In this document: positions 1-64,000 of the stretch, piece after piece | Layout of the letters: each line of letters begins with the position of its first letter | Position numbering within the stretch: position 1 is the stretch's first letter | Source of the DNA: Actibacterium mucosum KCTC 23349 | GTDB lineage: Bacteria; Pseudomonadota; Alphaproteobacteria; Rhodobacterales; Rhodobacteraceae | Direction: 5' to 3' | Length of the DNA stretch: 64,000 bases | Assembly (NCBI RefSeq): GCF_000647975.1 | Contig: NZ_JFKE01000003.1 | Location: 132,206 to 196,205, forward strand | The notes under the pieces: generated by a model | Seen by the model: only the letters and a program-made list of their open reading frames with translations | Databases searched by the model: none | Told to the model about the DNA's origin: nothing | Translations under genes and position numbers: made by a program

Positions 1-516
1 CCATGTGGCGGGCGCTTGCGGGTCGGCCAGAAAATCTTCGGTGTGTTCGGCCCGAAACCATGTGACGTCACCGATCACGCCTTCGGCCACCAATTGCCGT
101 GCGAATTGCGAGGCAGGTGTGCGGATATAGTTATAACCGACCATATTCACATGACCCTGCGCGGCACGGACCATGGCCTTGGCGTCGGTCAGCGACGCCC
201 CCATCGGTTTTTCGCAAAAGACCGGTTTGCCAAGTGCAAATGCGGCCTCGGCGATCTCGCGGTGCAGCGCTTGCGGTGTTGCGATGATGATGGCCTCTAC
301 GGCCGGATCGGCCACAAGCATTCGCCAATCGTCGGTTGCCCGTGCGAATCCTAATGCTCGACGATGCGCGTCGGCCGATTTTGGACTGCTGGCGCAGATC
401 ATTTCAAGCCGGGGACGCAGGGAAGTGTTGAACACTGCACCCACGGCAGCCATGGCCACCGCATGCGCCTTGCCCATGTAGCCGCCCCCTACAATCCCGA
501 TGCCAATTTCCGCCAT
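1..516 (-). CDS. Gfo/Idh/MocA-family NAD-dependent oxidoreductase, probably inositol 2-dehydrogenase; the C-terminus runs off the window
   Basis: Reverse-complement translation from the ATG at 516 gives MAEIGIGIVGGGYMGKAHAVAMAAV..., with a GxGxxG Rossmann motif typical of Gfo/Idh/MocA N-termini. No stop is reached before the window edge. It is adjacent and divergent to iolC-iolB-iolJ. Confidence 0.6.
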   Translation of the reverse strand, partial: MAEIGIGIVGGGYMGKAHAVAMAAVGAVFNTSLRPRLEMICASSPKSADAHRRALGFARATDDWRMLVADPAVEAIIIATPQALHREIAEAAFALGKPVFCEKPMGASLTDAKAMVRAAQGHVNMVGYNYIRTPASQFARQLVAEGVIGDVTWFRAEHTEDFLADPQAPATW

Positions 517-616
517 GTCTCCTCCGCCAGAAAATTCTTGCAACCGGTTGCAAATTTTGTAGCCTAACCCTGATCAAGGCACAAGCTGCAATCATCTTTC
601 CACGTCGGAGGGGCCC

Positions 617-1594
617 TTGTCTCAGACAAAGATTGACCTTTGGGCTGCTATCAAACGCAACCGACACCTGGTCGTTGGCCGGGCGGGGATCGACTTGTTC
701 ACCGACCCCGGCGTGGCGTTGGAGGATGCACAGACGGTGAACCTTGGCCTTGGCGGTTCGGCGGCAAACATCGCTGCGGGCATTTGCAAGCTGGGCGGTA
801 AGGCGTCGCTTTTGACCTGTGTTTCTGATGACGGCATTGGCAGTTATTGCCTGGACCAACTGGTCGGTTATGGTGTGGGTGCCGAATATGTGCGTGCCGT
901 TGCCGGAGAGAACCGAAATTCGCTGGCATTGTATGAAAGCCGGGTCGAGGGGCACCGCAGCGTCATCTACCGCAACGGCGCCGCTGACTTTCAAATGGAT
1001 CAATCGGATGTTCAGCGCGTGGACTTCGACCGGTTCAGCGGGCTTATCACCGCTGGCACGGTTTTCGCCGCCGAACCCTCACGCAGCGCCGCGTTCCACG
1101 CGATGGAGCGTGCGCATCAGGCGGGGCTGCCGGTCATCTTCGACATCGACTATCGCCCCTATTCCTGGCCATCAGCCGAAATGGCCAGCCGCGTCCTGAG
1201 CCGTGCGGCCGAGCAAAGTGATGTGATCGTCGGCAATGACGAAGAATTTGCGTTTCTCGGCGACGGGTTGTCATCAGCCCGAGGCTTAGCGCGAAACGAG
1301 CGTTTGGTCGTCTACAAGATGGGCCCCAAAGGCGCGGTGACCTTCTGGCAGGGTGAAGAGATACGCACCGGAATCTACGCCGTTGAAGCGATGAAACCCA
1401 CCGGCGCCGGAGACAGCTTTCTGGCGGGCCTTCTGACGTCAATTGCCGATGGCCACGCGTTGAAGTCGGCGATCCTGCGCGGGTCAGCCTGCGCTTCAAT
1501 CACCGTGTCCCGGCCGGGATGTGCACCTGCCATGCCGACCCCGCAGGAACTGGCCGCGTTTCTGTCCACCCACCCCGGCCCCCAGACAGGTTAG
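617..1594 (+). CDS. iolC: 5-dehydro-2-deoxygluconokinase (PfkB-family sugar kinase)
   Basis: 325 aa from a TTG start, with GGAG 7 nt upstream. The PfkB signature GAGDSFLAGLL lies near the C-terminus and the length matches IolC. It is followed by iolB and iolJ. Confidence 0.7.
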   Translation: MSQTKIDLWAAIKRNRHLVVGRAGIDLFTDPGVALEDAQTVNLGLGGSAANIAAGICKLGGKASLLTCVSDDGIGSYCLDQLVGYGVGAEYVRAVAGENRNSLALYESRVEGHRSVIYRNGAADFQMDQSDVQRVDFDRFSGLITAGTVFAAEPSRSAAFHAMERAHQAGLPVIFDIDYRPYSWPSAEMASRVLSRAAEQSDVIVGNDEEFAFLGDGLSSARGLARNERLVVYKMGPKGAVTFWQGEEIRTGIYAVEAMKPTGAGDSFLAGLLTSIADGHALKSAILRGSACASITVSRPGCAPAMPTPQELAAFLSTHPGPQTG

Positions 1595-1603
1595 GAGCTT
1601 GTG

Positions 1604-2443
1604 ATGCATATCCCCCCCTTCAATAACCAGAACCGGCCGATCGTGGGCGTCGATGACCCCACGGTACCCTTGAACTATTTCAACATTCTCCACCTGGAAC
1701 CCGGGCAAACATTTACATACCGCGTGCCGGGCTATGAAACCTGTGTCGTGCCTGCCACCGGCAGTGTAGATCTAGAAGTTGAAGGGTTTGCCGCAAGCGA
1801 TCTGGGTGGCCGGGGCATCGATGTCTGGGATGGCGAGCCCGAAGGGGCCTATGTACCATCCGGTGCCGAGACAACGATCATCGCGCGCGACAAGGCGGAA
1901 ATCTTTGTGGCTGGCGCGCGCTATGACAAGGTTCTGGACCCCTTCACCGTCCGCGCAAACGAGCTGGACCTGGTTCAATATGGTTCTGACGACACAAAAA
2001 CCCACCGGAAAATCAAGCATATACTGGGGCAAAAGCAACATGGCAAAGTCGGGCGGCTGCTGGTGTCCGAACTTTATACGGTAGGCGCCGGTGGATGGTC
2101 AGGCTTTCCCAGCCACAAGCATGACACCGACCGCCTGCCTGACGAAACACGGCATGACGAGACCTATAACTTTCGCTTTCGGCCCAAACACGGCTCGGGC
2201 TTGCAAATGCTGCAACGCGAGGACGGCCAGCCGGGCGATGCCTATCACGTGGTGGACGGTTCGACGATTTGCCTTGATCGCGGGTACCATCCCTGTGCAG
2301 TTTTGCCGGGATACGAGATGTATTATTTCACCATTTTGGGTGGATTGTCACAACGCAGCCTCGTGCAGCATTTTCAACCCAGTCATGCGGACCAAATCGA
2401 AACCATACCGGGCATCAAAGACATGATCGCCAAGTTCAAATGA
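1604..2443 (+). CDS. iolB: 5-deoxy-glucuronate isomerase
   Basis: ~279 aa, the size of IolB, placed between iolC and a class II aldolase. AGGAG lies 6 nt upstream of the ATG, and the gene sits 10 bp downstream of the iolC stop codon. Confidence 0.55.
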   Translation: MHIPPFNNQNRPIVGVDDPTVPLNYFNILHLEPGQTFTYRVPGYETCVVPATGSVDLEVEGFAASDLGGRGIDVWDGEPEGAYVPSGAETTIIARDKAEIFVAGARYDKVLDPFTVRANELDLVQYGSDDTKTHRKIKHILGQKQHGKVGRLLVSELYTVGAGGWSGFPSHKHDTDRLPDETRHDETYNFRFRPKHGSGLQMLQREDGQPGDAYHVVDGSTICLDRGYHPCAVLPGYEMYYFTILGGLSQRSLVQHFQPSHADQIETIPGIKDMIAKFK

Positions 2444-3273
2444 CGCGCGCCACGCTGGCCGACGTTCTGCAACCTGCCCTGCGGGGCGGCTATGCCGTTG
2501 CAGGTTTGGTTTGCCTTGGATGGGAAGACGCGCGCGCCTATGTCGTCGCGGCCGAGGAGGAAAATTGTCCCGTCATCCTGCTGATCGGACCGGGATGTCG
2601 AGCCCATACGCCGTTGCACGTGCTTGGGGCCATGTACGGCCATCTTGCGGAACGATCGCAAGTTCCCGTTGTAACCCTACTTGATCACGGCGCCTCGGCC
2701 GAAGAATGCCGCGCCGCGCTCGAGGCCGGGTTTACATCGGTGATGTATGACGGCTCGGCCCTGCCTTTCGCTGAAAACGCTGCCCGGACCGCGGCGATTG
2801 CCGAAATGGCCCATGATCTGGGCGCGTCGTGCGAAGGGGAGATCGGGTTTGTCGGCTACGCTGAAGGCGCCGCCTCGACGGGAACGGATCCCGACGAAGC
2901 CGCCGAGTTTGCAGCACGGACTGGTGTGGACGCATTGGCGGTTTCCGTTGGCAACACGCATTTGTCCCCGGATCAATCGCGCCCCGTAAATACCGAAAAA
3001 CTTGCGCAAATCGCCGAACAAACGGATGTACCGCTGGTGATCCATGGCGGCTCGGGTGTGCCAGCATATCAGCGACAGAACTTGGCCCGCCATACACCTG
3101 TCTGCAAGTTCAACATCGGCACCGAATTGCGGCAGGTCTTTGGGCAAGCCCTTAGGCAAAAACTGGCTGCAGACCCTGAGAATTTCGACCGGATTGACAT
3201 CCTGTCAGCCACTCATGACCCCTTGGTCAGTGCCGCCCGGAAGGTGATGCGCAATCTCGGGCCGGCGCGCTAA
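2440..3273 (+). CDS. iolJ: class II ketose-bisphosphate aldolase, IolJ-like (6-phospho-5-dehydro-2-deoxy-D-gluconate aldolase)
   Basis: 277 aa of the class II FBP-aldolase family (VIHGGSG, DGS motifs). The ATG overlaps the iolB stop codon as ATGA. The iol context is the basis for the IolJ call. Confidence 0.6.
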   Translation: MTRATLADVLQPALRGGYAVAGLVCLGWEDARAYVVAAEEENCPVILLIGPGCRAHTPLHVLGAMYGHLAERSQVPVVTLLDHGASAEECRAALEAGFTSVMYDGSALPFAENAARTAAIAEMAHDLGASCEGEIGFVGYAEGAASTGTDPDEAAEFAARTGVDALAVSVGNTHLSPDQSRPVNTEKLAQIAEQTDVPLVIHGGSGVPAYQRQNLARHTPVCKFNIGTELRQVFGQALRQKLAADPENFDRIDILSATHDPLVSAARKVMRNLGPAR

Positions 3274-3276
3274 AGT

Positions 3277-5310
3277 TCAGCGTAACTCGGCCTCGGTGTT
3301 ACCGCCATCCACTGTCACCACATGGCCTGTGGTCCGCTCCATCAGCGCCAGATTGACGAAGCCATCGGCGACGTGGCGCGCTTCAACTTCACGGCCCAAC
3401 AGGTTGCCACCCATATATGTTTCCTCGCTGACACCGCGCGCGGCAGCGCGTTCCTTGATGAAATCGTCGGTCAACAAGCCTGACCGGATACGGTCGGCAT
3501 TCATGCCGTTCACACGGATGCCAGAACCGGCCAGTTCCAACGTCAGTTGCCGCATAAGGAACAGGGTCGCCGCCTTTGGCGTGCCATATGCGCCCATGTT
3601 CTTACCCGGATTGATCGCCTGTTTGGAAATATTGAACAGAATTTGCCCCCCACGCCCCTGTGTCTGCATAAGTTTTGCAGCAGTCGTCGCAAAATTCTTG
3701 TGGGCAAAGAAGTTTAGCTCGAACGCCTTGCGGAACGCCGCATCATCAAGGTCCAGCATCGCACCGCCTGTGGCGGAACCAGCGTTCGACACCAAAATGT
3801 CCAGCCCGCCAAAGGCAGCAATCGCGGCTTGCACCGCGGCCTCGGCGGCACCCGAAACTGTGATATCCGCAGCGTGGGTTGCATGCCACTTCCCAAGGCT
3901 TTCCAGCGATTTATCAAGTGCACCTTGGTCCATATCAACCAGCAGGATATTAGCACCTTTCGCCGCAAAAGCCTTGGCCGTCGCCAATCCGATGGCCCCG
4001 GCCCCGCCGGTCACCATCACGACCTTCCCCTGAAATGGCGGTGGCGTTCCTTTGCCCATCTTGGCCTGTTCCAGCGACCAGTACTCGCAATCAAACTGGT
4101 CTTTTTCGTTCAACGGGTAAAACCCGCCGGCGTCCTCGCCAACGGCACGCACGCGGATATTCTGCTCTGCCAAGTCCGCCGCGGCCGAGGCCGCCTTGGC
4201 ATTGCCGCCCATGCCGACAAGACCAATCCCTTCGATCCATGCGTGTTTGGGATCAGGCGTCAGCAGCTTTTTGGGCTCGTTGGCATTTGGCGCCTGGCGG
4301 TCAAAATAGGCGCGATAGTCGTTTGCAAATGCCTCGACCTTGGCCTTGATCGCGTCGCGGCTGACCAAATCTGCCTTGCGCAGGATCAGCGGCTGACCCT
4401 TGGTGCGCAGAACATGATCGGGCGAGGCCATACCACGCTTTGCAAGGGCCTCGATATCGTCGCGCAGCATGAACTCATGTGTCGCCGGCCCGTTGCGCAG
4501 ATCAAAAACCGGCATCGCTCCGTCGCGGTCTGCCGTCACCTCGGCGATCACACCGCGCAGAACAGGCAAGGCGTCCAATCCGGCTGCTGGCACGCGTTCA
4601 CCGATGGGTGTAAGACTGTTCAGCCCGAAATAGGCCGCAACCTCGTTGGAATGGCGCACAATCGTGTCATAACTTTCCTTGGCAGTGCCGCCAAAGGCAA
4701 AATGGCCGTGCTGGATCAGCAAAAGCCCTTCGACATCGGGGTTTTGCTCGTAAACCTCCGCGGCCTTTTTGGCCAGCCCGAAACCCGGCATGATATAGGG
4801 CACAATGCCCAGCCGGTCACCAAAGATTTCGCGACAGATATCCGCGGCATTTGGCAGGTTTGCCAAGACCAGGAAGGGCGTGGCATGAGTGTGATCAACG
4901 TATTTATGCGGCAGGAATGCGTGCAGCAAGGTTTCCACTGACGGGTTTGGCGACGCCGAGTTCAGCAGGCTTGAGCGCTGATAGTTCACCATGTCCTCGT
5001 CCGACATTGCATCCAGCGCCCGCAGTTTCAACAACGGGTCGAGCCACACACCCGGCAATCCCGGTGCCTCGATCACGTCCAGGTCCCAGCCTGACCCTTT
5101 AACATGCAACACCCGCTGCATATTGCCGAAGATATCAGGCCGTTCCAATTTGACCGAGGTATTGCCACCGCCATGCATCAAAAGGTCGGGGTTCTGGCCA
5201 ATCAGGCGCGAGGTATAGACACGCTCTCCCAGTTCCTGATCTGCTGGATCATCGCCTGCATTGCTGCGCCATTCTGCGGCTTTGGCGGCGTCGTACCAAT
5301 TCTCAATCAT
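3277..5310 (-). CDS. bifunctional class II aldolase/adducin-domain + short-chain dehydrogenase/reductase protein (rhamnulose-1-P aldolase/SDR family)
   Basis: 677 aa. The N-terminus carries the LMHGGGNTSVK aldolase motif. The C-terminal ~250 aa is an SDR, with Rossmann VMVTGGAGAIGLATAKAF and catalytic YGTPK. It is the last gene of the mtnK-mtnA-sorC operon. Confidence 0.75.
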   Translation of the reverse strand: MIENWYDAAKAAEWRSNAGDDPADQELGERVYTSRLIGQNPDLLMHGGGNTSVKLERPDIFGNMQRVLHVKGSGWDLDVIEAPGLPGVWLDPLLKLRALDAMSDEDMVNYQRSSLLNSASPNPSVETLLHAFLPHKYVDHTHATPFLVLANLPNAADICREIFGDRLGIVPYIMPGFGLAKKAAEVYEQNPDVEGLLLIQHGHFAFGGTAKESYDTIVRHSNEVAAYFGLNSLTPIGERVPAAGLDALPVLRGVIAEVTADRDGAMPVFDLRNGPATHEFMLRDDIEALAKRGMASPDHVLRTKGQPLILRKADLVSRDAIKAKVEAFANDYRAYFDRQAPNANEPKKLLTPDPKHAWIEGIGLVGMGGNAKAASAAADLAEQNIRVRAVGEDAGGFYPLNEKDQFDCEYWSLEQAKMGKGTPPPFQGKVVMVTGGAGAIGLATAKAFAAKGANILLVDMDQGALDKSLESLGKWHATHAADITVSGAAEAAVQAAIAAFGGLDILVSNAGSATGGAMLDLDDAAFRKAFELNFFAHKNFATTAAKLMQTQGRGGQILFNISKQAINPGKNMGAYGTPKAATLFLMRQLTLELAGSGIRVNGMNADRIRSGLLTDDFIKERAAARGVSEETYMGGNLLGREVEARHVADGFVNLALMERTTGHVVTVDGGNTEAELR

Positions 5311-5358
5311 CGTCCAAGTCCTTGCTGTTCCGGCACTTTTGGCCGTGCATCATATTGT

Positions 5359-6306
5359 TCAGGCCCGCGCCATCAGGTCGCGCGCGGTAGAAACGTCGGT
5401 GACAAAATGGCTGACATAGCCCCCCAGGATCGCCGCGCGGGCTGGCGCGGCCCGGTCAATCCCCGAGGCGACAAGCAACCCGGTTTCCTTGTTCTGCATC
5501 TCGGGCAGGGTGACGCCGATCATGCGTTCATCCACCTCGGCCGGGATCGGCGCACCATCGGCGTCGATGAACCGGCCGCAGATCACAGCCGCTGCACCTT
5601 TCCTGCGAAACGCGCGCAATTCATCCTGGGTTACAACACCCGAGGCGACAACGTGGCTGTCTTCGGAACAACTCCCGGCGGCGAAAATGGTCTTATTGCA
5701 ATGGCGCACGGCTTGCAGCTGCTGGGCAATCACCGGTTCCCGAGACAATTGATAAGCCAAGTCAGCGGTCGACAACACAAGCGGTGCGTGCAGGTTCACG
5801 CATTCGGCCTGAAACGCGCGCGCGAGGTTGGCCGAACAGGTCTCTGCGGCAAAGCCCAACGGCGTGACCTGCGAGCCAACCAGTTGCACCACCGTCAACC
5901 CTTCGATGGGTGCGCGGCTGGCGACTTCGGCCACCTCATAGACGGTTTGCCCCCACGACACGCCTAGCCGGTCGCCCGAGCTCAACAGCTTTGGCAGCCA
6001 ATCCGCAGCAGCCTTTGCCACGCGCCGCAGCGAGCTGTCGGGGGTTGGTCCATCTGGCACCACCAAAGCTTGTTCAAGGTTAAACGCATCGGCCAATTCA
6101 CGGCCCAGTTGATGCTCCATGAACACGTCAGGATGCATGGTGACGCGCACATATCCGCGCGCGCGCGCCTCGGCCAGATAGTTCACAACCGACGCCCGGC
6201 TAACCTTTAGCATCGCCGCGATCTCGGACTGCTTCATGCCATCCTGATAATAGGCCCAGGCGGCCTGTGTGATCAGTTCCAGGTTGGCGGCATCCGTCTG
6301 CGGCAT
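5359..6306 (-). CDS. SorC/DeoR-family sugar-binding transcriptional regulator
   Basis: 315 aa. The N-terminal HTH (SEIAAMLKVSRASVVNYL) is followed by a SorC-type sugar-phosphate-binding domain. The gene overlaps the mtnA stop codon. Confidence 0.7.
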   Translation of the reverse strand: MPQTDAANLELITQAAWAYYQDGMKQSEIAAMLKVSRASVVNYLAEARARGYVRVTMHPDVFMEHQLGRELADAFNLEQALVVPDGPTPDSSLRRVAKAAADWLPKLLSSGDRLGVSWGQTVYEVAEVASRAPIEGLTVVQLVGSQVTPLGFAAETCSANLARAFQAECVNLHAPLVLSTADLAYQLSREPVIAQQLQAVRHCNKTIFAAGSCSEDSHVVASGVVTQDELRAFRRKGAAAVICGRFIDADGAPIPAEVDERMIGVTLPEMQNKETGLLVASGIDRAAPARAAILGGYVSHFVTDVSTARDLMARA

Positions 6307-6309
6307 TTG

Positions 6310-7401
6310 TCAGCCAGCCTTATCGGGAAAAAGCGCGGCCAGCCCTTCGAAACTGGCCTCGCAAATGCCGCGCTCGGTGATCAGCCCGGTGACCAGCCGG
6401 TTTGGTGTCACGTCAAAGGCCGGGTTACCCGTTCCTGCCCCTTCGGGCGTTACGCGTACATCGCCGATGCCAGCGTCGGTCATACCAAGTACATGCGAAA
6501 TCTCGCGGGAAGGACGTTCCTCGATCGGGATCTCGGCCACGCCGTCGTTGATAGACCAGTCAATCGTCGGCGATGGCAAGGCCACATAGAAGGGCACCTT
6601 GTTGTCCCGCGCGGCCAAAGCTTTCAGGTAGGTGCCAATCTTGTTGCACACATCGCCGCGCGCAGTGGTTCGGTCTGTGCCGGTGATCACCAGGTCAACC
6701 ATCCCGTGCTGCATCAAATGGCCGCCCGCATTGTCGACAATGTATTGGTGACTGATCCCAGCTTCGCCCAGTTCCCATGCGGTCAGCGCGCCCTGGTTTC
6801 GCGGACGCGTTTCATCGACCCAAACGTGGATCGGAATGCCAGCGTCCTGCGCGTGATACATCGGGCTGGTGGCGGTGCCCCAATCCACCGTAGCCAACCA
6901 ACCCGCATTGCAATGTGTCAGCAAGTGCACCGGCTCGCCCTCTGGTTTGCTGGCGGCAATCTCGCGGATCAGGGCAAGGCCGTTTTCGCCAATGCGACGG
7001 TTGATCTCGACGTCTTCCTCAACCACCTCTTCCGCAAGCACCCATGCCGCCGCCGCCCGGCTTTCGATCGCCAAAGGCGACAGCGCTGACTTGCACCGGT
7101 CCAGCGCCCACTTCAGGTTCACAGCCGTAGGCCGGGTGGCGTTCAGCACCTCGCAGGTTTCGGCCAGGTTTGCATCTGACGGGTCTCGCGTCACCGCCGA
7201 AGCGACGCCATATGCTGCTGTTGCCCCGATAAGCGGCGCACCCCGCACCCACATATCACGTATCGCCACCGCGAACTCGTCGAGGGTGTTCAGCGTAACG
7301 ACCTTAAACTCGTGCGGCAGCCAGCGCTGATCGATAATCCGCACTTCGCCACTGTCGCCATCGCGCCAGATCGACCGGTAATGCGTGCCACCTACTTTCA
7401 T
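6310..7401 (-). CDS. mtnA: S-methyl-5-thioribose-1-phosphate isomerase (MtnA/eIF2B-related family; could equally be a 5-deoxyribose-1-P isomerase)
   Basis: 363 aa with the eIF2B/MtnA signature [21 protein letters not shown]. Its start overlaps the mtnK stop codon as ATGA. Confidence 0.8.
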
Positions 7402-8660
7402 AGGAAATCCTCCCCGTTGAACTGCCTTGCGATGTCTGACAGCCTCCGGACATCTGCCACCATGTCACGGCGCAAGATCAGATCGCGCCCCATCATAAGG
7501 TTGCGCGCCTCAAGCGGGGCGCGAATGGCAACGTCATCGATGGCCTCAAAATCAGCGTTGTGGGCCAGCGACAGGATACGGCGGTGCATCTCGATCCCGC
7601 AAAAGCCCAGCGCATCCGACCAAATCTCGTCCAACAGCGCATCGCGTGCGTTATCGGAACTATGCCCCTGATCTTCGAATTGTGAGCGGTCATAAAGCAT
7701 ACCGGTCCGCTCGGCCGCCCAGAGGGCTTTGAACTCGGCCATGAATGTATCCACGGTCTCGATAATTACCTGCAGAATCCACTCCTGATACGCGTTCAAG
7801 CTGTCGGCGGACCTATGGGCGGGTTGACTGAAATAGGCCATCAGGTAGTTGGCGACCAACATCCCCAAATCGAAGCCCATGGGACCGTAGAACACAAACT
7901 CTGGATCGATCACGCGGGTTTGGGTGTCTGTGCACATGGCCGAACCGGAATGCAGATCACCGTGGCACATGGTTTCCGCCTTGGCCGAAAACGTGCGGAA
8001 CAGATGCTGCACCTGTTCCTTCATCGCAACGTCGCTGCGCAAATGTGCGACCACGGGGTCCAACCCCTTGGTGTGGTGGTTCATCTCGGCGGCAAAGTAT
8101 GGATCGCGAAAAATCAGAGCCTCGGTAATCGCAGGTATTTCGACGCTGCCTGAAAACAGCGCAAGATCGGCCTTCTTTTCCGCGGATTTCATGCAAAGTT
8201 CCGATCCGCGAAACGCCGTTCGCGCGCAAAACTCACCCAACCTCTGGCCCAAACCGGCGACCTGTTCTCCGGCAATCAGCTTGGTGCGCAGAATCACATG
8301 CGGGCTGAGATACTCCATCACGATCAGGGCCTGCACCTCGTCAAAATGGTAGATCTCGGGCACGGATCCGGGATCGCGTGTGGCCTGCCGTGTCAGGGCG
8401 TGAAACTCGTAGAACGCGCGATAAAGCGGCAATGGCCAGCTGTCGCCAACCAACCGCACATAGGGCAGCGCTTGCTTTACAATTACGGCGCCATCCGGGC
8501 CGGTTACGATAAAAACAAGGTTCAGATTACCGTCGCCAACCTCGGTCACCGACCAGCCTGCCGGATCGCCGCCAACGCGGTCTGTCACAGCGGAAACCTG
8601 ACCCAATCTTGGGATCAGATTTTCGACGGTCAGGGCCTCGTATTCCGCGTCTTCGCTCAT
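7398..8660 (-). CDS. mtnK: 5-methylthioribose kinase-family protein
   Basis: 420 aa with the aminoglycoside-phosphotransferase-like motif HGDLHSGS and MtnK-like length. It is the first gene of a four-gene minus-strand operon. Confidence 0.8.
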
Positions 8661-8711
8661 GCCGCTCCCCGTTGGTTGGAATGGTGGTCTTTCACTGTCT
8701 TCGCGACTCGA

Positions 8712-8744
8712 TTGTCATTTGTCAAGGATGTTGACAAATGACAC
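8712..8744. promoter_or_regulatory. near-perfect inverted repeat TTGTCATTTGTCAA-GGATG-TTGACAAATGACA in the divergent mtnK / ABC-transporter intergenic region; candidate operator
   Basis: Read directly from the sequence. The 13-14 bp arms match 13 of 14 positions, separated by a 5 bp spacer. The repeat lies between the divergent start codons at 8660 and 8779. Confidence 0.4.
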
Positions 8745-8778
8745 CGGTCCGCCAATCATGCCGCCAGGGAGGCATGTT

Positions 8779-10287
8779 GTGAACACCATCGTTTGCAAAG
8801 TATCGGGGTTGGAAAAAGCGTTTGGGCCCAACAGGGTTCTGCGCAATATCGACCTTGAATTGCCTAGTGGGCAGGTCACCGTGTTGATGGGGGCCAATGG
8901 TGCCGGCAAATCGACGCTGGTGAAGGTTCTGTGCGGCGTGCACGAACCGGATACCGGCCAGATAACTCTTTTTGATCAACCCTTTACTCCACATTCCCCG
9001 CGCGACGCCTTCGCAAAAGGGGTGGTCACGGTGCACCAGTCGATCAATGACGGCGTCGCGCCCGATCTGGACGTGGCCTCGAACCTTATGATCGACCGCC
9101 TGACAGAATCGCGAGGCTTTTTCCTGTCAGACCGGGCCCTGCGTCGCGAGGCGCGCAAAATCGCCGAAGCGATGCAGTTGGGGTTGGATGTACGCGCGCC
9201 GGTCTCGTCGCTGGGCGTGGCTGACCGGCAAATGATCGCGATTGCACGTGCAATGGTGCGCGAACCCAAAGTTCTGATCCTGGACGAGCCGACCTCTTCC
9301 TTGTCCGCGGCCGAATCCGAGCGATTGTTTACCCTGATTGACCGTCTGCGCGCGACCGGGGTGGCGATCCTCTATATCTCGCATCGCCGATCCGACATTC
9401 AGCGGATCGCCGACCGCATTGTATCGATGCGCGACGGGCGAATTGCCGGGGTTTTCGAGGAAACGCCGCTGGATTACGAAGGCGCGGTGACTGCCATGCT
9501 GGGCCACGCCATGACAGATGTGCCCGTGCGCCCGACTGCACCTGGCGCGCCGGTGTTGCACATCGAGAATCTGTCGATGCAACCTGGCGGACCTGCAATA
9601 AACCTGACAGCCCACAAGAACGAGGTGATTGCTGTCACCGGCCTGCTTGGCAGTGGGAAATCGCGCCTTGCTTCGATCTTGTTTGGATTGGAAAAACCGG
9701 CAATTGGTCGTCTGACGCTGAACGGTGCGCCCTACGCGCCGGCCAATCCAGCCGAAGCCATCCGCGCCGGCGTGCATTTCAGCCCAAAAGACCGCGCGTC
9801 GAACGGAGTTGTTCCCGAGTTTGACATCACCAACAACCTGACCCTGCCCTTCCTCAAGAATTTCTCACGTTTGTCGATGCTGGGCCGGGGCGGCCAGCGC
9901 GCGGCAACCCGATCAATGATCGAAACGCTGGGCGTGGTTTGTCAGGGCGAAACCGATGGAATCGGCACGTTGTCAGGCGGCAACCAGCAAAAAGTGATGG
10001 TGGGGCGGTGGCTGAGCCAACCTTGCGCGCTGTTGGTGCTGGACGAGCCATTTCAGGGCGTAGACATCAAGGCGCGCCGCGACATCGGCGAGCACATTCG
10101 GCAAACAGCGGGTCAGCGCGCCACGATTGTCTTTGTCGCCGAGATCGACGAGGCGCTGGAAATTGCAGACCGCATTGTTGTGCTGAACGAACAGGCCCTG
10201 GTGGGTGAACACAAAAATGAAAACATCGAATTGGCGACGCTGATGGCCCAGATTTCCGGGCGGTCCGAGGCCATTCTGGGGGCATAA
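8779..10287 (+). CDS. sugar ABC transporter ATP-binding protein with duplicated ABC domains (CUT2 family, RbsA/MglA-like)
   Basis: The GTG start has GGGAGG 6 nt upstream; an alternative ATG lies at 8758. Two Walker A motifs are present (GANGAGKST and GLLGSGKS), along with two LSGG signatures. Confidence 0.8.
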   Translation: MNTIVCKVSGLEKAFGPNRVLRNIDLELPSGQVTVLMGANGAGKSTLVKVLCGVHEPDTGQITLFDQPFTPHSPRDAFAKGVVTVHQSINDGVAPDLDVASNLMIDRLTESRGFFLSDRALRREARKIAEAMQLGLDVRAPVSSLGVADRQMIAIARAMVREPKVLILDEPTSSLSAAESERLFTLIDRLRATGVAILYISHRRSDIQRIADRIVSMRDGRIAGVFEETPLDYEGAVTAMLGHAMTDVPVRPTAPGAPVLHIENLSMQPGGPAINLTAHKNEVIAVTGLLGSGKSRLASILFGLEKPAIGRLTLNGAPYAPANPAEAIRAGVHFSPKDRASNGVVPEFDITNNLTLPFLKNFSRLSMLGRGGQRAATRSMIETLGVVCQGETDGIGTLSGGNQQKVMVGRWLSQPCALLVLDEPFQGVDIKARRDIGEHIRQTAGQRATIVFVAEIDEALEIADRIVVLNEQALVGEHKNENIELATLMAQISGRSEAILGA

Positions 10288-10288
10288 C

Positions 10289-11305
10289 GTGCAGAAGAAC
10301 TCCAACCTGATCCACTTTGCCATCCGATACGGCTTTTTGCTGTTGCTGGCGGGGCTGGTCCTCTATTTCTCGATCTTTGCGCCTGGCTTTGCCGGGCCAC
10401 GCTCGGCGGTCTTCGTGTTCCAGTCGGTGGCGATCACCGGCATTCTGGCCTTGGGGGTAACCTGCACGCTGGTGGTGGACGGGTTCGACCTGTCCATCGG
10501 CTCGGTTGCCACGTCGGCCTTAATGATGTCGGCCTATTTCATGGTGATCCTCGAACAGCCCGCTTGGGTGGCGGTGCTGGCTTGCTTGGCGATGGGCGCC
10601 TTCGTTGGGCTGGTCAACGGGCTGTTGATCGTGAAAATGCGCGTGCCGGACCTTCTGGCGACGCTGGGAATGATGTTCCTGCTGATCGGCCTGCAGCGCA
10701 TCCCGACCGAGGGGCGCTCCATCTCCACGGGCATGGCGTTGCCCGGCGGAGGCAATGCCGAGGGGACGTTCTCCGCCGCCTTCCTGTGGCTGGGTCGTCA
10801 CCGGTTTGACTTTTTCCTCGAAAAACTGATCCCGGTTCCGGTGATCATCTTCGTGCTGCTTGGCGTGCTGATCTGGATCTTTCTCCACCTCACCCGGCAT
10901 GGGCGCCTGATGTATGCCATCGGATCGAACGAAAGAGCGTCCGAGTTGGCCGGGGCAAATGTACAGGGCTACAAAATTGCCGCCTACATGATCTCGGGCG
11001 TAACGGCGTCGATCGGGGGCATATTACTGGCTGCACGTCTTGGACGTGGCGATGTGGCATCCGGCAACAACCTGCTGCTGGACAGCGTCGCCGCCGCGCT
11101 AATCGGGTTCGCAGTATTGGGGGCAGCCAAACCAAACGCTTTTGGCACCGCCGTCGGGGCGATCTTTGTGGGCATCCTGTTGCAAGGTCTGACGATGATG
11201 AACGCCCCCTACTACACACAGGATTTCGTCAAAGGCGCCGTGCTTGTCGTAGCGCTTGTATTCACTTTCGCGCTGTCAGGGAGGAAGCGCGGCTCAGGGC
11301 ACTAG
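10289..11305 (+). CDS. sugar ABC transporter permease (RbsC/branched-chain-type, CUT2)
   Basis: 338 aa and strongly hydrophobic, consistent with a multi-pass membrane protein. It follows the ATPase gene by 1 bp. Confidence 0.8.
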   Translation: MQKNSNLIHFAIRYGFLLLLAGLVLYFSIFAPGFAGPRSAVFVFQSVAITGILALGVTCTLVVDGFDLSIGSVATSALMMSAYFMVILEQPAWVAVLACLAMGAFVGLVNGLLIVKMRVPDLLATLGMMFLLIGLQRIPTEGRSISTGMALPGGGNAEGTFSAAFLWLGRHRFDFFLEKLIPVPVIIFVLLGVLIWIFLHLTRHGRLMYAIGSNERASELAGANVQGYKIAAYMISGVTASIGGILLAARLGRGDVASGNNLLLDSVAAALIGFAVLGAAKPNAFGTAVGAIFVGILLQGLTMMNAPYYTQDFVKGAVLVVALVFTFALSGRKRGSGH

Positions 11306-11334
11306 CCCGCATTATCTTCATGGGAGGAAGAACA

Positions 11335-12381
11335 ATGAAACTACTAAGACGCAATGTACTGGGTCTGATCGGCGGCGCAGCCACCGCGCTTGGCGCAGGG
11401 GCTGCACTTTCGGCGGACATGCCCGCGCCGTTCGACAATGCCGGCGACGTGAAGATTGCGCTTGTGCGCTATCTTTCAACCGGAGACTTTTTCCAAGCCT
11501 ATCTGTCGGGCGTGGAGACGCAGGCGGCTGCGCTTGGCGTTGATCTGCGCGTGTTTGACAGCCGTCAGGACGCCGCGCTGCAATCGGACATGGTAGACCA
11601 GGCGATTGCCCTGGGCGTGGACGGCATCGTGATTCAGCACGGGCTGACCGAGTCGATGAAGGACGCGGCCCAGCGCGCCGTGGATGCGGGCATCAAGGTT
11701 GTGGCCTTTGACGTGAATGTCGAAAACGCCGCCATTCCGCAGATCGAACAGTCGGATTATCTGTTGGGCAAGCTGGCGCTGGAACAGGCGCTGGAGGATA
11801 ACGGCTCCACCTGGGAGGCCGGCTATGTCTATGTCCCCGGCATCGCGCCATTGGATCGCCGCCACGTTGCATGGGAAGAAGTGAAAGCCGCCAACCCCAA
11901 TATCGTAGAGAAAGTGGTGATCGGCACGCTGGACAACCCCATCGCGAACTCCAATGCCAACCAGGCACGCGCGGCGCTGCAGGCCAACCCGAACATCAAC
12001 GTGTTCTTTGCGCCCTATGACGAGTTCGCAAAGGGTGTGAAAATCGCGGTGGACGAGGCCGGCATGACCGATCAGGTATCCATCTATTCGGCTGACGTGT
12101 CGACCGCCGACATTGCCGCTATGCGCGAGCCGGGCTCGGCCTGGAAAGCCACCGTTGCCACGAACCCGGCCGTTGTGGGCGAGGTTTCGGTGCGCGCCTT
12201 GGCTATGCTTCTGGCCGGCGAAGACCCCGGTGACAGCGTCATTGTCCCACCGACCCTGATCACCCAGTCATTCCTGAATGACAAAGACATCAAAAACATG
12301 GGCGATCTGGCTGCCAACATGCCGCAATTTGCACACGCAGACGTAGCCACCCCCGATTGGATGCCGCTGCCAGCACGCTGA
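11335..12381 (+). CDS. periplasmic monosaccharide-binding protein of the CUT2 ABC transporter
   Basis: GGGAGGAAG lies 5 nt upstream of the ATG. The N-terminus is a signal peptide (MKLLRRNVLGLIGGAATALGAGAALSA), followed by a type I periplasmic-binding fold. Confidence 0.75.
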   Translation: MKLLRRNVLGLIGGAATALGAGAALSADMPAPFDNAGDVKIALVRYLSTGDFFQAYLSGVETQAAALGVDLRVFDSRQDAALQSDMVDQAIALGVDGIVIQHGLTESMKDAAQRAVDAGIKVVAFDVNVENAAIPQIEQSDYLLGKLALEQALEDNGSTWEAGYVYVPGIAPLDRRHVAWEEVKAANPNIVEKVVIGTLDNPIANSNANQARAALQANPNINVFFAPYDEFAKGVKIAVDEAGMTDQVSIYSADVSTADIAAMREPGSAWKATVATNPAVVGEVSVRALAMLLAGEDPGDSVIVPPTLITQSFLNDKDIKNMGDLAANMPQFAHADVATPDWMPLPAR

Positions 12382-12393
12382 TCAAACCAATAA

Positions 12394-12434
12394 GGGCAGC
12401 GGCCCCAACCGGGTCGCTGCCCTACTTTGCTTTC
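12394..12434 (+). terminator. rho-independent terminator after the ABC substrate-binding-protein gene
   Basis: Stem GGGCAGCG, loop, CGCTGCCC, then TACTTTGCTTT. Confidence 0.5.
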
Positions 12435-12636
12435 CGGACAAAGCTTTGCAGCTTGCCTTTAGACACCTCGATTTGCAGTGGCGAAGTTGCGCCCCCGGTT
12501 TATCGCACCAGGTGTCCACATGACGTTTTCCGACGCACAACAGATGCCCAAGCGCTCAGACGCTAAGACGGCAAGCAATTGGCCAAACGTGCGCGCTTTT
12601 GGCTCCTTTAGTCCACGCGCGCATTGGCTTATCTGC

Positions 12637-13107
12637 TTACCACGAATTGTACGCCAAGAATTTCCCTGACATTTCCAGCTTTACACGGTCACCTTTCTCA
12701 TGGGGGACCTTGGTGACGGACATGTCAAAGTCGATCGCAGACATGATCCCTGTGCCGAACTTTTCTTCGATCAGAGCCTTCAATGTAGGGCCATAGACGC
12801 CAACAATTTCGTAAAACCGGTAAATGCACGGGTCCGTTGGAACCGCCTGCTCCCACACTTTGGTGGGCGCTTCATTCAAAACGCTGGCTGCTTCCTGCGG
12901 AAGCCCCAACGCTGCAACCAAAAGCGCGGCCTTTTCCTCTGGGAATGCGTTCATACCCATAGAGGCGGAATGGGTAAAAACAGGTGACATATCGATCTTT
13001 TCTGCAATGTCTTCCCAGGTCAGACCCGCCGTTTTCTTGGCGGACAGGATCATCATTGTCACGTCTTCTTTGGTCATCATCGTTGGCACCTCAATTGCAT
13101 CTTTCAT
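12637..13107 (-). CDS. cynS: cyanate hydratase (cyanase)
   Basis: 156 aa, the same length as E. coli CynS. The conserved C-terminal block PTDPCIYRFYEIVGVYGPTLKALIEEKFGTGIMSAIDF is present. Confidence 0.9.
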   Translation of the reverse strand: MKDAIEVPTMMTKEDVTMMILSAKKTAGLTWEDIAEKIDMSPVFTHSASMGMNAFPEEKAALLVAALGLPQEAASVLNEAPTKVWEQAVPTDPCIYRFYEIVGVYGPTLKALIEEKFGTGIMSAIDFDMSVTKVPHEKGDRVKLEMSGKFLAYNSW

Positions 13108-13134
13108 GGGTTTTCCTCTTGGTGGATTTTTGCG

Positions 13135-13614
13135 TCATAGGCCAAGTTCGCTGAGCCCGGGGTGATCGTCCGGGCGTCTGCCCTGAGGCCAATGGAACAG
13201 GCGATCACTCTCTGCGATCGCCACGTCATTGATCGAGGCATGGCGCACCGCCATGTGGCCTGTCTGGGTGAACTCCCAGTTTTCGTTGCCATGGGCGCGG
13301 AACCACTGGCCCGTCTCGTCATGCCATTCATAGCAAAACCGAACGGCGATCCGGTGGCCCTCATGGGCCCAGATTTCCTTGATCAGGCGATAACCGTTCT
13401 CTTTGGCCCATTTGCGCTTCAGGAAGGCGCGCACGTCTTCTCGGCCGTTCAGGAACGCGTCCCTGTTGCGCCAGCGCGTTTCCGGCGAATAAGCCATCGC
13501 CACCTTATCTGGATCGCGCGTGTTCCAAGCGTCCTCGGCCATCCGCACCTTCTTGACTGCGTCTTCATGGGTGAAAGGCGGCAGTGGGGGGCGAAGTTGG
13601 GGCTGATCTGTCAT
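13135..13614 (-). CDS. DUF1348 / NTF2-like family protein
   Basis: 159 aa with the pattern [34 protein letters not shown]...[22 protein letters not shown]. It sits between the ABC ATPase gene and cynS. Confidence 0.55.
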
Positions 13615-13624
13615 TTCCAGCGCC

Positions 13625-14530
13625 TCACTCGTTCACAACCGCCTGCAGGGCCGGTGCAGGCTCCGGGTCTGTGTCGTCTTTTGTCTTGTCAATCACTACG
13701 CTTTGCGGCGACTGGTCATCTTGGTCGGACTTTTGTCCGGCAAGCTCCAGCGAGCGCTGACCAAGAAACTGTACGAGGTGGTTTCGGATCGCATAGTAAT
13801 TCGGATGCTCGACAATCTCGGTCCGATTGCGCGGACGCGGGATGGTGATCTCAACGGACTCGGCCACACGGGCAAAAGGGCCGTTTGTCATCAACAATAT
13901 CCGGTCGGCCAGAAGGATCGCCTCGTCGATGTCGTGGGTGATCATGAACACGGTCTGTTCGGTTTGGCTCCAAACCTTGATCAATTCATCCTGGATCGTG
14001 CCACGTGTCAGGGCGTCCAGCGCGCCAAACGGTTCATCCAGCAGCAGCAGTTTTGGCTGGTTGGCAAAAGCCCGCGCGATCGAAACCCGTTGGCGCATCC
14101 CCCCTGATAGTTGACTGGGTTTACGGTGCACAACATCGCCTTCAAGCCCCACCATTGCCAGGTATTGGCGTGCGTGATCCTCTACTTGCTTTTTCGACCA
14201 ATCCTTGTGCCGTGCAGCGACGCCAAATGTGACGTTCTTCAACGCCGACAGCCACGGCAGCAGCGAATAGTTCTGAAACACCACACCACGGTCCAGCGAC
14301 GGGCCAGACACGTGCATACCATCCATCTTGACAACGCCCGAGGTTGGCTCGGCCAGACCGGCCAAGATGTTCATGATTGTCGACTTGCCACAACCGGAAT
14401 GGCCCAGGATGCAGACAAATTCACCTTTCTCCACACCGAAAGTGCTGTTCTCGAACACGGTGAGCGTCCCACCCGCCCCGTCCGGAAACTGTTGGGTAAG
14501 GCGTTCAATCGAAAGAAACGGTTTAGCCAT
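13625..14530 (-). CDS. NitT/TauT-family ABC transporter ATP-binding protein (cyanate/nitrate/bicarbonate type, CynD/NrtD-like)
   Basis: Start MAKPFL, with AAGGAA 7 nt upstream. Walker A is GHSGCGKST; LSGGMRQRV and the Walker B LLLLDEP are present. Confidence 0.8.
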
Positions 14531-14540
14531 GTTGGTTTCC

Positions 14541-15542
14541 TTATTCCGAGTAAGCAACGGCGCGTTGCAGGCGGGCAAACGCCGCGTCCAGCAGCATGCC
14601 GACAACACCGATGAACAAGATCGCAACGATCATGCGATCGAGCCGCAGCCCGTTCCATTCGTTCCAGACGACGTAGCCGATACCCGTACCACCAACGAGC
14701 ATCTCGGCCGCGACGATCACAAGCCACGCAATGCCAATCGAAATACGCATGCCCGTTATGATGGTTGGTGCGGCAGCTGGCAGGATCACCGTCAAAGCTG
14801 TGCGCATTGAGCCCAGCTCGTGCGTGCGGGCAACGTTGACCCAATCAGAGCGCACGTTTGCAACGCCAAAGGCTGTATTGGTCAGCATCGGCCAGAGCGA
14901 GCAAATGAAGATCACGAACAGCGACGAAAGCTCGCTGTCTCCAATTGTGAAAAGGGCAATTGGCATCCAGGCCAGCGGCGAAATGGGCTTGAGAACCTGA
15001 ATGTAGGGGTCAAGGGCACGAAAAAACAAAGGCGACATGCCAATAAGAAAGCCCAGCGGGATCGCAACCGCGGCGGCTAGGGTATAGCCAATCACAACGC
15101 GCAATAGCGAATAGCCCATCTGGATTCCAAACCCCATGTCATTGGTTCCATTGACATAAAATGGGTCGGTGATGGTGGCCCAAAGCTCTTTGCCGATTAG
15201 CGCCGGCGAGGGGAAGAGCGAACCTGGCGCCGGGGCCGAGTTTTCGTCGGGCACACTGATTCCAAGCGCACGAATGCCTCCAGCAGCTTCAATCATGGCG
15301 CGGGACAGGCCAAGATTGGCGATTTGTTCAAGCTGAGCATAGGCCACGCCCTCGGCCGCATAAGTGTCGATATCTTCGCCGCTCATGTTGGCGGCCAACA
15401 GGGTGTCGCGCTGTTCTTGCGAAAGTTGAACGCCGATCGGTCCGGTATCGGGGACATGTGTTGCCGCATGCCAGATCAGAAGACCGACGACGAATATGGC
15501 AACCGAAAGCAAGGTGCTCCGTGCGTCAAGATTTGCGAACAT
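14541..15542 (-). CDS. NitT/TauT-family ABC transporter permease (CynB/NrtB-like)
   Basis: Start MFANLDAR..., with GGAG upstream. The protein is polytopic and shows the binding-protein-dependent transport signature region. Confidence 0.75.
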
Positions 15543-15612
15543 TCCGCTGCTCCAGATAAAAAATTGGGGGTCGGGGCACGCACGCACCCCGACCCTGTGG
15601 CTTCACTACGCC

Positions 15613-17040
15613 TTAGATGGTGCGGCTAAACGGCTGGTTGTTGATGAACTCTTGCGCCTGCGCGGGCGAAAACTGTTCACCCTGGATCTCAACCGGCGCA
15701 TACACGTCCTGTTCTGCGTCCGAGAAGGTCAAGTTCGCATCCGCCGCCATCATTTTGCGCATGGTTTCACGCGTCGTGGTGGTCAGAACGAGGTCCTCTG
15801 CCAATGTCGCATAGTTCGTATCGCTGTCGATATAGTTCCAGCGACGCAGCTGCGACAGGACCCAGGTGCCCATGGTCTGTGTCGGCAACGGCATGAACGA
15901 AATCCGGTCCGGCACGTTCTTGATGTTCCCCTGACCATCCGGGAATACACCTGTCAGGATCTGTTTCAGGATTTCGACCGGTTGGTTGAGATAGTTGGCC
16001 GGCGCCATGGATTCGGCAAAGGCGACGCGTCCTTCCGCGGTCTCAGCCGCGGCTGTAGATTCCAGAATGGACGTTGTCAGGGCCATGGTTGTGTTCGGGT
16101 TCTCGTTGATGAATGTCTCTGACAGGCCAAACACACAGCACGGATGCTGCTTCCAGAGATCCAGTGTCAGCTTGTGGATAAAGCCCACCTGGTCATAGAC
16201 GGCGCGCTGACAGAACGGATCCGGTGCGAGGTACCCATCCACGTTTTCCGAGCGCAGGTTAGCGACCATCTCGGGCGGCGGAACAACGCGGATCTGAATG
16301 TCGCGGTCGGGATCCAAACCTGCGGCGGACACGTAGTTGCGCAGCAACAGGTTGTGCATGGAATACTCGAAGGGAACGGCGAATTTGAAGCCTTTCCAGT
16401 TGGCAGGATCCTGATTATCGCGGTGCTTGTTGGCCAACACAATGGCCTGACCGTTGGTGTTTACATTCGACACCACTTTCCAGGGTTGCGCGGTCGAGCC
16501 GATCCCCAAGGACATGGCCATGGGCATCGGGAACAGCAGGTGCGAGCCGTCATATTCACCATTCAGACACTTATCACGAGACACGGCCCAACCAGCGGTT
16601 TTCACGATATCGACGTCCAGCCCGTAGCGCTGATAAAAGCCCAAAGCGTGGCCACCGATAATCGGCGTTGCACAGGTGATGGGAACAAAGCCAAGCGTCA
16701 GTTTGGTTTTTTCCAGGTTCTTCATGGCCTCTTCGGCCATCAATTGCAGCGATGACAACGGGAAGACGGTCGCGACAGCTGCAAGAGCACCGGTGACGCC
16801 CGCGCTGCGCAAAAAGGCGCGGCGCGAAATATCGGTTTTGAAGAGCCCCTGCATAACCGAGCTTTCAAGCGCCCGCGTCATCCCGACCTCGGCGTTCAGC
16901 GACTGCTTGGCCCTGCGACGCAGAACATCTGCATCCTCCGGCGTAAGCCCGGCATAGGGGTCCGCCGGTTCGCCCGACGCTTCGCCGCATTCATTCCAAA
17001 CATCAATGTTTGGGTTAAACGGATCTTTAAAGTGGGTCAT
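15613..17040 (-). CDS. NrtA/CynA-like periplasmic substrate-binding protein carrying a Tat (twin-arginine) signal
   Basis: A Tat motif, SRRAFLRSAG, is followed by a hydrophobic stretch and an NMT1/NrtA-like domain. The start codon is ambiguous: in-frame Met codons at 16881 and 16854 would give a shorter n-region. Confidence 0.65.
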   Translation of the reverse strand: MTHFKDPFNPNIDVWNECGEASGEPADPYAGLTPEDADVLRRRAKQSLNAEVGMTRALESSVMQGLFKTDISRRAFLRSAGVTGALAAVATVFPLSSLQLMAEEAMKNLEKTKLTLGFVPITCATPIIGGHALGFYQRYGLDVDIVKTAGWAVSRDKCLNGEYDGSHLLFPMPMAMSLGIGSTAQPWKVVSNVNTNGQAIVLANKHRDNQDPANWKGFKFAVPFEYSMHNLLLRNYVSAAGLDPDRDIQIRVVPPPEMVANLRSENVDGYLAPDPFCQRAVYDQVGFIHKLTLDLWKQHPCCVFGLSETFINENPNTTMALTTSILESTAAAETAEGRVAFAESMAPANYLNQPVEILKQILTGVFPDGQGNIKNVPDRISFMPLPTQTMGTWVLSQLRRWNYIDSDTNYATLAEDLVLTTTTRETMRKMMAADANLTFSDAEQDVYAPVEIQGEQFSPAQAQEFINNQPFSRTI

Positions 17041-17261
17041 CGATTATCCCTGTTTTGGTTTTCAAAACGTTTGCGCGACGAACGACGGAGGGGGATCATT
17101 GCGTTGGGCAACGACTCGACTCTGTCGATTAAATCGCGTCTCAACCCATTTTGCTTTGGCCCTTGGGAAAAAAAAGGCGTTGCCAAAAATTTGTGCTGTC
17201 TAAAAATTTACAACAAAAACAATGCCTAACTCAGTGTTAGCGGAAGGGATGAAATACGATT

Positions 17262-17278
17262 TTTCGTAATTTACGAAA
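17262..17278. promoter_or_regulatory. palindrome TTTCGTAA-T-TTACGAAA in the AT-rich divergent region between the cyn operon and the EBP-like regulator gene
   Basis: Read directly from the sequence. The 8 bp arms are perfect. It lies about 40 bp upstream of the regulator ATG. Confidence 0.3.
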
Positions 17279-17318
17279 TTTCGTTGGCTCTGCGGCGGAA
17301 TGTGTTAACGCTGGAACC

Positions 17319-19175
17319 ATGAATACAGCCCATCATGCTTCCGCCTCTCCTGTCGCGGGTTTGCCCGAGGCGGCACTCGTTCTGTGCACCCGCACGGATA
17401 CGATTAGCGACATCAACGACCACGCGCTCAGCTTGCTGGGCTTAAAAGACGGCCCGTTTCCGACTTTTGCGCGCTTTATTGGCGCTCAGCTTGCCGAGTT
17501 CATGGTCTTCATCGACGAGGTGGACACCCGTGGCGAGGCATGGACGCGCAAAATCAGCATCACTTCTTTGCAAGACGATGTCCTGAGGTGCGAGCTGAAA
17601 GCGCGCCGATACGAAGACGGCACGAACCGTATACTGTTGATGATTACCGACCTCGACTCGATGGATCGTCGCGCTCATATCGAAGAGGTGGCCGAGCTTC
17701 AGCGCGCCGGACTGGACGAATGGCGCCGTGCGGAAAGCTTCTTTTCCGAACTTGAGCGTCGCAATCAGCTGATCCTGAATGCGGCCGGCGAAGGCATTTA
17801 TGGGCTAAATGCCGAAGGCAAGACGACCTTCGTCAATCGTGCCGCGCAAGAAATGCTGGGTTGGACAACCGACGATCTTTTGGGCAAAGACATCCATTCA
17901 ATCATGCATCATACCCATTTGTCCGGCGAACCTTACCACCACCATGACTGCCCCATCTACAAGTCCTTCCGGTTCGAACAGGTTAATCGCATCGAAGACG
18001 AAGTGTTCTGGCGGAAAGACGGCAAACCGATCCGCGTCGAGTATATTTCAACCCCAATTTACGACCACCAGATCCTCGCCGGGGCGGTTGTCATTTTCCG
18101 CGACATAAGCGAGCGCAAGGAAAACGAGTTCAAACTCAAAACCGCGCTTCAGGAAGTGGCAGAACTGCGCGACCGGCTGGAAGAGGAAAACGCCTATCTG
18201 CAAGAAGAAATCAACTCTGAGCGTGCGCACCACGATATTATCGGTACATCCGCGGCTACTGCGCAGGTTCTTGCCCAGATCGACCTGGTTGCAGAAACCG
18301 AAGCGACAGTGATGATTTCGGGGGAACCCGGCACGGGCAAGTCTTTGATTGCGAAAGAGATTCACCAAGGCAGCCCCCGACGCAAACGCCCCCTCATCCA
18401 TTTCAACTGCAGCTCTGTTGTGCCGGAAGCCGTAGAGGCGGAGTTGTTCGGGCAAGTGCGCGGCGGGCCGAACGCCGCCAAGCACGACAAGCCCGGCAAG
18501 CTGGAGCTTGCCCATGGCGGAACGTTGTTTTTGGACGAGGTTGAAGACCTGCCGACAAATATCCAGGGAAAGCTGCTCCACGCTTTGCAAAACAAGTCCG
18601 TCACTCGTCTGGGCGATACACGCGAAAAACCGCTGGACATCCGTGTGATTTCCGCCACGACCCTTTCGCCCAGTCGCGCCTCTGCAAAAAAGACGCTTCG
18701 CGAGGCTCTGTATATGCACTTGAGCGTGTTCCCGATTTCATGCCTTCCACTTCGCGAAAGGCCCGAGGACATCCCGTCTCTGGCGGCACATCTTCTCAAA
18801 GATGCCTGCAAAAAGCTCAACAGGCCGGTCCCCAAGATCACAGAGCGGGTCATGCAGCAACTGCAAAGCTATTCCTGGCCCGGAAACGTGCGGGAGTTGC
18901 GCAACCTGATTGAACGCGCCGTCATTGTTTCCAAAGGGAACAAGCTGCAAATTGAGCTTTCGGGCAACATTTTCGAAGGCGCAACCAGCGAAGACAACAT
19001 CAAAACCGAGGCCGAGCTGCAGGCCTTCGTTCGGGCAAACCTTGCTGCTGCATTGCGGATCACCCAAGGCAAAGTGTCGGGGCCAACCGGTGCTGCCGCG
19101 ATCCTGGATATGCCGGCGACGACCGTGTATTCGCGCATTAAGTCTTTCGGTCTTTCGGAAGCAGACTGGGAATAG
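17319..19175 (+). CDS. PAS-domain enhancer-binding-protein (NtrC/Fis family AAA+ activator) homologue with a degenerate GAFTGA motif
   Basis: 618 aa. The parts are an N-terminal sensor region, a PAS fold (residues ~150-265), an AAA+ domain with Walker A GEPGTGKS and Walker B GGTLFLDEV, and a C-terminal Fis-type HTH (ATTVYSRIKSFGL). The position normally occupied by GHEKGAFTGA reads GQVRGGPNAA. Confidence 0.8.
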   Translation: MNTAHHASASPVAGLPEAALVLCTRTDTISDINDHALSLLGLKDGPFPTFARFIGAQLAEFMVFIDEVDTRGEAWTRKISITSLQDDVLRCELKARRYEDGTNRILLMITDLDSMDRRAHIEEVAELQRAGLDEWRRAESFFSELERRNQLILNAAGEGIYGLNAEGKTTFVNRAAQEMLGWTTDDLLGKDIHSIMHHTHLSGEPYHHHDCPIYKSFRFEQVNRIEDEVFWRKDGKPIRVEYISTPIYDHQILAGAVVIFRDISERKENEFKLKTALQEVAELRDRLEEENAYLQEEINSERAHHDIIGTSAATAQVLAQIDLVAETEATVMISGEPGTGKSLIAKEIHQGSPRRKRPLIHFNCSSVVPEAVEAELFGQVRGGPNAAKHDKPGKLELAHGGTLFLDEVEDLPTNIQGKLLHALQNKSVTRLGDTREKPLDIRVISATTLSPSRASAKKTLREALYMHLSVFPISCLPLRERPEDIPSLAAHLLKDACKKLNRPVPKITERVMQQLQSYSWPGNVRELRNLIERAVIVSKGNKLQIELSGNIFEGATSEDNIKTEAELQAFVRANLAAALRITQGKVSGPTGAAAILDMPATTVYSRIKSFGLSEADWE

Positions 19176-19447
19176 ACGCCCCCCTTAGGAACGCCGTTCG
19201 GCCCAATGGATCAACATTCGCCAGTTCGACGACTACGCCACCACTTCCCTGTTTTTTAGACAAGCGCTTAGTAGGCACCAAGGTTGGAAAGCGGCGCTCC
19301 ACGTTTTGAACTACGCAAGGAAGCTTTGGCCCTATACGCACTGCTCAGACCAACAACAAAATGCGGCAAGGCAACTCCCGCGACCCCTCGTAGGAACAGG
19401 AGGGCTCTGCAACCTAAAACGAGCTCTTTCACTGTCCACGGTTTTCG

Positions 19448-19537
<90 letters not shown>

Positions 19538-19749
19538 GCGGAAGCTTCGGATTAACCTGCAAGAAATGATTCTGAAACCCCAATCGACAGGCCGAAAATT
19601 GCCCAACTGCCGGGTAGCGGCCTTTCCATAGGTCGGCATCACGGTTATCCTTCGCGCGTGCGCGCCATCAAGAAGCGCGTATTCGAGGGCAACTCGGCCA
19701 GACCGGCATGGATCAGGATGGCCAGGTAAGGGCGGTAAAGGGGCAAGTT

Positions 19750-20616
19750 ATGGCGCATCGGATTTCAGCGCGCATCGCGGCGGCGGGAATTGGATTGGTT
19801 TTGCTGGCAGGGTGCGAAGAAGGCACCGGTCTGTCGCTGTTCGAAGGCGGCAACGTCTCAAGCGAAGATGCCACGAACCAAACAACACTGGTCGAGCGCG
19901 AGGTCGAAGCGCCCGAGGTTTTCCAAGCCACCGAGAACGGATTGTGGGACGGACGCCCAAGCTTTGGCGGCGTTTGGGTCACGTTTCCCGACGTAAAGAG
20001 CCCCGAACAAGTCATCATCCGTAACGAGGCCAACGGCAAATTCGTGATTGGCGCACTGTTCGACCGTGAACGCGACAACCCCGGCCCGCGCCTGACGGTG
20101 TCGTCGGATGCGGCTTCGGCATTGGGCATGTTGGCCGGTCAGCCGACGCCGCTGAATGTCACAGCCTTGCGCAAAGAGCAGGTTCCGGTTGCGCCCCCAG
20201 TTACCGACGCACCACCGGCAGAGGCGGCGCCGGTTGACGAAGTGTCGACCGAAACCCTGGACGATCCGATTGAAGCCGCCGCGGCCGCGATCGATCGTGC
20301 CGAAGAACAGGTCGGAGATATCGCACCGGCCGACGCGCCCGCTGCTCCGGCTGTCGCTCCAGCAGCGCTGCCCAAGTCGGCGCTGGACAAACCATTCATC
20401 CAGATTGGCATTTTCTCGGTAGAAGCCAATGCAAACCGGACCAGCGACAACCTGCGCAAGGCCGGCGTGGTACCCACCGTCAAAAAAGGCGAAGTGAAGG
20501 GCAAACCGTTCTGGCGTGTTATCGTTGGGCCCGCGGGCACCAAGGCCGACCGCGATGCCTTGTTGGAAAAAGCACGAGGGCTGGGCTTTGCCGACGCCTA
20601 TTTCGTGACGAACTAA
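19750..20616 (+). CDS. SPOR-domain lipoprotein (RlpA-neighbourhood septal protein)
   Basis: The start carries a lipoprotein signal with lipobox LLAGC, and AAGGGG lies upstream. A Pro/Ala-rich linker leads to a C-terminal SPOR-like domain (FWRVIVGP...ADRDALLEKARGLGFADAYFV). The gene sits upstream of dacC-tmk-holB. Confidence 0.55.
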   Translation: MAHRISARIAAAGIGLVLLAGCEEGTGLSLFEGGNVSSEDATNQTTLVEREVEAPEVFQATENGLWDGRPSFGGVWVTFPDVKSPEQVIIRNEANGKFVIGALFDRERDNPGPRLTVSSDAASALGMLAGQPTPLNVTALRKEQVPVAPPVTDAPPAEAAPVDEVSTETLDDPIEAAAAAIDRAEEQVGDIAPADAPAAPAVAPAALPKSALDKPFIQIGIFSVEANANRTSDNLRKAGVVPTVKKGEVKGKPFWRVIVGPAGTKADRDALLEKARGLGFADAYFVTN

Positions 20617-20626
20617 GGAAGCAGTG

Positions 20627-21784
20627 ATGCTCAAGATGCGCGCGAATCTCATCGGGCTTTGCCTGGCCGCTTTGGTTGCCAGCCCGGTGATGGGCTTCGA
20701 AACCCGGGCGACCTCGGCCTTTGTACTGGATCAGACCACCGGCACGGTGCTGTTGAACAAGAACGCCCAAGTGCCATTGCCGCCCGCCTCTATGTCCAAG
20801 CTGATGACGCTGAACATGTTGTTCGAGGCCCTGCGCGATGGCCGCGTGACGCTGGACACGCAATTCAGCGTGTCAACCCGCGCCAAGTCGATGGGCGGGT
20901 CCACGATGTTCCTGAACGAACGCGACCGCCCAACGGTCGAGGAATTGATCCGCGGCATCGTTGTGCAGTCCGGCAACGATGCCTGCGTGGTTGTGGCCGA
21001 AGGTCTGGCCGGGACCGAAGACGCCTTTGCCCGCCTGATGAACACCCGCGCAAAAGCGCTGGGGATGAACAACTCGACCTTCGCCAACGCCTCCGGCTGG
21101 CCCAATCCGAACCAGCGGATGAGCATGGAAGACCTGGCCGTTCTGGCCAACCGCCTGATCACCGAATTTCCAGAGTATTACGGCTATTTTGGCGAGACCG
21201 AGTTTGGATATGATGGCCGCGCGCCGGACAACCGGTTCAACCGCAACCCGCTGCTGAAACTGGGCATCGGGGCGGACGGCCTGAAAACCGGCCACACGAA
21301 CGAGGCGGGCTATGGCCTTGTTGGATCGGCCCGGCAGGGAACCCGGCGTGTGATTGTCGTGTTCTCGGGGCTGCAATCGGCAGCAGACCGCGCGCGCGAG
21401 GCCGAAAGCCTGATCAACTGGGCCTTCCGCCAGTTTGTTGAAAAATCGGTGGCCAAGGCGGGCACACGCATGGCCGAGGCACAGGTTTGGATGGGCGCGG
21501 CCCCCCGCGTTGGCCTTGTGGTGGCCGACGATGTAACGCTGCTGGTACCTGCGCTGACCCAAGGTTCGGTTCAGGCCGAGGTGCAGTTCGAAGGCCCAAT
21601 TCAAGCGCCAGTTACAAAGGGTGACGTACTGGGCAAGATGATTGTTCAACTGCCAGACATGGAGGCGGTCGAAATCCCGCTGGTGGCTGAAAGTGATGTT
21701 GCCAAAGGCGGCTTTCTGCCCCGCGTCAAAACCGCTGCGATGATCCTTTTGGATCGCCTTGGCGCGCGGGCACAGACCCTTTAA
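20627..21784 (+). CDS. D-alanyl-D-alanine carboxypeptidase (peptidase S11, PBP5/6-like)
   Basis: Signal peptide, then SMSKLMT (SxxK), VVQSGND (SxN) and LKTGHT (KTG) motifs. Confidence 0.8.
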   Translation: MLKMRANLIGLCLAALVASPVMGFETRATSAFVLDQTTGTVLLNKNAQVPLPPASMSKLMTLNMLFEALRDGRVTLDTQFSVSTRAKSMGGSTMFLNERDRPTVEELIRGIVVQSGNDACVVVAEGLAGTEDAFARLMNTRAKALGMNNSTFANASGWPNPNQRMSMEDLAVLANRLITEFPEYYGYFGETEFGYDGRAPDNRFNRNPLLKLGIGADGLKTGHTNEAGYGLVGSARQGTRRVIVVFSGLQSAADRAREAESLINWAFRQFVEKSVAKAGTRMAEAQVWMGAAPRVGLVVADDVTLLVPALTQGSVQAEVQFEGPIQAPVTKGDVLGKMIVQLPDMEAVEIPLVAESDVAKGGFLPRVKTAAMILLDRLGARAQTL

Positions 21785-21787
21785 GTG

Positions 21788-22426
21788 ATGACCGGGCATT
21801 TCCTGTCGTTCGAAGGTATCGATGGCTCGGGCAAGTCCACCCAGGCGCGGATGCTGGCCGACCACCTGCGGCAAGCGGGGCGCGACGTGGTTCTCACGCG
21901 CGAGCCTGGCGGCTCCGCCGGGGCCGAGGAAATTCGGCGGCTGGTGCTGGAGGGTGATCCCGACAAATGGTCAGCCGAGACCGAGATTCTGCTGTTTACC
22001 GCCGCCCGCCGCGACCATCTGGAAAAAACCGTCTGGCCTGCGCTCGAGGACGGCAAGGTGGTGATCTGCGACCGGTTTGCCGATTCCACTCGCCTGTATC
22101 AAGGGATTACACGTGGCGATCTGCGGGGCGTGGTGGATCGGCTGCATGATCAAATGATCGCGTGCGAACCGGATTTAACTTTTGTCATCGATATGGACCC
22201 GGCGATGGGTTTGGCCCGCGCCAAGGGCCGCCAAGGGACAGAGGAACGGTTCGAGGATTTTGGCCTTGGCCTGCAGGAACGCATGCGCGAGGGTTTCCTG
22301 AACCTTGCACATGAATTCGCGGACCGCTGCGTTGTCGTCGATGGCGCGCGTGCAATCGACGCCGTGGCCGCCGACGTGGCGCGAATTACGATGGACCGTC
22401 TTTCACCCGACGCCGCATCCGCGTAG
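21788..22426 (+). CDS. tmk: thymidylate (dTMP) kinase
   Basis: P-loop FEGIDGSGKST, a DRF motif, and ~210 aa. Confidence 0.85.
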   Translation: MTGHFLSFEGIDGSGKSTQARMLADHLRQAGRDVVLTREPGGSAGAEEIRRLVLEGDPDKWSAETEILLFTAARRDHLEKTVWPALEDGKVVICDRFADSTRLYQGITRGDLRGVVDRLHDQMIACEPDLTFVIDMDPAMGLARAKGRQGTEERFEDFGLGLQERMREGFLNLAHEFADRCVVVDGARAIDAVAADVARITMDRLSPDAASA

Positions 22427-22436
22427 CCTGCCCGCC

Positions 22437-23570
22437 ATGAGCAGCGACGATATCCCCGAACCCGACCGCATCGAAGGTGCGCCGCATCCGCGTGAAACCA
22501 CTCGGCTGTTCGGGCAGGACCCGGCTCAGGCGGCGTTTCTGGATGCGTTCAATTCGGGTCGTTTGCATCATGGATGGATGATTACGGGGCCAAAGGGCAT
22601 CGGCAAAGCCACGTTTGCTTGGCGCGCCGCAAGGTTTCTGCTGACACAACCCCTGGACGCGGATGACGGTCTGTTTGGCGCGCCCCCTGCCCCGACCTCG
22701 CTGGAGGTTGATCCTGACCACCCGGTCGCCACGCGCCTGCGCGCCCTTTCGGAGCCGAACCTGTTCCTGCTGCGCCGCGCATGGCGCGAGAAACCTTCCC
22801 CTGCCCGCCTGCAAACGGTGATTACCGTGGACGAAGTGCGACGGCTGAAAGAGTTCTTTGCCCTTTCCGCCGCAGGCGGTGGGCGACGGGTAGTGATCGC
22901 GGACGCGGCCGACGAGATGAATGTGAACGCAGCCAATGCGCTGCTGAAACTGCTGGAAGAGCCGCCCGAAAACGCCACGATCTTTCTAATCGTGCACCAA
23001 CCGGCGCGCCTGCTGCCCACCATCCGCTCGCGCTGCCGCGAGTTGCGCCTGTCGCCCTTGGCGCCGGGGGATATGGCGCAGGCCATGCAGTCCGCTGGTA
23101 CGGAAACGGATGACAGCGCTGCCCTTGCTACGCTGGCGGCCGGGTCCGTGGGCGAAGCAATCCGGCTGACCCATCAGGACGGGTTAAAGCATTATGCGGG
23201 CTTGCTGCAACTTCTGAACTCCATGCCCAACGTCGACCGCCCCGCCGCTCTTGCGCTGGCCAATAGCTGCGCGGGCAAAGCGAATGAGGCGCGCTATGAC
23301 CTGACGCTGCGCCTGCTTGACTTGCTGTTGACACGCCTGGCCCGTGCCGGCGCCGGTCAACCGCCCGAGGTCGAGGCCGCCCAGGGCGAGATCCAGATTT
23401 TCGCCCGTCTTTGCCCCGACATCCCCGCCGCCCGCAAATGGGCGCAGGGCGCCACCGAAATCAACGCCCGGCTGGGCCATGGGCGCGCGGTGAACCTTGA
23501 CCCTTCGACGCTCATCCTTGATACGGTTCTGAGGATGAACGAGATGGCGGCAGAACTTGTCGCCCGATAG
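22437..23570 (+). CDS. holB: DNA polymerase III subunit delta'
   Basis: Start MSSDD... The AAA+ clamp-loader fold shows GWMITGPKGIGKATFA. The gene follows tmk, which is the conserved order. Confidence 0.75.
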   Translation: MSSDDIPEPDRIEGAPHPRETTRLFGQDPAQAAFLDAFNSGRLHHGWMITGPKGIGKATFAWRAARFLLTQPLDADDGLFGAPPAPTSLEVDPDHPVATRLRALSEPNLFLLRRAWREKPSPARLQTVITVDEVRRLKEFFALSAAGGGRRVVIADAADEMNVNAANALLKLLEEPPENATIFLIVHQPARLLPTIRSRCRELRLSPLAPGDMAQAMQSAGTETDDSAALATLAAGSVGEAIRLTHQDGLKHYAGLLQLLNSMPNVDRPAALALANSCAGKANEARYDLTLRLLDLLLTRLARAGAGQPPEVEAAQGEIQIFARLCPDIPAARKWAQGATEINARLGHGRAVNLDPSTLILDTVLRMNEMAAELVAR

Positions 23571-23584
23571 GCGCGGCCATTGCA

Positions 23585-24391
23585 ATGACACCACCCGAAA
23601 TCACCGACAGCCACTGTCACATCGACTATGATGTTTTTGCCGACGAGATGCCCGAGATGATCGGGCGCGCGGCCGAAGCAGGCGTGACGCGCATGGTCAC
23701 CATCTGCACCCGCCTGCGCGAGTTGCCCAAGATCCGTGCCATCGCCGAGGCCCACGCACCCGTCTTCTTTGCGGCCGGCACTCATCCGATGAATGCCGCC
23801 GATGAGCCGATGGCGACGGTGGACGAGCTGATCGCCGCCGCCGCGCATCCGAAATTTGTCGGGGTCGGGGAAACGGGGCTCGACTATCACTACACGGCCG
23901 AAAGCGCTGATATGCAACAGGCCAGCCTGCGCGTACATATCGACGCCGCACGACAAACCGGCCTGCCGCTGATCATCCATTCGCGTGACGCCGACGACGA
24001 CATGGCCCGTATCCTGGCCGAAGAGCACAGCAATGGCGCCTATAGCTGCGTGATGCATTGTTTCTCGTCCGGCGCTGAACTGGCACGTGCCGCGCTGGAT
24101 CTGGGGTTTTATCTGTCGATGTCCGGCATCACCGCCTTCCCGCGGTCGACCGAACTGCGCGAGATTTTTGCCGCCGCGCCGATTGACCGGATCCTGCTGG
24201 AAACCGACGCCCCGTACCTGGCGCCACCCCCCTATCGCGGCAAACGAAACGAGCCGGCCTATACCGCCCATACCGCACGCGCAGCGGCCGAGACATTTGG
24301 CATGGACTATGCTGCCTTTGCCGCACAGACGCAGCAGAATTTTGATCGGCTTTTCACCAAGGCCGCCTCGTGGAAGGCCGTTGCGGCATGA
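23585..24391 (+). CDS. TatD-family metal-dependent hydrolase / DNase
   Basis: The N-terminal DSHCHID motif and a TatD-like fold over 268 aa. Confidence 0.8.
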   Translation: MTPPEITDSHCHIDYDVFADEMPEMIGRAAEAGVTRMVTICTRLRELPKIRAIAEAHAPVFFAAGTHPMNAADEPMATVDELIAAAAHPKFVGVGETGLDYHYTAESADMQQASLRVHIDAARQTGLPLIIHSRDADDDMARILAEEHSNGAYSCVMHCFSSGAELARAALDLGFYLSMSGITAFPRSTELREIFAAAPIDRILLETDAPYLAPPPYRGKRNEPAYTAHTARAAAETFGMDYAAFAAQTQQNFDRLFTKAASWKAVAA

Positions 24392-25182
24392 GCCTGCGCT
24401 TTACCATCCTTGGCTGCGGGTCATCGGGCGGCGTACCCCGTTTGGGCGGGCATTGGGGCGAATGTGATCCCAACGAACCACGCAACCGGCGCAGTCGCTG
24501 CTCTATGCTGGTAGAGCGTATCGGCGCAGAGGGGACAACGCGTGTTCTGATCGATACGTCACCCGATATGCGCCAACAATTGCTGGCCGCCGGTGTCGGC
24601 ACACTGGACGCGGTGGTGTACACCCATTCTCATGCCGACCATGTGCACGGTCTGGACGATCTGCGGCAAGTGGTCTTCAACATGCGCAAACGTCTGGATG
24701 TCTGGGCTGACGGCGCCACACAGAACGATCTGTTTTCACGGTTCGGATATGCCTTTGTACAGCCCGAAGGCTCGCCCTATCCGCCAATCCTGGACATGCA
24801 CACAATCGACGGGCCGTTTGAAATCGACGGTGCAGGTGGTGGCCTTAGTTTTCAGCCACTGCGCGTGGGGCATGGCGCCATCGACGCGCTTGGGTTCCGC
24901 ATCGGCGATCTGGCCTATATCCCAGATGTGGTCGAGATGTATGACGAGACCTGGCCACAGCTTGAGGGTTTGGAATATCTCGTTCTGGACGCCTTGCGGC
25001 GCAGCCCGCATCCAACCCACATCAATCTGGCCACCGCGCTGGAATGGATCGCCCGCCTTCAGCCCGCCCACGCGGTTCTGACCAACATGCATATCGATCT
25101 GGACTATACGACCGTGGCCACCGAGACGCCGGACCAGGTGACACCTGCCCATGACGGGCTTGTCATAGAATTGGCAGAATGA
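24388..25182 (+). CDS. MBL-fold metallo-hydrolase
   Basis: HSHADH (HxHxDH) motif. The ATG overlaps the tatD stop codon. Confidence 0.7.
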   Translation: MSLRFTILGCGSSGGVPRLGGHWGECDPNEPRNRRSRCSMLVERIGAEGTTRVLIDTSPDMRQQLLAAGVGTLDAVVYTHSHADHVHGLDDLRQVVFNMRKRLDVWADGATQNDLFSRFGYAFVQPEGSPYPPILDMHTIDGPFEIDGAGGGLSFQPLRVGHGAIDALGFRIGDLAYIPDVVEMYDETWPQLEGLEYLVLDALRRSPHPTHINLATALEWIARLQPAHAVLTNMHIDLDYTTVATETPDQVTPAHDGLVIELAE

Positions 25183-25186
25183 CGCC

Positions 25187-26116
25187 ATGGCGCTGATGGT
25201 TCAGGTCATCCTGCCGGTCGCCATCTTGGTGGCCTGCGGATACCTGGCGGCGCGGTTCCGTGTGTTGGGTGAGGCTGCGGTTGACGGCCTGATGCTGTTT
25301 TCGCAGAAATTCGCGATCCCGTGCCTGCTTTTTGCCGCCATCGCGCGGCTGGACCTGGCCACGCAGTTTCGCGGAACGTTGCTGGCGTCATATTATGTCG
25401 GCGCGCTTTGTGTCTTTACACTTGGCTTTCTTGGCGCGCGCTTTCTGTTTGGGCGCCCCTGGCAGGACAGCGTGGCGATCGGCTTTGCGGCGTTTTTCTC
25501 GAACTCGGTGCTGCTGGGCCTGCCGGTGACCGAACGCGCCTATGGCGCCGATGCGTTGCAGGCCAATTTCGCCCTGATCTCGATCAACGCGCCCTTGTGC
25601 TATTGCGTGGGTGTCACCGCGATGGAGCTGTTGCGGTTTTCGGGCGCGTCCAGCCTGGTGAAACTGCGCGCGGTGCTCAGCGCGATGTTTTCAAACGTGC
25701 TAGTGGTGGCGATCATGTGCGGGTTTGTGGTGAATCTGGGCGCGATTCCGGTGCCCGACACCCTGTGGCAAGTGATCGACATGGCCGCCGCCGCGGCCCT
25801 GCCGGTGGCGCTGTTCGGCTTGGGCGGGGTGTTACTGCGGTACCGCCCCGAGGGCGACATGGCTACCATCCTGTTCATCTGCGCATTGTCCTTGCTGATA
25901 AACCCCGCGATTGTCTGGACAATGGGACAGACGCTGGACCTGACCACAGCGCAATTCCGATCAGCGGTCATTACCGCCGCCATGGCCCCGGGCGTCAACG
26001 TCTACCTGTTCGCGGATTTCTACGGTGTGGGACGACGGGTTGCGGCGTCATCGGTGCTGCTGGGCACGGTCCTGTCGATCCTCAGCGTCTGGATGTGGCT
26101 GTCGATCCTGCCCTAA
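25187..26116 (+). CDS. AEC-family (auxin-efflux-carrier-like) membrane transporter
   Basis: 309 aa, roughly ten predicted TM segments, typical AEC length. Confidence 0.65.
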   Translation: MALMVQVILPVAILVACGYLAARFRVLGEAAVDGLMLFSQKFAIPCLLFAAIARLDLATQFRGTLLASYYVGALCVFTLGFLGARFLFGRPWQDSVAIGFAAFFSNSVLLGLPVTERAYGADALQANFALISINAPLCYCVGVTAMELLRFSGASSLVKLRAVLSAMFSNVLVVAIMCGFVVNLGAIPVPDTLWQVIDMAAAAALPVALFGLGGVLLRYRPEGDMATILFICALSLLINPAIVWTMGQTLDLTTAQFRSAVITAAMAPGVNVYLFADFYGVGRRVAASSVLLGTVLSILSVWMWLSILP

Positions 26117-27555
26117 ACGCCGCTGATCGATTTCACCGCCTGAAATGCGCGGATCCCCCACAGCCCCGCCTCGCGCCCAAAGCCCGAGGCCTTACGCCCG
26201 CCAAACGGCGCGCCGGGTGCGCGCGAGGTGCCGTTGATCTGCACCATGCCCACCTGCAAGCCGCCCGCCACACGGGCCGCACGTTCGCGGTCAGCGGTTT
26301 GGATATACCCGGCCAGCCCATAGGCGCTGTCATTGGCCAGGCGCACCGCCTCGGCCTCGTCGGCAAAGCGCGAGATTGCCAGAACCGGGCCAAACACCTC
26401 TTCGTGGAACAGCCGCATTTCGGGCGTGACATCTGCAAAAACGGTCACGCGCGGGCAGAACGGTCCGGCCATGTCGGTGCCAAGACCGCCCGCCACCAGC
26501 CGCGCGCCATCCTCGATCGCCTCGGCGATACAGCGCTGCACCCGGTCGAACTGCGTGGCCGAGACCAGTGGGCCCAGATGCCCCCCGGCGGTTGCGGGCG
26601 CGTTGAAAACATACCCCCCCGCCTCGGCCACCGCCAGCTCAACCACCTGATCATAGATCGCCGCGTGCACCAACATTCGCGAGGCCGCGTTGCAGGATTG
26701 ACCCGAGTTGCGCACGCAATGCGCCATACCCTGCTGCACGGCCAGCGGCAGCGCGCAATCGTCAAACAGAATATTGGCAGACTTCCCACCAAGCTCCAGC
26801 AGCACGGGCCGCAACATTGCGCCCGCCGATGCGGCCACCTGCCGCCCCGCCGCGGTGGATCCCGTGAAGCTGACCACATCCACCCCTTCGGCGCCGACCA
26901 GAGCCGCGCCGGTCTGCCCGTCGCCCTGCAACACCGTCAGAATGTCGCGCAAACCGGCGTCATCAGCGACTTCGGCAAGCATCGCTCCGCTTTCGGGGGA
27001 CAGTTCCGAGGGTTTCAGTACCATCGTGCAGCCCGCCGCCAACGCCGCCCCAACCTTCAGTGCCGCCTGGTTCAGCGGCCAGTTCCACGGTGTGATCAGC
27101 GCCGCAACGCCCAATGGCTCGTACCGCACCGCGTGCGGGGCCAGCGGTTCGGGCACCTGCGCCGCGGCCTGATCCATCGCCGCGCGGATCACCCGCAAAT
27201 GCGACAATGCCGCGTCCACCTGCTTGGCGCGCGCAAAATCAATGGGCGCACCCATCTCGCGGCTGATGGCCTGGGCAAAATCCTCGTGCCGCGCCTCGAT
27301 CCCGGCAATCAGCGCCTCCAGCAGCGCGGCGCGATCCTCGGCCGCGCGCAGGTCAAACGCCATCCGCGCACGCCCCACCGCGCGCGCCACATCCCCGTCA
27401 TCACCCAGCGGCAGCCGCGCCCTCGGCACGCCCGTCGCCTGATTGGCCAACACCGCAAAGCGCCGCGCATCCGCATCGGCGCTGCGCGGCAAAAAACAGG
27501 GCGCATCGCTCAGCCCGGCATATGGCAAATCGCTTGCATTCATACGCCCACTCAT
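26113..27555 (-). CDS. NAD(P)-dependent aldehyde dehydrogenase
   Basis: 480 aa read from MSGRMNAS. The ALDH catalytic motifs LELGGKSA (Glu) and NSGQSCNAASR (Cys) are present. The 1008-codon ORF in the track is a 5' read-through artefact. Confidence 0.8.
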   Translation of the reverse strand: MSGRMNASDLPYAGLSDAPCFLPRSADADARRFAVLANQATGVPRARLPLGDDGDVARAVGRARMAFDLRAAEDRAALLEALIAGIEARHEDFAQAISREMGAPIDFARAKQVDAALSHLRVIRAAMDQAAAQVPEPLAPHAVRYEPLGVAALITPWNWPLNQAALKVGAALAAGCTMVLKPSELSPESGAMLAEVADDAGLRDILTVLQGDGQTGAALVGAEGVDVVSFTGSTAAGRQVAASAGAMLRPVLLELGGKSANILFDDCALPLAVQQGMAHCVRNSGQSCNAASRMLVHAAIYDQVVELAVAEAGGYVFNAPATAGGHLGPLVSATQFDRVQRCIAEAIEDGARLVAGGLGTDMAGPFCPRVTVFADVTPEMRLFHEEVFGPVLAISRFADEAEAVRLANDSAYGLAGYIQTADRERAARVAGGLQVGMVQINGTSRAPGAPFGGRKASGFGREAGLWGIRAFQAVKSISGV

Positions 27556-27693
27556 GACAGAGCCCCCGGCAAAGCGCCATCCTGATTGCGCGCACATTTT
27601 CCTCTTTCCCTTTGCTGGATTCTGGCCTATACGCGCGTCTTCACTCGGGCATGCACCCTTGGAGGATGCCCTTATCAAAATTGGAGAGATCTC

Positions 27694-28338
27694 ATGGCAG
27701 GACAGATTCCTGATCTGAACGCCACGGTCCGCGCGGGGACAGGCAAGGGGGCCGCCCGCCAAGCTCGTCGCGAGCAGTTGGTACCGGGCGTTGTATATGG
27801 TGGTGGCGAAGACCCCATCGCAATCAACATCAAATTCAACGAATTGCTGAAGCGCCTGAAAGCTGGCCGCTTCCTTTCGACGCTGTTCAACCTGAAGGTT
27901 GAAGGCCAGGAAGACGTGCGCGTGATCTGCCGCGGCGTACAGCGCGATGTTGTCAAAGACCTGCCAACCCATGTGGACCTGATGCGCCTGCGCCGCACCT
28001 CGCGCATCAACCTCTATATCCCGGTTGAGTTCATCAACGAGGAAGAGTCCCCCGGCATCAAGCGCGGCGGTGTTCTGGCTGTTGTGCGCCCCGAGGTTGA
28101 GCTGAAAGTGACCGCCGGCGATATCCCTGAAAAGCTGGTTGCCGATCTGACCGGCCTGAATGTTGGCGATACGATCAACATCTCGGACATCGCGCTGCCC
28201 GAGGGCACGCGCCCGATGATCACCGACCGTGACTTCGTGGTTGCCAACATCGCAGCTCCGTCGGGTCTGCGCTCGGAAGACAACGAGGGTGACGACGACG
28301 CCGAAGCACCCGCCGAAGAGGCCGCTGCCGAGGAATAA
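27694..28338 (+). CDS. rplY: 50S ribosomal protein L25 / general stress protein Ctc
   Basis: Start MAGQIPDL..., with GGAGAG upstream. It carries the acidic C-terminal tail typical of Ctc, and it is adjacent to pth, the conserved pairing. Confidence 0.85.
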
Positions 28339-28365
28339 GCCCTCGACGACCCCTATCAAATACCA

Positions 28366-28397
28366 AAGCGCGGCTCTTGGGCCGCGCTTTTTTTTGT
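28366..28397 (+). terminator. rho-independent terminator after rplY
   Basis: Stem AGCGCGGC, loop TCTTGG, stem GCCGCGCT, then a T8 run. Confidence 0.55.
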
Positions 28398-28446
28398 TGC
28401 CCGCCTTCCGTGCCATCCCTAGGAATACTGCAAACGGAGGCACGCG

Positions 28447-29136
28447 ATGCAGATCTTTGCAGGTTTGGGCAATCCCGGCGCGAAATACGCGAAAAACCGG
28501 CACAATATCGGGTTCATGGCCGTTGAATCCATTGCCGAGGCCCACGGGTTCGGCCCTTGGCGCGCCAAGTTTCAGGCGCTTGTGGCCGAGGGGCGTTTGG
28601 GCGGCGGCAAAGTGCTGTTGATGAAGCCCGACACCTTCATGAACAAATCCGGCCAGGCCATCGGCGAAGCGATGCGATTTTACAAGCTGACCGCCGCGGA
28701 TGTCACTGTTTTCCATGACGAGCTGGACCTTGCCCCCGGCAAATGCCGGGTCAAAACCGGCGGCGGGCTGGCTGGCCATAACGGGTTGCGGTCCACCGAC
28801 GCCCATATCGGCAATGACTTTCACCGCGTGCGGCTGGGCATCGGGCATCCGGGCCACAAAGATCGCGTATCCCCTTGGGTTCTGGGCGATTTTGTCCGGG
28901 TGGAGCAGGAAGGCTGGCTCGAAGATCTGCTGCGTGGCATCGCCGATGGCGCCCCGGCGCTGGCTGATGGGGACAAGGGCAAATTCATGAACGCAGTGTC
29001 GCTGCGCACTGCCCCGCCCCGCAGTTCCAATAACGCGGCCGAAAAACCCGCCAAGGCCGCAAAACCCGCGCCCGAACCGGAACCCGAAGTACCGCAAAAG
29101 TCGCCTTTGGAGCGCCTGATGGACAAGTTTCGATGA
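28447..29136 (+). CDS. pth: peptidyl-tRNA hydrolase
   Basis: The N-terminal motif LGNPG..YAKNRHNIGF and an HNG motif are present. A C-terminal Ala/Pro/Lys-rich extension follows. Confidence 0.85.
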   Translation: MQIFAGLGNPGAKYAKNRHNIGFMAVESIAEAHGFGPWRAKFQALVAEGRLGGGKVLLMKPDTFMNKSGQAIGEAMRFYKLTAADVTVFHDELDLAPGKCRVKTGGGLAGHNGLRSTDAHIGNDFHRVRLGIGHPGHKDRVSPWVLGDFVRVEQEGWLEDLLRGIADGAPALADGDKGKFMNAVSLRTAPPRSSNNAAEKPAKAAKPAPEPEPEVPQKSPLERLMDKFR

Positions 29137-30173
29137 CATTGCGCGACGCGTTTCTGCGCCAGGCGACGGTTTGTCCGCAGCTTGGCTCGCCTTTCATGGG
29201 ACAGCTTTGCGGCCTGCTGGCCGATATGCTGGACAGCCCCGGCCCGGTTTTTGAACGGATGCGCGCGTGGCCGGGCGATGTCTCGGCGGCGGGGCATTCG
29301 GTGCCCTTGCGCCTGTGCGGGGCGCTGCATGGCTTGGTGATCGACGGAACCGCGCCCGAATTGGCCGCCGTCTATCCACCAAATCAGACCGACGACGACG
29401 CCCTTCGGCGCGCGGTTTTGGCGGCAATTTCAACCCATGAGACGCGTATTCAGGCGTGGCTAGACAATGCCCCACAGACCAACGAGGTGCGCCGCAGCAC
29501 CGGAATAATCGCTGTAGGTCAATGGCTTAGCAATCGATGCGGCCTGCCGTTCAACTTGCTGGAACTGGGCGCAAGCGCAGGATTGAACCTGCAATGGGAC
29601 CGGATGGCGCTGGACCTGCCCGATGTCCGGTTTGGCCCAGACGACGCGACGCTACGCCTGTCACCAGACTGGACCGGCCCCCTGCCCCCGCAGGCCCCGG
29701 TGCACGTGACCCGCCGGCGCGGTGTTGACCTCTCACCGCTGAGCATCGCCGATGAGGGCGACGTTCTGCGCCTGCGCGCCTATCTGTGGCCCGATCAGCC
29801 GGATCGGCGTGCCCGGACAGATGCCGCGATTAAGCTGGCGCATAAACACAAGCCAGAGGTCGCCGCGGGGGACGCCGCACCGTGGTTAGAGCGGGTGCTG
29901 CAAGACCTGCCTGAAGGCGAGATTACCTTTATTTATCATACGATTGCATGGCAGTATTTTCCTCAGGAAACGAAGGAACGATGCGCCGCCGCAATCGTCG
30001 CCGCCGGGGCGCGGGCCACAGAAAATGCCCCCCTCGCGTGGCTGGGCATTGAGGCAGACGACCAAAAGCCCGGCGCGGGAATGTGCTTGCGCCTTTGGCC
30101 GGACGATGTGACGCTGAATATCGGACGGATGGATTTCCACGGTCGCTGGCTGATCTGGACCCCACCGAGCTGA
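29133..30173 (+). CDS. DUF2332-like hypothetical protein
   Basis: 346 aa with no catalytic motif I could recognise. The ATG overlaps the pth stop codon as ATGA. Confidence 0.45.
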   Translation: MTLRDAFLRQATVCPQLGSPFMGQLCGLLADMLDSPGPVFERMRAWPGDVSAAGHSVPLRLCGALHGLVIDGTAPELAAVYPPNQTDDDALRRAVLAAISTHETRIQAWLDNAPQTNEVRRSTGIIAVGQWLSNRCGLPFNLLELGASAGLNLQWDRMALDLPDVRFGPDDATLRLSPDWTGPLPPQAPVHVTRRRGVDLSPLSIADEGDVLRLRAYLWPDQPDRRARTDAAIKLAHKHKPEVAAGDAAPWLERVLQDLPEGEITFIYHTIAWQYFPQETKERCAAAIVAAGARATENAPLAWLGIEADDQKPGAGMCLRLWPDDVTLNIGRMDFHGRWLIWTPPS

Positions 30174-30189
30174 GAGAACGGAGCCTTTT

Positions 30190-30558
30190 ATGGAAAAAGA
30201 CCCTTCTATCAACGCATTAGGAACCGAATTGCAGCCGTGCTCGATGGACCCGGTGACCGGGTTTTTCCGCGATGGGGCGTGCAATACCTGCGCGGCGGAT
30301 ACCGGCAGCCACACGGTCTGTGCGGTGATGACGGCCGAGTTTCTGGCCTATTCCAAATATGTAGGCAATGACCTGAGCACCCCGCGCCCCGAATACCATT
30401 TCGCCGGCCTGAAACCGGGCGACCAATGGTGCCTGTGCGCAGCGCGTTTTCTGCAAGCCCATGACGAGGGTTGCGCCCCTAAGGTCAGCCTGCGAGCCAC
30501 CCACCAGCGGGCGTTGGAGGTGGTGCCGTTGGACGTTTTGCAATCCCACGCGGTGTGA
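30190..30558 (+). CDS. DUF2237-like small Cys-rich protein
   Basis: 122 aa with seven Cys, including GFFRDGACNTCAAD. Confidence 0.45.
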   Translation: MEKDPSINALGTELQPCSMDPVTGFFRDGACNTCAADTGSHTVCAVMTAEFLAYSKYVGNDLSTPRPEYHFAGLKPGDQWCLCAARFLQAHDEGCAPKVSLRATHQRALEVVPLDVLQSHAV

Positions 30559-30629
30559 CCGGTGCCATGGAAAGTTTAACGGGGTTCTTAAACTTTCACT
30601 GCCGCCCGAAGGCCATAGTTTAAAGATTT

Positions 30630-31373
30630 TCACCCGGCCGGATGGCTGGCCTTGAACCGCGCGATCCAGTCGCGGCTCTGTTGATCAGCCAGCTTGCCGA
30701 CGCCAATCTGAACCGCGTTCGCGGCATCGGGATTCTGACCGATATGTTCCAGAACCCGGCGCAGTTCACCGATGGGATCGGCGGACAGCGCGTCATAGGT
30801 CAGGCGCAGGGGTTCGATCCCCTGTTCCGCGAACCAGTTGTTCCAGCCGGCATGGTCATCGGCGAACTGCGCCGCGTTCTTGGCGATGAACGCGGCGTCA
30901 TAGCGGGGCTGTTCCGGGGGGGCGGTGCGTTCGATCTCGGACCCGTCGGGGGCCCGGTGCCACAGACCCGATTGCGTGGCTTTCAGATAAGACACCGCCT
31001 GTGCCACCTTGTCGTCGCGGTTCAGGTAGATGAAGGCCGTGGGGCCAAAGGCGCATTGCAGGAGGTCGAGATCGCACGCCCCAGCCGCCGTTTCGCGTGC
31101 CAGGGTTTCAAGGAACACCACCCGGCTGTGGCTTTGCAGGCGAAGGCCGAACACGCCGGCATCCCCGCGGCCCTGCCCGATCGCGGCCCGCAGGATATCG
31201 GCAAAGGGCGCGGTTTCAGGCAGGCCGACACCGCGCGCCCATGACGCCATTTCGGGCCGGTGGAAATAGGATTCAGGGTGACCGGCCACACCGCTGCGGG
31301 CCAAAAGATCGCACAGCAAAGTGCTGCCGCTGCGGGGCGAGGTGCACAGAATATAGGACGCGAATTTAGTCAT
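30630..31373 (-). CDS. Stf0-family (PAPS-dependent) sulfotransferase
   Basis: The N-terminal 5'-PSB loop CTSPRSGSTLLCDLL and the overall ~250 aa size match Stf0. Confidence 0.6.
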   Translation of the reverse strand: MTKFASYILCTSPRSGSTLLCDLLARSGVAGHPESYFHRPEMASWARGVGLPETAPFADILRAAIGQGRGDAGVFGLRLQSHSRVVFLETLARETAAGACDLDLLQCAFGPTAFIYLNRDDKVAQAVSYLKATQSGLWHRAPDGSEIERTAPPEQPRYDAAFIAKNAAQFADDHAGWNNWFAEQGIEPLRLTYDALSADPIGELRRVLEHIGQNPDAANAVQIGVGKLADQQSRDWIARFKASHPAG

Positions 31374-31433
31374 GCCGGGCCTTTAACACCGCAATGTAAC
31401 ACCCCGCCCGGCACGGGGCCGGACGGGGCTTTG

Positions 31434-32567
31434 TCAGCGCATTTTGACAAGGTCGTTCATCAACCCCTCGGTCCCGCTGAGGACGGTCAGGTTGTCGACC
31501 TTGTCGGCGACGGCTTCCAGAGCTTCCAGCTCTTTCAGGCGCATCATCACCGGATGCTCGGCCATGACCTTGGCCGTGTTCAGAAGCGAACGCGTGGCGT
31601 TCGTCTCTTCCCGACGACGGATCACGTTGGCCTCGGCCTCTTTCTGCGCGGTCACAACCTGGTTCAGGATCTCGCGCATCTCGCCCGGCAGGATCACGTC
31701 TTTCAACGCGATCTCGCCCAGCTCGATGCCGATCCCGGCCATTTCGACCCGCACGGCCTCGGCGGCCTCGGCATCGACGCTGACCTTGTCAGCCAGCAAA
31801 GCGTCCAGCGTCAGCGCGCCAAGCGTCTTGCGGAAGGCCAGTTGCAGCGCCCGGTGCAGCGTTTCGGCGAAGTCTTTCACCAACTGCACCGCCTTGACCG
31901 GGTCAACCACACGGTAATCGGCGGTGATGTTCACCCGCAGCGTCACGCGGTCACGGGTCAGCATTTCCTGCCCGTTCACCTCGTGCATCTGCCAGCGCAG
32001 ATCGACCTGTTTCACCAGGTGCTTGCGCCCCAGCATCCAGAACCAATAGGTGCCCGGCTGCAAAACGCGGTCAAACACGCCATCCACGGTCAACAGACCC
32101 ACCTTGCCCTCGGCCACCTCGGTCGCGACCATCTGCTTGGTCAGGCCCGAGCGCATCAGACGCTGCGCCAGTTCGGCCGGCACCTCGTGGCGCTCGCCCA
32201 GCGGCACCATTTCCACCGACCAGTCGGCGGCGTCCTTCCAGAACAACATCTGCTTGTCCTGGCTGACCACCGCATGGGCGCGCCCCGAACGGGCCACCAC
32301 GGCCACCTCGTCCGGGCCGGTGACAACCTCGAAGAAATGGCGTTCAACCAGGTCCGGGCGGGTGTTCCGCAGCGGCTGTTCAAGATGCGAGTCAAAGCGC
32401 AGATCGCTCAGCGCGAAGGAGTGCATGTCGAGGTTCCGCGCCTTCAGACGGTGCTCGCCCGGGCCCAGAATATCGACGAAACGGCCTTTTTGCAGAACAA
32501 GCACACGCTTGGTCTCGGCCACGATCACACGCTGGTAGCCCAGCATTTTTTCAAACAAATACGTCAT
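31434..32567 (-). CDS. SPFH/band-7 domain protein
   Basis: 377 aa. A GAAGGAG RBS is present. The SPFH-like core is followed by a coiled-coil C-terminus. No clear N-terminal TM segment was seen. Confidence 0.65.
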   Translation of the reverse strand: MTYLFEKMLGYQRVIVAETKRVLVLQKGRFVDILGPGEHRLKARNLDMHSFALSDLRFDSHLEQPLRNTRPDLVERHFFEVVTGPDEVAVVARSGRAHAVVSQDKQMLFWKDAADWSVEMVPLGERHEVPAELAQRLMRSGLTKQMVATEVAEGKVGLLTVDGVFDRVLQPGTYWFWMLGRKHLVKQVDLRWQMHEVNGQEMLTRDRVTLRVNITADYRVVDPVKAVQLVKDFAETLHRALQLAFRKTLGALTLDALLADKVSVDAEAAEAVRVEMAGIGIELGEIALKDVILPGEMREILNQVVTAQKEAEANVIRRREETNATRSLLNTAKVMAEHPVMMRLKELEALEAVADKVDNLTVLSGTEGLMNDLVKMR

Positions 32568-32952
32568 TGGTTACATCTCCTTCTTCTTCGTCTCGCTAAC
32601 CGCGCAAACGCATTCTCCTTTTGGTTTCAGTTGGTTGCACCCGGAACGGGTGACAGGTGTGACATCCACGCGGGATTGCGCGGACGAAAATGAAGGGCGC
32701 CGGGGCCGCCTTTGCCGTGGCCAGAGGCGGGGCCGAAGGGGGCGACAACGCGGGGACCGGGCGGCGCGGCGTGGGATGGATCGAAACCCACCCGGCCGGG
32801 TTGCCCTTGCCCGGTTGCCGCGCCCAGCTGCCCGGCCAAAGGCCAGAGCGTGGCGGGCCCGCATCGCAGGTCGCCCGAAGGCCACCCTTGACGCACGGAC
32901 CACCCCGCAAGGCAGCCCCGGAACCGATATGGTGCGTTCTTTCGAGACGCGT

Positions 32953-33029
32953 TCAATAAGCCGGGAGTCGAACCCGGAACCTCTAGATTCGTAGTCTAGC
33001 GCTCTATCCAATTGAGCTACTTCATTCGG
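32953..33029 (-). tRNA. tRNA-Arg(ACG)-like element with a non-complementary 5' acceptor strand; likely a 5'-truncated pseudo-tRNA
   Basis: The D-arm (GCTCAATTGGATAGAGC), the anticodon arm (CTAGA-CTACGAA-TCTAG, anticodon ACG) and the T-arm (CCGGG-TTCGACT-CCCGG) are all intact. The 3' strand CTTATTG pairs with the upstream 7 nt (AATGAAG) at only 4 of 7 positions. Those upstream nucleotides are in fact the 3' end of the neighbouring tRNA-like element. Confidence 0.4.
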
Positions 33030-33093
33030 AGGGATTCGAACCCTCAACCCACAGAACCTGAATCTGTTGCTCTATCCATTGAGCTTCGAATAA
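33021..33093 (-). tRNA. atypical 73-nt tRNA-like element: class I (short variable loop) with anticodon CAG, A at position 8, and an AT-rich acceptor stem
   Basis: The full cloverleaf can be read directly: acceptor TTATTCG/CGAATGA (one G-U pair), D-arm GCTC-AATGGATA-GAGC, anticodon arm ACAGA-TTCAGGT-TCTGT, T-arm GAGGG-TTCGAAT-CCCTC. Bacterial tRNA-Leu normally has a long variable arm, so the isotype is uncertain. Confidence 0.45.
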
Positions 33094-33375
33094 CCGTCCA
33101 TTCACGACATTCCTGGCATACGGAACCGGCAGCGCCGTCCGCACCGGGGGAGTGATCACCTCCGACCCGCTAGGATATGCCCGTCAGGACAGGGCGCCCT
33201 TTTAGGCGGCGAAACTGGATTCGCGGTAAAGTAATTTTTGCGGCAAATGCACCCGTTGCGCGGGCGCAACATTATTTCAACGTTGCGCAACTTTTGCAAA
33301 GCCGAATGGCAAATCACGGCCGAAGGAACGCCGATCCGGTCTGCCAGGCATGTCGAAAATTGCCGAATTCAGAAT

Positions 33376-33870
33376 TCAGATCCTCAGACCTTCATCCATC
33401 AATTCGTCGATGAACAGACTGAGCAACTGAGGTCGTCCAGTAACGCCAGCCTTGCGGTATATCGCGGCGGTCTGGGCTTTCACTGTGCCTTCGGACGTGT
33501 TGCGGGTTTTGGCAATCTCGTGCGTGCTGAGTCCTTTAATGGCGAACAGAGCGACATCGCGTTCGGCAGGGGTCAGTGCCCAGTCCTGAAAATGTTCTTC
33601 CAAAACGTCGGCGAAGGCCCCCGAAGCAGCCCGCAGAGCGGTGCGCGCCTGTCGGGCCTCGCGCAGAGAACCGCGCAACAGGACAAAGGCCAACACTCCG
33701 CCAAGGATCAGCCCACCGGCGGCTGCGATTTCCATCAATTCGCGCAACTGCCAGTTCAACGGCCGGGCCCGAAGGCCAATCAAGCTGGACAGCAGGTCGG
33801 ACAGAAAGAATAGGGTGCAGATCGCCTGAATTACCAATATCACAACAAAGACAATGACTTGTCGGTTCAT
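33376..33870 (-). CDS. membrane-anchored LuxR-family (HTH) transcriptional regulator
   Basis: Two predicted N-terminal TM helices, then a C-terminal LuxR-type HTH (LTPAERDVALFAIKGLSTHEIAKTRNTSEGTVKAQTAAIYRKAGV). The ORF track starts at TTG 33891; ATG 33870 is preferred. Confidence 0.65.
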   Translation of the reverse strand: MNRQVIVFVVILVIQAICTLFFLSDLLSSLIGLRARPLNWQLRELMEIAAAGGLILGGVLAFVLLRGSLREARQARTALRAASGAFADVLEEHFQDWALTPAERDVALFAIKGLSTHEIAKTRNTSEGTVKAQTAAIYRKAGVTGRPQLLSLFIDELMDEGLRI

Positions 33871-33891
33871 TCGCGGCCACCGCAACAACAA

Positions 33892-34176
33892 TCAATCGTC
33901 ATCGTCGTCTCCGTTTTCGCGCCCGTCATCGTCCAGCTGCCAAACGTCACGCAGAACTTCGCCGGTACGCGCGTTCACGACGATCACACGTTCATGACCG
34001 TTGCGTTCAGCCTCGATCAGGAAACGGCCCAACCACGTGCGTGAAACCTCGATGTCAGCGTATCCGTCAGCCAGCAATTGGGCGACGATCCGGTCGACAT
34101 AGGGCGTCTGCGCCCCAGCAACCACCGGTGCGCACAACGCTGAAACGAGGACCAACATAGCGATGTGGCGGGTCAT
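33892..34176 (-). CDS. small secreted PepSY-like protein with an acidic tail
   Basis: Signal peptide, then a PepSY-like core (IEVSRTWLGRFLIEAERNGHERVIVVNARTGEVLRD), then a DDDGRENGDDDDD C-terminus. Confidence 0.5.
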   Translation of the reverse strand: MTRHIAMLVLVSALCAPVVAGAQTPYVDRIVAQLLADGYADIEVSRTWLGRFLIEAERNGHERVIVVNARTGEVLRDVWQLDDDGRENGDDDDD

Positions 34177-34249
34177 GGAACCTCCGTCAGATACCCTGCC
34201 CCACTAAAGCGGAACAGGGAAGGTCGTACAAGATCAACGTGTTAGATGA

Positions 34250-34618
34250 TCATTCATCGTCGTCGTCTTCATCCTCGTCGTCATCTTCGTCCTCGTCATC
34301 TTCGTCCTCGTCATCATCATCATCTTCTTCATTTTCGTCGTCGTCGTCCGCGTCGTCGTCATCTTCGTCGTCGAGGGGTTCCAATTCCTCGGATAGAAGA
34401 TTACCTGCGGCATCGTATGTCCGTTCGATCTCGTCGGTGGCGCTAACCGCTTCAATTTCATAACCATTTTTGGTCTGGATCACTTCGATCTGCGAGTAAC
34501 CGGCACTGGTCAGATCCGCGACAATTGCATCGGCAACCGGGTCGGTTGACTGAGACAGAACGCTGGTGCCCAGCAAGGCGGCCGAAACCGAGATTGCGCT
34601 AAGTTTAAACAGTTTCAT
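34250..34618 (-). CDS. small secreted PepSY-like protein with a ~45-residue poly-Asp/Glu C-terminal tail
   Basis: Signal peptide, then a PepSY-like core (YSQIEVIQTKNGYEIEAVSATDEIERTYDAAGNLL), then a D/E-only tail. It is a paralogue of the adjacent gene. Confidence 0.5.
   Translation of the reverse strand: MKLFKLSAISVSAALLGTSVLSQSTDPVADAIVADLTSAGYSQIEVIQTKNGYEIEAVSATDEIERTYDAAGNLLSEELEPLDDEDDDDADDDDENEEDDDDDEDEDDEDEDDDEDEDDDDE
34256..34390. repeat. low-complexity trinucleotide (GAC/GAT/GAA/GAG)n tract encoding the poly-acidic tail
   Basis: Read directly from the sequence. The tract includes a direct 15-bp duplication, tcttcgtcctcgtca x2. Its antisense frames give poly-Ser and poly-Arg ORFs in the track. 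Confidence 0.55.
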
Positions 34619-34838
34619 GATGGGGTCCTTTCCCGTTTTCGGCTGCGCCTTTTGCGCTGCCTGTGGGAAAAGCCTGGCGAACCGGCCGCCGAAAAAAAAT
34701 ATGCCACAGGGTTAGGGGCAGCGTCATAAACCGGCGAATGAGGGCCATAAACTTTGGTTTATGGTAAAATTACAAAAAACCCCGCCCGGTGAAGGCGAGG
34801 TTTTCAACTTTGGGCCCACGAAACCGGCGAAGTTTGAA

Positions 34839-36086
34839 CTATTCGACCGAGCGACCCTCGGGGCCGGACATGTCAAAGCCCAGGTGGCGGGCGACGGTGA
34901 AGATGTCTTTGTCGCCGCGTCCGCACATGTTCATGATGATGATGTGGTCGGCGGGCAGTTCGGGGGCAATCTTCATCACATGGGCCAGCGCGTGGCTGGG
35001 CTCCAGCGCGGGGATGATGCCTTCGGTCTGGCAGGAAAGCTGAAACGCCTCCAGCGCTTCGACATCGGTGATCGAGACATATTGCGCGCGCCCGATCTCG
35101 TGCAGCCAGGCGTGTTCGGGGCCGATGCCGGGATAGTCCAGACCCGCCGAGATCGAGAAGCCTTCGAGGATCTGACCATCATCGTCCTGCAACAGGTAGG
35201 TGCGGTTGCCGTGCAGCACGCCGGGGCGCCCGCCGGTCAGGCTGGCGCAATGTTCCATCTTCTGGTTTACGCCTTTGCCGCCGGCCTCGACCCCGATGAT
35301 CTGCACATCCTTGTCGTCGAGGAACGGAAAGAACAGGCCCATGGCGTTGGAGCCACCGCCGATGGCGGCTATGATCGTGTCGGGCAAGCGCCCCTCGGCC
35401 TTCATGATCTGCGCCTTGGCTTCCTTGCCGATGATCGCCTGAAAGTCGCGGACCATGGCGGGGTATGGGTGCGGGCCGGCCACGGTGCCGATGCAGTAAA
35501 ACGTGTCGCGCACATTGGTCACCCAATCACGCAGCGCGTCGTTCATCGCGTCCTTCAGCGTGCCGCGGCCCGAGGTTACCGGGATCACCTCGGCCCCCAG
35601 CAGGCGCATGCGGAACACGTTCGGGGCCTGCCGTTCAACGTCATGCGCGCCCATATAGACCACGCATTTCAGGCCAAACTTGGCGCAGACGGTGGCGGTG
35701 GCCACCCCGTGCTGCCCGGCGCCGGTTTCGGCGATGATGCGGGTTTTGCCCATGCGGCGGGCCAGCAGGATCTGACCTAGCACGTTGTTGATCTTGTGCG
35801 CGCCGGTGTGGTTCAGCTCGTCCCGTTTGAGATAGATCTTGGCGCCGCCCAGATGCTTGGTCAGGCCCTCGGCAAAGTAAAGCGGGCTGGGGCGGCCGAC
35901 ATAGTGTTCCCACAGGTCATCCATCTGGGCCCAAAACGAGGGGTCATCCTTGGCGCGGTCGTATTCTTCCTCAAGCGACAGGATCAGCGGCATCAGGGTT
36001 TCGCTGACGAACCGGCCGCCGAAATCGCCGAACCGGCCGTTTTCGTCGGGGCCGGTCATGAAGCTGTTGAAAAGATCGTTCGGCAT
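34839..36086 (-). CDS. trpB: tryptophan synthase beta subunit
   Basis: The PLP-lysine motif HTGAHKINN and GGGSNA are present, and the length matches TrpB. The start is taken at MPNDLFN. Confidence 0.9.
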
Positions 36087-36147
36087 GGCGCGTTCCCTCA
36101 AGATGTTAGGAATGTCCTAGTGAAGCACGGGGCCGAGCGCAAGCGGC

Positions 36148-36810
36148 TCAGCGCAGGGCGGGCGGGCCTTTGACGGCGTCCATAAAGGTGCGGATCAGGC
36201 CCGCGTCTTTCACGCCCGGCGCAGTTTCAACGCCCGAGGACAGGTCGATCTGTTTGGCACCGGTCAGGTTGATGGCGCGGCTGACATTATCGGCCGTCAG
36301 ACCGCCCGACAGCATCCACGGTTTCGTCCAGTATTTGCGGCCTGCCAGCAATTGCCAGTCAAAGGGCAGCCCATTGCCGCCGGGGCGGTCGGAATCGGGG
36401 GCGGGTTTGGCGTCGATCAGCAATTGATCGGCCACGGGGGCATATTCGTCGATCTGGGCCAGGTCGGCGGCCTCGGCCACGCCGATGGCCTTCATCACCG
36501 GCAGGCCATAGCGCGCCTTCACCTCGGCCACGCGGGCCGGTGTCTCGGCCCCGTGCAGCTGCAGCATGTCCAGCGGCACGGCCCCGGTGATCGCGTCCAG
36601 CGCGTCATTGTCGGCATTCACGGTCAGCGCCACCTTGGCCACGCCCAGCGGCACATGCCCGGCCAGAGGCACCGCCTGTGCGATGGACACGTTGCGGGGC
36701 GATTTGGGAAAGAAGACAAAGCCCACATAGGCCGCGCCAGCCTGCGCGGCGGCGTCGATATGGGCGGTGTCTTTCAGACCGCAGATTTTCACACGGGTTT
36801 GCTGTGACAT
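36148..36810 (-). CDS. trpF: N-(5'-phosphoribosyl)anthranilate isomerase
   Basis: VKICGL is the N-terminal motif. The protein is 220 aa and the gene sits directly upstream of trpB. Confidence 0.85.
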
Positions 36811-36819
36811 GCAGCCGGT

Positions 36820-37179
36820 TTACCCGGCCTTGCCGCCATCCTCAAGCAGGGCCAGCACGTCGTCGGCCTGTTTGGGGCTGCCTTTCAGGCGATCCACTTC
36901 GCGTTTCAGGCTGGCCGCGTCGCGCTGTGCGCGGTTGCGCTGACCGCGGATGCGCATTTCGCGCAGGCCTTCCCAGCCAAAGCCAACCAGCAGGCCAACC
37001 ACCACCGCGGCCAGCACCACCAGGAACAGCGGCAGTTGCAGCGACAGGTTGAACCCCGCAAAGGTGGCCATTTCAGCCGGCAGCAGGTTCAGCGTGACCG
37101 GACCACGATTGGCCAGGGCCACGACGACAAGTACCAGGGCCAACAGACCCCAGATCAGATACCTAAGATAACGAAACAT
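36820..37179 (-). CDS. lapA: LapA-domain (DUF1049) inner-membrane protein
   Basis: 119 aa, two TM segments plus a short cytoplasmic coiled tail. The gene follows ihfB, the conserved order. Confidence 0.55.
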   Translation of the reverse strand: MFRYLRYLIWGLLALVLVVVALANRGPVTLNLLPAEMATFAGFNLSLQLPLFLVVLAAVVVGLLVGFGWEGLREMRIRGQRNRAQRDAASLKREVDRLKGSPKQADDVLALLEDGGKAG

Positions 37180-37182
37180 GAG

Positions 37183-37473
37183 TTATTCCGGTTCGATTCC
37201 ATTGAGACGGTCGCGTAGCAGCTTACCCGTCTTAAAGAACGGAACGTGTTTTTCTTCAACCTCTACCGCGTCACCGGTGCGCGGATTTCGGCCAGTGCGG
37301 GCATCGCGTTTCTTGACAGAGAAGGCGCCAAAACCGCGCAGTTCCACGCGGTCGCCATCGGCCATGGCACCGATAATCTCTTCAAAAATCGTGTTCACGA
37401 TGCGCTCAACATCCCGCTGATAAAGATGCGGATTGTCATCAGCAATCTTCTGGATCAGTTCCGACCGGATCAT
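37183..37473 (-). CDS. ihfB: integration host factor subunit beta
   Basis: 96 aa carrying the HU/IHF signature ...[46 protein letters not shown]. Confidence 0.85.
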
Positions 37474-37710
37474 CGAGCATCATCCCCCTGTTATCGGCGC
37501 CTATTCTGGCCCCTTTGTTGGCAACGTATTTTACCCGTCGACTATAGGCGTGTTTTTCCTGCGTGAGAAACAGAAACCATTGAAAAATGGGGGAAACATG
37601 GCGTTGCCGCCATTAATTTCACCGTTAAAGGCGACTGCTGCGGCGCGGCATGGCGCAAATTTGGGTCCGCCCCGGACCTAGTTCGGGGAAACAAGGTACT
37701 CGATTCGGGT

Positions 37711-37747
37711 CAAAAAGATTTGGGCCCCACCATTTCTGGCGGGGCCC
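37711..37747 (-). terminator. rho-independent terminator downstream of rpsA
   Basis: On the minus strand: stem GGGCCCCGCC, loop AGAAAT, stem GGTGGGGCCC, then AAATCTTTTT. Confidence 0.5.
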
Positions 37748-37785
37748 AAAATGAACTTTGTTCACACCCGAGGGCGTGTTCGGGA

Positions 37786-39465
37786 TTATTCGTCGCCCTT
37801 CAGAGCGGCGCCCAGGATGTCGCCCAGCGATGCACCCGAGTCCGAGCTGCCATACTGTTCGACGGCCTCTTTCTCTTCCGCAATCTCGCGTGCCTTGATC
37901 GACAGACCCAGACGACGCGACTTGGCGTCGACATTGGTGACGCGCACGTCGACCTTGTCGCCCACGCCGAAACGCTCGGGGCGCTGCTCGGCACGGTCGC
38001 GGCTGAGGTCGGAACGGCGGATGAAGGACTTGGCGCCTTCGTATTCCACCTCGATGCCGCCATCTTCGATCGCGGTCACTTCGACCGTGATGATCGAGCC
38101 ACGCTTGACGCCATCAACGGCCTCGGCGAACTGATCCGAACCCAGGGCTTTGACCGACAGCGAGATGCGCTCTTTGTCGACATCCACCTCGGTGACAACG
38201 GCTTTGACCACGTCGCCCTTGCGGTAGTTCTGCATGGCTTCCTCGCCACGCTGGTCCCAGCTGAGATCCGACAGGTGAACCATGCCGTCGATGTCGTTGT
38301 CCAGACCGATGAACAGACCAAACTCGGTGATGTTCTTGACCTCGCCCTCGACCTCGGTGCCGACCGGGTGGGTTTCGGCGAACACATCCCACGGGTTGCG
38401 CATGGTCTGTTTCAGGCCCAGCGAAACGCGACGCTTGGCGCCGTCGATTTCCAGAACCATGACCTCGACTTCCTGGCTGGTCGACACGATCTTGCCCGGG
38501 TGAACGTTCTTCTTTGTCCACGACATTTCCGAAACGTGCACCAGACCTTCGACGCCGGCTTCCAGCTCAACAAAGGCACCGTAATCGGTGATGTTGGTGA
38601 CGCGGCCGGTATGCACCGATTCCAGCGGGTATTTCGCGGCAACGGTATCCCACGGATCGTCCTGCAGCTGTTTCATGCCCAGGCTGATACGGTGGGTTTC
38701 CTTGTTGATCTTGATGACCTGAACCTTGACGGTCTCGCCGATCGACAGGATTTCCGACGGGTGGTTCACACGGCGCCAGGCCATGTCGGTGACGTGCAGC
38801 AGGCCGTCGACACCGCCCAGATCCACGAAGGCACCGTATTCGGTGATGTTCTTGACGACACCATCCACGGCCTGACCTTCGGCCAGGTTGCCGATAACTT
38901 CGGCACGCTGTTCGGCGCGGCTTTCTTCCAGGATGGCGCGGCGCGAGACAACGATGTTGCCGCGGCGGCGGTCCATTTTCAGGATCTGGAAGGGCTGCTT
39001 CAGACCCATCAGCGGGCCGGCATCGCGTACGGGGCGCACGTCAACCTGAGAGCCGGGCAAGAAGGCCACGGCACCGCCCAGATCGACGGTAAAGCCACCT
39101 TTGACGCGGCCAAAAATGGCACCTTCGACGCGCGCGTCGTCGGCATAGGCTTTTTCCAGGCGGTCCCAGGCTTCTTCGCGGCGGGCCTTGTCGCGGCTGA
39201 TGACAGCCTCGCCACGGGCGTTTTCCACGCGGTCGAGGAACACCTCAACTTCGTCGCCAACTTCGATCTCGGGGGCTTCGCCGGGATTTGCGAATTCTTT
39301 CAGCTCGACACGGCCTTCCATCTTGTAGCCGACGTCGATGATGGCCTGACCAGCTTCGATAGCGATCACACGGCCTTTGACAACAGAGCCCTCGTCGGGC
39401 GTGTCAATTTCGAAGCTTTCTTGCAGGAGGGCTTCGAATTCCTCCATCGATGCGTTTTGAGCCAT
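37786..39465 (-). CDS. rpsA: 30S ribosomal protein S1
   Basis: Six S1 repeats over about 559 aa. The start is MAQNASMEEF, with AAGGAAA upstream. Confidence 0.9.
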   Translation of the reverse strand: MAQNASMEEFEALLQESFEIDTPDEGSVVKGRVIAIEAGQAIIDVGYKMEGRVELKEFANPGEAPEIEVGDEVEVFLDRVENARGEAVISRDKARREEAWDRLEKAYADDARVEGAIFGRVKGGFTVDLGGAVAFLPGSQVDVRPVRDAGPLMGLKQPFQILKMDRRRGNIVVSRRAILEESRAEQRAEVIGNLAEGQAVDGVVKNITEYGAFVDLGGVDGLLHVTDMAWRRVNHPSEILSIGETVKVQVIKINKETHRISLGMKQLQDDPWDTVAAKYPLESVHTGRVTNITDYGAFVELEAGVEGLVHVSEMSWTKKNVHPGKIVSTSQEVEVMVLEIDGAKRRVSLGLKQTMRNPWDVFAETHPVGTEVEGEVKNITEFGLFIGLDNDIDGMVHLSDLSWDQRGEEAMQNYRKGDVVKAVVTEVDVDKERISLSVKALGSDQFAEAVDGVKRGSIITVEVTAIEDGGIEVEYEGAKSFIRRSDLSRDRAEQRPERFGVGDKVDVRVTNVDAKSRRLGLSIKAREIAEEKEAVEQYGSSDSGASLGDILGAALKGDE

Positions 39466-39841
39466 AAGGTCTCGGTTTCCTTTACACATGTTTCTGGCCG
39501 CGCGGTTGTCTCCGCCGGTCTTGGTTGGCGCCCATCAGCGGGCCGGTTGGTCTGGACGAACCACAAAACAAAGAGGGCCGGTGGACCCGACCCTGCTCGA
39601 ATTCTCTGTGCTGTGGCGTTTTCGCCTTGTTGACGGGCGTTTCTATAGAGGCGTTTGAGCATGGAGGCAAGGGGGGCGCTGTCAAAAGGAATGGCCTGGC
39701 GGCCATACGCCATTGGTCTCGGCGCCTTGCGACGCCTCGGGTTGCCGCAAGTGGCCAGGTTCTGGTTTGTCGCCGCTGGTGCCGCAGGCGGCAACCCGAG
39801 CATGGAGCCCTTGGCGACAGGCGAGATAAAGAAATGCGCCT

Positions 39842-40447
39842 TCAGGCGCGCAATTTGGCAATATGCGCAACGGCAGCAGCAGTGGCGTCTTTGGCCGAGA
39901 TTTCGGACGTATCAAGCACCAGCGCATCCGCCGCCGCCGTCAGGGGCGCCGTGGCGCGCGCGCTGTCGCGGGCGTCGCGTTCACGTAGATCGGCCAGAAC
40001 CTTGGCGCGGCTGGTTTCGGCGCCTTTTGCAGCCAGTTCGAGAAACCGGCGTTCGGCCCGCACTTGATCAGAGGCCGTTACAAACAGTTTCACGTCTGCA
40101 TCGGGGCAGATCACCGTGCCGATGTCGCGCCCATCCAGCACCGCGCCCCCTGCCCTGCGGGCAAAGGCGCGTTGAAAGTCGACCAGTGCCGCGCGCACTT
40201 CGGGGATCACGGCCACCTTGCTGGCGGCCTGAGCGATCTCGGCGGTGCGCAGATCACCATTCAGATCCTCGGGGCGCAGCGCCTTTGCGGCCTTTATGGC
40301 GTCCACGCCGGTCAGCATCCGCGCGCCAACCGCCCGGTACAGCAACCCCGTATCCAGATGCGCAAAGCCGAAATGGTCAGCCACCGCGCGTGCGATCGTG
40401 CCTTTGCCCGCTGCGGCGGGGCCATCAATCGCGACGGTGAAGCTCAT
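39842..40447 (-). CDS. cmk: cytidylate kinase
   Basis: P-loop [11 protein letters not shown], 201 aa. A hairpin, GCGCCT-TC-AGGCGC, spans the stop codon. Confidence 0.85.
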
Positions 40448-41796
40448 ACGTTCCTGCGCACCAGCTGCGCGCCAAGCTCACGCATCAATGGCTCGAAGAT
40501 CGGAAACGAGGTCACAATCGGCCCCGCGTCGTCGACGGAAACCGGTTTCTGCGACCCCATACCCGCACACATGAACGACATGGCGATCCGGTGGTCCAAA
40601 CGTGCTTCGGCAGTGCCGCCGCCGGGCAGGCCGCCGGGGCCCATGCCGTGCACGATGAAGGTGTCTTCATCCTCTTCGATGGTGGCGCCGCAGGCCTCCA
40701 GCCCGCGCGCCATGGCGTCGATGCGGTCGCTTTCTTTCACGCGCAGCTCTTTCACGCCTTTCATCACCGTCTTGCCCTCGGCATAGCAGGCGACTACCGA
40801 CAGGATCGGGTATTCGTCGATCATCGAGGGCGCGCGTTCTGGCGGTACTTCGATGCCTTTCATGTCGGGCGAAAAACGGGCGCGCAGGTCGGCCACCGGC
40901 TCGCCGCCCTCAACCCGTTCGTTTTCATAGGTCAGGTCGGCGCCCATTTCGCGCAGAGTGGTGAAGAGGCCGGCGCGCGTCGGGTTCAGCCCGATATTGG
41001 GCACCAAAACGTCCGAGCCTTCGACGATCAGCGCGGCGCAGACCGGGAAGGCGGCCGAGGACGGGTCGCGCGGCACCACGATGGATTGCGGCGACAGCTC
41101 GGGCTGACCTTTCAGGGTGATGACGCGGCCCTCGTCGGTGAGATCGGTCGAAATCTCGGCGCCGAAACCGGCCAGCATGCGTTCGGAATGGTCGCGGGTG
41201 GCCTCTTTCTCGATCACCACGGTTTCGCCGGGGGCGTTCAGACCGGCCAGCAGTACCGCCGATTTCACCTGGGCCGAGGGCACGGGGCTGGCATAGCGCA
41301 CGGGCACCGGATCGGCGGCCCCCACGATGGTCAGCGGCAGGCGGCCGCCCTGACGGCCATAAGATTGCGCGCCGAACAGCGCCAGCGGATCGGTGATGCG
41401 GCCCATCGGGCGCGAGCGCAGCGAGGCATCGCCGGTGAAGGTGGCGGTAATGGGCGATGTGGCCATGCACCCCATGATCAACCGCACCCCGGTGCCCGAA
41501 TTGCCGCAATCGATCACGTCCTCAGGCTCGGCAAAGCCGCCGACGCCAACGCCCGAGACCGTCCATTCCCCTGCCCCGTGCTGTGTGACCTCGGCCCCGA
41601 AGGCGCGCATGGCCTTGGCGGTGTCCAGCACGTCCTGGCCTTCCAGCAGGCCGGTAATATGCGTCTCGCCCACGGTCATGGCCCCGAAAATCAGTGACCG
41701 GTGGCTGATCGACTTATCACCGGGAACATGGGCCACGCCTTTCAGGGGGGCAGCCTTGCGCGAGGTCATCGGGATCGGATCGCCATGTGCGGACAT
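40444..41796 (-). CDS. aroA: 3-phosphoshikimate 1-carboxyvinyltransferase (EPSP synthase)
   Basis: [10 protein letters not shown] is the N-terminal signature. The protein is about 450 aa and the gene sits upstream of cmk. Confidence 0.85.
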
Positions 41797-42120
41797 GCGG
41801 CGGGGCTCCTTGGTTGTTTGCGCTCGCAGGCTTAACGGCTTCGCGCGCGGGATTCCACCGCGATTTTACGTACCCGGCGCGAACGGGCGCTCACAGCCGG
41901 TTAACAGCGCCGCAGGGGCCCGGCTGATCCATTGGCAACAGGTGTTTCAGAAGGAAACACCGAGTGCGCCAGACCGCCCCAGAGGGCTGGCGATTTTGCA
42001 TCCCGCACCGCGCGACAAACCCCTTGCAGGTATGAGGCACCATAAAGCGCTTCGAAACCAGGGTTTGATCGCCACCCCGCGGTCTTTCGCGTCAAGCACC
42101 AAGAACTGGGTTAGTCAAAC

Positions 42121-43173
42121 CTACGCCTCCTCGCCCAGCCAGACGCGCGGGTTCTTTTCGGCGATCTGACAAAAGCAATCTTCGCCCAGATGTTCGCGCA
42201 GACGGATCGAAACAGCCTTTTCCGACAGGTGTTCCTGACGGGTCATGTAGAAATCGGACCCGAACAACACACGTTCCTTCAACTTCGGATCTTCAAGGAA
42301 CAGCGCCAGCAACGGCATGTATTCGTTGAACTTGAAGATCGTGTAAGAGATGTCGGTATAGAGGTTCGGATAATCCCCCGACCGGATCAGGTCGGCGATG
42401 GCGGCCACCCAGTTTTCGCGGCGCGCCGCCGGGTTCAGGGGATCGAACCCCTTGTTCATGTAATCGGCCCACTCCGCATCGCCGCCGAAATGCGCCAGGC
42501 ATACCCGCAGGTCGGGAAATGCCTTGAGCACGGGCAGGAACGCGTGCGGATCGGTCACCGCGTCACCACGCGCGCCGTTCCAGCCTTTGCCATAGACCCC
42601 GCCGCGCGAGCAATGGCTCACCACCGGGATATTGTGTTCGACACACAGGGGATAGATCTCGTTCATCAGCACCGGGTGATCGGGGGCAAATCCCAGCTTG
42701 GGATAAAGCTTCAACCCCTTGAAACCGTGGTTTTCAACGCAGCGGCGAAACTCGGACGCGGCATTGGCGCGGGGTGGAAAGACCGAGGCGAAGGGAATCA
42801 CACGATCTTTGAACTGGTCCTTGCGACAGATTTCGGCCAGTTCGTCGTGTTGTTCGTCAATGTCTTCTTCGACCGGGCCAAACCCGATCTCGGCCATGTC
42901 CATCGGCAACACCACGAATTTGGTGTCACCGGGGTAGTGGCACAGAACCTCGCGCAGGATGTCCTCTTGGCAGCGGCGGCGCGACGTGTCGTGAAAATTC
43001 TCCATCCGCAACATCCAGTCGTGCAGATTCTCCCATGGCAGGATCGATGTGACCCAGCGCAGGAGTTTCACCAGACCGGGCATCTTGCGAAACGCGGCGA
43101 CGGCCTGAAACGGAAAGTAGAGCGGCACATGGGCCGTGGTGAATGTGTGGATGTGGCAATTGATGATCTTCAT
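42121..43173 (-). CDS. amidohydrolase-2 family metal-dependent hydrolase (TIM barrel)
   Basis: The N-terminal motif INCHIHTF and a conserved Asp/His pattern are present. 350 aa. Confidence 0.55.
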   Translation of the reverse strand: MKIINCHIHTFTTAHVPLYFPFQAVAAFRKMPGLVKLLRWVTSILPWENLHDWMLRMENFHDTSRRRCQEDILREVLCHYPGDTKFVVLPMDMAEIGFGPVEEDIDEQHDELAEICRKDQFKDRVIPFASVFPPRANAASEFRRCVENHGFKGLKLYPKLGFAPDHPVLMNEIYPLCVEHNIPVVSHCSRGGVYGKGWNGARGDAVTDPHAFLPVLKAFPDLRVCLAHFGGDAEWADYMNKGFDPLNPAARRENWVAAIADLIRSGDYPNLYTDISYTIFKFNEYMPLLALFLEDPKLKERVLFGSDFYMTRQEHLSEKAVSIRLREHLGEDCFCQIAEKNPRVWLGEEA

Positions 43174-43252
43174 GAAAACGTACCTGAAACGCGGAAAAAA
43201 CCGGGGGTGAATAGGCCCAGCTTACCACGCCCGGATGACGTTTCGTCATCAC

Positions 43253-43966
43253 TTAGGTGCGAACAAAGGTCAGGTAGTGCGGGGTGCGGCCTTCGCGCAG
43301 CGCTTTTTGTTCATACCGGGTTGAATACCAGTCGGGCCAGGCGACGCGCCAGTCATCGGGATGCTCGGCCAGCCATTCAAACCCGTGCCGCGGCACCTGT
43401 TCCAGCGTTTGGCGCACGTAATCGGGGATGTCGGTGGCCACGCGAAAGATCGACCCCGGTTTCAGCTTGGCGGCCAGCGGTTCCAGATGCTCGGGCGTGA
43501 CGAAGCGGCGGCGGTGGTGGCGCTTTTTCGGCCAGGGATCAGGGTAAAGCAGGAAGGCGCGCGACAAAGAGCGGTCGGGCAGCACGTCGAACATGTCGCG
43601 CGCGTCACCGGGATGAATGCGGACATTGTCGCATTGCTGCTGGCGCAGCTTGCCCAGCAGCATCGCCACCCCGTTGATGAAAGGCTCGCAACCGATGATG
43701 CCGACATCGGGGTTCTCAGCGGCCTGATGCACCAGATGCTCGCCCCCACCAAACCCAACCTCAAGCCAGATATCGCGGTCACCGAACAGCGCCTGCAGAT
43801 CCAGAGGGGTGCGGTCGGGGTTTTCGTCCCATGTCACCGGACCCGGCGCGAATTCGGCAAGGTCGTTTTCCAGATACTCTTTCTGGCTGTCGCGCAGGGT
43901 TTTGCCACGAAACCGGCCGTAGAAGTTGCGCCATGGCGCGCCAGAGGGGTGCTTGTCGGTGCTCAT
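43253..43966 (-). CDS. trmB: tRNA (guanine46-N7)-methyltransferase
   Basis: The SAM-binding motif LEVGFGGGEH and LYPDPWPKKRHHRRR are present. The start is taken at MSTDKHP; the track ORF is 5'-extended. Confidence 0.8.
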   Translation of the reverse strand: MSTDKHPSGAPWRNFYGRFRGKTLRDSQKEYLENDLAEFAPGPVTWDENPDRTPLDLQALFGDRDIWLEVGFGGGEHLVHQAAENPDVGIIGCEPFINGVAMLLGKLRQQQCDNVRIHPGDARDMFDVLPDRSLSRAFLLYPDPWPKKRHHRRRFVTPEHLEPLAAKLKPGSIFRVATDIPDYVRQTLEQVPRHGFEWLAEHPDDWRVAWPDWYSTRYEQKALREGRTPHYLTFVRT

Positions 43967-44049
43967 GCGCGCGGATGTAGCGCCGCACGGCCGTGCACAC
44001 AATCCCCCAACTGGCCCCCAACCGCCCCCCAACTGACCCGCGCAGGGCA

Positions 44050-44430
44050 TCACGCCATCGAGCTTAGCCCGAACATGTTGCCTTCGGTATCCATGCATAG
44101 CGACACGAACCCATGCGCCCCGATCGAGAATTTCGGGCGCACAACCTGCCCGCCAGCATCCTGCACGCGGTCCTGTTGCACCGCACAATCGGTGCAGTTG
44201 AAATAAACGATGGTACCGCCGACACCCGGACCTGCATGGGCGGATTTGCTCAGCGCGCCGCCTGCACCGTATTGGGTCATGTCAGCCGGAAAGCTCATGA
44301 TCTGCGTCTCGCCGGTGGGGTCTTCGATCGGATCCATATGGCAGCCCAGAACCGCTTGGTAAAACGCAACCGCGCGGTCAAGGTCTGTAACGAAGATATC
44401 GAACCAGCCAATGGCATTCATTTTGGACAT
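44050..44430 (-). CDS. VOC-family (glyoxalase/bleomycin-resistance fold) protein
   Basis: 126 aa with a beta-alpha-beta-beta-beta VOC pattern. Confidence 0.55.
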   Translation of the reverse strand: MSKMNAIGWFDIFVTDLDRAVAFYQAVLGCHMDPIEDPTGETQIMSFPADMTQYGAGGALSKSAHAGPGVGGTIVYFNCTDCAVQQDRVQDAGGQVVRPKFSIGAHGFVSLCMDTEGNMFGLSSMA

Positions 44431-44498
44431 GTTGGTCTCCTGATTGGGTTGCCTTCGGGGGCGGGATATCAGGGGACGCCAAGCCGGTATTGTAGATT

Positions 44499-45233
44499 TC
44501 AGACATTGAACTTGCGCGCGTATTGACCGGGGGTATAGCCGGTGGCACGGCGAAAGGCGTGGATGAAGTGGGACTGGTCCGCATAAGACAGCGACGGCGT
44601 GCCGCGCAGCGATTGTTGCAGACGCAGGACCTTCAGAAAGTCATGCGGGGTGAACCCGGCGGTGGATTTCAACACACGTTGCAACTGTCGGGTGGACAGG
44701 CCCGCCACCGCGGCCATGTCGGCCACCGAGTGAATGTCGACGATCCGGGCAAAGATTGCCTGAGTCACCGGGTTGGGTTTCAGCAGCCCCTGCCCCACTA
44801 GGTTGCGGGCGAAATCCCAAAGTGCCGGAAGCGCGGTGTCGAAGCTGTGCCCGGCGATGGACCGGTTCAATGCAAGCAGCGGCAAATCACCGTCATAGGG
44901 GGCCTCCACCTGCCCGTAAGACAGCCGCGGACCCTGCCACACGCCGGGCAGCAGGCGCATGTTGACGAAATGAAAATCGCGGCCAAGGTTCAGTTCCTCG
45001 GACGAGGCACGCAGGCGGGTCACCCCGGCAATCGCCGGGTCACGCTGGTTCAGCACCACATAGGCGCAGGCATCGGGCAGCGCGTGAAACCGGTAATCGG
45101 TGGCCAGCGGTGCGCGGGTCTGCACACGCAGCGCCCGGTGCACAACTGCCTGCAGGTCAGCGGGCGGCGCGGCTTCGGCAAAATCCACGTCGTTGACAAC
45201 CTTGTCGCGGCCATGCCCTGTGGGCTCGTACAT
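44499..45233 (-). CDS. AraC-family transcriptional regulator
   Basis: The C-terminal AraC-type dual HTH (...HDFLKVLRLQQSL...SHFIHAFRRATGYTPGQY) is present. Confidence 0.7.
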   Translation of the reverse strand: MYEPTGHGRDKVVNDVDFAEAAPPADLQAVVHRALRVQTRAPLATDYRFHALPDACAYVVLNQRDPAIAGVTRLRASSEELNLGRDFHFVNMRLLPGVWQGPRLSYGQVEAPYDGDLPLLALNRSIAGHSFDTALPALWDFARNLVGQGLLKPNPVTQAIFARIVDIHSVADMAAVAGLSTRQLQRVLKSTAGFTPHDFLKVLRLQQSLRGTPSLSYADQSHFIHAFRRATGYTPGQYARKFNV

Positions 45234-45235
45234 GG

Positions 45236-45883
45236 TTATTCGGTCAGCAACCCGGCCTCGAGCAACTCGGACCGGCGCGGGTACCAGACATTGTCGCCCT
45301 GATTGCGGATGGTTTCGACGGCAAAGACCGGATCAACCCCGCGTTCGAGGTAATATTGCAGTTCCAGATAGGTTTCCTGCTGCGTGTCCTCGTACATCCA
45401 TTCGGCAAATTCATAAGGCGAGGCCCAACCGAAGGCTTCGGTCTTGGAGGTATAGAACTGTTCGATGGACTCTGCCGACCACGAATTCTGATGAAACCCG
45501 ATCCGCGCGCCGCGGGCCAGCGTGCGTTTGAGGCCGCCAAGGAAGATGTAGACGCATGAACTGGAACAGATCCCGGATACATGGGTGTTCACTTCGAAAT
45601 CCAGCAGCACCTCGCCCATCTCGAACCCGGCGAAATAGCTGCCGCCGCCGCTGTTCAGATCGACATTCCTGATGGCAGGATTGTCGCGCAGAAGCGCCCG
45701 CATGGTATCAGCATCTGCACTGACGATCTCGGACTCGTTGCCTTCGCTTTCGGTATCAAAGAACAGCGTATCGCCCTTGACCTGAAACTTGGAGGTCTCC
45801 TGCGCGAAGCCCGACAGCGGCGCAAAAGCCAATGCGCCCATAAACGCGGCGCGGAACATGTGGTAAATCATTGAAATCCCCAA
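45236..45883 (-). CDS. secreted hypothetical protein
   Basis: The signal peptide is MFRAAFMGALAFAPLSGFA. I could not recognise a family. Confidence 0.4.
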   Translation of the reverse strand: MGISMIYHMFRAAFMGALAFAPLSGFAQETSKFQVKGDTLFFDTESEGNESEIVSADADTMRALLRDNPAIRNVDLNSGGGSYFAGFEMGEVLLDFEVNTHVSGICSSSCVYIFLGGLKRTLARGARIGFHQNSWSAESIEQFYTSKTEAFGWASPYEFAEWMYEDTQQETYLELQYYLERGVDPVFAVETIRNQGDNVWYPRRSELLEAGLLTE

Positions 45884-45965
45884 CTCACTCCCCTTGAATG
45901 CACGTTACGCGCGCAAAGGCCGGGCAATCAAGCCTGCGGGGCGCACAAGGGTGGGAGGAGCCGGA

Positions 45966-46490
45966 ATGGCCGGGCAGAGCTGGATCGTGCGGGCAACCGA
46001 AAGCATCGCGTTTATTAGGGAAATCGGGACAATGGTGGCCATTTGCGGCACCATCGCCTTCTTCGTCGCCCCACCGGTCGAGCGGATTCTGGTGGAAACA
46101 TTCGGCGTGAAAGCATGGTATTTTGCAACCGAAATGCAAATTTCCGAAGAAAACGGCGCCATCGTGAAATCCACGCGGGCCAATAATTTCTACAATTTTC
46201 TGTGGTCAGAACGGAACGACTTTGCCGGCATCCAGGTGGCCGATAACGACGCGGCGGTGGCGTTTGTTCTGAAACAGCTTAACCTGTTACCTGGCGATCT
46301 GGTATACGCCACGGCCTCGAACGGGGACGAGCCGACGCCGGGACGCGCAGACATCCATGTCACATCAAAAATGCGCGCCCTGGCAGGCGCGCATGAGTGT
46401 TTTCGGGTGAAGAAGGTGAAATACCGCAAAGGGCGCGGTGATTTCCCCCACAATGTCTATCTGAAACTGGTGCGCACACCCTGCCTGTAG
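45966..46490 (+). CDS. hypothetical protein with one predicted TM segment
   Basis: The ATG has GGGAGGAG upstream, and the codon usage has a coding-like GC3 bias. No domain was recognised. Confidence 0.35.
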   Translation: MAGQSWIVRATESIAFIREIGTMVAICGTIAFFVAPPVERILVETFGVKAWYFATEMQISEENGAIVKSTRANNFYNFLWSERNDFAGIQVADNDAAVAFVLKQLNLLPGDLVYATASNGDEPTPGRADIHVTSKMRALAGAHECFRVKKVKYRKGRGDFPHNVYLKLVRTPCL

Positions 46491-46516
46491 GCCCGTCTTG
46501 CCCCTAGGCCCGTCGA

Positions 46517-47683
46517 TTACACTGCAGATTTCAGCGCATCGACCAGATCGGTTTTCTCCCAGCCAAAGCCGCCATCAGCCTCGGCCGCGCGACCAAAATG
46601 GCCATATGCCGCGGTGCGCTGATAGATCGGGCGGTTCATGCCCAGATGCTCGCGGATGCCGCGCGGGGTCAGGTCCATAACCTTGGCCAGCGCCTGTTCG
46701 ATCTCGGCCTCGCCCACCTGGCCGGTGCCATAGGTGTCGGCATAGATCGACAGCGGCTTGGCGACACCAATGGCATAGCTCAGCTGAATGCAGCACCGTT
46801 CAGCCATACCAGCGGCCACAACGTTCTTGGCCAGATAGCGCGCGGCATACGCGGCCGAGCGGTCCACCTTGGTGGGGTCTTTGCCCGAGAAGGCGCCGCC
46901 GCCATGGGGTGCGGCACCGCCATAGGTATCCACGATGATCTTGCGCCCGGTCAGGCCCGCATCACCATCCGGCCCACCGATCACGAACACGCCGGTCGGG
47001 TTCACGTGCCATTCGGTTTCCGGCGAAATCCAACCCTCGGGCAGAACTTCGCGGATATAGGGCTCGACAATCGCGCGGATCGCGGCGCTGTCGGTGCTTT
47101 CGGATTTATGCTGGGTTGACAGCACGATCGACGTGACGCCCACCGGCTTGCCGTTTTCGTATTTCACCGACAATTGCGATTTTGCGTCGGGCTCCAGCTC
47201 GGGCTCGGTGCCGTCTTTGCGCACCTCGGCCAGACGGCGCAGGATCGCGTGGGCATAGTGAATAGGGGCGGGCATCAGATGCTCGGTCTCGTTCACGGCA
47301 TAGCCGAACATGATGCCCTGATCGCCCGCGCCTTCGTCTTTGGCGTCACCGGCATCCACGCCTTGCGCGATATGGGCGGATTGTTCGTGCAGGTAGTTGT
47401 CCACGGACATGTTCTGCCAGTGGAACCCGTCCTGTTCATAGCCGATGTCGCGCACACAATCGCGGGCGATGTCTTCGACACGGTCCATCACCGATTGCGG
47501 TCCGCGCACCTCGCCGCCGATCACGACGCGGTTGGTGGTGGCAAAGGTTTCACACGCCACTCGGGCCTGCGGCTCCTCGGCAAGGAACGCGTCCAGTACG
47601 GCATCCGAGATGCGGTCGCAGACCTTGTCGGGGTGGCCCTCGGAAACGGATTCCGAAGTGAAGAGATAGTTCTGACGTGTCAT
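46517..47683 (-). CDS. metK: S-adenosylmethionine synthetase
   Basis: [12 protein letters not shown] is present, along with a GGGAFSGKD-type motif. The start is taken at [20 protein letters not shown]. Confidence 0.9.
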
Positions 47684-47770
47684 GAAAATGCTCCGATAGA
47701 TTTTTCCCACCCCGTCAGGAAGCCGTTGGGGCAGGTGCTAGATGGCTGTTACGCGGGTTACAGGGCCGGG

Positions 47771-49276
47771 TCAATGAGGTAGGCGACGGCGAAAGGCGAT
47801 GATCAACCCAAGCAGCAACAAAAACGCACCACCCGCCGGCGCGTCACCGATCCGGGCATAGGGCGTTTCGGGCAAGGCGGCGGGCAAAGGCGCGTCGAGG
47901 AAACCGGCGGTATTCAGCGCCAGCGCGTGGGTCACCTGACCCCGCGCATCGATCACCGCTGACACCCCGGTATTGGCGACACGCACAACGGGCAATCCCA
48001 TCTCGACCGCGCGCAGGCGGGCCTGATCGAGATGTTGGTACGGCCCCGAAAACCGCCCGAACCATGCATCGTTGGTGATCTGCAGTACCCAGTCGGGCCG
48101 GGTGGGCGCGGCGCGCAGATCCTGCGGGAAAATCGCCTCGTAACAAATCAGTGGCAACATCGTGCCCAGCGCGCCGCCCAGGTTCAGCACGGCCGCACCT
48201 GGCCCGGGCGTGTAGCCGGATGTGTCTTCCGCCGCCAGCCCAAAGATACCCAGCCGCGCAAAGGTGGCCGCAAAAGGCATATACTCGCCAAAGGGCACAA
48301 GGTGGTGCTTGTCATATTGGTGGCTGACGCGGCCCAGCGGGTCGATGGCGATCAGGCTGTTATAGATCCGGTTTTCCTGCCAGCGACGGATACCGGCGAT
48401 GATCGGTGTGCCGTCAGCGGCCTGGGCCATCGCCGCAAGCGCCTGATCGGCGTTTTCAAGGAAATACGGCACCGAGGTTTCGGGCCAGATCACCACGTCG
48501 GGTGCACCGGGGGCAGCGGTTTGGGCCATCATCCGGCGCCAGAATACTGGCACCATATCAGGGCGCCATTTCAAATGCTGCGCGGCATTGGGTTGCACGA
48601 GGCGCAGGGTTGGGGCGTCGGGCGCCGCGGGTGGTGCCGGTTGCAGGGTGCCGAAAACCCACACGGCTGCGACCACCGCAACGCCCCCCGCCAAACCACG
48701 CGCGCCCCACAGCAACGGCAAAGCCACCACCAGCAAGCTGAGCGCCGACAACCCGTGCGCGCCGGTAAAAGCCGCCAGTTGCACCACTGGTGTGTCAATC
48801 CAATGATGGCCGATCAAGGCCCACGGAAAACCCGTAAAGACGTATCCCCGCGACAGCTCCATCAGGGCCAGGGCCGGCAGGAACAGCGCGATCCGCGACC
48901 GCCACCCCGTGCCCAGCCATCCGGCCAGTGTCCCCGCCACGGCCCAGAACAACGCCAGGCCGAATGACATCAGCAAAAGTGCAAACGGGGCCATCCAGCC
49001 GTGTTTGGCGATATCCACCAGGAAAGGTTCGACAATCCAGGCCAGCGCCAGCGCGAAATAACCGGCCCCCGCGACCCAGGCGCGACGTGCTGTTGCGCGG
49101 CTGTTTTCGCCCTGCCCGACCAGCCAAAGCACAGCAGCAAGCCCCAGCAAAGCCAAGGGCCACAGCCCCAAGGGCGCCAGCCCCGTGGCCGCCACCGCCC
49201 CTGACAGAAAACATGCGGGAAGGATCAAGCGGCGGGGCACCCCGCGCGCCCAAAGCCCGTCAGCCCTTGGCGACAT
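47771..49276 (-). CDS. lnt: apolipoprotein N-acyltransferase
   Basis: A polytopic N-terminus is followed by a CN-hydrolase domain with the catalytic Cys (LICYEAIFP). The gene is downstream of corC. Confidence 0.8.
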   Translation of the reverse strand: MSPRADGLWARGVPRRLILPACFLSGAVAATGLAPLGLWPLALLGLAAVLWLVGQGENSRATARRAWVAGAGYFALALAWIVEPFLVDIAKHGWMAPFALLLMSFGLALFWAVAGTLAGWLGTGWRSRIALFLPALALMELSRGYVFTGFPWALIGHHWIDTPVVQLAAFTGAHGLSALSLLVVALPLLWGARGLAGGVAVVAAVWVFGTLQPAPPAAPDAPTLRLVQPNAAQHLKWRPDMVPVFWRRMMAQTAAPGAPDVVIWPETSVPYFLENADQALAAMAQAADGTPIIAGIRRWQENRIYNSLIAIDPLGRVSHQYDKHHLVPFGEYMPFAATFARLGIFGLAAEDTSGYTPGPGAAVLNLGGALGTMLPLICYEAIFPQDLRAAPTRPDWVLQITNDAWFGRFSGPYQHLDQARLRAVEMGLPVVRVANTGVSAVIDARGQVTHALALNTAGFLDAPLPAALPETPYARIGDAPAGGAFLLLLGLIIAFRRRLPH

Positions 49277-50141
49277 CCGGCACCCAAACACGCAGGCGCT
49301 TGATCCGGCGGGGATCGGCATCCATCACTTCGAACTCGGCGCCCGAGGGGTGGCCAACAACCTCGCCGCGGGTTGGCACACGCCCGGTCAGCATGAAGAC
49401 AAGTCCGCCCAGCGTGTCGGCCTCTTCCTCGTCCTCTGCCTCAAGAAGCTTGACGCCAATCTCGGCCTCGAACTCATCCAGTGGCGCGCGGGCCTGCACC
49501 ATGTAGCAGCCCGGTTTCTCCTGCACCCAAAGGGCAACCTCGTCGGCGTCATGCTCGTCTTCGATCTCGCCCACAACCTGTTCGATCAGATCCTCGATCG
49601 TCAGCAGACCGTCCACACCGCCATATTCATCGATCACCAGCGCCATGTGCCGCCGTTCCGACTGCATTTTCTGCATCAGGACACCGATGGGCATCGAAGG
49701 CGGCGCAAACAGCAACGGGCGCATCAGCGCGCGCAGGTTGAAATCGCCATTGCCGCCGTTGAACCCGAATTTCAGTGCAAGGTCCTTGAGGTGCACCAGG
49801 CCCAGCGGGGTGTCCAGCGTGCCATCGTAAACCGGCAGGCGGGTCATGCCGCTGTCGCGGAAGGTGGCGATCAGCTCGTCCTTCGAGATGTCATCGGGCA
49901 CGGCAACGATCTCGACCTTGGGAATCGCCACATCGTCCACGCGCAGTCGGGTCAGTTGCCCCAATCCGGTGGTCTGTGCGGCGCCATTCACGGCGGTTCC
50001 ATTTGTGGGAATGTCAACGCCGGTGTCTTCGGGCGCATTACGCGCGCCGAAAAGCCGGCTGATTAATCCGGGTTTACTTTGTATGTCCGGGTCCGGCGCG
50101 CTCCGCGCCGCATTAGACGACCCGTCGGTCTCTACGTCCAT
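49260..50141 (-). CDS. corC: CBS-pair / CorC_HlyC-domain protein (Mg/Co efflux CorC/TlyC family)
   Basis: Two CBS domains plus a CorC/HlyC transporter-associated C-terminal domain. The conserved neighbourhood ybeY-corC-lnt is intact. Confidence 0.8.
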   Translation of the reverse strand: MDVETDGSSNAARSAPDPDIQSKPGLISRLFGARNAPEDTGVDIPTNGTAVNGAAQTTGLGQLTRLRVDDVAIPKVEIVAVPDDISKDELIATFRDSGMTRLPVYDGTLDTPLGLVHLKDLALKFGFNGGNGDFNLRALMRPLLFAPPSMPIGVLMQKMQSERRHMALVIDEYGGVDGLLTIEDLIEQVVGEIEDEHDADEVALWVQEKPGCYMVQARAPLDEFEAEIGVKLLEAEDEEEADTLGGLVFMLTGRVPTRGEVVGHPSGAEFEVMDADPRRIKRLRVWVPDVAKG

Positions 50142-50180
50142 CTTTCCTTACCAAAAACCCAGCGGCCCACGGCCCCTGCG

Positions 50181-50669
50181 CTATTCATATGGGTCCGGAA
50201 GGCCCAAAGATGCAAGTATTTCCACCTCAAAACCTTCCATTAGCGCGGCATCACCGGGGCGAATGTGGTCAAAACCCAACAGATGCAAGGTTGCATGCAC
50301 CAGAAGATGGGCCACATGCGCATCAAATGTCTTCCCCTGTTCCACCGCCTCGCGCGTGCAGGTTTCATGGGCAATGGCAATGTCGCCAAGCTCCGGATCG
50401 GGCCCATCTGGCGGCGCGGGCATTGCCCCATCGGCGGCGGCGCCACGTTCGGCAGACGGCCAGCTGAGCACATTGGTCGGGCGCGGTTTGTCCCGGAAAT
50501 CGCCGTTCAACACGGCAATCCGCGCGTCGTCACAGGCCAGCAAGCTGATCTCCCACGCGTTGGGGTCCAGCTTGAGATGCGCCAGGGTCGCCGCGCAGAA
50601 CCGGTCGGCCAGCGCCTGCAGCTGGGCTGCGCCCCAATGGTTGCTGTCAATGGAAATGTCGATATCCAT
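50181..50669 (-). CDS. ybeY: rRNA maturation RNase YbeY
   Basis: The zinc motif HLLVHATLHLLGFDH is present. The start is taken at MDIDISID, giving 162 aa. Confidence 0.8.
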   Translation of the reverse strand: MDIDISIDSNHWGAAQLQALADRFCAATLAHLKLDPNAWEISLLACDDARIAVLNGDFRDKPRPTNVLSWPSAERGAAADGAMPAPPDGPDPELGDIAIAHETCTREAVEQGKTFDAHVAHLLVHATLHLLGFDHIRPGDAALMEGFEVEILASLGLPDPYE

Positions 50670-50766
50670 GACCAATTCCCTAGCGCACCATAAAGCTCGT
50701 GGGAATGGCTCTTGTGCGACTCGCGCTGGCTTCTTAGCTGTTGAACAGACCATCACGAGTAAACCT

Positions 50767-51447
50767 ATGCACACATTCGGAAAACGCCTTTTGGATCGTC
50801 TGGACCGCATTCAGCTGCCCAGCCTGACCAAGGAGGTGCCGGTTGCGGTTTATGTCATCCACAACTCGCGCGACCCCGAGGATTACTTTTTCCTTTTCGA
50901 TTTTGAAGAGTTCGTATCCGCGTCGAATGCTGGATTTTTTGCGCGACCAAAGCTTCACCTGTTCGCAGGGCGCGACGACTTCAGCCGTTTGAAATTTGCG
51001 CGCCAATTTCGCGAGGTTTTCGCGACTGAATTTGACAACATGCGTAACGCGTTGGCCCAACAGAAGAAATCGGGCAGCGGCTGGCTGAGTTTTGGCTGGG
51101 ACTTGGGTGCGGCGACTTTGTTGTCGCTGCGTGGGGTTATCCCGACCCTTGTTCTTGGCTCGGCCCTTGCTGTTGGTGGCAGCCTTTGGATGTTGTTCGG
51201 CCGCGGCAAAAGCAGTGCGAAGCGTGCTGTCACCGCACAGTCGGTTGGTGAAGAAATCGAAAAGACCAAGTCTCAAGTCGAAGACGCCCTGACCCGGATT
51301 GAGGTGACAGTGCATCCCGAACTGCACGACTTTGCCTGGCGCGACGGGCCGCGTGGCCCCATCGGTGGCATGGACCGCAATGCCTGGCCGTTGCCCGATT
51401 ACGTGCGCGCCCACTTGAGCGACGGCAAAAGCGGGTCGTGGTGGTAG
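50767..51447 (+). CDS. hypothetical single-pass membrane protein encoded on the opposite strand between ybeY and phoH
   Basis: 226 aa. The frame is coding-like (GC3-biased) and has one strong TM segment (LGAATLLSLRGVIPTLVLGSALAVGGSLWMLF). No family was recognised. The overlapping minus-strand ORF translates as Arg-rich junk. Confidence 0.45.
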   Translation: MHTFGKRLLDRLDRIQLPSLTKEVPVAVYVIHNSRDPEDYFFLFDFEEFVSASNAGFFARPKLHLFAGRDDFSRLKFARQFREVFATEFDNMRNALAQQKKSGSGWLSFGWDLGAATLLSLRGVIPTLVLGSALAVGGSLWMLFGRGKSSAKRAVTAQSVGEEIEKTKSQVEDALTRIEVTVHPELHDFAWRDGPRGPIGGMDRNAWPLPDYVRAHLSDGKSGSWW

Positions 51448-52479
51448 TCACTTCGTCTGCGAGACGGCCTTGGCGTCGGCGGCGTCGTAGGCCTCGATGA
51501 TCTTGGCGACCAGCGGGTGGCGGACGACGTCTTTGGAGGTGAAATAGTTGAAGGCGATGTTCTTGATGCCCGACAGCAGGTTTTCGGCATCGCGCAGGCC
51601 CGATTGCACCCCGCGCGGCAAGTCTACCTGCGACCGGTCGCCGGTGATCACCATGCGGCTGCCCTCGCCCAGGCGGGTCAGGAACATTTTCATCTGCATC
51701 GTCGTGGCGTTCTGCGCCTCGTCCAGCACCACAAACGCGTTCGACAGCGTGCGCCCGCGCATGAAGGCCAGCGGCGCGATCTCGATCTTTTTCTCTTCGA
51801 TCAGCTTGGCCACCTGCTTGGCCGGCAGAAAGTCGTTCAGCGCGTCGTAAAGCGGCTGCATGTAAGGATCGACCTTGTCCTTCATGTCGCCGGGCAGATA
51901 GCCCAGCTTTTCGCCCGCTTCGACAGCAGGGCGCGACAGGATGATACGATCCACGTGGCCGCCAATGAACATGTTCACGCCCACCGCCACGGCCAGATAG
52001 GTTTTACCGGTGCCCGCCGGGCCGATGCCAAAGGCCAGTTCGTTGTCAAACAGCGCCTTCACATAGGCCTTTTGCGCCTGCGTGCGGGGTTCGACCAGCT
52101 TCTTGCGTGTCTTGATCTCGACCGCGTCGCCTTTGAACATCTCGATCTGATCACCGTCGCGCACGCCGGTGTCAGCGCCCGTGTCACCAAAGCGCAGCGC
52201 GGCATCCACGTCACCGCTTTCCAGCGCTTTGCCCGATTCGAGCCGGGCATAAAGTTGCTCAAGAACCTGCACCGCCTGTTCACGCATCTCACCCTCGCCG
52301 ACAATCGCCAATTGGTTGCCGCGACGCAGGATATGCACGCTCAGTTTCTGTTCGATACGTGCAAGGTTTTTGTCAAATTCCCCACACAGATCAATGAGAA
52401 GGCGGTTGTCGGGAAACTCAACCAGCACTTCGTGGTTGTCGCTCGGCTGAGACGGGGGGGTGGGTGCAGAAAAGCCCAA
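51448..52479 (-). CDS. phoH: PhoH-family ATPase (YbeZ-like)
   Basis: The P-loop GPAGTGKTYLAVA and a PhoH-like C-terminus are present. 343 aa. Confidence 0.85.
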   Translation of the reverse strand: MGFSAPTPPSQPSDNHEVLVEFPDNRLLIDLCGEFDKNLARIEQKLSVHILRRGNQLAIVGEGEMREQAVQVLEQLYARLESGKALESGDVDAALRFGDTGADTGVRDGDQIEMFKGDAVEIKTRKKLVEPRTQAQKAYVKALFDNELAFGIGPAGTGKTYLAVAVGVNMFIGGHVDRIILSRPAVEAGEKLGYLPGDMKDKVDPYMQPLYDALNDFLPAKQVAKLIEEKKIEIAPLAFMRGRTLSNAFVVLDEAQNATTMQMKMFLTRLGEGSRMVITGDRSQVDLPRGVQSGLRDAENLLSGIKNIAFNYFTSKDVVRHPLVAKIIEAYDAADAKAVSQTK

Positions 52480-52630
52480 ATATAGCCTCTTGAGATTAAA
52501 CCTGTACAGATATGGTGGCTGGGCCGTGCCAATAACGCAAGAGGCAGTCGCGATCTTTCACAGATTTGAATCAAAAAACCGCGCCCGGGGCAAAATGGGC
52601 GCGGTTCTTGGTGTCAATGTTGACGGTCGG

Positions 52631-52930
52631 TCAGACCGGGTCGCCGATGCCCGAACCCGACTTGAAGCCACCCACGGCCGTGCCGGGTTCACCTGCGCCC
52701 GAGCAGACCGGTTTGCCATAGCGGTCCAGCCGCTGCGACAGGTAACCTTCGATGCCGTCATCGATGATCCAGTGGTCACAACCGTTCGGGTCGGTCCAGA
52801 TACCGGCCTTCAATTCGGTCAGCGGCTTGGCGTCCAAACCGCGGTCTACGGTTTTGTTCTGCTTGGAGCCGACACATGCCGAGAGGCTGAGTGTGACCGT
52901 TGCCAGCAGCAATCCTTTAACAATCGTCAT
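52631..52930 (-). CDS. small lipoprotein sharing an N-terminal domain with the downstream OmpA-family protein
   Basis: The lipobox is LSLSAC. The shared domain reads GIWTDPNGCDHWIIDDGIEGYL...RYGKPVC. Confidence 0.5.
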   Translation of the reverse strand: MTIVKGLLLATVTLSLSACVGSKQNKTVDRGLDAKPLTELKAGIWTDPNGCDHWIIDDGIEGYLSQRLDRYGKPVCSGAGEPGTAVGGFKSGSGIGDPV

Positions 52931-52941
52931 GTTCCGCTCCC

Positions 52942-53526
52942 TCAGCGAATGCAAATAATCTCGACGCGCCGGTTCTTCTGCATGCCGGCGGCGGTACGGT
53001 TGGTGGCAACGGGCTGACGCTCGCCATAGCCGCGCACATCCACGATATTGGCGCCGACCGACTGGCCAACGGCGGCAACCGCATTGGCGCGGCGCAGCGA
53101 CAAGCCCATGTTGTATTCATCCGAAGCGCGGGCGTCGGTGTGGCCTGTGATCACGAAGGCACGGGCCGAAGAGGATTGAAAGAAACTGGCCAACCGTTGG
53201 CGCCCGGCCGCGTTGATATGCGACTTGTCGGTGGCAAACAGCTGATCCGAGGGCATCACACCGCAGGTGTTGCCACGGCGGCAGACAGGAATACCATCCC
53301 GGTTCACGTGGGGGGTCATGAATCCCTCCCAGCCATCATCCATCACCCAGTGTTCGCAGCCATCCGGATCAACCCAGATTCCCGGCACGTAACGCTCTTT
53401 ACGCTGCTGCGCGACAGACGCTGTCGCAACAAGCGACGCGGCCACAGCAGCCGACAGGAAAACTCCGACCAATTGGCGCGGATTTGGAAACAAATTCTTT
53501 AGCACGGTTTTGCCCCTTACATACAT
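52942..53526 (-). CDS. OmpA-family (peptidoglycan-associated) protein
   Basis: The C-terminal OmpA-like domain (VITGHTDARASDEYNMGLSLRRANAV ... RRVEII) is present. Its N-terminal domain, GIWVDPDGCEHWVMDDGWEGFM...RDGIPVC, is paralogous to the preceding lipoprotein. Confidence 0.65.
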   Translation of the reverse strand: MYVRGKTVLKNLFPNPRQLVGVFLSAAVAASLVATASVAQQRKERYVPGIWVDPDGCEHWVMDDGWEGFMTPHVNRDGIPVCRRGNTCGVMPSDQLFATDKSHINAAGRQRLASFFQSSSARAFVITGHTDARASDEYNMGLSLRRANAVAAVGQSVGANIVDVRGYGERQPVATNRTAAGMQKNRRVEIICIR

Positions 53527-53682
53527 CGCAGACCCCCGCCAGCGATACACGCGCGGACAGTCCCCCTAGATGCCGAGAGGGTACCAGAGTTCGTTACAAA
53601 AAAAAGAAATTTATCTATATATTGTGTCCAAAGCGGCAACAATCACAGCCACATGGCGCATTTGTTGGCATCTCCCCGGAAA

Positions 53683-55020
53683 TCAGTCTTCCAGAAGCGT
53701 GGCCGCCAGCGAATTCGTGGAGCTTTCCGTTACCCGAGCGCGAACAATCTGGCCTTTCAGGCTGATTGGACCGTCAAGATGCACAGCGTGCAGGTGCTGT
53801 GATTTGCCAACCAACTGCCCGTCCAGACGTCCGGGACGTTCGATAAGCACCTGAACTTCCTTGCCAACCATCGCTTGTTGGATCTCGGTTTGTTGCTGGT
53901 TCAGCAACGCTTGCAACCGTTGCAAACGGTCACTGGCCACGTCGGCGTCCACTTGCGACCGCTCGGCCGCAGGGGTTCCCGGGCGGGTGGAGTATTTGAA
54001 CGAATAGCACTGGCCGTACCGGACCTGCCGGACCAGTTCCAATGTGTCGTCGAAATCGGCATCGGTTTCCTCGGGGAAGCCCACGATAAAATCGCCCGAC
54101 AGCAGGATATCGGGCCGCGCGGCGCGGATGCGCTCGATCAGCTTCAGATAGCTTTCGGCGGTGTGGCTGCGGTTCATGCGTTTCAGGATACGGTCGCTGC
54201 CCGATTGCACCGGCAGGTGCAGATACGGCATCAGCTTGTCCACCTCGCCATGGGCGGCGATCAGGTCATCATCCATGTCGTTGGGATGGCTGGTGGTATA
54301 GCGGATGCGTTCCAGCCCATCCACCTTGGCCAGTTCGCGGATCAGGCGCGCGAGCGACCATTCGCCCCCATCCGCCGCGCCGTGATAGGCGTTTACATTC
54401 TGGCCCAGCAGGGTGATCTCGGCCACGCCGCGTTCGACCAGATCGCGGGCCTCGGCCAGCACGCGGTCAGCCGGGCGGCTGACCTCGGCGCCGCGCGTAT
54501 AGGGCACCACGCAGAAGGCACAGAACTTGTCACAGCCCTCCTGCACGGTCAGAAACGCCGTCGGGCCGCGCTTGGCCTTGGGGCGGGATTTGAGGTGGGC
54601 AAATTTGTCTTCCTCGGGGAAGTCAGTGTCCAGCGCGCGTTTGCCTTCGCGGATTTTCGCCTCCATCTCGGGCAGGCGGTGATAGCTTTGCGGACCCACC
54701 ACCAGATCCACCATAGGCTGGCGGCTCACGATCTCTTCACCCTCGGCCTGCGCGACGCATCCCGCAACACCGATCTTCAGATCAGGATTGGCCGCCTTCA
54801 GCCCCTTATAGCGCCCCAGCTCGGAATAGATCTTTTCCGCCGCCTTTTCGCGGATGTGACAGGTGTTCAGCAGGATCATGTCGGCATCGTCGGGGGTTTG
54901 TGTTTCCACATACCCCTGCCCGCCCAGCGCTTCGGCCATGCGTTCGCTGTCATAGACGTTCATCTGACAGCCATAGGTTTTGACAAACAGCTTTTTCGGC
55001 GCGGTTTTGGTATCGGCCAT
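53683..55020 (-). CDS. miaB: tRNA-i6A37 methylthiotransferase
   Basis: The radical-SAM cysteine cluster CDKFCAFC is present, together with the N-terminal MTTase domain (YGCQMN) and a TRAM C-terminus. Confidence 0.85.
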
Positions 55021-55063
55021 GATCGAGGTCCTGTCGCGGGGTTGGCCCTGCCCTTTACAGGGT

Positions 55064-55474
55064 TCAGCCCTGCGCCGCAATGGTCTGTGAGCCGCTCGCA
55101 AGGTCAGACAGGATCGGGCAATCGGGCCTGTTGTCACCGGCGCAGGAATGCACCAGCGCGGCAAGCGTGGCGCGCATGGCCTGCATCTCGGCCAGTTTGG
55201 CGTCAATCTCGGCCAGATGGGTCTGGGCGACGGCCTTGACCTCGGCGCTGGCACGGTTGCGATCGGCATACAGTTCCAGCAGGGCACGGCATTGTTCGAT
55301 CGAAAAGCCTAGGCGCCGCGCGCGCGCCAGAAAGGCAAGCCGGTGCAGGTCTTGATCCGAAAAGTCGCGATACCCGTTGGCCCCGCGGGCAGGCGTGATC
55401 AGGCCGATATCCTCGTAATACCGAATGGTCTTGGCGGGTACGCCCGCGCGTTTGGCAGCTTGCGAGATGTTCAT
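55064..55474 (-). CDS. cueR: Cu(I)-responsive MerR-family regulator (CueR/HmrR-like)
   Basis: The MerR HTH is [26 protein letters not shown]. The C-terminal metal-binding loop reads CAGDNRPDC (C-x7-C). The start lies inside the 3' end of copA. Confidence 0.75.
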
Positions 55475-57858
55475 GCGATCCCTCCGGCGTGGCGCAGCCT
55501 GAGCGCGTTGGCCAGCACGAAGAGGCTGGACAGCGCCATGGCGCCCGCCGCCAGCATGGGCGACAACAGCGTGCCTGTCACGGGGTAAAGCACCCCTGCA
55601 GCGACCGGAATCAGTGCAACATTGTAGCCGAAGGCCCAAAACAGGTTCTGCCGGATATTGGTCATGACCCGGCGTGACAGGAACAACGCGGACGCGACCC
55701 GGCCCGGATCGCCCGACATCAGCACCACATCGGCCGCGCCGATCGCCACATCGGTGCCGGTGCCAATGGCAAAGCCCACATCGGCCGCCGCCAATGCGGG
55801 GGCGTCGTTGATGCCATCCCCGACGAAACCCACATGATGGCCTTGTTTCTGCAGGGCATGAATATGCGAAAGCTTTTCGGCCGGGGACAAAGCGGCCTCG
55901 ACCCGGTCCATGCCCAGCGACGCCCCCACTGCATCGGCGGCCTCGGCCCGGTCGCCCGAAAGCATCAGCGTTTGAATGCCCTGGGTGCGCAGTGCGGCGA
56001 TGGCAGGGGCGGCTTCCGGTTTGACCGGGTCCTCGAACGCAAAGATCGCGCTCAGGGCCTCGTCAACGGCCATGTACACAAGGCTGGCCGTCACGCTGCC
56101 CGGTGGGTTCAGCATGTCGGTGGCAACGCCATGCAGCGCCAGCAGGTCGCGCTTGCCGATCAGGACTTTGCGCCCGTTGACCAAAGCCTCGGCCCCTTGC
56201 CCCGCAGTTTCGCGGATATCCGTGGCGGGGGTGTAGGCTGCGGGCGCGGCCGCGACCAGTGCCTGCGCAAGCGGGTGGGTTGACCCGGCCTCTACCGCGG
56301 CGGCGATGGCCAGCGCCTCGTGCCGGCTGATACCAGGGCCAAGGGCAATGTCCGTCATCACCGGCTTGCCGGCGGTCAGCGTGCCGGTTTTGTCGAAGGC
56401 GACAATGTCCAGATCCCCCACCGTCTGTAACGCCGCACCCTGGCGGAACAAGATCCCCTGCCCTGCCGCGCGACCGACGCCCACAACGATCGAGACCGGC
56501 GTCGCCAGCCCCATCGCGCAGGGACAGGCGATGATCAGGACCGACACCCCGGCCACCAGCGCCTGGTTCACCGCGCCCCCCAACAGCAGCCAAACCATCA
56601 CGGTCAGCGTCGCCAGGGCCAAAACCGCAGGAACAAACCACAGGGCGATCCTGTCAACCAAAGCCTGCACCGGCAGGCGCAACGCCTGCGCGGCACGCAC
56701 CATCGCGGTGATCCGCGCCAACGCGGTATCCGCGCCGACCGCGGTTGCACGATAGGTTAGAACACCGCCAGCATTAACCGTGCCCGCCGACAAGATGTCG
56801 CCCGGGGTTTTGGTCACGGGCAAGGGCTCGCCGGTCAACATGGCCTCATCCACTGCCCCTGTGCCTTCGATAACTTCTCCGTCCACAGCGACACGCGCGC
56901 CCTGGGGTAGCAGCAGGCGATCACCCGGCGCGACATCGGCAAGGTCCGTTTCCACAAACTGGCCTTCGCGCCAGACCGGCGCGGTATCCGGTTGCAGCCC
57001 GACCAGCGCGCGAATTGCGCTGTCGGACCGGGTTTTGGCGCGCGCCTCCAGCCAGCGACCGGTCAGGATCAAGGTGACGATGACACCGGCGGCCTCGAAA
57101 TAGACTGCGCGGGCTGTGTCGGGAAAAAGGGTTGGGGCCAACAGAACGAGGGTGGAGTACAAGAACGCCGCGCCAGCGCCCAGCGCCACGAGGCTGTCCA
57201 TGTCGGGGCTGCGGCGCAGAAGGCGACGAACGCCGTTCACCATCAGCCCGCGCCCCGGACCAGCCAAGACCGCGCCAATCAGCACAAGCTGCGCCGCCCA
57301 GAAGGGCACCGCGCCCAGCGACATCAGCGTGTGGTGCAACGGGGCCCAAAGATGCCCCCCCATCTCGGCCAGAAACACGGGCAGTGTCAGCAGCCCGGCC
57401 AGCAAGGCTCGCGCCCCGTCGCGCGGGGTGGCGGTCAGCGTGCCGGCCGGGCGTGCTGTCACCGGATATCCGGCACGTGCGGCCAGACGCGCCACCTCGG
57501 CCGCGGCGGCGGGGCTTGTCAGTGTGACATGCAGGCTATGATCGGTCAGCATTGCGCGGGCATCCAGAACCTCGGGCGCTTCGGCCACGGCCTTTTCGAC
57601 GCGAGCAACGCAGCTGCCACAGCTCATCGAGGGAACATGGAACTGCAATTCGGTCAATTCGGGGGGATATCCGACTTCCTGCAGGGCTTGCAGAACGGTG
57701 TGAGGATCGCCTTTGACGTTCAATCGCGCGCTCTGCGATATCGCGCTGACAGACACGTCAGACGCACCGGGTGTTGCCTCAAGGGCCCGCGTCACCTTTG
57801 CGGCGCATCCGGCGCAGTGCATGGCCGGTATCGAAAGTTCTATTGTTGCAACGGACAT
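55471..57858 (-). CDS. copA: copper-translocating P1B-type ATPase
   Basis: Two N-terminal HMA domains (MHCAGC and MSCGSC) are followed by CPC, DKTGTLT and GDGINDAPAL motifs. Confidence 0.9.
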   Translation of the reverse strand: MSVATIELSIPAMHCAGCAAKVTRALEATPGASDVSVSAISQSARLNVKGDPHTVLQALQEVGYPPELTELQFHVPSMSCGSCVARVEKAVAEAPEVLDARAMLTDHSLHVTLTSPAAAAEVARLAARAGYPVTARPAGTLTATPRDGARALLAGLLTLPVFLAEMGGHLWAPLHHTLMSLGAVPFWAAQLVLIGAVLAGPGRGLMVNGVRRLLRRSPDMDSLVALGAGAAFLYSTLVLLAPTLFPDTARAVYFEAAGVIVTLILTGRWLEARAKTRSDSAIRALVGLQPDTAPVWREGQFVETDLADVAPGDRLLLPQGARVAVDGEVIEGTGAVDEAMLTGEPLPVTKTPGDILSAGTVNAGGVLTYRATAVGADTALARITAMVRAAQALRLPVQALVDRIALWFVPAVLALATLTVMVWLLLGGAVNQALVAGVSVLIIACPCAMGLATPVSIVVGVGRAAGQGILFRQGAALQTVGDLDIVAFDKTGTLTAGKPVMTDIALGPGISRHEALAIAAAVEAGSTHPLAQALVAAAPAAYTPATDIRETAGQGAEALVNGRKVLIGKRDLLALHGVATDMLNPPGSVTASLVYMAVDEALSAIFAFEDPVKPEAAPAIAALRTQGIQTLMLSGDRAEAADAVGASLGMDRVEAALSPAEKLSHIHALQKQGHHVGFVGDGINDAPALAAADVGFAIGTGTDVAIGAADVVLMSGDPGRVASALFLSRRVMTNIRQNLFWAFGYNVALIPVAAGVLYPVTGTLLSPMLAAGAMALSSLFVLANALRLRHAGGIA

Positions 57859-57884
57859 CGCATTTCCCGGAATGGAATCTTAAC

Positions 57885-57926
57885 TTTACTGGCACATAAG
57901 GGTTCCACCAGCTGGAAGGTCAAGCC
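57885..57926 (-). promoter_or_regulatory. MerR-type copA promoter with a CueR-box dyad (CCTTCC-N7-GGAACC) embedded in a 19-bp spacer
   Basis: The minus-strand read is CTTGACCTTCCAGCTGGTGGAACCCTTATGTG. The -35 TTGACC overlaps the dyad and a -10-like TATGTG follows. The element is about 35 bp upstream of the copA ATG. Confidence 0.6.
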
Positions 57927-57992
57927 TGCATGATGGACCGCGAAGAAATCATCCTCTAAGGTCCGGGCAACGGGCGGAAAACTAGGTAAATC

Positions 57993-58856
57993 ATGCGTTA
58001 CAGGGATCTGAAACATTTCCTCAAGGATGGGGTGGGCGCGCTGGCCAAGGGCCCCATTGCGGTGATTTTCGTCGAGGACGAGATCGAGATCGATACGTCG
58101 GTCCGCCATCACCTGCACCTGGGTTTCCGGGCTGTACTGGTCTTGGCGCCGCCCGAATTGGCGCTGCCATCGGACCTGACGGAGCGCGTGCACCGGATCG
58201 ATACGCCCGTGTTCAATGATCTGGCCCTTGTCAGGGCCATGAACCAGATCATTCCAGCCGCTGAAGGGCAGTGGATATACTACTGCTATAACGCAGAATA
58301 CCTGTTCTTCCCGTTTTGCGAGACACGCACAATCGGCGAAATGCTGGCCTTTCACACCGAGGAACGCCGCGACGCGATGCTGACCTATGTGGTCGATCTG
58401 TATGCCGGCGACCTGGCCCAGTACCCGCAGGCCGTCTCACTGGAAGAGGCGATGTTGGACAAATCCGGCTATTACGCGCTGGCTCGCCCCGACGAGAACG
58501 AACACCCGCGCGAGCGGCAGCTGGACTTTTTTGGCGGGCTGCGCTGGCGGTTCGAAGAACACATTCCCAAGGAACGCCGCAAGATCGATCGCATTGCGCT
58601 GTTCCGTGCCAAGGCGGGTCTTCAATTGCGGCCCGACTACACGTTCAGTGACGAGGAGTACAACACGTATTCCTGCCCGTGGCATCACAACCTGACGGCG
58701 GCGATCTGTTCATTCCGCACGGCCAAGGCGCTAAAACTGAACCCCGGCTCAACCTTCGATATCTCAACCTTCGAGTGGCACAATTCGACCCGGTTCGAGT
58801 GGAATTCGCAACAATTGCTGGACCTCGGGTTGATGGAGCCCGGACAGTGGTTCTAG
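57993..58856 (+). CDS. hypothetical protein
   Basis: 287 aa with coding-like composition. No confident domain call was possible. Confidence 0.4.
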   Translation: MRYRDLKHFLKDGVGALAKGPIAVIFVEDEIEIDTSVRHHLHLGFRAVLVLAPPELALPSDLTERVHRIDTPVFNDLALVRAMNQIIPAAEGQWIYYCYNAEYLFFPFCETRTIGEMLAFHTEERRDAMLTYVVDLYAGDLAQYPQAVSLEEAMLDKSGYYALARPDENEHPRERQLDFFGGLRWRFEEHIPKERRKIDRIALFRAKAGLQLRPDYTFSDEEYNTYSCPWHHNLTAAICSFRTAKALKLNPGSTFDISTFEWHNSTRFEWNSQQLLDLGLMEPGQWF

Positions 58857-58860
58857 GCGC

Positions 58861-59076
58861 TTAGTCTACCCTGCAGCCGGTGCCGCCGATACCGTCGCCA
58901 TCTGCCGACGTGATGCAATCGGGGGTGTCGTGGGGGGCGTTCAGAACCTCTTCTTCCACCAGAACCGGCTCTTCGACCACGGCCTCGGGTGCCATGATGA
59001 CCGGATCGGTTATGGCGCAATTGGACAAGGTGACCAGTCCGACAATGGCCAAGCCTGCGCGAAGGTTCTTGTTCAT
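58861..59076 (-). CDS. small lipoprotein (hypothetical)
   Basis: 71 aa with the signal and lipobox LAIVGLVTLSNC. Confidence 0.35.
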   Translation of the reverse strand: MNKNLRAGLAIVGLVTLSNCAITDPVIMAPEAVVEEPVLVEEEVLNAPHDTPDCITSADGDGIGGTGCRVD

Positions 59077-59831
59077 TCTTGATCCCCCTTGGGATGATAG
59101 AAATAGGCGCCGGCACGGAACCGGTGCGGATGGTCGGGGTTGGTGGTCTTTTTCATCTCTGCTGCGCGGGAACTGAGATCCCGGAACAGTTTCATCTGGG
59201 CCGTGTGGTGCATCGATTGAAGCTTCGCCAGGTCATCTGCCGACAGGCCGGTATAATGCACGGCGCGTTCGAAATGCGGGGCGGGGTTGGTGGTGACATT
59301 ATCAGTGGCCGCATCCAGATGGTCCCCCACATTCGCCACCAGATAGGCGATCTGGTCGTCAGAGCCCGTGGCGGGCTGAAATGACGCCTCGATCAGTTCC
59401 ACCGCGCCGGTTTCGGCATGCACGCGCACGGTTCCCGCCGCCTCCAGCGCGTCCAGCATCGTGCGCGGGTGCACGTCGCGCCGAACAAACCGGGCAAGGT
59501 CTTCGAACGAAGGCGCCGCGCCGTTTTTCGGCAGGATGCGGGGCTGACCATTCGACAAGTAAGCCGCCTCGGTCTGCCAAAGCGCAACAAGCCGCGACAG
59601 GTGGTTCAAACGTTGCGGTTTGGGGGTAAAATCACGCAGCCGGGCGACATCACGCCGTTGCAGCCCGGTCATGACCGACAGTTTGCTGTCGGTCACTTTG
59701 CCTTCGGAAAGCGTCTGCGCCGCTTCGACGTAATGCGCTTTCAGCCGTTCAGCGAGATCCGGAAACGGAATGCCGCGTGCGACCATAAGCCGGGCAAAGG
59801 GCGCAAGAAGGGAATCGAGCATATCAAACAT
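59073..59831 (-). CDS. hypothetical protein
   Basis: The start is taken at MFDMLDSLL, though upstream in-frame Met codons exist. The gene is divergent to the VWA lipoprotein gene. Confidence 0.4.
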   Translation of the reverse strand: MFDMLDSLLAPFARLMVARGIPFPDLAERLKAHYVEAAQTLSEGKVTDSKLSVMTGLQRRDVARLRDFTPKPQRLNHLSRLVALWQTEAAYLSNGQPRILPKNGAAPSFEDLARFVRRDVHPRTMLDALEAAGTVRVHAETGAVELIEASFQPATGSDDQIAYLVANVGDHLDAATDNVTTNPAPHFERAVHYTGLSADDLAKLQSMHHTAQMKLFRDLSSRAAEMKKTTNPDHPHRFRAGAYFYHPKGDQE

Positions 59832-59838
59832 AATGTGC

Positions 59839-59897
59839 AATGTGCACATTTTTCTTGACTCGATCAAGCGACCCGATAAATGTGCAAATTACACATT
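59839..59897. promoter_or_regulatory. cluster of AATGTG/CACATT palindromes (perfect 12-mer AATGTGCACATT; AATGTG-N7-CACATT; CTTGA-N5-TCAAG) in the divergent intergenic region
   Basis: Read directly from the sequence. All three lie in the ~80 bp between the two divergent start codons. Confidence 0.35.
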
Positions 59898-59913
59898 TTT
59901 TGGAGACTCAAAA

Positions 59914-61203
59914 ATGCCCCTGTCCTTTTTCCGCCCCGCGCATGCGGCCGCCTTGTCCGGAATTGCCGCGCTGGCGGCCTGTGATCCAGCGCTCATCGCG
60001 TCCATCAACGCCGGGATGACCAACCCGGTTGTGGTGGCCGAAGACGTTCTGGCTGAACCCGAATTGGCCATAATTGAACCGGAACCCCCGACAGGCCGCG
60101 TCCCGGCCCCGCGCGCGGGTGTAATCACCGCCGGTGATATCGACGACACGCTGAACCTGGGCGCATTTGGCCGGTTTGCCAGTCGCGCCCGCCGGGAATT
60201 GAACCTGCCACTGGCCGATCTGCGCCGCCCGATCCTGTTGCAACTGACAGGCCCCGATGGTCGCCCGGCCCCGGGTGCGCGTGTCACGTTGCGCAAACCC
60301 GGTGCTGCCGATCCCTTCTATTCCGGCTATGCCGCGCCGGGCGGTTACGTCACGGTCTTTCCGTCGCTTTTTGGCCAGACCAACTTGTCGAAAGTCGAAG
60401 TCCGCACCTTCGACGACGCACAGCAGGGCGCGGTACAGTCCCATATCGTGACGCTGAACGGATCACGCGAGCGATTGAGCATTCCGCATGCGCAGGGCTG
60501 GACGCCAGAGTTCCTCGACCTGCTGTTTGTGGTCGACACCACCGGCTCTATGGGGGACGAATTGGCCTGGCTGACCAAGGATCTCAGACGCATCGTGCGT
60601 ACCGCGCAAAAGGCGGCGCCCAAGGCCGATATTCGCTATGGACTTGTGGTGTATCGTGACCGGCAGGACGCATATACCGTCCGCAATTTCGGCTTTACCA
60701 AAAGCCAAAGGCAAATGGTGGGCTGGCTGCGCGCACAAACGGCCAGCGGGGGCGGAGACTATCCCGAGGCCGCAGCAGCCGGTTTGCAAGCGGGTGTCGA
60801 TCTGAACTGGCGCCGTGGCAAGGGGGAACGCCTGCTGTTCCACATTGCCGACGCGCCGCCGCATGACCACGAGGCGCGCGCCTATCTGCATGCAGCACAG
60901 GCAGCGGCGAAGAAGGGTGTGCAGGTGTTTGGTCTGGGAGCCAGTGGCGTGGGAATTGAGGCCGAGTTCCTGATGCGTCAGGCCGCGGTGCAGACTGGCG
61001 GGCGCTACCTGTTCCTGACCGACGACAGCGGTGTGGGATACGGCCATGCCGAGCCTTCGATCAGCTGCTATAGGGTCACGGACCTCAGCGGGTTGGTCAC
61101 GCGTGTCCTGCGATCCGAGCTTGACGGCATTCGCCACGAGGCCCCTGCATCGGACATCATTCGCAGCGTCGGAAGCTACCGGGGCGGCGTATGCAGCGAT
61201 TGA
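59914..61203 (+). CDS. von Willebrand factor type A (VWA) domain lipoprotein
   Basis: A lipoprotein signal (AALAAC) and a GGAG RBS are present. The MIDAS motif is DTTGSM, with downstream Thr and Asp positions. Confidence 0.65.
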   Translation: MPLSFFRPAHAAALSGIAALAACDPALIASINAGMTNPVVVAEDVLAEPELAIIEPEPPTGRVPAPRAGVITAGDIDDTLNLGAFGRFASRARRELNLPLADLRRPILLQLTGPDGRPAPGARVTLRKPGAADPFYSGYAAPGGYVTVFPSLFGQTNLSKVEVRTFDDAQQGAVQSHIVTLNGSRERLSIPHAQGWTPEFLDLLFVVDTTGSMGDELAWLTKDLRRIVRTAQKAAPKADIRYGLVVYRDRQDAYTVRNFGFTKSQRQMVGWLRAQTASGGGDYPEAAAAGLQAGVDLNWRRGKGERLLFHIADAPPHDHEARAYLHAAQAAAKKGVQVFGLGASGVGIEAEFLMRQAAVQTGGRYLFLTDDSGVGYGHAEPSISCYRVTDLSGLVTRVLRSELDGIRHEAPASDIIRSVGSYRGGVCSD

Positions 61204-61225
61204 TGGGGCGTTGGCGGTTGTGGGG

Positions 61226-61645
61226 TCAGGCCTTGCTGCGCAGTCGGATCACCACATCAACCTTGGCGATCTCCATCCCCTCTGGCGCGTCGGGCAACGC
61301 GGTGATCTTCACAGCATCAGACGGCGCGTCAGAAATACGGCCCTCGTCTTCCCAGAAGAAATGCGGGTGATCATGGGTATTGGTGTCGAAATAGCTTTTG
61401 GCACCATCGACCATCACCTCTTGCATAAGACCAACGGCGCAAAAGGCTTTGAGCGTATTATAGACCGTGGCCAGCGACACCTTCTCGTCCATCTCGCTGG
61501 CCGAGGCAAACAGGCTTTCGGCGGTGACATGCCGATGCCGACCATCGCCCACCAACAACGCCGCCAAAGCCACGCGTTGGCGCGTGGGGCGCAAGCCGGC
61601 CTGCGCCAGCCATTGCGTTCCGGTTTCAAGCTGCGAAGGTGTCAT
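61226..61645 (-). CDS. irr: Fur-family regulator, Irr-like
   Basis: 139 aa with a Fur-type winged helix and a His-rich HDHPH motif. It is divergent from fabA, the conserved alphaproteobacterial arrangement. Confidence 0.65.
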   Translation of the reverse strand: MTPSQLETGTQWLAQAGLRPTRQRVALAALLVGDGRHRHVTAESLFASASEMDEKVSLATVYNTLKAFCAVGLMQEVMVDGAKSYFDTNTHDHPHFFWEDEGRISDAPSDAVKITALPDAPEGMEIAKVDVVIRLRSKA

Positions 61646-61813
61646 CCAGTTAAGCCTACCTTATGGTGCAACCCATATATAAAACCGGCAACGGGTCGAT
61701 TTCAAATCAAAAACCTGCGCGCCCCAGTGTCGCACCGCCCCTTGCAACGCTGCAAAGCCCGGTGATACATGTCGTCAAACCTAGTCCAGACCCTATATAA
61801 GAGGCGCCGCTAC

Positions 61814-62323
61814 ATGACCCAGTACCCCACAAGCTTTGACAAAGAGGCGCTGCTGAAATGCGCCCGCGGGGAACTGTTTGGTCCGGGGAATGCACAGCTG
61901 CCGGCGCCGCCGATGCTTATGATGGACCGGATCACCGACATTTCGGGCGACGGCGGGGAACATGGCAAGGGCCACGTGGTGGCCGAGTTCGATATCGTGC
62001 CCGACCTGTGGTTCTTTGACTGCCACTTTCCCGGCAACCCGATCATGCCCGGATGTCTTGGCCTGGACGGGCTGTGGCAATTGACCGGGTTCAACCTGGG
62101 CTGGCGCGGCTGGAAGGGGCGCGGTTATGCGCTGGGTGTGGGCGAGGTTAAGTTGACCGGAATGGTCCGCCCCGATCGCAAGATGCTGACCTATTACGTG
62201 AATTTCACCAAAGCGGTGCAAACACGTCGCCTGACCATGGGCGTGGCCGACGGCCGGGTTGAGGCCGATGGCGAGGTGATCTATCAGGTGAAGGACATGA
62301 AGGTCGCTCTGTCGGAGAGCTGA
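61814..62323 (+). CDS. fabA: 3-hydroxydecanoyl-ACP dehydratase/isomerase
   Basis: The start is [11 protein letters not shown]. The FabA active-site region [24 protein letters not shown] is present. 169 aa. Confidence 0.9.
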
Positions 62324-62587
62324 CCTCCGCGGCAAACGGCAGCCGCGGGCACGATTGCAACGTGGTGACACCGTCAGACGCCGCGAAACTTCCGGAATTT
62401 CAGATCATTCGCCCACTTGGGCTAAACACCCCGCTTCAAGCATGGGATCGGGCGCTTCTGCATGCAATGGCGAAACCCTCAATATCAATCCAGAGTTGCT
62501 GCGGGTGTCAAAAATGCCTACGAATGGCTGATTGGCATTTTTTATTTGCGAACCGCCAGTTTTAATGATCACCGGGAGGGCCTAGAA

Positions 62588-62935
62588 ATGGTCAAACATC
62601 TAAAAACACTGTTCTTTTCCACTATTTTTTGCGCAGCAGGTCTTGATGTTGAGGCGCACGAAACCTTTGATCCGAAAGAGCATGCGGATATCCCCAGCAT
62701 TTGCGTGACGCATACCAATTCGGACTTTTTTGGAGTGCTATGTCACGTGCTTGCCCACCAACACGAGCCAAAACGCACGCCTTTCAAGGCTACCTATCGT
62801 GAAGTCCGCACCGTGGGATCGAACGCCGAATTCTGTATTGAATTGCTGAAATACAAAACGTTTTTGGTCATCCCTGACCCCAATGGCGGCACGGGGATTG
62901 ACGACGTGGACGAGATTACCATTTGCCACGATTGA
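62588..62935 (+). CDS. small secreted His/Cys-rich hypothetical protein in a lower-GC insert between fabA and fabB
   Basis: A GGGAGGG RBS and a signal peptide (MVKHLKTLFFSTIFCAAGL) are present. Local GC is about 45%, against about 63% in the flanks. Confidence 0.4.
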   Translation: MVKHLKTLFFSTIFCAAGLDVEAHETFDPKEHADIPSICVTHTNSDFFGVLCHVLAHQHEPKRTPFKATYREVRTVGSNAEFCIELLKYKTFLVIPDPNGGTGIDDVDEITICHD

Positions 62936-63064
62936 GCAGCCATCCGTAAGTCAGCGCTCCAACGAAACAATGCCTTTCGCGCGCGTTTGCCCTTTGACCA
63001 AGTGCGCTTGCACCCCTTTATTCCATCGCCTAGTAAGGGCTTAGAAAACGAAGGGAGTGCAGGC

Positions 63065-64000
63065 ATGCGCCGTGTTGTGATTACCGGGATCGGCATCGTG
63101 TCGCCCATTGGCAATAACGTGGCCGAGGTCGAGGCCAGCCTGCGCGACGGGCGCTCGGGCATTGTGACCGAACCGGTTTATGCCGAGAACGGGTTCCGCA
63201 GCCAGGTGGCGGGTATTCCGCAGATCGACCTGGCGGCCGAGATCGACAAGCGGCAGCTGCGGTTCATGGGCCCCGGCGCGGCGTATAATTATATCGCGAT
63301 GGAACAGGCCATTGCCGATAGCGGCTTGGAAGAGAACGAGGTTTCGAACGAGATGTCGGGCCTGATCATGGGATCGGGCGGGCCGTCGACCTCGAATTTC
63401 TTTACCGCCTTTGACACGGTGAAAAAGAAAGGCGCGCCCAAGCGCATGGGCCCCTATATGGTGACGCGCTGCATGTCGTCGACCAACTCGGCCTGCCTGG
63501 CAACGCCGTTCAAGATCAAGGGCGTGAACTATTCGATCACCTCGGCCTGTTCGACCAGTGCGCATTGCATCGGCAACGGGGTTGAGCAGATCCAGATGGG
63601 CAAACAGGACATTGTCTTTGCCGGTGGCGGGGAAGAGGTCGACTGGACCCTGTCGTGCCTGTTTGATGCGATGAACGCGATGTCCAGCAAGTATAATGAC
63701 ACGCCGGAACTGGCCTCGCGCGCCTTTGACGCGGCCCGCGACGGGTTCGTGATTGCCGGTGGCGGCGGGGTTGTGGTTCTGGAGGAACTGGAACGCGCCA
63801 AGGCCCGCGGTGCCAAGATTTACGCCGAGGTGACCGGGTACGGCGCCACGTCGGACGGCCACGACATGGTGGCCCCGTCGGGCGAGGGTGGCGAGCGGTC
63901 GATGCGTCTGGCCATCAAGGATCTGGGCGACCGCAAGGTGGATTACATCAACGCCCACGGCACCTCGACGCCCGCGGGCGACGTGACCGAGGTTGAGGCC
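63065..64000 (+). CDS. fabB: 3-oxoacyl-ACP synthase I (N-terminal ~312 aa; runs off the window)
   Basis: The sequence [18 protein letters not shown]... includes the active-site Cys ([11 protein letters not shown]). No stop is reached before the window end. Confidence 0.9.

Follow-up and report, generated by a model that had tools for sequence, protein, structure and literature searches.

Organization of the locus

The locus lies in a 64-kb window (the whole stretch of 64,000 nucleotides analysed) from Actibacterium mucosum KCTC 23349. ORF coordinates and family profiles place all seven genes as an earlier note on this DNA had placed them, with an MtnK, an MtnA, a SorC regulator and an aldolase::SDR fusion on the minus strand and a CUT2 ABC importer transcribed divergently from them:

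3277–5310, minus strand: class II aldolase::SDR fusion, 677 aa (NF006192; Pfam Aldolase_II, adh_short and adh_short_C2)
5359–6306, minus strand: sorC, SorC/DeoR(Bacillus)-type sugar-phosphate-responsive regulator (PF04198 Sugar-bind, E 9e-55), 3 nt past mtnA
6310–7401, minus strand: mtnA, predicted (5-substituted) ribose-1-phosphate to ribulose-1-phosphate isomerase (TIGR00512)
7398–8660, minus strand: mtnK, predicted 5-methylthioribose / 5-deoxyribose 1-kinase (TIGR01767), heading the catabolic operon
8782–10287, plus strand: CUT2-type ABC ATPase, two fused nucleotide-binding domains (two Pfam ABC_tran domains)
10289–11305, plus strand: ABC permease, single BPD_transp_2 subunit (PF02653, E 2e-38)
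11335–12381, plus strand: periplasmic solute-binding protein, Peripla_BP_4 (PF13407)
12393–12423, plus strand: terminator-like intrinsic hairpin closing the transporter operon (13-bp stem, 10 G-C pairs)

The junction sequences contain the ATGA overlap of mtnK and mtnA and the 48 bp gap between sorC and the fusion gene that had been described. The claimed second overlap was a misreading, and mtnA and sorC are separated by a 3-nt spacer (TGAcaaATG). The spacing of the four genes is operon-like. On the plus strand, the ATPase most likely starts at the GTG at 8782, 7 nt past GGGAGG, and not at the first ATG of the ORF (8659). The start of the binding protein (ATG, 11335) agrees with a 348-aa public model, and the hairpin, with a T-rich tail 3' of its stem, lies 12 nt past the stop codon of this gene. 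Of 80 loci retrieved with MtnK as the only anchor, about 65 share this gene set and order, so the arrangement is far from chance.

Kinase, isomerase and importer

The kinase scores 455 bits against TIGR01767 (NCBIfam, cutoff 275), has the APH fold in Pfam and carries HGDLH and IDPEF motifs in its translation. Its closest solved structures are the Arabidopsis 5-methylthioribose (MTR) kinase 2PYW (E 1e-83) and Bacillus subtilis MtnK 2OLC (E 1e-61). The isomerase scores 411 bits against TIGR00512 (NCBIfam, cutoff 279), and its closest solved structures are the MtnA entries 1T9K, 6A34 and 2YRF. It stays under the cutoffs of the IF-2B models (62 and 32 bits) and of the ribose-1,5-bisphosphate isomerase model (148 bits). 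The readings of the kinase as FGGY/rhamnose-type and of the isomerase as eIF2B proper were rejected, since the two proteins clear the equivalog cutoffs for MtnK and MtnA, respectively.

The importer has the CUT2 architecture, with a two-domain ATPase, one permease and a Peripla_BP_4 binding protein. The ATPase is under cutoff on the AraG, YtfR, XylG and RbsA-like models, and the permease is RbsC-like (160 bits, under cutoff). Among solved structures, 4RY8, titled '5-methylthioribose transporter solute binding protein TLET_1677', is closest to the binding protein in sequence (E 1.8e-64), followed by 5ULB (E 6e-37); ribose-binding proteins appear at E 1e-15 or weaker. Its AlphaFold model (pLDDT 85.7) matches the fold of 4RY8 with E 2.6e-32 and TM 0.79/0.86, and ribose-type proteins follow at about 1e-18, some 14 orders of magnitude behind. 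The closest solved relative thus binds MTR and not an unrelated sugar, in support of the earlier proposal of an importer for exogenous MTR or 5-deoxyribose (5dR). The binding protein is predicted, from sequence and modelled fold, to take MTR and/or 5dR.

The same chemical logic (1-kinase, 1-P isomerase, DHAP aldolase, aldehyde oxidoreductase) could also act on a substrate that is neither MTR nor 5dR. Candidates could be a 5-halo, 5-amino or 5-carboxy-type 5-deoxy sugar, another 5-modified ribose or pentofuranose, or ribose itself, which would yield glycolaldehyde. With just 38–42% identity to 4RY8, the binding protein could have a ligand other than MTR, and its unusual conservation across loci (76–90% identity) hints at a very specific ligand. 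We nevertheless regard such a substrate as unlikely, because MtnK and MtnA are equivalogs well above cutoff and ribose-binding proteins are far more distant than 4RY8. Moreover, the tested homologue DrdK takes 5dR and MTR only, and not ribose, 2-deoxyribose or fucose (PMC6079011).

The aldolase::SDR fusion and its slot

The fusion consists of a RhaE-like class II aldolase domain (residues ~20–220), a linker and a C-terminal classical SDR domain (residues ~425–675). It scores 804 bits against NF006192 (bifunctional aldolase/SDR, cutoff 639), which together with the Pfam domains bears out the earlier description of an SDR fused to an aldolase. Across 63 mtnA-linked homologues, the motifs GGGNTS, H-T-H, H-G, TGxxxxIG, NAG, S and YxxxK and the Asp after strand 2 of the SDR domain show little or no variation. 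In classical SDRs, an Asp at this cofactor site accompanies NAD(H) preference, and the fusion bears it. Judged by these residues, both domains keep their catalytic and cofactor motifs, and the protein is predicted to combine a 5-(methylthio/deoxy)ribulose-1-P aldolase with an NAD-dependent aldehyde oxidoreductase. The aldolase domain falls in the RhaE branch, which counts against this substrate assignment. To our knowledge, L-rhamnulose-1-P is the sole substrate tested in that branch; it differs from 5-deoxy-D-ribulose-1-P in C4 configuration.

Could the locus then serve L-rhamnose or another 6-deoxyhexose, as RhaD/RhaEW-type loci do? Several fusion homologues are annotated by JGI as RhaD ('rhamnose utilization protein RhaD'), and full-length homology links the fusion to the RhaD/RhaEW equivalog TIGR02632. 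Its 405 bits are, however, under the cutoff of 567.75, and a different subfamily model is reached. The locus lacks a rhamnose isomerase, a mutarotase and an FGGY rhamnulokinase, it has a kinase of the MtnK family and an isomerase of the MtnA family, and its binding protein matches RhaS with just E 3.5e-9 (36 bits). The gene content contradicts a rhamnose locus, which we consider barely credible.

The gene-neighbourhood survey that the earlier note had suggested covered 80 related loci anchored on MtnK, with co-occurrence of aldolases judged within 8 kb. The transporter/mtnK/mtnA/sorC backbone recurs, carrying a stand-alone FucA-like aldolase of the Ald2/DrdA type in 32 loci (followed in 7 of them by an aldo-keto reductase) and the aldolase::SDR fusion in another 32. 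Both types occurred together within 8 kb in 0 of the 80 loci, and no significant BLASTP similarity was found between them. Of the 80 loci, 64 thus have the aldolase slot filled, by one or the other of two unrelated aldolases that substitute for each other and are mutually exclusive in otherwise identical loci. About 10 backbone loci had neither aldolase nearby, some of them on truncated contigs. The locus in the window follows the Ald2-type order of genes (mtnK-mtnA-sorC-X), and in neighbour-joining trees without support values its MtnK and MtnA group with Ald2-type loci and its fusion with mtnA-fusion pairs of Ruegeria and Roseovarius, which fits replacement in place.

These data also bear on the reading of the N-terminal domain as an MtnB-like dehydratase, with the SDR acting on the diketone, so that methionine salvage would gain a new branch, oxidative or reductive. 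MtnB belongs to the same class II aldolase/adducin superfamily as this domain, and Escherichia coli Ald2 was formerly annotated as MtnB (PMC6302742). Yet there is no MtnB model among the 25 NCBIfam matches listed for the fusion, the FucA-like protein that the fusion replaces scores 179–192 bits on FucA models vs 72 bits on the MtnB model, and aldolase activity has been demonstrated for the RhaEW-type aldolase fusions to which the fusion is related (PMC3870299). We therefore give a dehydratase little credence.

Among 117 fusion homologues, mtnA lies immediately upstream in 63, and, as we read the tree, it does so in roughly 57 of the ~65 members of the clade holding the window. The linkage holds down to 41% identity, marine genomes of 28–31% GC included, and under several entry modules: mtnA alone with the fusion directly after, mtnP-mtnA-fusion, mtnK with a nucleoside hydrolase, a CUT1 ABC transporter and mtnA-fusion, and, from soil, mtnP...mtnA-fusion. 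Linkage to MTA phosphorylase (mtnP) connects the module with MTA and 5'-deoxyadenosine, and argues further against another substrate. On the other side, fusions 69–80% identical to this one are also found in sugar clusters that lack mtnA and carry FGGY and PfkB kinases together with a FucA-like aldolase, so family membership alone leaves the substrate unfixed. In a distant low-GC marine lineage, an iolC-iolB-iolJ-like trio lies directly upstream of mtnP-mtnA-fusion. Similar genes neighbour the module in the window; their adjacency may thus be non-coincidental, which makes the earlier view of it as chance doubtful.

Control region and proposed pathway

Two features were found between the divergent operons:

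8713–8743, no strand assigned: perfect 13+13 bp inverted repeat, candidate SorC operator, TGTCATTTGTCAA-ggatg-TTGACAAATGACA
8731–8759, plus strand: sigma-70-like promoter of the transporter operon, by consensus match only (TTGACA, 17 nt, AATCAT)

The two TTGACA halves of the repeat face one operon each, the right half being the -35 box of the transporter promoter, which matches 10 of 12 consensus positions and is the top site in 3100–12700. For mtnK, no comparable -10 box was found, and there is a weak one at best. The palindrome core (TGTCAA-N5/6-TTGAC) has a single occurrence in the 64-kb window. In 68 of the 80 loci it is found no more than 250 bp upstream of mtnK, and 3 further matches turned up in 1.5 Mb. 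The regulator resembles the B. subtilis DeoR and LsrR models, its gene adjoins mtnA in most related loci, and it is predicted to repress both operons. A SAM riboswitch is absent at the mtnK locus and present at metK in the same window, which fits sugar-responsive and not methionine-responsive control.

This control also speaks against canonical methionine salvage with MtnB, MtnC and MtnD encoded elsewhere and the aldolase::SDR gene and transporter as unrelated neighbours. The universal pathway does begin with MtnK and MtnA, and the inspection covered 64 kb of the genome. Within the window, no mtnB, mtnC, mtnD, mtnP or mtnN was found among annotated ORFs of at least 184 aa, in agreement with the earlier note for the first three. 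The search also took in a DUF1348 protein (159 aa) and a cyanase (156 aa); outside it lay five candidate ORFs of 122–198 aa (13703–14107, 30190–30558, 33376–33891, 45894–46490 and 61226–61645) and the ORF at 62987–64000, which runs off the window end. Operon-like spacing, the conserved aldolase slot and the mtnA-fusion pairs likewise disfavour canonical salvage, which we judge very improbable. The earlier exclusion of methionine regeneration stands for the 64-kb window only, and sulfur could still be recovered via methanethiol.

We consider it likely that the locus confers substrate-inducible import and catabolism of free 5-deoxypentoses derived from S-adenosylmethionine by-products, by a variant of the DHAP shunt. 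The substrates are probably MTR (from MTA) and/or 5dR (from 5'-deoxyadenosine). The kinase, isomerase and class II aldolase logic proposed earlier is supported by the equivalog scores and strengthened by the exclusivity of fusion and Ald2 and by the fusion-mtnA linkage under varied modules. The periplasmic protein would capture the sugar for import by the CUT2 transporter, MtnK would phosphorylate it at C1, and MtnA would convert the aldose-1-phosphate to the ketose-1-phosphate. The N-terminal aldolase domain would cleave this to DHAP and X-CH2-CHO (acetaldehyde or 2-methylthioacetaldehyde), and the NAD-type SDR domain would convert the reactive aldehyde on the spot. By analogy with RhaEW, formation of the acid (acetate or 2-methylthioacetate) by oxidation is slightly favoured, with reduction to the alcohol as the alternative. 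The SorC protein, bound to the palindrome overlapping the -35 region, would repress both operons until released by a phosphorylated pathway intermediate. If so, a marine bacterium imports and burns the sugar leftovers of S-adenosylmethionine chemistry.

Several known systems resemble this one. E. coli can grow on 5dR and MTA by way of a repressor-controlled DHAP shunt (PMC10986504, PMC12632272), sugar transporters are encoded in some drd clusters (PMC6079011), and a cyanobacterium has been reported to excrete free 5dR (PMC8102628). The ATPase-permease-binding protein gene order is that of the predicted MTR transporter mtrACB (PMC3228920). The only characterised relative of the fusion, RhaEW, combines an aldolase with an NAD+ aldehyde dehydrogenase that oxidises its aldehyde, no reductase activity being seen (PMC3870299); the 'reductase' of the earlier note was thus an assumption. 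We found no description in the literature of a fused aldolase-dehydrogenase in a DHAP-shunt role. Overall, the DHAP shunt itself is known, and what would be new is the replacement of its usual aldolase by an aldolase-dehydrogenase fusion.

Genes and regulation of the locus

SAM-dependent reactions inevitably generate MTA and 5'-deoxyadenosine, and both by-products are inhibitory. The locus at 3277-12381 is real and conserved, and its sequence supports a variant of the DHAP shunt that would import and degrade 5-methylthioribose (MTR) and/or 5-deoxyribose (5dR). The earlier note had read it as a DHAP-shunt locus, and small errors apart this interpretation is supported. The genes of the locus and its flanks are as follows.

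Features of the locus and its flanks (positions in the window; model scores in bits against cutoffs)
Left flank, extending past the window start: Gfo/Idh/MocA gene
617-3273, plus strand: iolC-, iolB- and iolJ-like genes (left flank), convergent with the fusion gene
3277-5310, minus strand: class II aldolase::SDR fusion, 677 aa (NF006192, 804 against 639)
5359-6306, minus strand: SorC-type regulator (PF04198, E 9e-55)
6310-7401, minus strand: mtnA (TIGR00512, 411 against 279)
7398-8660, minus strand: mtnK (TIGR01767, 455 against 275)
From 8782 (GTG, probable start), plus strand: CUT2 ATPase with two fused domains, divergent from mtnK
10289-11305, plus strand: single ABC permease
11335-12381, plus strand: periplasmic binding protein (SBP)
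12393-12423: strong hairpin with a T-rich tail, ending the transporter operon
12637-19175, right flank: cyanase (cynS), a DUF1348/SnoaL-like gene, a nitrate/cyanate-type ABC transporter (ATPase, permease, SsuA-like SBP) and a divergent sigma-54 activator

The closest solved structures to MtnK in a PDB search are MTR kinases. An exact-sequence look-up of MtnK gave no record, and the fusion protein and the SBP are 100% identical to records of Actibacterium mucosum KCTC 23349. Two other identities for MtnA, eIF2B and ribose-1,5-bisphosphate isomerase, were rejected on models that both score far below their cutoffs. The window thus encodes what a DHAP shunt requires at this stage, an MtnK for the ribose-1-phosphate-type product and an MtnA adjacent to it. 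The genes mtnK and mtnA overlap, with ATGA read at the junction, and the spacing from sorC to the fusion gene is 48 bp, both as described in the earlier note; the second overlap claimed there, between mtnA and sorC, is instead a 3-nt gap (TGAcaaATG). Annotation of the 64-kb window covered the ORFs of at least 184 aa and two shorter ones, except for five candidates of 122-198 aa and one that is cut by the window end, and it gave no mtnB, mtnC (or mtnW/X), mtnD, mtnP or mtnN. The genes at 12637-19175 are probably a cyanate utilisation unit with no relation to the locus. Elsewhere in the window, two ARAGORN tRNA calls on the minus strand (32953-33093) overlap by 7 nt, tRNA-Arg ACG at 32953-33027 and tRNA-Leu CAG at 33021-33093; the tRNA-Leu alone is also in Rfam, and one of the two calls is perhaps spurious.

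In the divergent region of 121 bp, positions 8713-8743 form a perfect inverted repeat of 13+13 bp. Its core, TGTCAA-N5/6-TTGAC, occurs once in the window. A scan anchored on MtnK, with one genome per species, yielded 80 loci. In 68 of these the core is found no more than 250 bp upstream of mtnK, and it has only three other occurrences in 1.5 Mb; the loci that lack it are mostly those without transporter and regulator. The best promoter-like site of the region (TTGACA, 17 nt, AATCAT) has the right half of the palindrome as its -35 box; in the direction of mtnK, the promoter scan gave no -10 box of convincing quality. In the model that we infer, SorC would bind this palindrome as a candidate operator and repress both operons, and a phosphorylated intermediate would release it, as in other SorC/DeoR-type systems. 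An Rfam search found no riboswitch or other Rfam family in the locus. The metK gene of the window (46517-47710) has a SAM/SAH riboswitch, RF01727, at its 5' end (47689-47737, minus strand, 54.4 bits against a gathering score of 40). The riboswitch overlaps the mechanically called start codon, so that the true metK start probably lies further downstream. A riboswitch at metK and none at the locus is consistent with a locus controlled through the availability of its substrate instead of methionine status.

The importer points to sugars of the MTR type. The best solved relative of the SBP by sequence is 4RY8 (E 1.8e-64, residues 31-349 aligned, 38-42% identity), followed by the Yersinia SBP 5ULB (E 6e-37) and by ribose-binding proteins at E 1e-15 or weaker. 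The PDB title of 4RY8 is 'Crystal structure of 5-methylthioribose transporter solute binding protein TLET_1677'. From the SBP sequence alone, AlphaFold gave an unusable model (pLDDT 41), and one built on 45 homologues (pLDDT 85.7) was used instead. Its top PDB fold match is again 4RY8 (E 2.6e-32, TM 0.79/0.86), ahead of 5ULB (7e-27) and of ribose, glucose and allose binders (about 1e-18). Sequence matches and modelled fold together point to a protein nearer to the MTR-binding protein than to other solved sugar-binding proteins, with an MTR-like sugar as the predicted ligand. The SBP is also the most conserved protein of the locus, with 76-90% identity across genera in the 80 loci against 57-74% for MtnK, and such conservation is unusual for a periplasmic binding protein. 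Several 90%-identity SBP clusters hold hundreds of metagenome sequences (e.g., 489 and 627 members).

Two aldolases in one operon slot

The 80 loci are mostly from marine Rhodobacterales (Marivita, Dinoroseobacter, Sedimentitalea, Sinisalibacter and others) and Hyphomicrobiales (Roseibium/Labrenzia, Hoeflea and Pannonibacter). In about 65 of them the genes for SBP, permease and ATPase are divergent from mtnK-mtnA, mostly together with sorC. Downstream, 32 loci carry a FucA-like aldolase of about 220 aa and another 32 the aldolase::SDR fusion, and in none of the 80 do the two occur together within 8 kb. The stand-alone aldolase of these sister loci matches E. coli FucA and the FucA models best, reaches E 3.5e-29 against DrdA (6BTD) and scores only 72 bits on the MtnB model, and is by these matches of the Ald2/DrdA kind. 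An aldo-keto reductase follows it in seven of the 32 loci, all in the Marivita/Dinoroseobacter group; in five other sister loci inspected, the Ald2-like gene is the last of the operon or is followed by no oxidoreductase. In the window, no Ald2/DrdA-type FucA-like gene is present in the locus, and its slot holds a RhaE-like domain. BLASTP detected no significant similarity between the aldolase domain of the fusion and the Ald2-like protein of the sister loci, and the exchange is best described, on these comparisons, as non-orthologous displacement inside one superfamily. The gene order in the window (mtnK-mtnA-sorC-X) is that of the Ald2-type loci. In neighbour-joining trees without support values, the MtnK and MtnA of the window also cluster with the Ald2-type loci, and its fusion protein clusters with mtnA-fusion pairs of Ruegeria and Roseovarius. 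These groupings, taken with the gene order, suggest that the fusion took the place of Ald2 in situ. The swap in a single operon slot is a clean natural case of enzyme displacement and offers a test set for it.

The fusion joins an N-terminal aldolase to a C-terminal SDR in one chain of about 680 aa (Pfam Aldolase_II, adh_short and adh_short_C2). Having passed NF006192, it is assigned to the bifunctional aldolase/short-chain dehydrogenase family (PRK08324 group). The fusion is homologous over its full length to TIGR02632 (RhaEW/RhaD) and scores 405 bits on this model, below the cutoff of 567.75. Genes of the rhaA, rhaB and rhaU types are absent in or near the locus, and on model cutoff and gene content a rhamnose enzyme of the RhaEW type was rejected. 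An MtnB-like dehydratase reading of the aldolase domain was rated unlikely. Among solved structures, the one close relative is 3M4R, an archaeal domain that is uncharacterised, and matches to E. coli RhaD are faint. Among 63 mtnA-linked homologues, the phosphate-binding GGGNTS and the metal ligands H-T-H and H-G are invariant or nearly so, and to the same degree so are the SDR motifs (glycine motif, Asp after strand 2, NAG, Ser and YxxxK). In classical SDRs, an Asp after strand 2 goes with a preference for NAD(H). Both domains look active by these motifs. The fusion is predicted to cleave 5-deoxyribulose-1-P or methylthioribulose-1-P to DHAP and an aldehyde because it is mutually exclusive with Ald2 and linked to mtnA and mtnP.

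The direction of the SDR step is less certain. RhaEW of Chloroflexus and B. subtilis, which alone among the relatives have been characterised, cleave rhamnulose-1-P and convert lactaldehyde to lactate with NAD+; reductase activity was not seen, and DHAP was not formed without NAD+ (PMC3870299). Given this precedent (PMC3870299), oxidation of the aldehyde to the acid by the SDR domain is somewhat favoured. Reduction is also a viable solution, as indicated by the aldo-keto reductase in the seven sister loci.

Genomic contexts of the fusion gene

The closest relative with the full cluster is in Candidatus Rhodobacter oscarellae, where the fusion is 89% identical. The mtnK of this locus (L082, 5846-7869) is split into ORFs of 317 and 362 aa, which could be a frameshift or an assembly error. 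Bare mtnA-fusion pairs without kinase or transporter occur in three different contexts, in Ruegeria lacuscaerulensis, R. atlantica and Roseovarius aestuarii. When metagenomes were scanned with the fusion as the anchor, mtnA stood directly upstream of it in many contigs, including soil contigs of 42-68% GC with pairs at 45-47% identity and marine contigs of 28-31% GC with pairs reaching down to 41-42%. The array of the low-GC marine lineage reads PfkB (iolC-like)-IolB-like-FBA-type aldolase-MtnP-MtnA-fusion with tight packing and overlapping genes, and its MtnP scores 280 bits on the MTA phosphorylase equivalog TIGR01694, above the cutoff of 275. A second low-GC marine type (L166, 1471-10010; L165, 550-5387) has MtnK (487 bits), a divergent inosine-uridine-type nucleoside hydrolase, a CUT1 ABC transporter (SBP_bac_1 and two BPD_transp_1), mtnA and the fusion. 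This arrangement suggests a DHAP-shunt variant in low-GC marine Alphaproteobacteria that imports the nucleosides themselves. Two further genes of the low-GC marine arrays lie just downstream of the fusion on the opposite strand (L129, 8225-8740; L167, 10808-12639; L168, 10437-12328; all minus strand) and encode a Cys/Met-metabolism PLP enzyme (cystathionine beta-lyase-like) and a TauE-type exporter; a conserved ORF of 138 aa without an assigned family lies between them and the fusion. A link of these two genes to sulfur recovery from the methylthio product is possible.

Linkage to mtnA was found for 63 of the 117 homologues in the tree, and by our reading of the tree for roughly 57 of the about 65 members of the clade that holds the fusion of the window. 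Nested in this mtnA-linked clade are fusions 69-80% identical to that of the window from clusters free of mtnA (L085-L088 and possibly L111). Three of these clusters (L086; L087, 39-11703; L088) contain two FGGY kinases, a PfkB kinase, SorC, a FucA/Ru1P-aldolase-like protein, a class III aminotransferase and a CUT2 SBP, and L085 (1-10175) contains one FGGY kinase, a PfkB kinase, SorC, a 2-hydroxyacid dehydrogenase, a class II aldolase and a CUT2 transporter. A large group of soil fusions at 46-50% identity is also mostly without mtnA. The fusion family is therefore not confined to the DHAP shunt, and the role of the fusion in the shunt follows from genomic context and not from family membership.

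The trio at 617-3273 (iolC-like PfkB kinase, IolB/KduI-like isomerase and FBA-type, IolJ-like aldolase) scores just below the iol equivalog cutoffs. In the window it is convergent with the fusion gene, the stop codons being 3 nt apart. In the marine lineage of 28-31% GC it lies directly upstream of mtnP-mtnA-fusion (L129, 424-3091; L167, 3382-6055; L168, 3392-6052), with no iolG, iolD or iolE near it in these arrays and with 69% identity in IolB to the window. The trio adjoins the fusion module in these two very distant lineages only, and in none of the other roughly 150 loci. The dense packing of streamlined genomes weakens the operon argument for the trio and mtnP-mtnA-fusion. 5-Deoxyglucuronate, 5dR and MTR all have the form CHO-(CHOH)3-CH2-X. 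Since the trio and the shunt modules would both yield DHAP and X-CH2-CHO, a shared aldehyde step is conceivable, as an idea and not as a result.

Broader meaning and comparison with known pathways

A 2026 review has stated that the enzyme acting on the DHAP-shunt aldehyde (2-methylthioacetaldehyde) is still unknown (PMC13474568). The present loci offer candidates for this step in the SDR domain fused to a non-orthologous aldolase and in the clustered aldo-keto reductase of the sister loci. In aerobic E. coli the acetaldehyde carbon leaves the cell as ethanol (PMC10986504); with an NAD+ dehydrogenase built in, an aerobe could retain this carbon as acetate. Synechococcus elongatus has been reported to excrete free 5dR, and the same paper notes MTR excretion by E. 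coli, so that an exogenous substrate is plausible (PMC8102628). The presence of such a strongly conserved importer beside the pathway genes suggests that MTR or 5dR in free form is a real substrate in the sea. For annotation, the labels 'RhaD', 'ribose-binding protein' and 'LacI family regulator' would be corrected for thousands of proteins.

A wider reading, which we regard as doubtful when taken as a whole, is that marine Alphaproteobacteria have the fusion as their principal DHAP-shunt aldolase instead of Ald2, that its SDR domain is the long-unidentified aldehyde oxidiser, and that SAM-derived 5-deoxypentoses are exchanged in seawater. It would cover very abundant low-GC streamlined lineages, roseobacters and bacteria of the Roseibium/Hoeflea type, and the SDR would act on acetaldehyde and 2-methylthioacetaldehyde, and possibly on malonic semialdehyde supplied by the iolC-iolB-iolJ-like module beside it. 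If this were true, all five carbons of 5dR would be assimilated and MTA would give 2-methylthioacetate as a new organosulfur acid; in combination with the importer, of high affinity and highly conserved, 5-deoxypentoses would then be a carbon and sulfur currency in seawater.

The universal methionine salvage pathway (MtnN/K or MtnP, MtnA, MtnB, MtnC or MtnW/X, MtnD and MtnE) shares MtnK, MtnA and the substrate MTR with the locus. However, its dehydratase, enolase-phosphatase and dioxygenase have no genes among the annotated ORFs of the window, and the step after MtnA is a predicted aldolase, which would split the carbon skeleton instead of rebuilding it to methionine. An MTR ABC transporter (mtrACB) has been predicted beside mtn genes in B. 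cereus and gamma-proteobacteria with the order ATPase-permease-SBP (PMC3228920). The importer of the window has the identical order and the linkage to mtnK and mtnA seen in mtrACB/Tlet_1677, whereas the published cases belong to full methionine salvage under S-box or MetJ control and the window to a putative DHAP shunt with SorC (PMC3228920). RhaEW/RhaD of Chloroflexus, B. subtilis (YuxG) and Rhizobium resemble the fusion in two-domain architecture, length and full-length homology. The fusion differs in falling under another subfamily model (NF006192), below the RhaEW equivalog cutoff, and in having MtnA, MtnK or MtnP as genomic partners where RhaEW/RhaD have RhaA/RhaB. Its predicted substrate is presumably D-erythro, against L-threo for RhaEW, by carbohydrate stereochemistry.

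The DHAP shunt is established in R. rubrum, pathogenic E. coli and B. thuringiensis (PMC10986504, PMC12632272, PMC6079011). In pathogenic E. coli it supports growth on MTA, 5'-deoxyadenosine and 5dR, with MtnR as the repressor (PMC10986504, PMC12632272). The window has in common with R. rubrum (MtnP-MtnA-Ald2) and ExPEC E. coli (Pfs, MtnK-MtnA-Ald2-permease, MtnR) the enzymes MtnK and MtnA, the logic of a ketose-1-phosphate giving DHAP and an aldehyde, and the clustering of pathway genes with a transporter and a sugar-phosphate-type repressor; use of exogenous 5-deoxypentoses, as in E. coli, is the role predicted for the window (PMC10986504, PMC12632272). In contrast to both, the aldolase of the window is the RhaE-like N-terminal domain of a fusion and not Ald2/FucA-like, and the enzyme that processes the aldehyde, stated to be unidentified in those systems (PMC13474568), would be built into the fusion. 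In contrast to E. coli, a three-component CUT2 ABC importer stands in place of a single permease, and a SorC-type regulator with a candidate TGTCAA-N5-TTGACA operator in place of the DeoR-family MtnR. DrdK-DrdI-DrdA of B. thuringiensis shows the same triad of kinase, isomerase and class II aldolase, and some drd clusters carry sugar transporter genes, which the authors read as salvage of exogenous 5dR (PMC6079011). The sister loci carry a DrdA/FucA-like aldolase, whereas that of the window is fused and RhaE-like. No published description of the fused variant was found in open-access papers and bioRxiv, and the subscription literature could hold one. Overall, three features set the locus apart from the known DHAP shunts, namely the RhaE-like fused aldolase-dehydrogenase, the MTR-type ABC importer and the putative SorC operator system.

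What the first reader, a model, noticed from the sequence alone, without database searches (positions are those of the whole stretch)
32568..33093. Two abutting aberrant tRNA-like elements plus a ~380-bp GC-rich non-coding stretch upstream of the SPFH gene
At 33021-33093 a 73-nt cloverleaf folds cleanly, but it is odd for a bacterial chromosome. The anticodon CAG (Leu) is combined with a class-I short variable loop, position 8 is A, and the acceptor stem is AT-rich with a G-U pair. Directly abutting it at 32953-33029 is a second element with perfect tRNA-Arg(ACG) D-, anticodon- and T-arms. Its would-be 5' acceptor nucleotides are the 3' end of the first element and pair at only 4 of 7 positions. 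This could be a pseudo-tRNA, an integration remnant, or a phage-derived tRNA pair. Downstream at 32568-32950 there are ~380 bp with no credible ORF. Every long ORF there is Arg/Pro-rich antisense-type junk, and one literally translates the tRNA T-arm as GSGFDSR. The stretch has many GC-rich stem-loops, so a structured ncRNA or a long regulatory leader is possible.
Basis: seen in the sequence. Interest (0 to 1): 0.6.

Follow-up and report, generated by a model that had tools for sequence, protein, structure and literature searches.

The report
tRNA mimics inside giant leader RNA
The two odd "tRNAs" are not decoding tRNAs, phage genes or integration scars: they are tRNA-shaped modules inside a conserved, roughly 630-nt structured RNA that precedes a stomatin-family (SPFH) gene across three orders of alphaproteobacteria, and I found this RNA neither in Rfam nor in the literature I could search.

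Summary
On the minus strand of this Actibacterium mucosum window, ARAGORN and the Rfam tRNA model find two abutting cloverleaves: 33021-33093 (CAG, 60 bits) and 32953-33026 (ACG, 56 bits, only 4 of 7 acceptor pairs). They are not ordinary tRNAs. In 80 loci found through the SPFH protein (Rhodobacterales, Rhizobiales, Sphingomonadales) and 29 found through an RNA motif alone, the same place upstream of the same SPFH gene holds one to three tRNA-like units. These carry about 25 different anticodons, frequent 6- or 8-nt anticodon loops, and a second unit with a truncated acceptor stem.

The units lie between two conserved structured domains:
- a 5' three-helix domain (18 of 21 pairs show compensatory changes; 87.8% of cells paired against 75.1% when shuffled);

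A conserved 2-5 codon mini-ORF and the SPFH start codon follow. No terminator-like site separates RNA and gene.

No Rfam 15 family covers the flanking domains, and the only non-tRNA hit (YrlA) is far below threshold. Function is inferred, not shown. My best reading is a tRNA-mimic leader or partner RNA of the SPFH protein, possibly processed by tRNA enzymes. The window's copy is a contracted variant with no CCA and an 11-nt junction.

The parts
33255..33291 (-). Operator-like palindromes: GTTGCGCAAC (33282-33291) and GTTGC-N6-GCAAC (33255-33270), upstream of the putative promoter
   Evidence: Read directly from the sequence. Equivalent GTTGC...GCAAC or TGTTGCG repeats are visible at the same relative place in Rhodobacterales and Rhizobiales loci. 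Function as a regulator binding site is inferred. The promoter scan also places a sigma-70-like site at 33300-33271, overlapping these repeats.
33200..33230 (-). Putative promoter: -35 TTTACC (33225-33230) and -10 CTAAAA (33200-33205). The inferred transcription start is near 33196-33199.
   Evidence: By alignment with the clearer TTGCGA-N16-CTATAG (Mesorhizobium) and TTGAGC-N17-CTAAAC (Ruegeria) sites that lie directly 5' of the conserved 5' domain. Not tested experimentally.
33094..33199 (-). 5' structured domain: an outer helix, then a junction carrying hairpin GGAG-GUGAUCA-CUCC and hairpin GUGCGG-A-CGGC-GCU-GCCG-GUU-CCGUAU
   Evidence: Covariance model R1, built only from Rhizobiales and Sphingomonadales sequences, hits 33095-33196(-) at 23.2 bits, E = 0.0026. 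This is the only hit in the 64-kb window and it abuts unit 1. On 75 sequences, 87.8% of cells are paired (75.1% shuffled; at most 50% when partners are slid) and 18 of 21 pairs show compensatory changes. RNAalifold on the seed alignment gives 16 of 21 pairs with compensatory changes.
33021..33093 (-). tRNA-like unit 1: anticodon loop UUCAGGU (CAG), 7/7 acceptor pairs, A8, A73, no encoded CCA
   Evidence: ARAGORN. Rfam tRNA 60.0 bits. Parse.
32953..33026 (-). tRNA-like unit 2: anticodon loop CUACGAA (ACG), intact D, anticodon and T arms, acceptor only 4/7 paired and sharing its 5' strand with unit 1
   Evidence: ARAGORN. Rfam tRNA 56.3 bits when scanned alone, with 3 non-canonical acceptor pairs. 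The junction is 11 nt here against 15-22 nt in other loci.
32934..32950 (-). Small hairpin GCGU-CUCGAAAGA-ACGC. It occupies the place where 56 of 82 related loci carry an anticodon-arm-like hairpin.
   Evidence: Sequence. Comparison with other loci.
32696..32925 (-). Internal hairpins lie at 32869-32886 (UUCG loop), 32832-32846 and 32773-32793 (UUCG loop).
   Evidence: Closing-helix duplex energy over 82 loci: cognate strands -33.2 kcal/mol, non-cognate -23.1, shuffled -17.8. The cognate partner ranks in the best 10% for 78% of loci. 13 of 15 pairs show compensatory changes, and no shuffle out of 500 reaches the observed covariation score. Fold z = -3.78. Sequence blocks are conserved in all three orders. 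Non-coding.
32638..32652 (-). Conserved hairpin CACCC-GUUCC-GGGUG, within the block CACACCUGUCACCC..GGGUGCAACC
   Evidence: Conserved in Rhodobacterales loci. Coordinates.
32596..32622 (-). Shine-Dalgarno-like AAAGGAG followed by a mini-ORF: AUG CGU UUG CGC GGU UAG, or in the family's register UUG CGC GGU UAG
   Evidence: An SD-like site plus a 2-5 codon ORF is present in 74 of 83 loci. Coordinates.
31434..32583 (-). SPFH/Band 7 ('slipin') gene (377 aa, start codon at 32565-32567) with its own SD, GAAGGAG
   Evidence: Pfam Band_7, E = 2.8e-29. 100% identical to ACMU_09140 of Actibacterium mucosum KCTC 23349. The AlphaFold2 model has no transmembrane helix, an N-terminal beta-rich region of about 135 aa, an SPFH domain and one long helix.

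Best explanation
Shown:
- The two cloverleaves are non-decoding tRNA mimics.
- They form the middle of one conserved RNA of about 630 nt on the minus strand, running from about 33199 to the SPFH start codon at 32567.
- Its order is: 5' three-helix domain, tRNA-like unit 1, tRNA-like unit 2, small hairpin, a 3' domain of about 230 nt closed by a long-range helix, a hairpin, an SD plus mini-ORF, and then the SD and AUG of an SPFH-family gene.
- This architecture is conserved in Rhodobacterales, Rhizobiales and Sphingomonadales, and it is strictly linked to that gene.

Shown across the family:
- Unit 1 usually keeps a 6-7 bp acceptor stem and an encoded N-CCA, but often has a 6- or 8-nt anticodon loop.
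- Unit 2 keeps a canonical Y-U-NNN-A-A anticodon loop, but only a 3-5 bp acceptor stem.
- The anticodon triplet is free to vary, while the L-shape determinants (U8, G18G19, the T-loop) are kept.

Inferred mechanism:
- The RNA is co-transcribed with the SPFH mRNA as its leader.
- The tRNA-shaped modules are recognised by shape, not by anticodon. The candidates are tRNA-processing enzymes (RNase P at the 5' side, a 3' endonuclease or the CCA enzyme at unit 1) and/or the SPFH protein itself. This would cut or occupy the leader.
- The 3' domain, together with the mini-ORF next to the main SD, sets translation of the SPFH gene.

The window's copy is a derived form. The CCA and unit 2's own 5' acceptor strand have been deleted, so the middle strand CGAAUGA can pair either with the 5' strand of unit 1 (7/7) or, poorly, with the 3' tail of unit 2.
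For: Identity of the units.

Same position, different anticodons:
- ARAGORN finds 1-2 same-strand units 330-620 nt upstream of the SPFH start in about 70 of 80 loci. They include Stop(UUA) three times and many 2- or 4-nt 'anticodons'.
- There are 25 different anticodons in 75 loci.
- Within Mesorhizobium, unit 2 is invariant except for the anticodon triplet and the variable D-loop positions.

Features of the two units:
- Unit 1: 6-7 acceptor pairs in 45 of 63; CCA in 41 of 63; 6- or 8-nt anticodon loops in 30 of 63.
- Unit 2: 4-5 acceptor pairs in 49 of 62; 7-nt loops in 59 of 62; CCA in 2 of 62.
- The Rfam tRNA model often matches unit 2 only over model positions 4-67.

Flanking domains:
- 5' domain homology and covariation.
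- 3' domain.
- Non-coding.

Linkage tested from the RNA side: a 5'-domain DNA pattern found 29 metagenome stretches, and all 23 with enough downstream DNA carry tRNA-like unit(s) followed by the SPFH homologue 550-620 nt further on.

Other points:
- No terminator-like site lies on the minus strand between the RNA and the gene.
- The mini-ORF is conserved.
- A genuine tRNA in the same window (tRNA-Ser, 19448-19537) has a GC-rich acceptor stem and an encoded CCA. The tRNA-like units average 53% GC against 68% for the 3' domain.
Against: - There are no expression data. The transcription start, co-transcription and any processing are inferred from sequence alone.
- The window's own 5'-domain match is weak (23.2 bits, E = 0.0026), and that domain does not fold better than shuffled sequence (z = 0.18).
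- The internal secondary structure of the 3' domain is only partly resolved. RNAalifold gave nothing on cross-order alignments.
- The closing-helix column count is blurred by a one-column register shift in the alignment: about 75% of cells pair at both slide 0 and slide -1.
- The shuffle controls do not correct for phylogeny.
- Nothing links the SPFH protein to RNA binding.
- In the window, the loss of CCA and the contracted junction could mean that this copy is decaying.
Confidence: 0.6

Rival explanations
1. The RNA is not mainly a regulator. It is a stable partner (scaffold or cargo) of the oligomeric SPFH protein, a ribonucleoprotein. It is encoded in cis so that the two are made together, and the tRNA-like units are the protein-binding or enzyme-recruiting surface.
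For: - RNA and gene are strictly linked in both directions of search.
- The RNA is much larger and more ornate than known cis-regulators.
- The protein model lacks a membrane anchor and has an extra N-terminal beta-rich domain.
- SPFH proteins form cages, and the best structural matches are stomatin, HflK/C and QmcA assemblies.
Against: - I found no RNA-binding domain.
- The mini-ORF and SD lying directly 3' of the structured domain look like a translational control device.
- No terminator-like site would release a free RNA.
Confidence: 0.22
2. Unit 1 is excised and used as a non-decoding aminoacyl carrier: a tRNA-like molecule charged independently of its anticodon (for example with alanine through G3-U70, as in tmRNA) for some non-ribosomal purpose.
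For: In unit 1 the acceptor stem and encoded CCA are retained in most loci, while the anticodon loop is often 6 or 8 nt. G3-U70 is present in 25 of 63 unit 1 copies, 14 of them with A73 and CCA as well (examples such as GCGGAUG...CGUCUGC-A-CCA).
Against: - G3-U70 is absent from most Rhodobacterales copies, including the window (U1-A72 ... A3-U70, no CCA).
- No aminoacyl-transferase is conserved next to the locus.
- The CCA may be conserved simply because it pairs with a downstream UGG in unit 2's acceptor stem.
Confidence: 0.08
3. They are genuine decoding tRNA genes (tRNA-Leu CAG and tRNA-Arg ACG) that happen to be co-transcribed with the SPFH gene, as the tRNAs upstream of tufB are in E. coli (comparison from my own knowledge).
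For: Rfam tRNA scores are high, 60 and 56 bits. The D and T arms are intact, with G18G19 and the T-loop. Unit 1 has a 7-bp acceptor stem and A73.
Against: - The anticodon is not conserved even between congeners: 25 anticodons in 75 loci, including stop anticodons, and 6- or 8-nt loops.
- 'Leu' has a class I short variable loop and A8.
- Unit 2 has only 4 of 7 acceptor pairs, and its 5' strand is shared with unit 1.
- Neither unit encodes CCA, whereas the bona fide tRNA-Ser in the window does.
- The stems are AT-rich in a GC-rich genome.
Confidence: 0.04
4. It is a member of the bacterial Y RNA family (YrlA), whose tRNA-like domain tethers Ro60/Rsr.
For: A sub-threshold Rfam YrlA hit (30.7 bits, E = 1.8e-4) spans the T arm of unit 1 and the D arm of unit 2. 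Like YrlA, the units mimic tRNA (PMC4201824).
Against: - The score is far below the gathering score of 69.
- The hit is what any T arm followed closely by a D arm would give.
- The units are complete, unpermuted cloverleaves.
- No Ro60 (TROVE) gene is among the neighbours in the window or in four related loci.
- The conserved partner is an SPFH gene.
Confidence: 0.03
5. It is an integration scar or a phage-derived tRNA pair.
For: The units have low GC relative to the genome and an odd, overlapping arrangement.
Against: - The arrangement is conserved with its flanking domains and the same gene in three orders.
- There is no phage match beyond generic tRNA similarity.
- Neither the SPFH protein nor its neighbours match anti-phage defence families, apart from a weak HTH match for the GerE protein.
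- No integrase is among the neighbours.
Confidence: 0.02

Closest known systems
Bacterial Y RNAs with a tRNA-like domain (YrlA, Rfam RF02553; PMC4201824)
   Same: A larger non-coding RNA that contains a module mimicking tRNA. YrlA is described as a substrate for enzymes that recognise tRNAs, and section headings name RNase P cleavage and CCA addition (PMC4201824 abstract and outline). It gave the only non-tRNA Rfam signal here.
   Different: YrlA genes lie near Ro60/Rsr. In the Rfam model the T arm precedes the D arm around a short hairpin, and a long terminal stem closes the RNA. Here there are one to three complete, unpermuted cloverleaves, different flanking domains, an SPFH gene as partner, and a score of 30.7 against a gathering score of 69.
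tRNA-like processing signals inside long transcripts (plant mitochondrial t-elements; MALAT1 mascRNA, Rfam RF01684) - from my own knowledge
   Same: tRNA-shaped elements that are not decoders are embedded in a longer RNA and cut by RNase P or RNase Z to define RNA ends. This is the mechanism I infer for units 1 and 2.
   Different: Those elements are organellar or eukaryotic, usually single, and not flanked by conserved ornate domains. No bacterial leader of this type is known to me. Processing here is untested.
tmRNA (tRNA-like domain with G3-U70, charged by AlaRS) - from my own knowledge
   Same: A tRNA-like acceptor/T-arm module without a functional anticodon, joined to other RNA domains. 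Many unit 1 copies in Rhizobiales and Sphingomonadales have G3-U70, A73 and CCA.
   Different: ARAGORN (which also searches for tmRNA) and the Rfam tmRNA models reported nothing here. The units have full D and anticodon arms. There is no tag reading frame. The window's unit 1 lacks both G3-U70 and CCA.
Autoregulatory mRNA leaders that mimic tRNA (E. coli thrS operator) - from my own knowledge
   Same: tRNA mimicry sits in a 5' leader next to the translation start of the regulated gene. Two tRNA-like domains lie in tandem.
   Different: The thrS operator mimics only anticodon arms, with the cognate anticodon conserved, and regulates a tRNA synthetase. Here whole cloverleaves have free-varying anticodons and regulate, or accompany, an SPFH protein.
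Large ornate bacterial RNAs (OLE, GOLLD, ROOL)
   Same: Several hundred nucleotides long, with multi-domain covarying structure and unknown biochemistry. OLE is described as a roughly 600-nt RNA that forms a ribonucleoprotein and localises to the membrane (abstracts of PMC9723947 and PMC11332333). From my own knowledge, GOLLD and ROOL are often found next to tRNAs.
   Different: The Rfam models for those families give no match. The taxa differ. This RNA is fixed in cis upstream of one gene and ends in a mini-ORF and SD.

Membership tests
Bona fide (decoding) tRNA | Cloverleaf scoring above the Rfam tRNA gathering score | tested here: met
   60.0 bits (unit 1) and 56.3 bits (unit 2) against a gathering score of 29.
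Bona fide (decoding) tRNA | Seven-pair acceptor stem with strands of its own | tested here: not met
   Unit 1 has 7/7 pairs. Unit 2 has only 4/7, and its 5' strand is the 3' strand of unit 1. Across the family, unit 2 has 4-5 pairs in 49 of 62 copies.
Bona fide (decoding) tRNA | Anticodon identity conserved at the orthologous locus; 7-nt anticodon loop | tested here: not met
   25 anticodons in 75 loci, and 6- or 8-nt loops in 30 of 63 unit 1 copies. The anticodon triplet is the most variable part of unit 2 within Mesorhizobium.
Bona fide (decoding) tRNA | Class II long variable arm for bacterial tRNA-Leu; U8 | tested here: not met
   Unit 1 has a 5-nt variable loop and A8.
Bona fide (decoding) tRNA | Encoded 3' CCA, as in the genome's own tRNA genes | tested here: not met
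   Neither unit is followed by CCA. The tRNA-Ser at 19448-19537 is. Unit 1 of most other loci does encode CCA (41 of 63).
Bona fide (decoding) tRNA | Aminoacylation and use in translation | not testable with these tools
   Needs acid-gel Northern blots or tRNA sequencing.
YrlA / bacterial Y RNA (RF02553) | Score at or above the Rfam gathering score | tested here: not met
   30.7 bits against 69.
YrlA / bacterial Y RNA (RF02553) | Encoded near a Ro60/Rsr gene (PMC4201824 abstract) | tested here: not met
   The neighbours within about 5 kb in the window, and within 4 kb in L001 and L003-L005, are SPFH, GerE, TrpB, TrpF, a sulfotransferase, DUF2332 and others. None has a TROVE domain. The rest of the genome was not searched.
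YrlA / bacterial Y RNA (RF02553) | Permuted tRNA-like module (T arm, short hairpin, D arm) closed by a long terminal stem | tested here: not met
   The units are complete cloverleaves in the normal order. The 'match' bridges two adjacent units (alignment).
tmRNA | Detected by ARAGORN or the Rfam tmRNA models; contains a tag reading frame | tested here: not met
   ARAGORN reports no tmRNA. Rfam gives only an 8.2-bit fragment on the T arm.
Any Rfam 15 family, for the 5' and 3' domains | A match at gathering score, or any meaningful E-value match | tested here: not met
   Gathering-score scans of the window and of 24 related loci gave only tRNA hits in the leader. The E-value scan of 32400-33400 gave only weak, scattered matches outside the tRNA units.
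Protein-coding gene (for 32568-32952) | Codon periodicity of substitutions and indels in multiples of three | tested here: not met
   Mismatches 29/30/37, and gaps of 1, 10, 2, 1, 1, 3, 4, 2, 3, 1 and 1 nt. The SPFH gene as control gives 56/39/137 and a single 9-nt gap.
Cis-acting leader of the SPFH mRNA | Same strand, constant position upstream of the same gene, no intervening terminator | tested here: met
   Co-transcription itself cannot be tested here.

The most novel reading that the evidence does not exclude
This is a previously unrecognised class of large (600-700 nt) structured bacterial RNA, widespread in Alphaproteobacteria. Its tandem tRNA mimics give it a function beyond ordinary cis-regulation. 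Either it assembles with a soluble, cage-forming SPFH protein into a ribonucleoprotein particle, or it couples SPFH expression to the cell's tRNA-processing or charging machinery by presenting decoy tRNAs.
Probability: 0.3. Interest if true: 0.9.

Novelty: categorically new. Interest (0 to 1): 0.8.

Why it matters
- If the inference holds, alphaproteobacteria carry an unnoticed, ancient, multi-domain RNA comparable in size to OLE, GOLLD or ROOL. The protein scan matched at least 582 genome stretches.
- It would be the first bacterial case known to me in which complete tRNA cloverleaf mimics are built into an mRNA leader.
- It ties an SPFH/stomatin-family protein to RNA biology. The functions of that family in bacteria are largely obscure.
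- It offers testable model organisms: Ruegeria, Roseibium aggregatum, Mesorhizobium and Sphingopyxis all carry it.
- There is a practical consequence. These units score 33-71 bits with the standard tRNA model, so tRNA finders will call them tRNA genes. That would include 'suppressor' (UUA) and odd-loop tRNAs, which would contaminate tRNA gene counts and codon-usage inferences for these genomes.

Tried and rejected
1. Phage origin. blastn (distant mode) of the pair plus its 5' flank against 50,697 phage records gave only generic partial tRNA hits.
2. A known RNA family. Four Rfam scans gave nothing apart from tRNA and a sub-threshold YrlA match.
3. Anticodon pairing with a 'codon' elsewhere in the leader (T-box-like or mini-ORF logic). 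No alignment column triplet pairs with the anticodon in more than 30% of loci. The mini-ORF codons stay constant while the anticodons vary.
4. A full consensus structure for the 3' domain. RNAalifold on cross-order or Rhodobacterales-wide MAFFT alignments gave only the closing helix, or nothing. RNAfold's long 'arm B' in the window conflicts with a local hairpin (CUGGC-N5-GCCGG) that I saw covarying by eye in the alignment. I therefore report only the supported helices.
5. A column-wise count of the closing helix. MAFFT placed two lineages one column out of register, so slides 0 and -1 both give about 75% paired. I added a register-free duplex-energy test.
7. Defence system. PADLOC gave no hit for the SPFH protein.
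8. Literature. Full-text searches and term searches within three Breaker-laboratory motif surveys (PMC5737381, PMC8632094, PMC11109978) found no description of it. The library lacks most subscription journals.
9. Protein-coding reading of the GC-rich stretch: rejected.
Full report
1. What is at the coordinates.

The window is from Actibacterium mucosum KCTC 23349. The gene at 31434-32567 (minus strand) is 100% identical to ACMU_09140. Everything in the finding lies on the minus strand.

ARAGORN calls tRNA-Leu(CAG) at 33021-33093 and tRNA-Arg(ACG) at 32953-33027, overlapping by 7 nt. The Rfam tRNA model gives 60.0 bits for the first. Once the first is left out of the scan, it gives 56.3 bits for the second, with three non-canonical acceptor pairs.

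These are the short variable loop, A8, the AT-rich acceptor stem with one U-G pair, and 4 of 7 acceptor pairs in the second element. By contrast, the genuine tRNA-Ser in the same window (19448-19537) has a GC-rich acceptor stem and an encoded CCA.

2. The same place in other genomes.

The gene downstream encodes an SPFH/Band 7 protein. I fetched four related contigs through its closest homologues and 80 loci from GTDB species genomes through a protein alignment. These cover Rhodobacterales, Rhizobiales and Sphingomonadales.

Every locus has a gap of about 800 nt upstream of the gene. In about 70 of the 80 loci ARAGORN finds one or two same-strand tRNA-like units 330-620 nt before the start codon. 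The anticodons differ widely. They include Leu, Arg, Lys, Asn, Gln, Met, Thr, Cys, Tyr, Val, Ile, Pro and Gly, three 'stop' UUA anticodons, and many loops that ARAGORN cannot read as triplets.

A T-arm scan shows 62 loci with two units, 17 with one and 3 with three. In most two-unit loci the T arms are 71-79 nt apart. In the window they are 68 nt apart. Rfam scores these units at 33-71 bits, and it often matches the second unit only over model positions 4-67.

3. Anatomy of the units.

- Unit 1 has 6-7 acceptor pairs in 45 of 63 copies and an encoded CCA after the discriminator in 41 of 63. Its anticodon loop is 6 or 8 nt long in 30 of 63.
- Unit 2 is the reverse. It has 4-5 acceptor pairs in 49 of 62 and CCA in only 2 of 62, but a 7-nt loop in 59 of 62, usually Y-U-NNN-A-A.
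- Both keep U8-A9, GG in the D loop and the GTTCRA T-loop, so the L-shape is under selection.
- The anticodon is not under selection. There are 25 different triplets in 75 loci. Within Mesorhizobium, unit 2 is invariant except for the triplet and the usual variable D-loop positions.
- No leader column covaries with the anticodon.
- G3-U70 occurs in 25 of 63 unit 1 copies, 14 of them with A73 and CCA. It is absent from the window.

The junction between the T stem of unit 1 and the D stem of unit 2 is 15-22 nt elsewhere. It consists of the acceptor 3' strand, N73, CCA and a few nucleotides. In the window it is 11 nt. The window's 'overlap' is therefore a lineage-specific deletion that removed the CCA and unit 2's own 5' strand. 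After the last unit, 56 of 82 loci carry an anticodon-arm-like hairpin. The window has a different small hairpin there (32934-32950).

4. The 5' flank is a structured domain.

I aligned 24 Rhizobiales and Sphingomonadales sequences covering the 120 nt before unit 1 (A2). RNAalifold gave 21 pairs, 16 of them with compensatory changes.

A covariance model built from that alignment alone (R1) found 75 matches in 82 sources. Each lies on the gene's strand, next to the tRNA-like units where I checked. The matches include Rhodobacterales loci that were not used to build the model, and the window at 33095-33196(-), with 23.2 bits and E = 0.0026.

On the 75-sequence alignment, 87.8% of cells pair (75.1% shuffled; at most 50% when partners are slid). 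18 of 21 pairs show changes on both sides, and 0 of 500 shuffles reach the observed values. That alignment was fitted to the model, and the shuffles ignore phylogeny. The independent seed result points the same way.

The window's copy alone does not fold better than shuffled sequence (z = 0.18). The support for this domain is comparative, not thermodynamic.

5. The GC-rich 380 bp is the 3' domain.

It is non-coding. Sequence blocks are conserved in all three orders. A long-range helix of 15-18 bp closes about 215 nt. In the window it joins 32911-32925 to 32696-32710.

The helix sequence differs between lineages while staying complementary. Examples are CCGGGGCUGCC/GGCGGCCCCGG, CCGGGGACCGG/CCGGUCCCCGG and CCUGAAGAAAGC/GCUUUCUUCAGG. 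Cognate strands give -33.2 kcal/mol, against -23.1 for non-cognate and -17.8 for shuffled strands (n = 82).

The column count gives 13 of 15 pairs with compensatory changes, blurred by a one-column register shift. The window segment 32690-32930 folds with z = -3.78. I could not resolve the whole internal structure.

6. The 3' end and the linkage to the gene.

Between the 3' domain and the SPFH SD lies an SD-like AAAGGAG followed by a 2-5 codon ORF, present in 74 of 83 loci:
- M-R-R-R, written with CGA codons, in Rhodobacterales;
- M-T, M-S or M-P in Rhizobiales and Sphingomonadales;
- GUG-UAG in two loci.

No terminator-like site lies on the minus strand between the RNA and the gene.

I also tested the linkage from the RNA side. 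A pattern taken from the 5' domain found 29 metagenome stretches. All 23 with enough downstream DNA carry tRNA-like unit(s) and then the SPFH homologue 550-620 nt downstream.

Upstream of the putative promoter lie GTTGC-N6-GCAAC palindromes. A GerE-type regulator gene is often adjacent.

7. Interpretation.

Shown: the finding covers the middle and 3' parts of one conserved, multi-domain RNA of about 630 nt that contains non-decoding tRNA mimics and is fixed upstream of an SPFH gene.

Inferred:
- The RNA is the leader of that mRNA.
- The units are recognised by shape. The retention of the acceptor stem and CCA in unit 1 suggests tRNA-end enzymes such as RNase P, as happens for the tRNA-like domain of YrlA (PMC4201824).
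- The 3' domain and the mini-ORF control translation.

The readings as decoding tRNAs, a Y RNA, tmRNA, a phage pair or an integration scar each fail features that I tested (see the membership table).

8. Novelty.

No Rfam 15 family matches the flanking domains. Full-text searches and term searches within three large surveys of bacterial RNA motifs found nothing. The paper library is incomplete, so prior description elsewhere cannot be excluded.

The building blocks are familiar: tRNA mimicry, a structured leader and a mini-ORF. The composite RNA and its association with SPFH are not, so I rate it a new class. The window's own copy is an atypical, contracted member.

Noticed in passing
window 32596-32622 (-); L003-L085, the last 140 nt before the SPFH start: A conserved SD-like site plus mini-ORF of 2-5 codons in 74 of 83 loci. 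It reads M-R-R-R with CGA codons in Rhodobacterales, start + Thr/Ser/Pro + stop in Rhizobiales and Sphingomonadales, and GUG-UAG (start-stop) in L008 and L009. It looks like a translational control device.
   Followed up: partly
window 33255-33291 (-): Palindromes GTTGC-N6-GCAAC and GTTGCGCAAC upstream of the putative promoter, with counterparts in all three orders. A GerE/LuxR-type gene (window 33376-33891, minus strand) is adjacent here and in L001, L002, L004 and L012, so it may be the cognate regulator.
   Followed up: partly
[not shown]
   Followed up: partly
L004, L011, L012, L035, L040, L079, L080 (after unit 1 or unit 2): An extra T-arm-only minihelix (GGGTTCGACTCCC type) about 40-50 nt after the preceding T arm. 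This suggests repeated gain, loss and decay of tRNA-derived modules.
   Followed up: no
L005, L008, L019, L025, L030 and others (56 of 82 loci), within 75 nt after the last T arm: An anticodon-arm-like hairpin (5-bp stem, 7-nt loop Y-U-NNN-R-N), for example CCGGC-CUUUUAA-GCCGG. It is absent from the window.
   Followed up: partly
window 47689-47737 (-): A SAM/SAH riboswitch aptamer (Rfam RF01727, 54.4 bits) at the 5' end of the 397-aa ORF 46517-47710 (-), which I did not identify.
   Followed up: no
window 19448-19537 (-): An ordinary tRNA-Ser(UGA) with a long variable arm, a GC-rich acceptor stem and an encoded CCA. I used it as the internal contrast to the tRNA-like units.
   Followed up: yes
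window 32953-33093 (-): The 3' tail of unit 2 (CUUAUUGAA) nearly repeats the 5' strand of unit 1 (UUAUUCGAA). Both are complementary to the shared middle strand CGAAUGA, so two mutually exclusive acceptor pairings are possible in this species.
   Followed up: no
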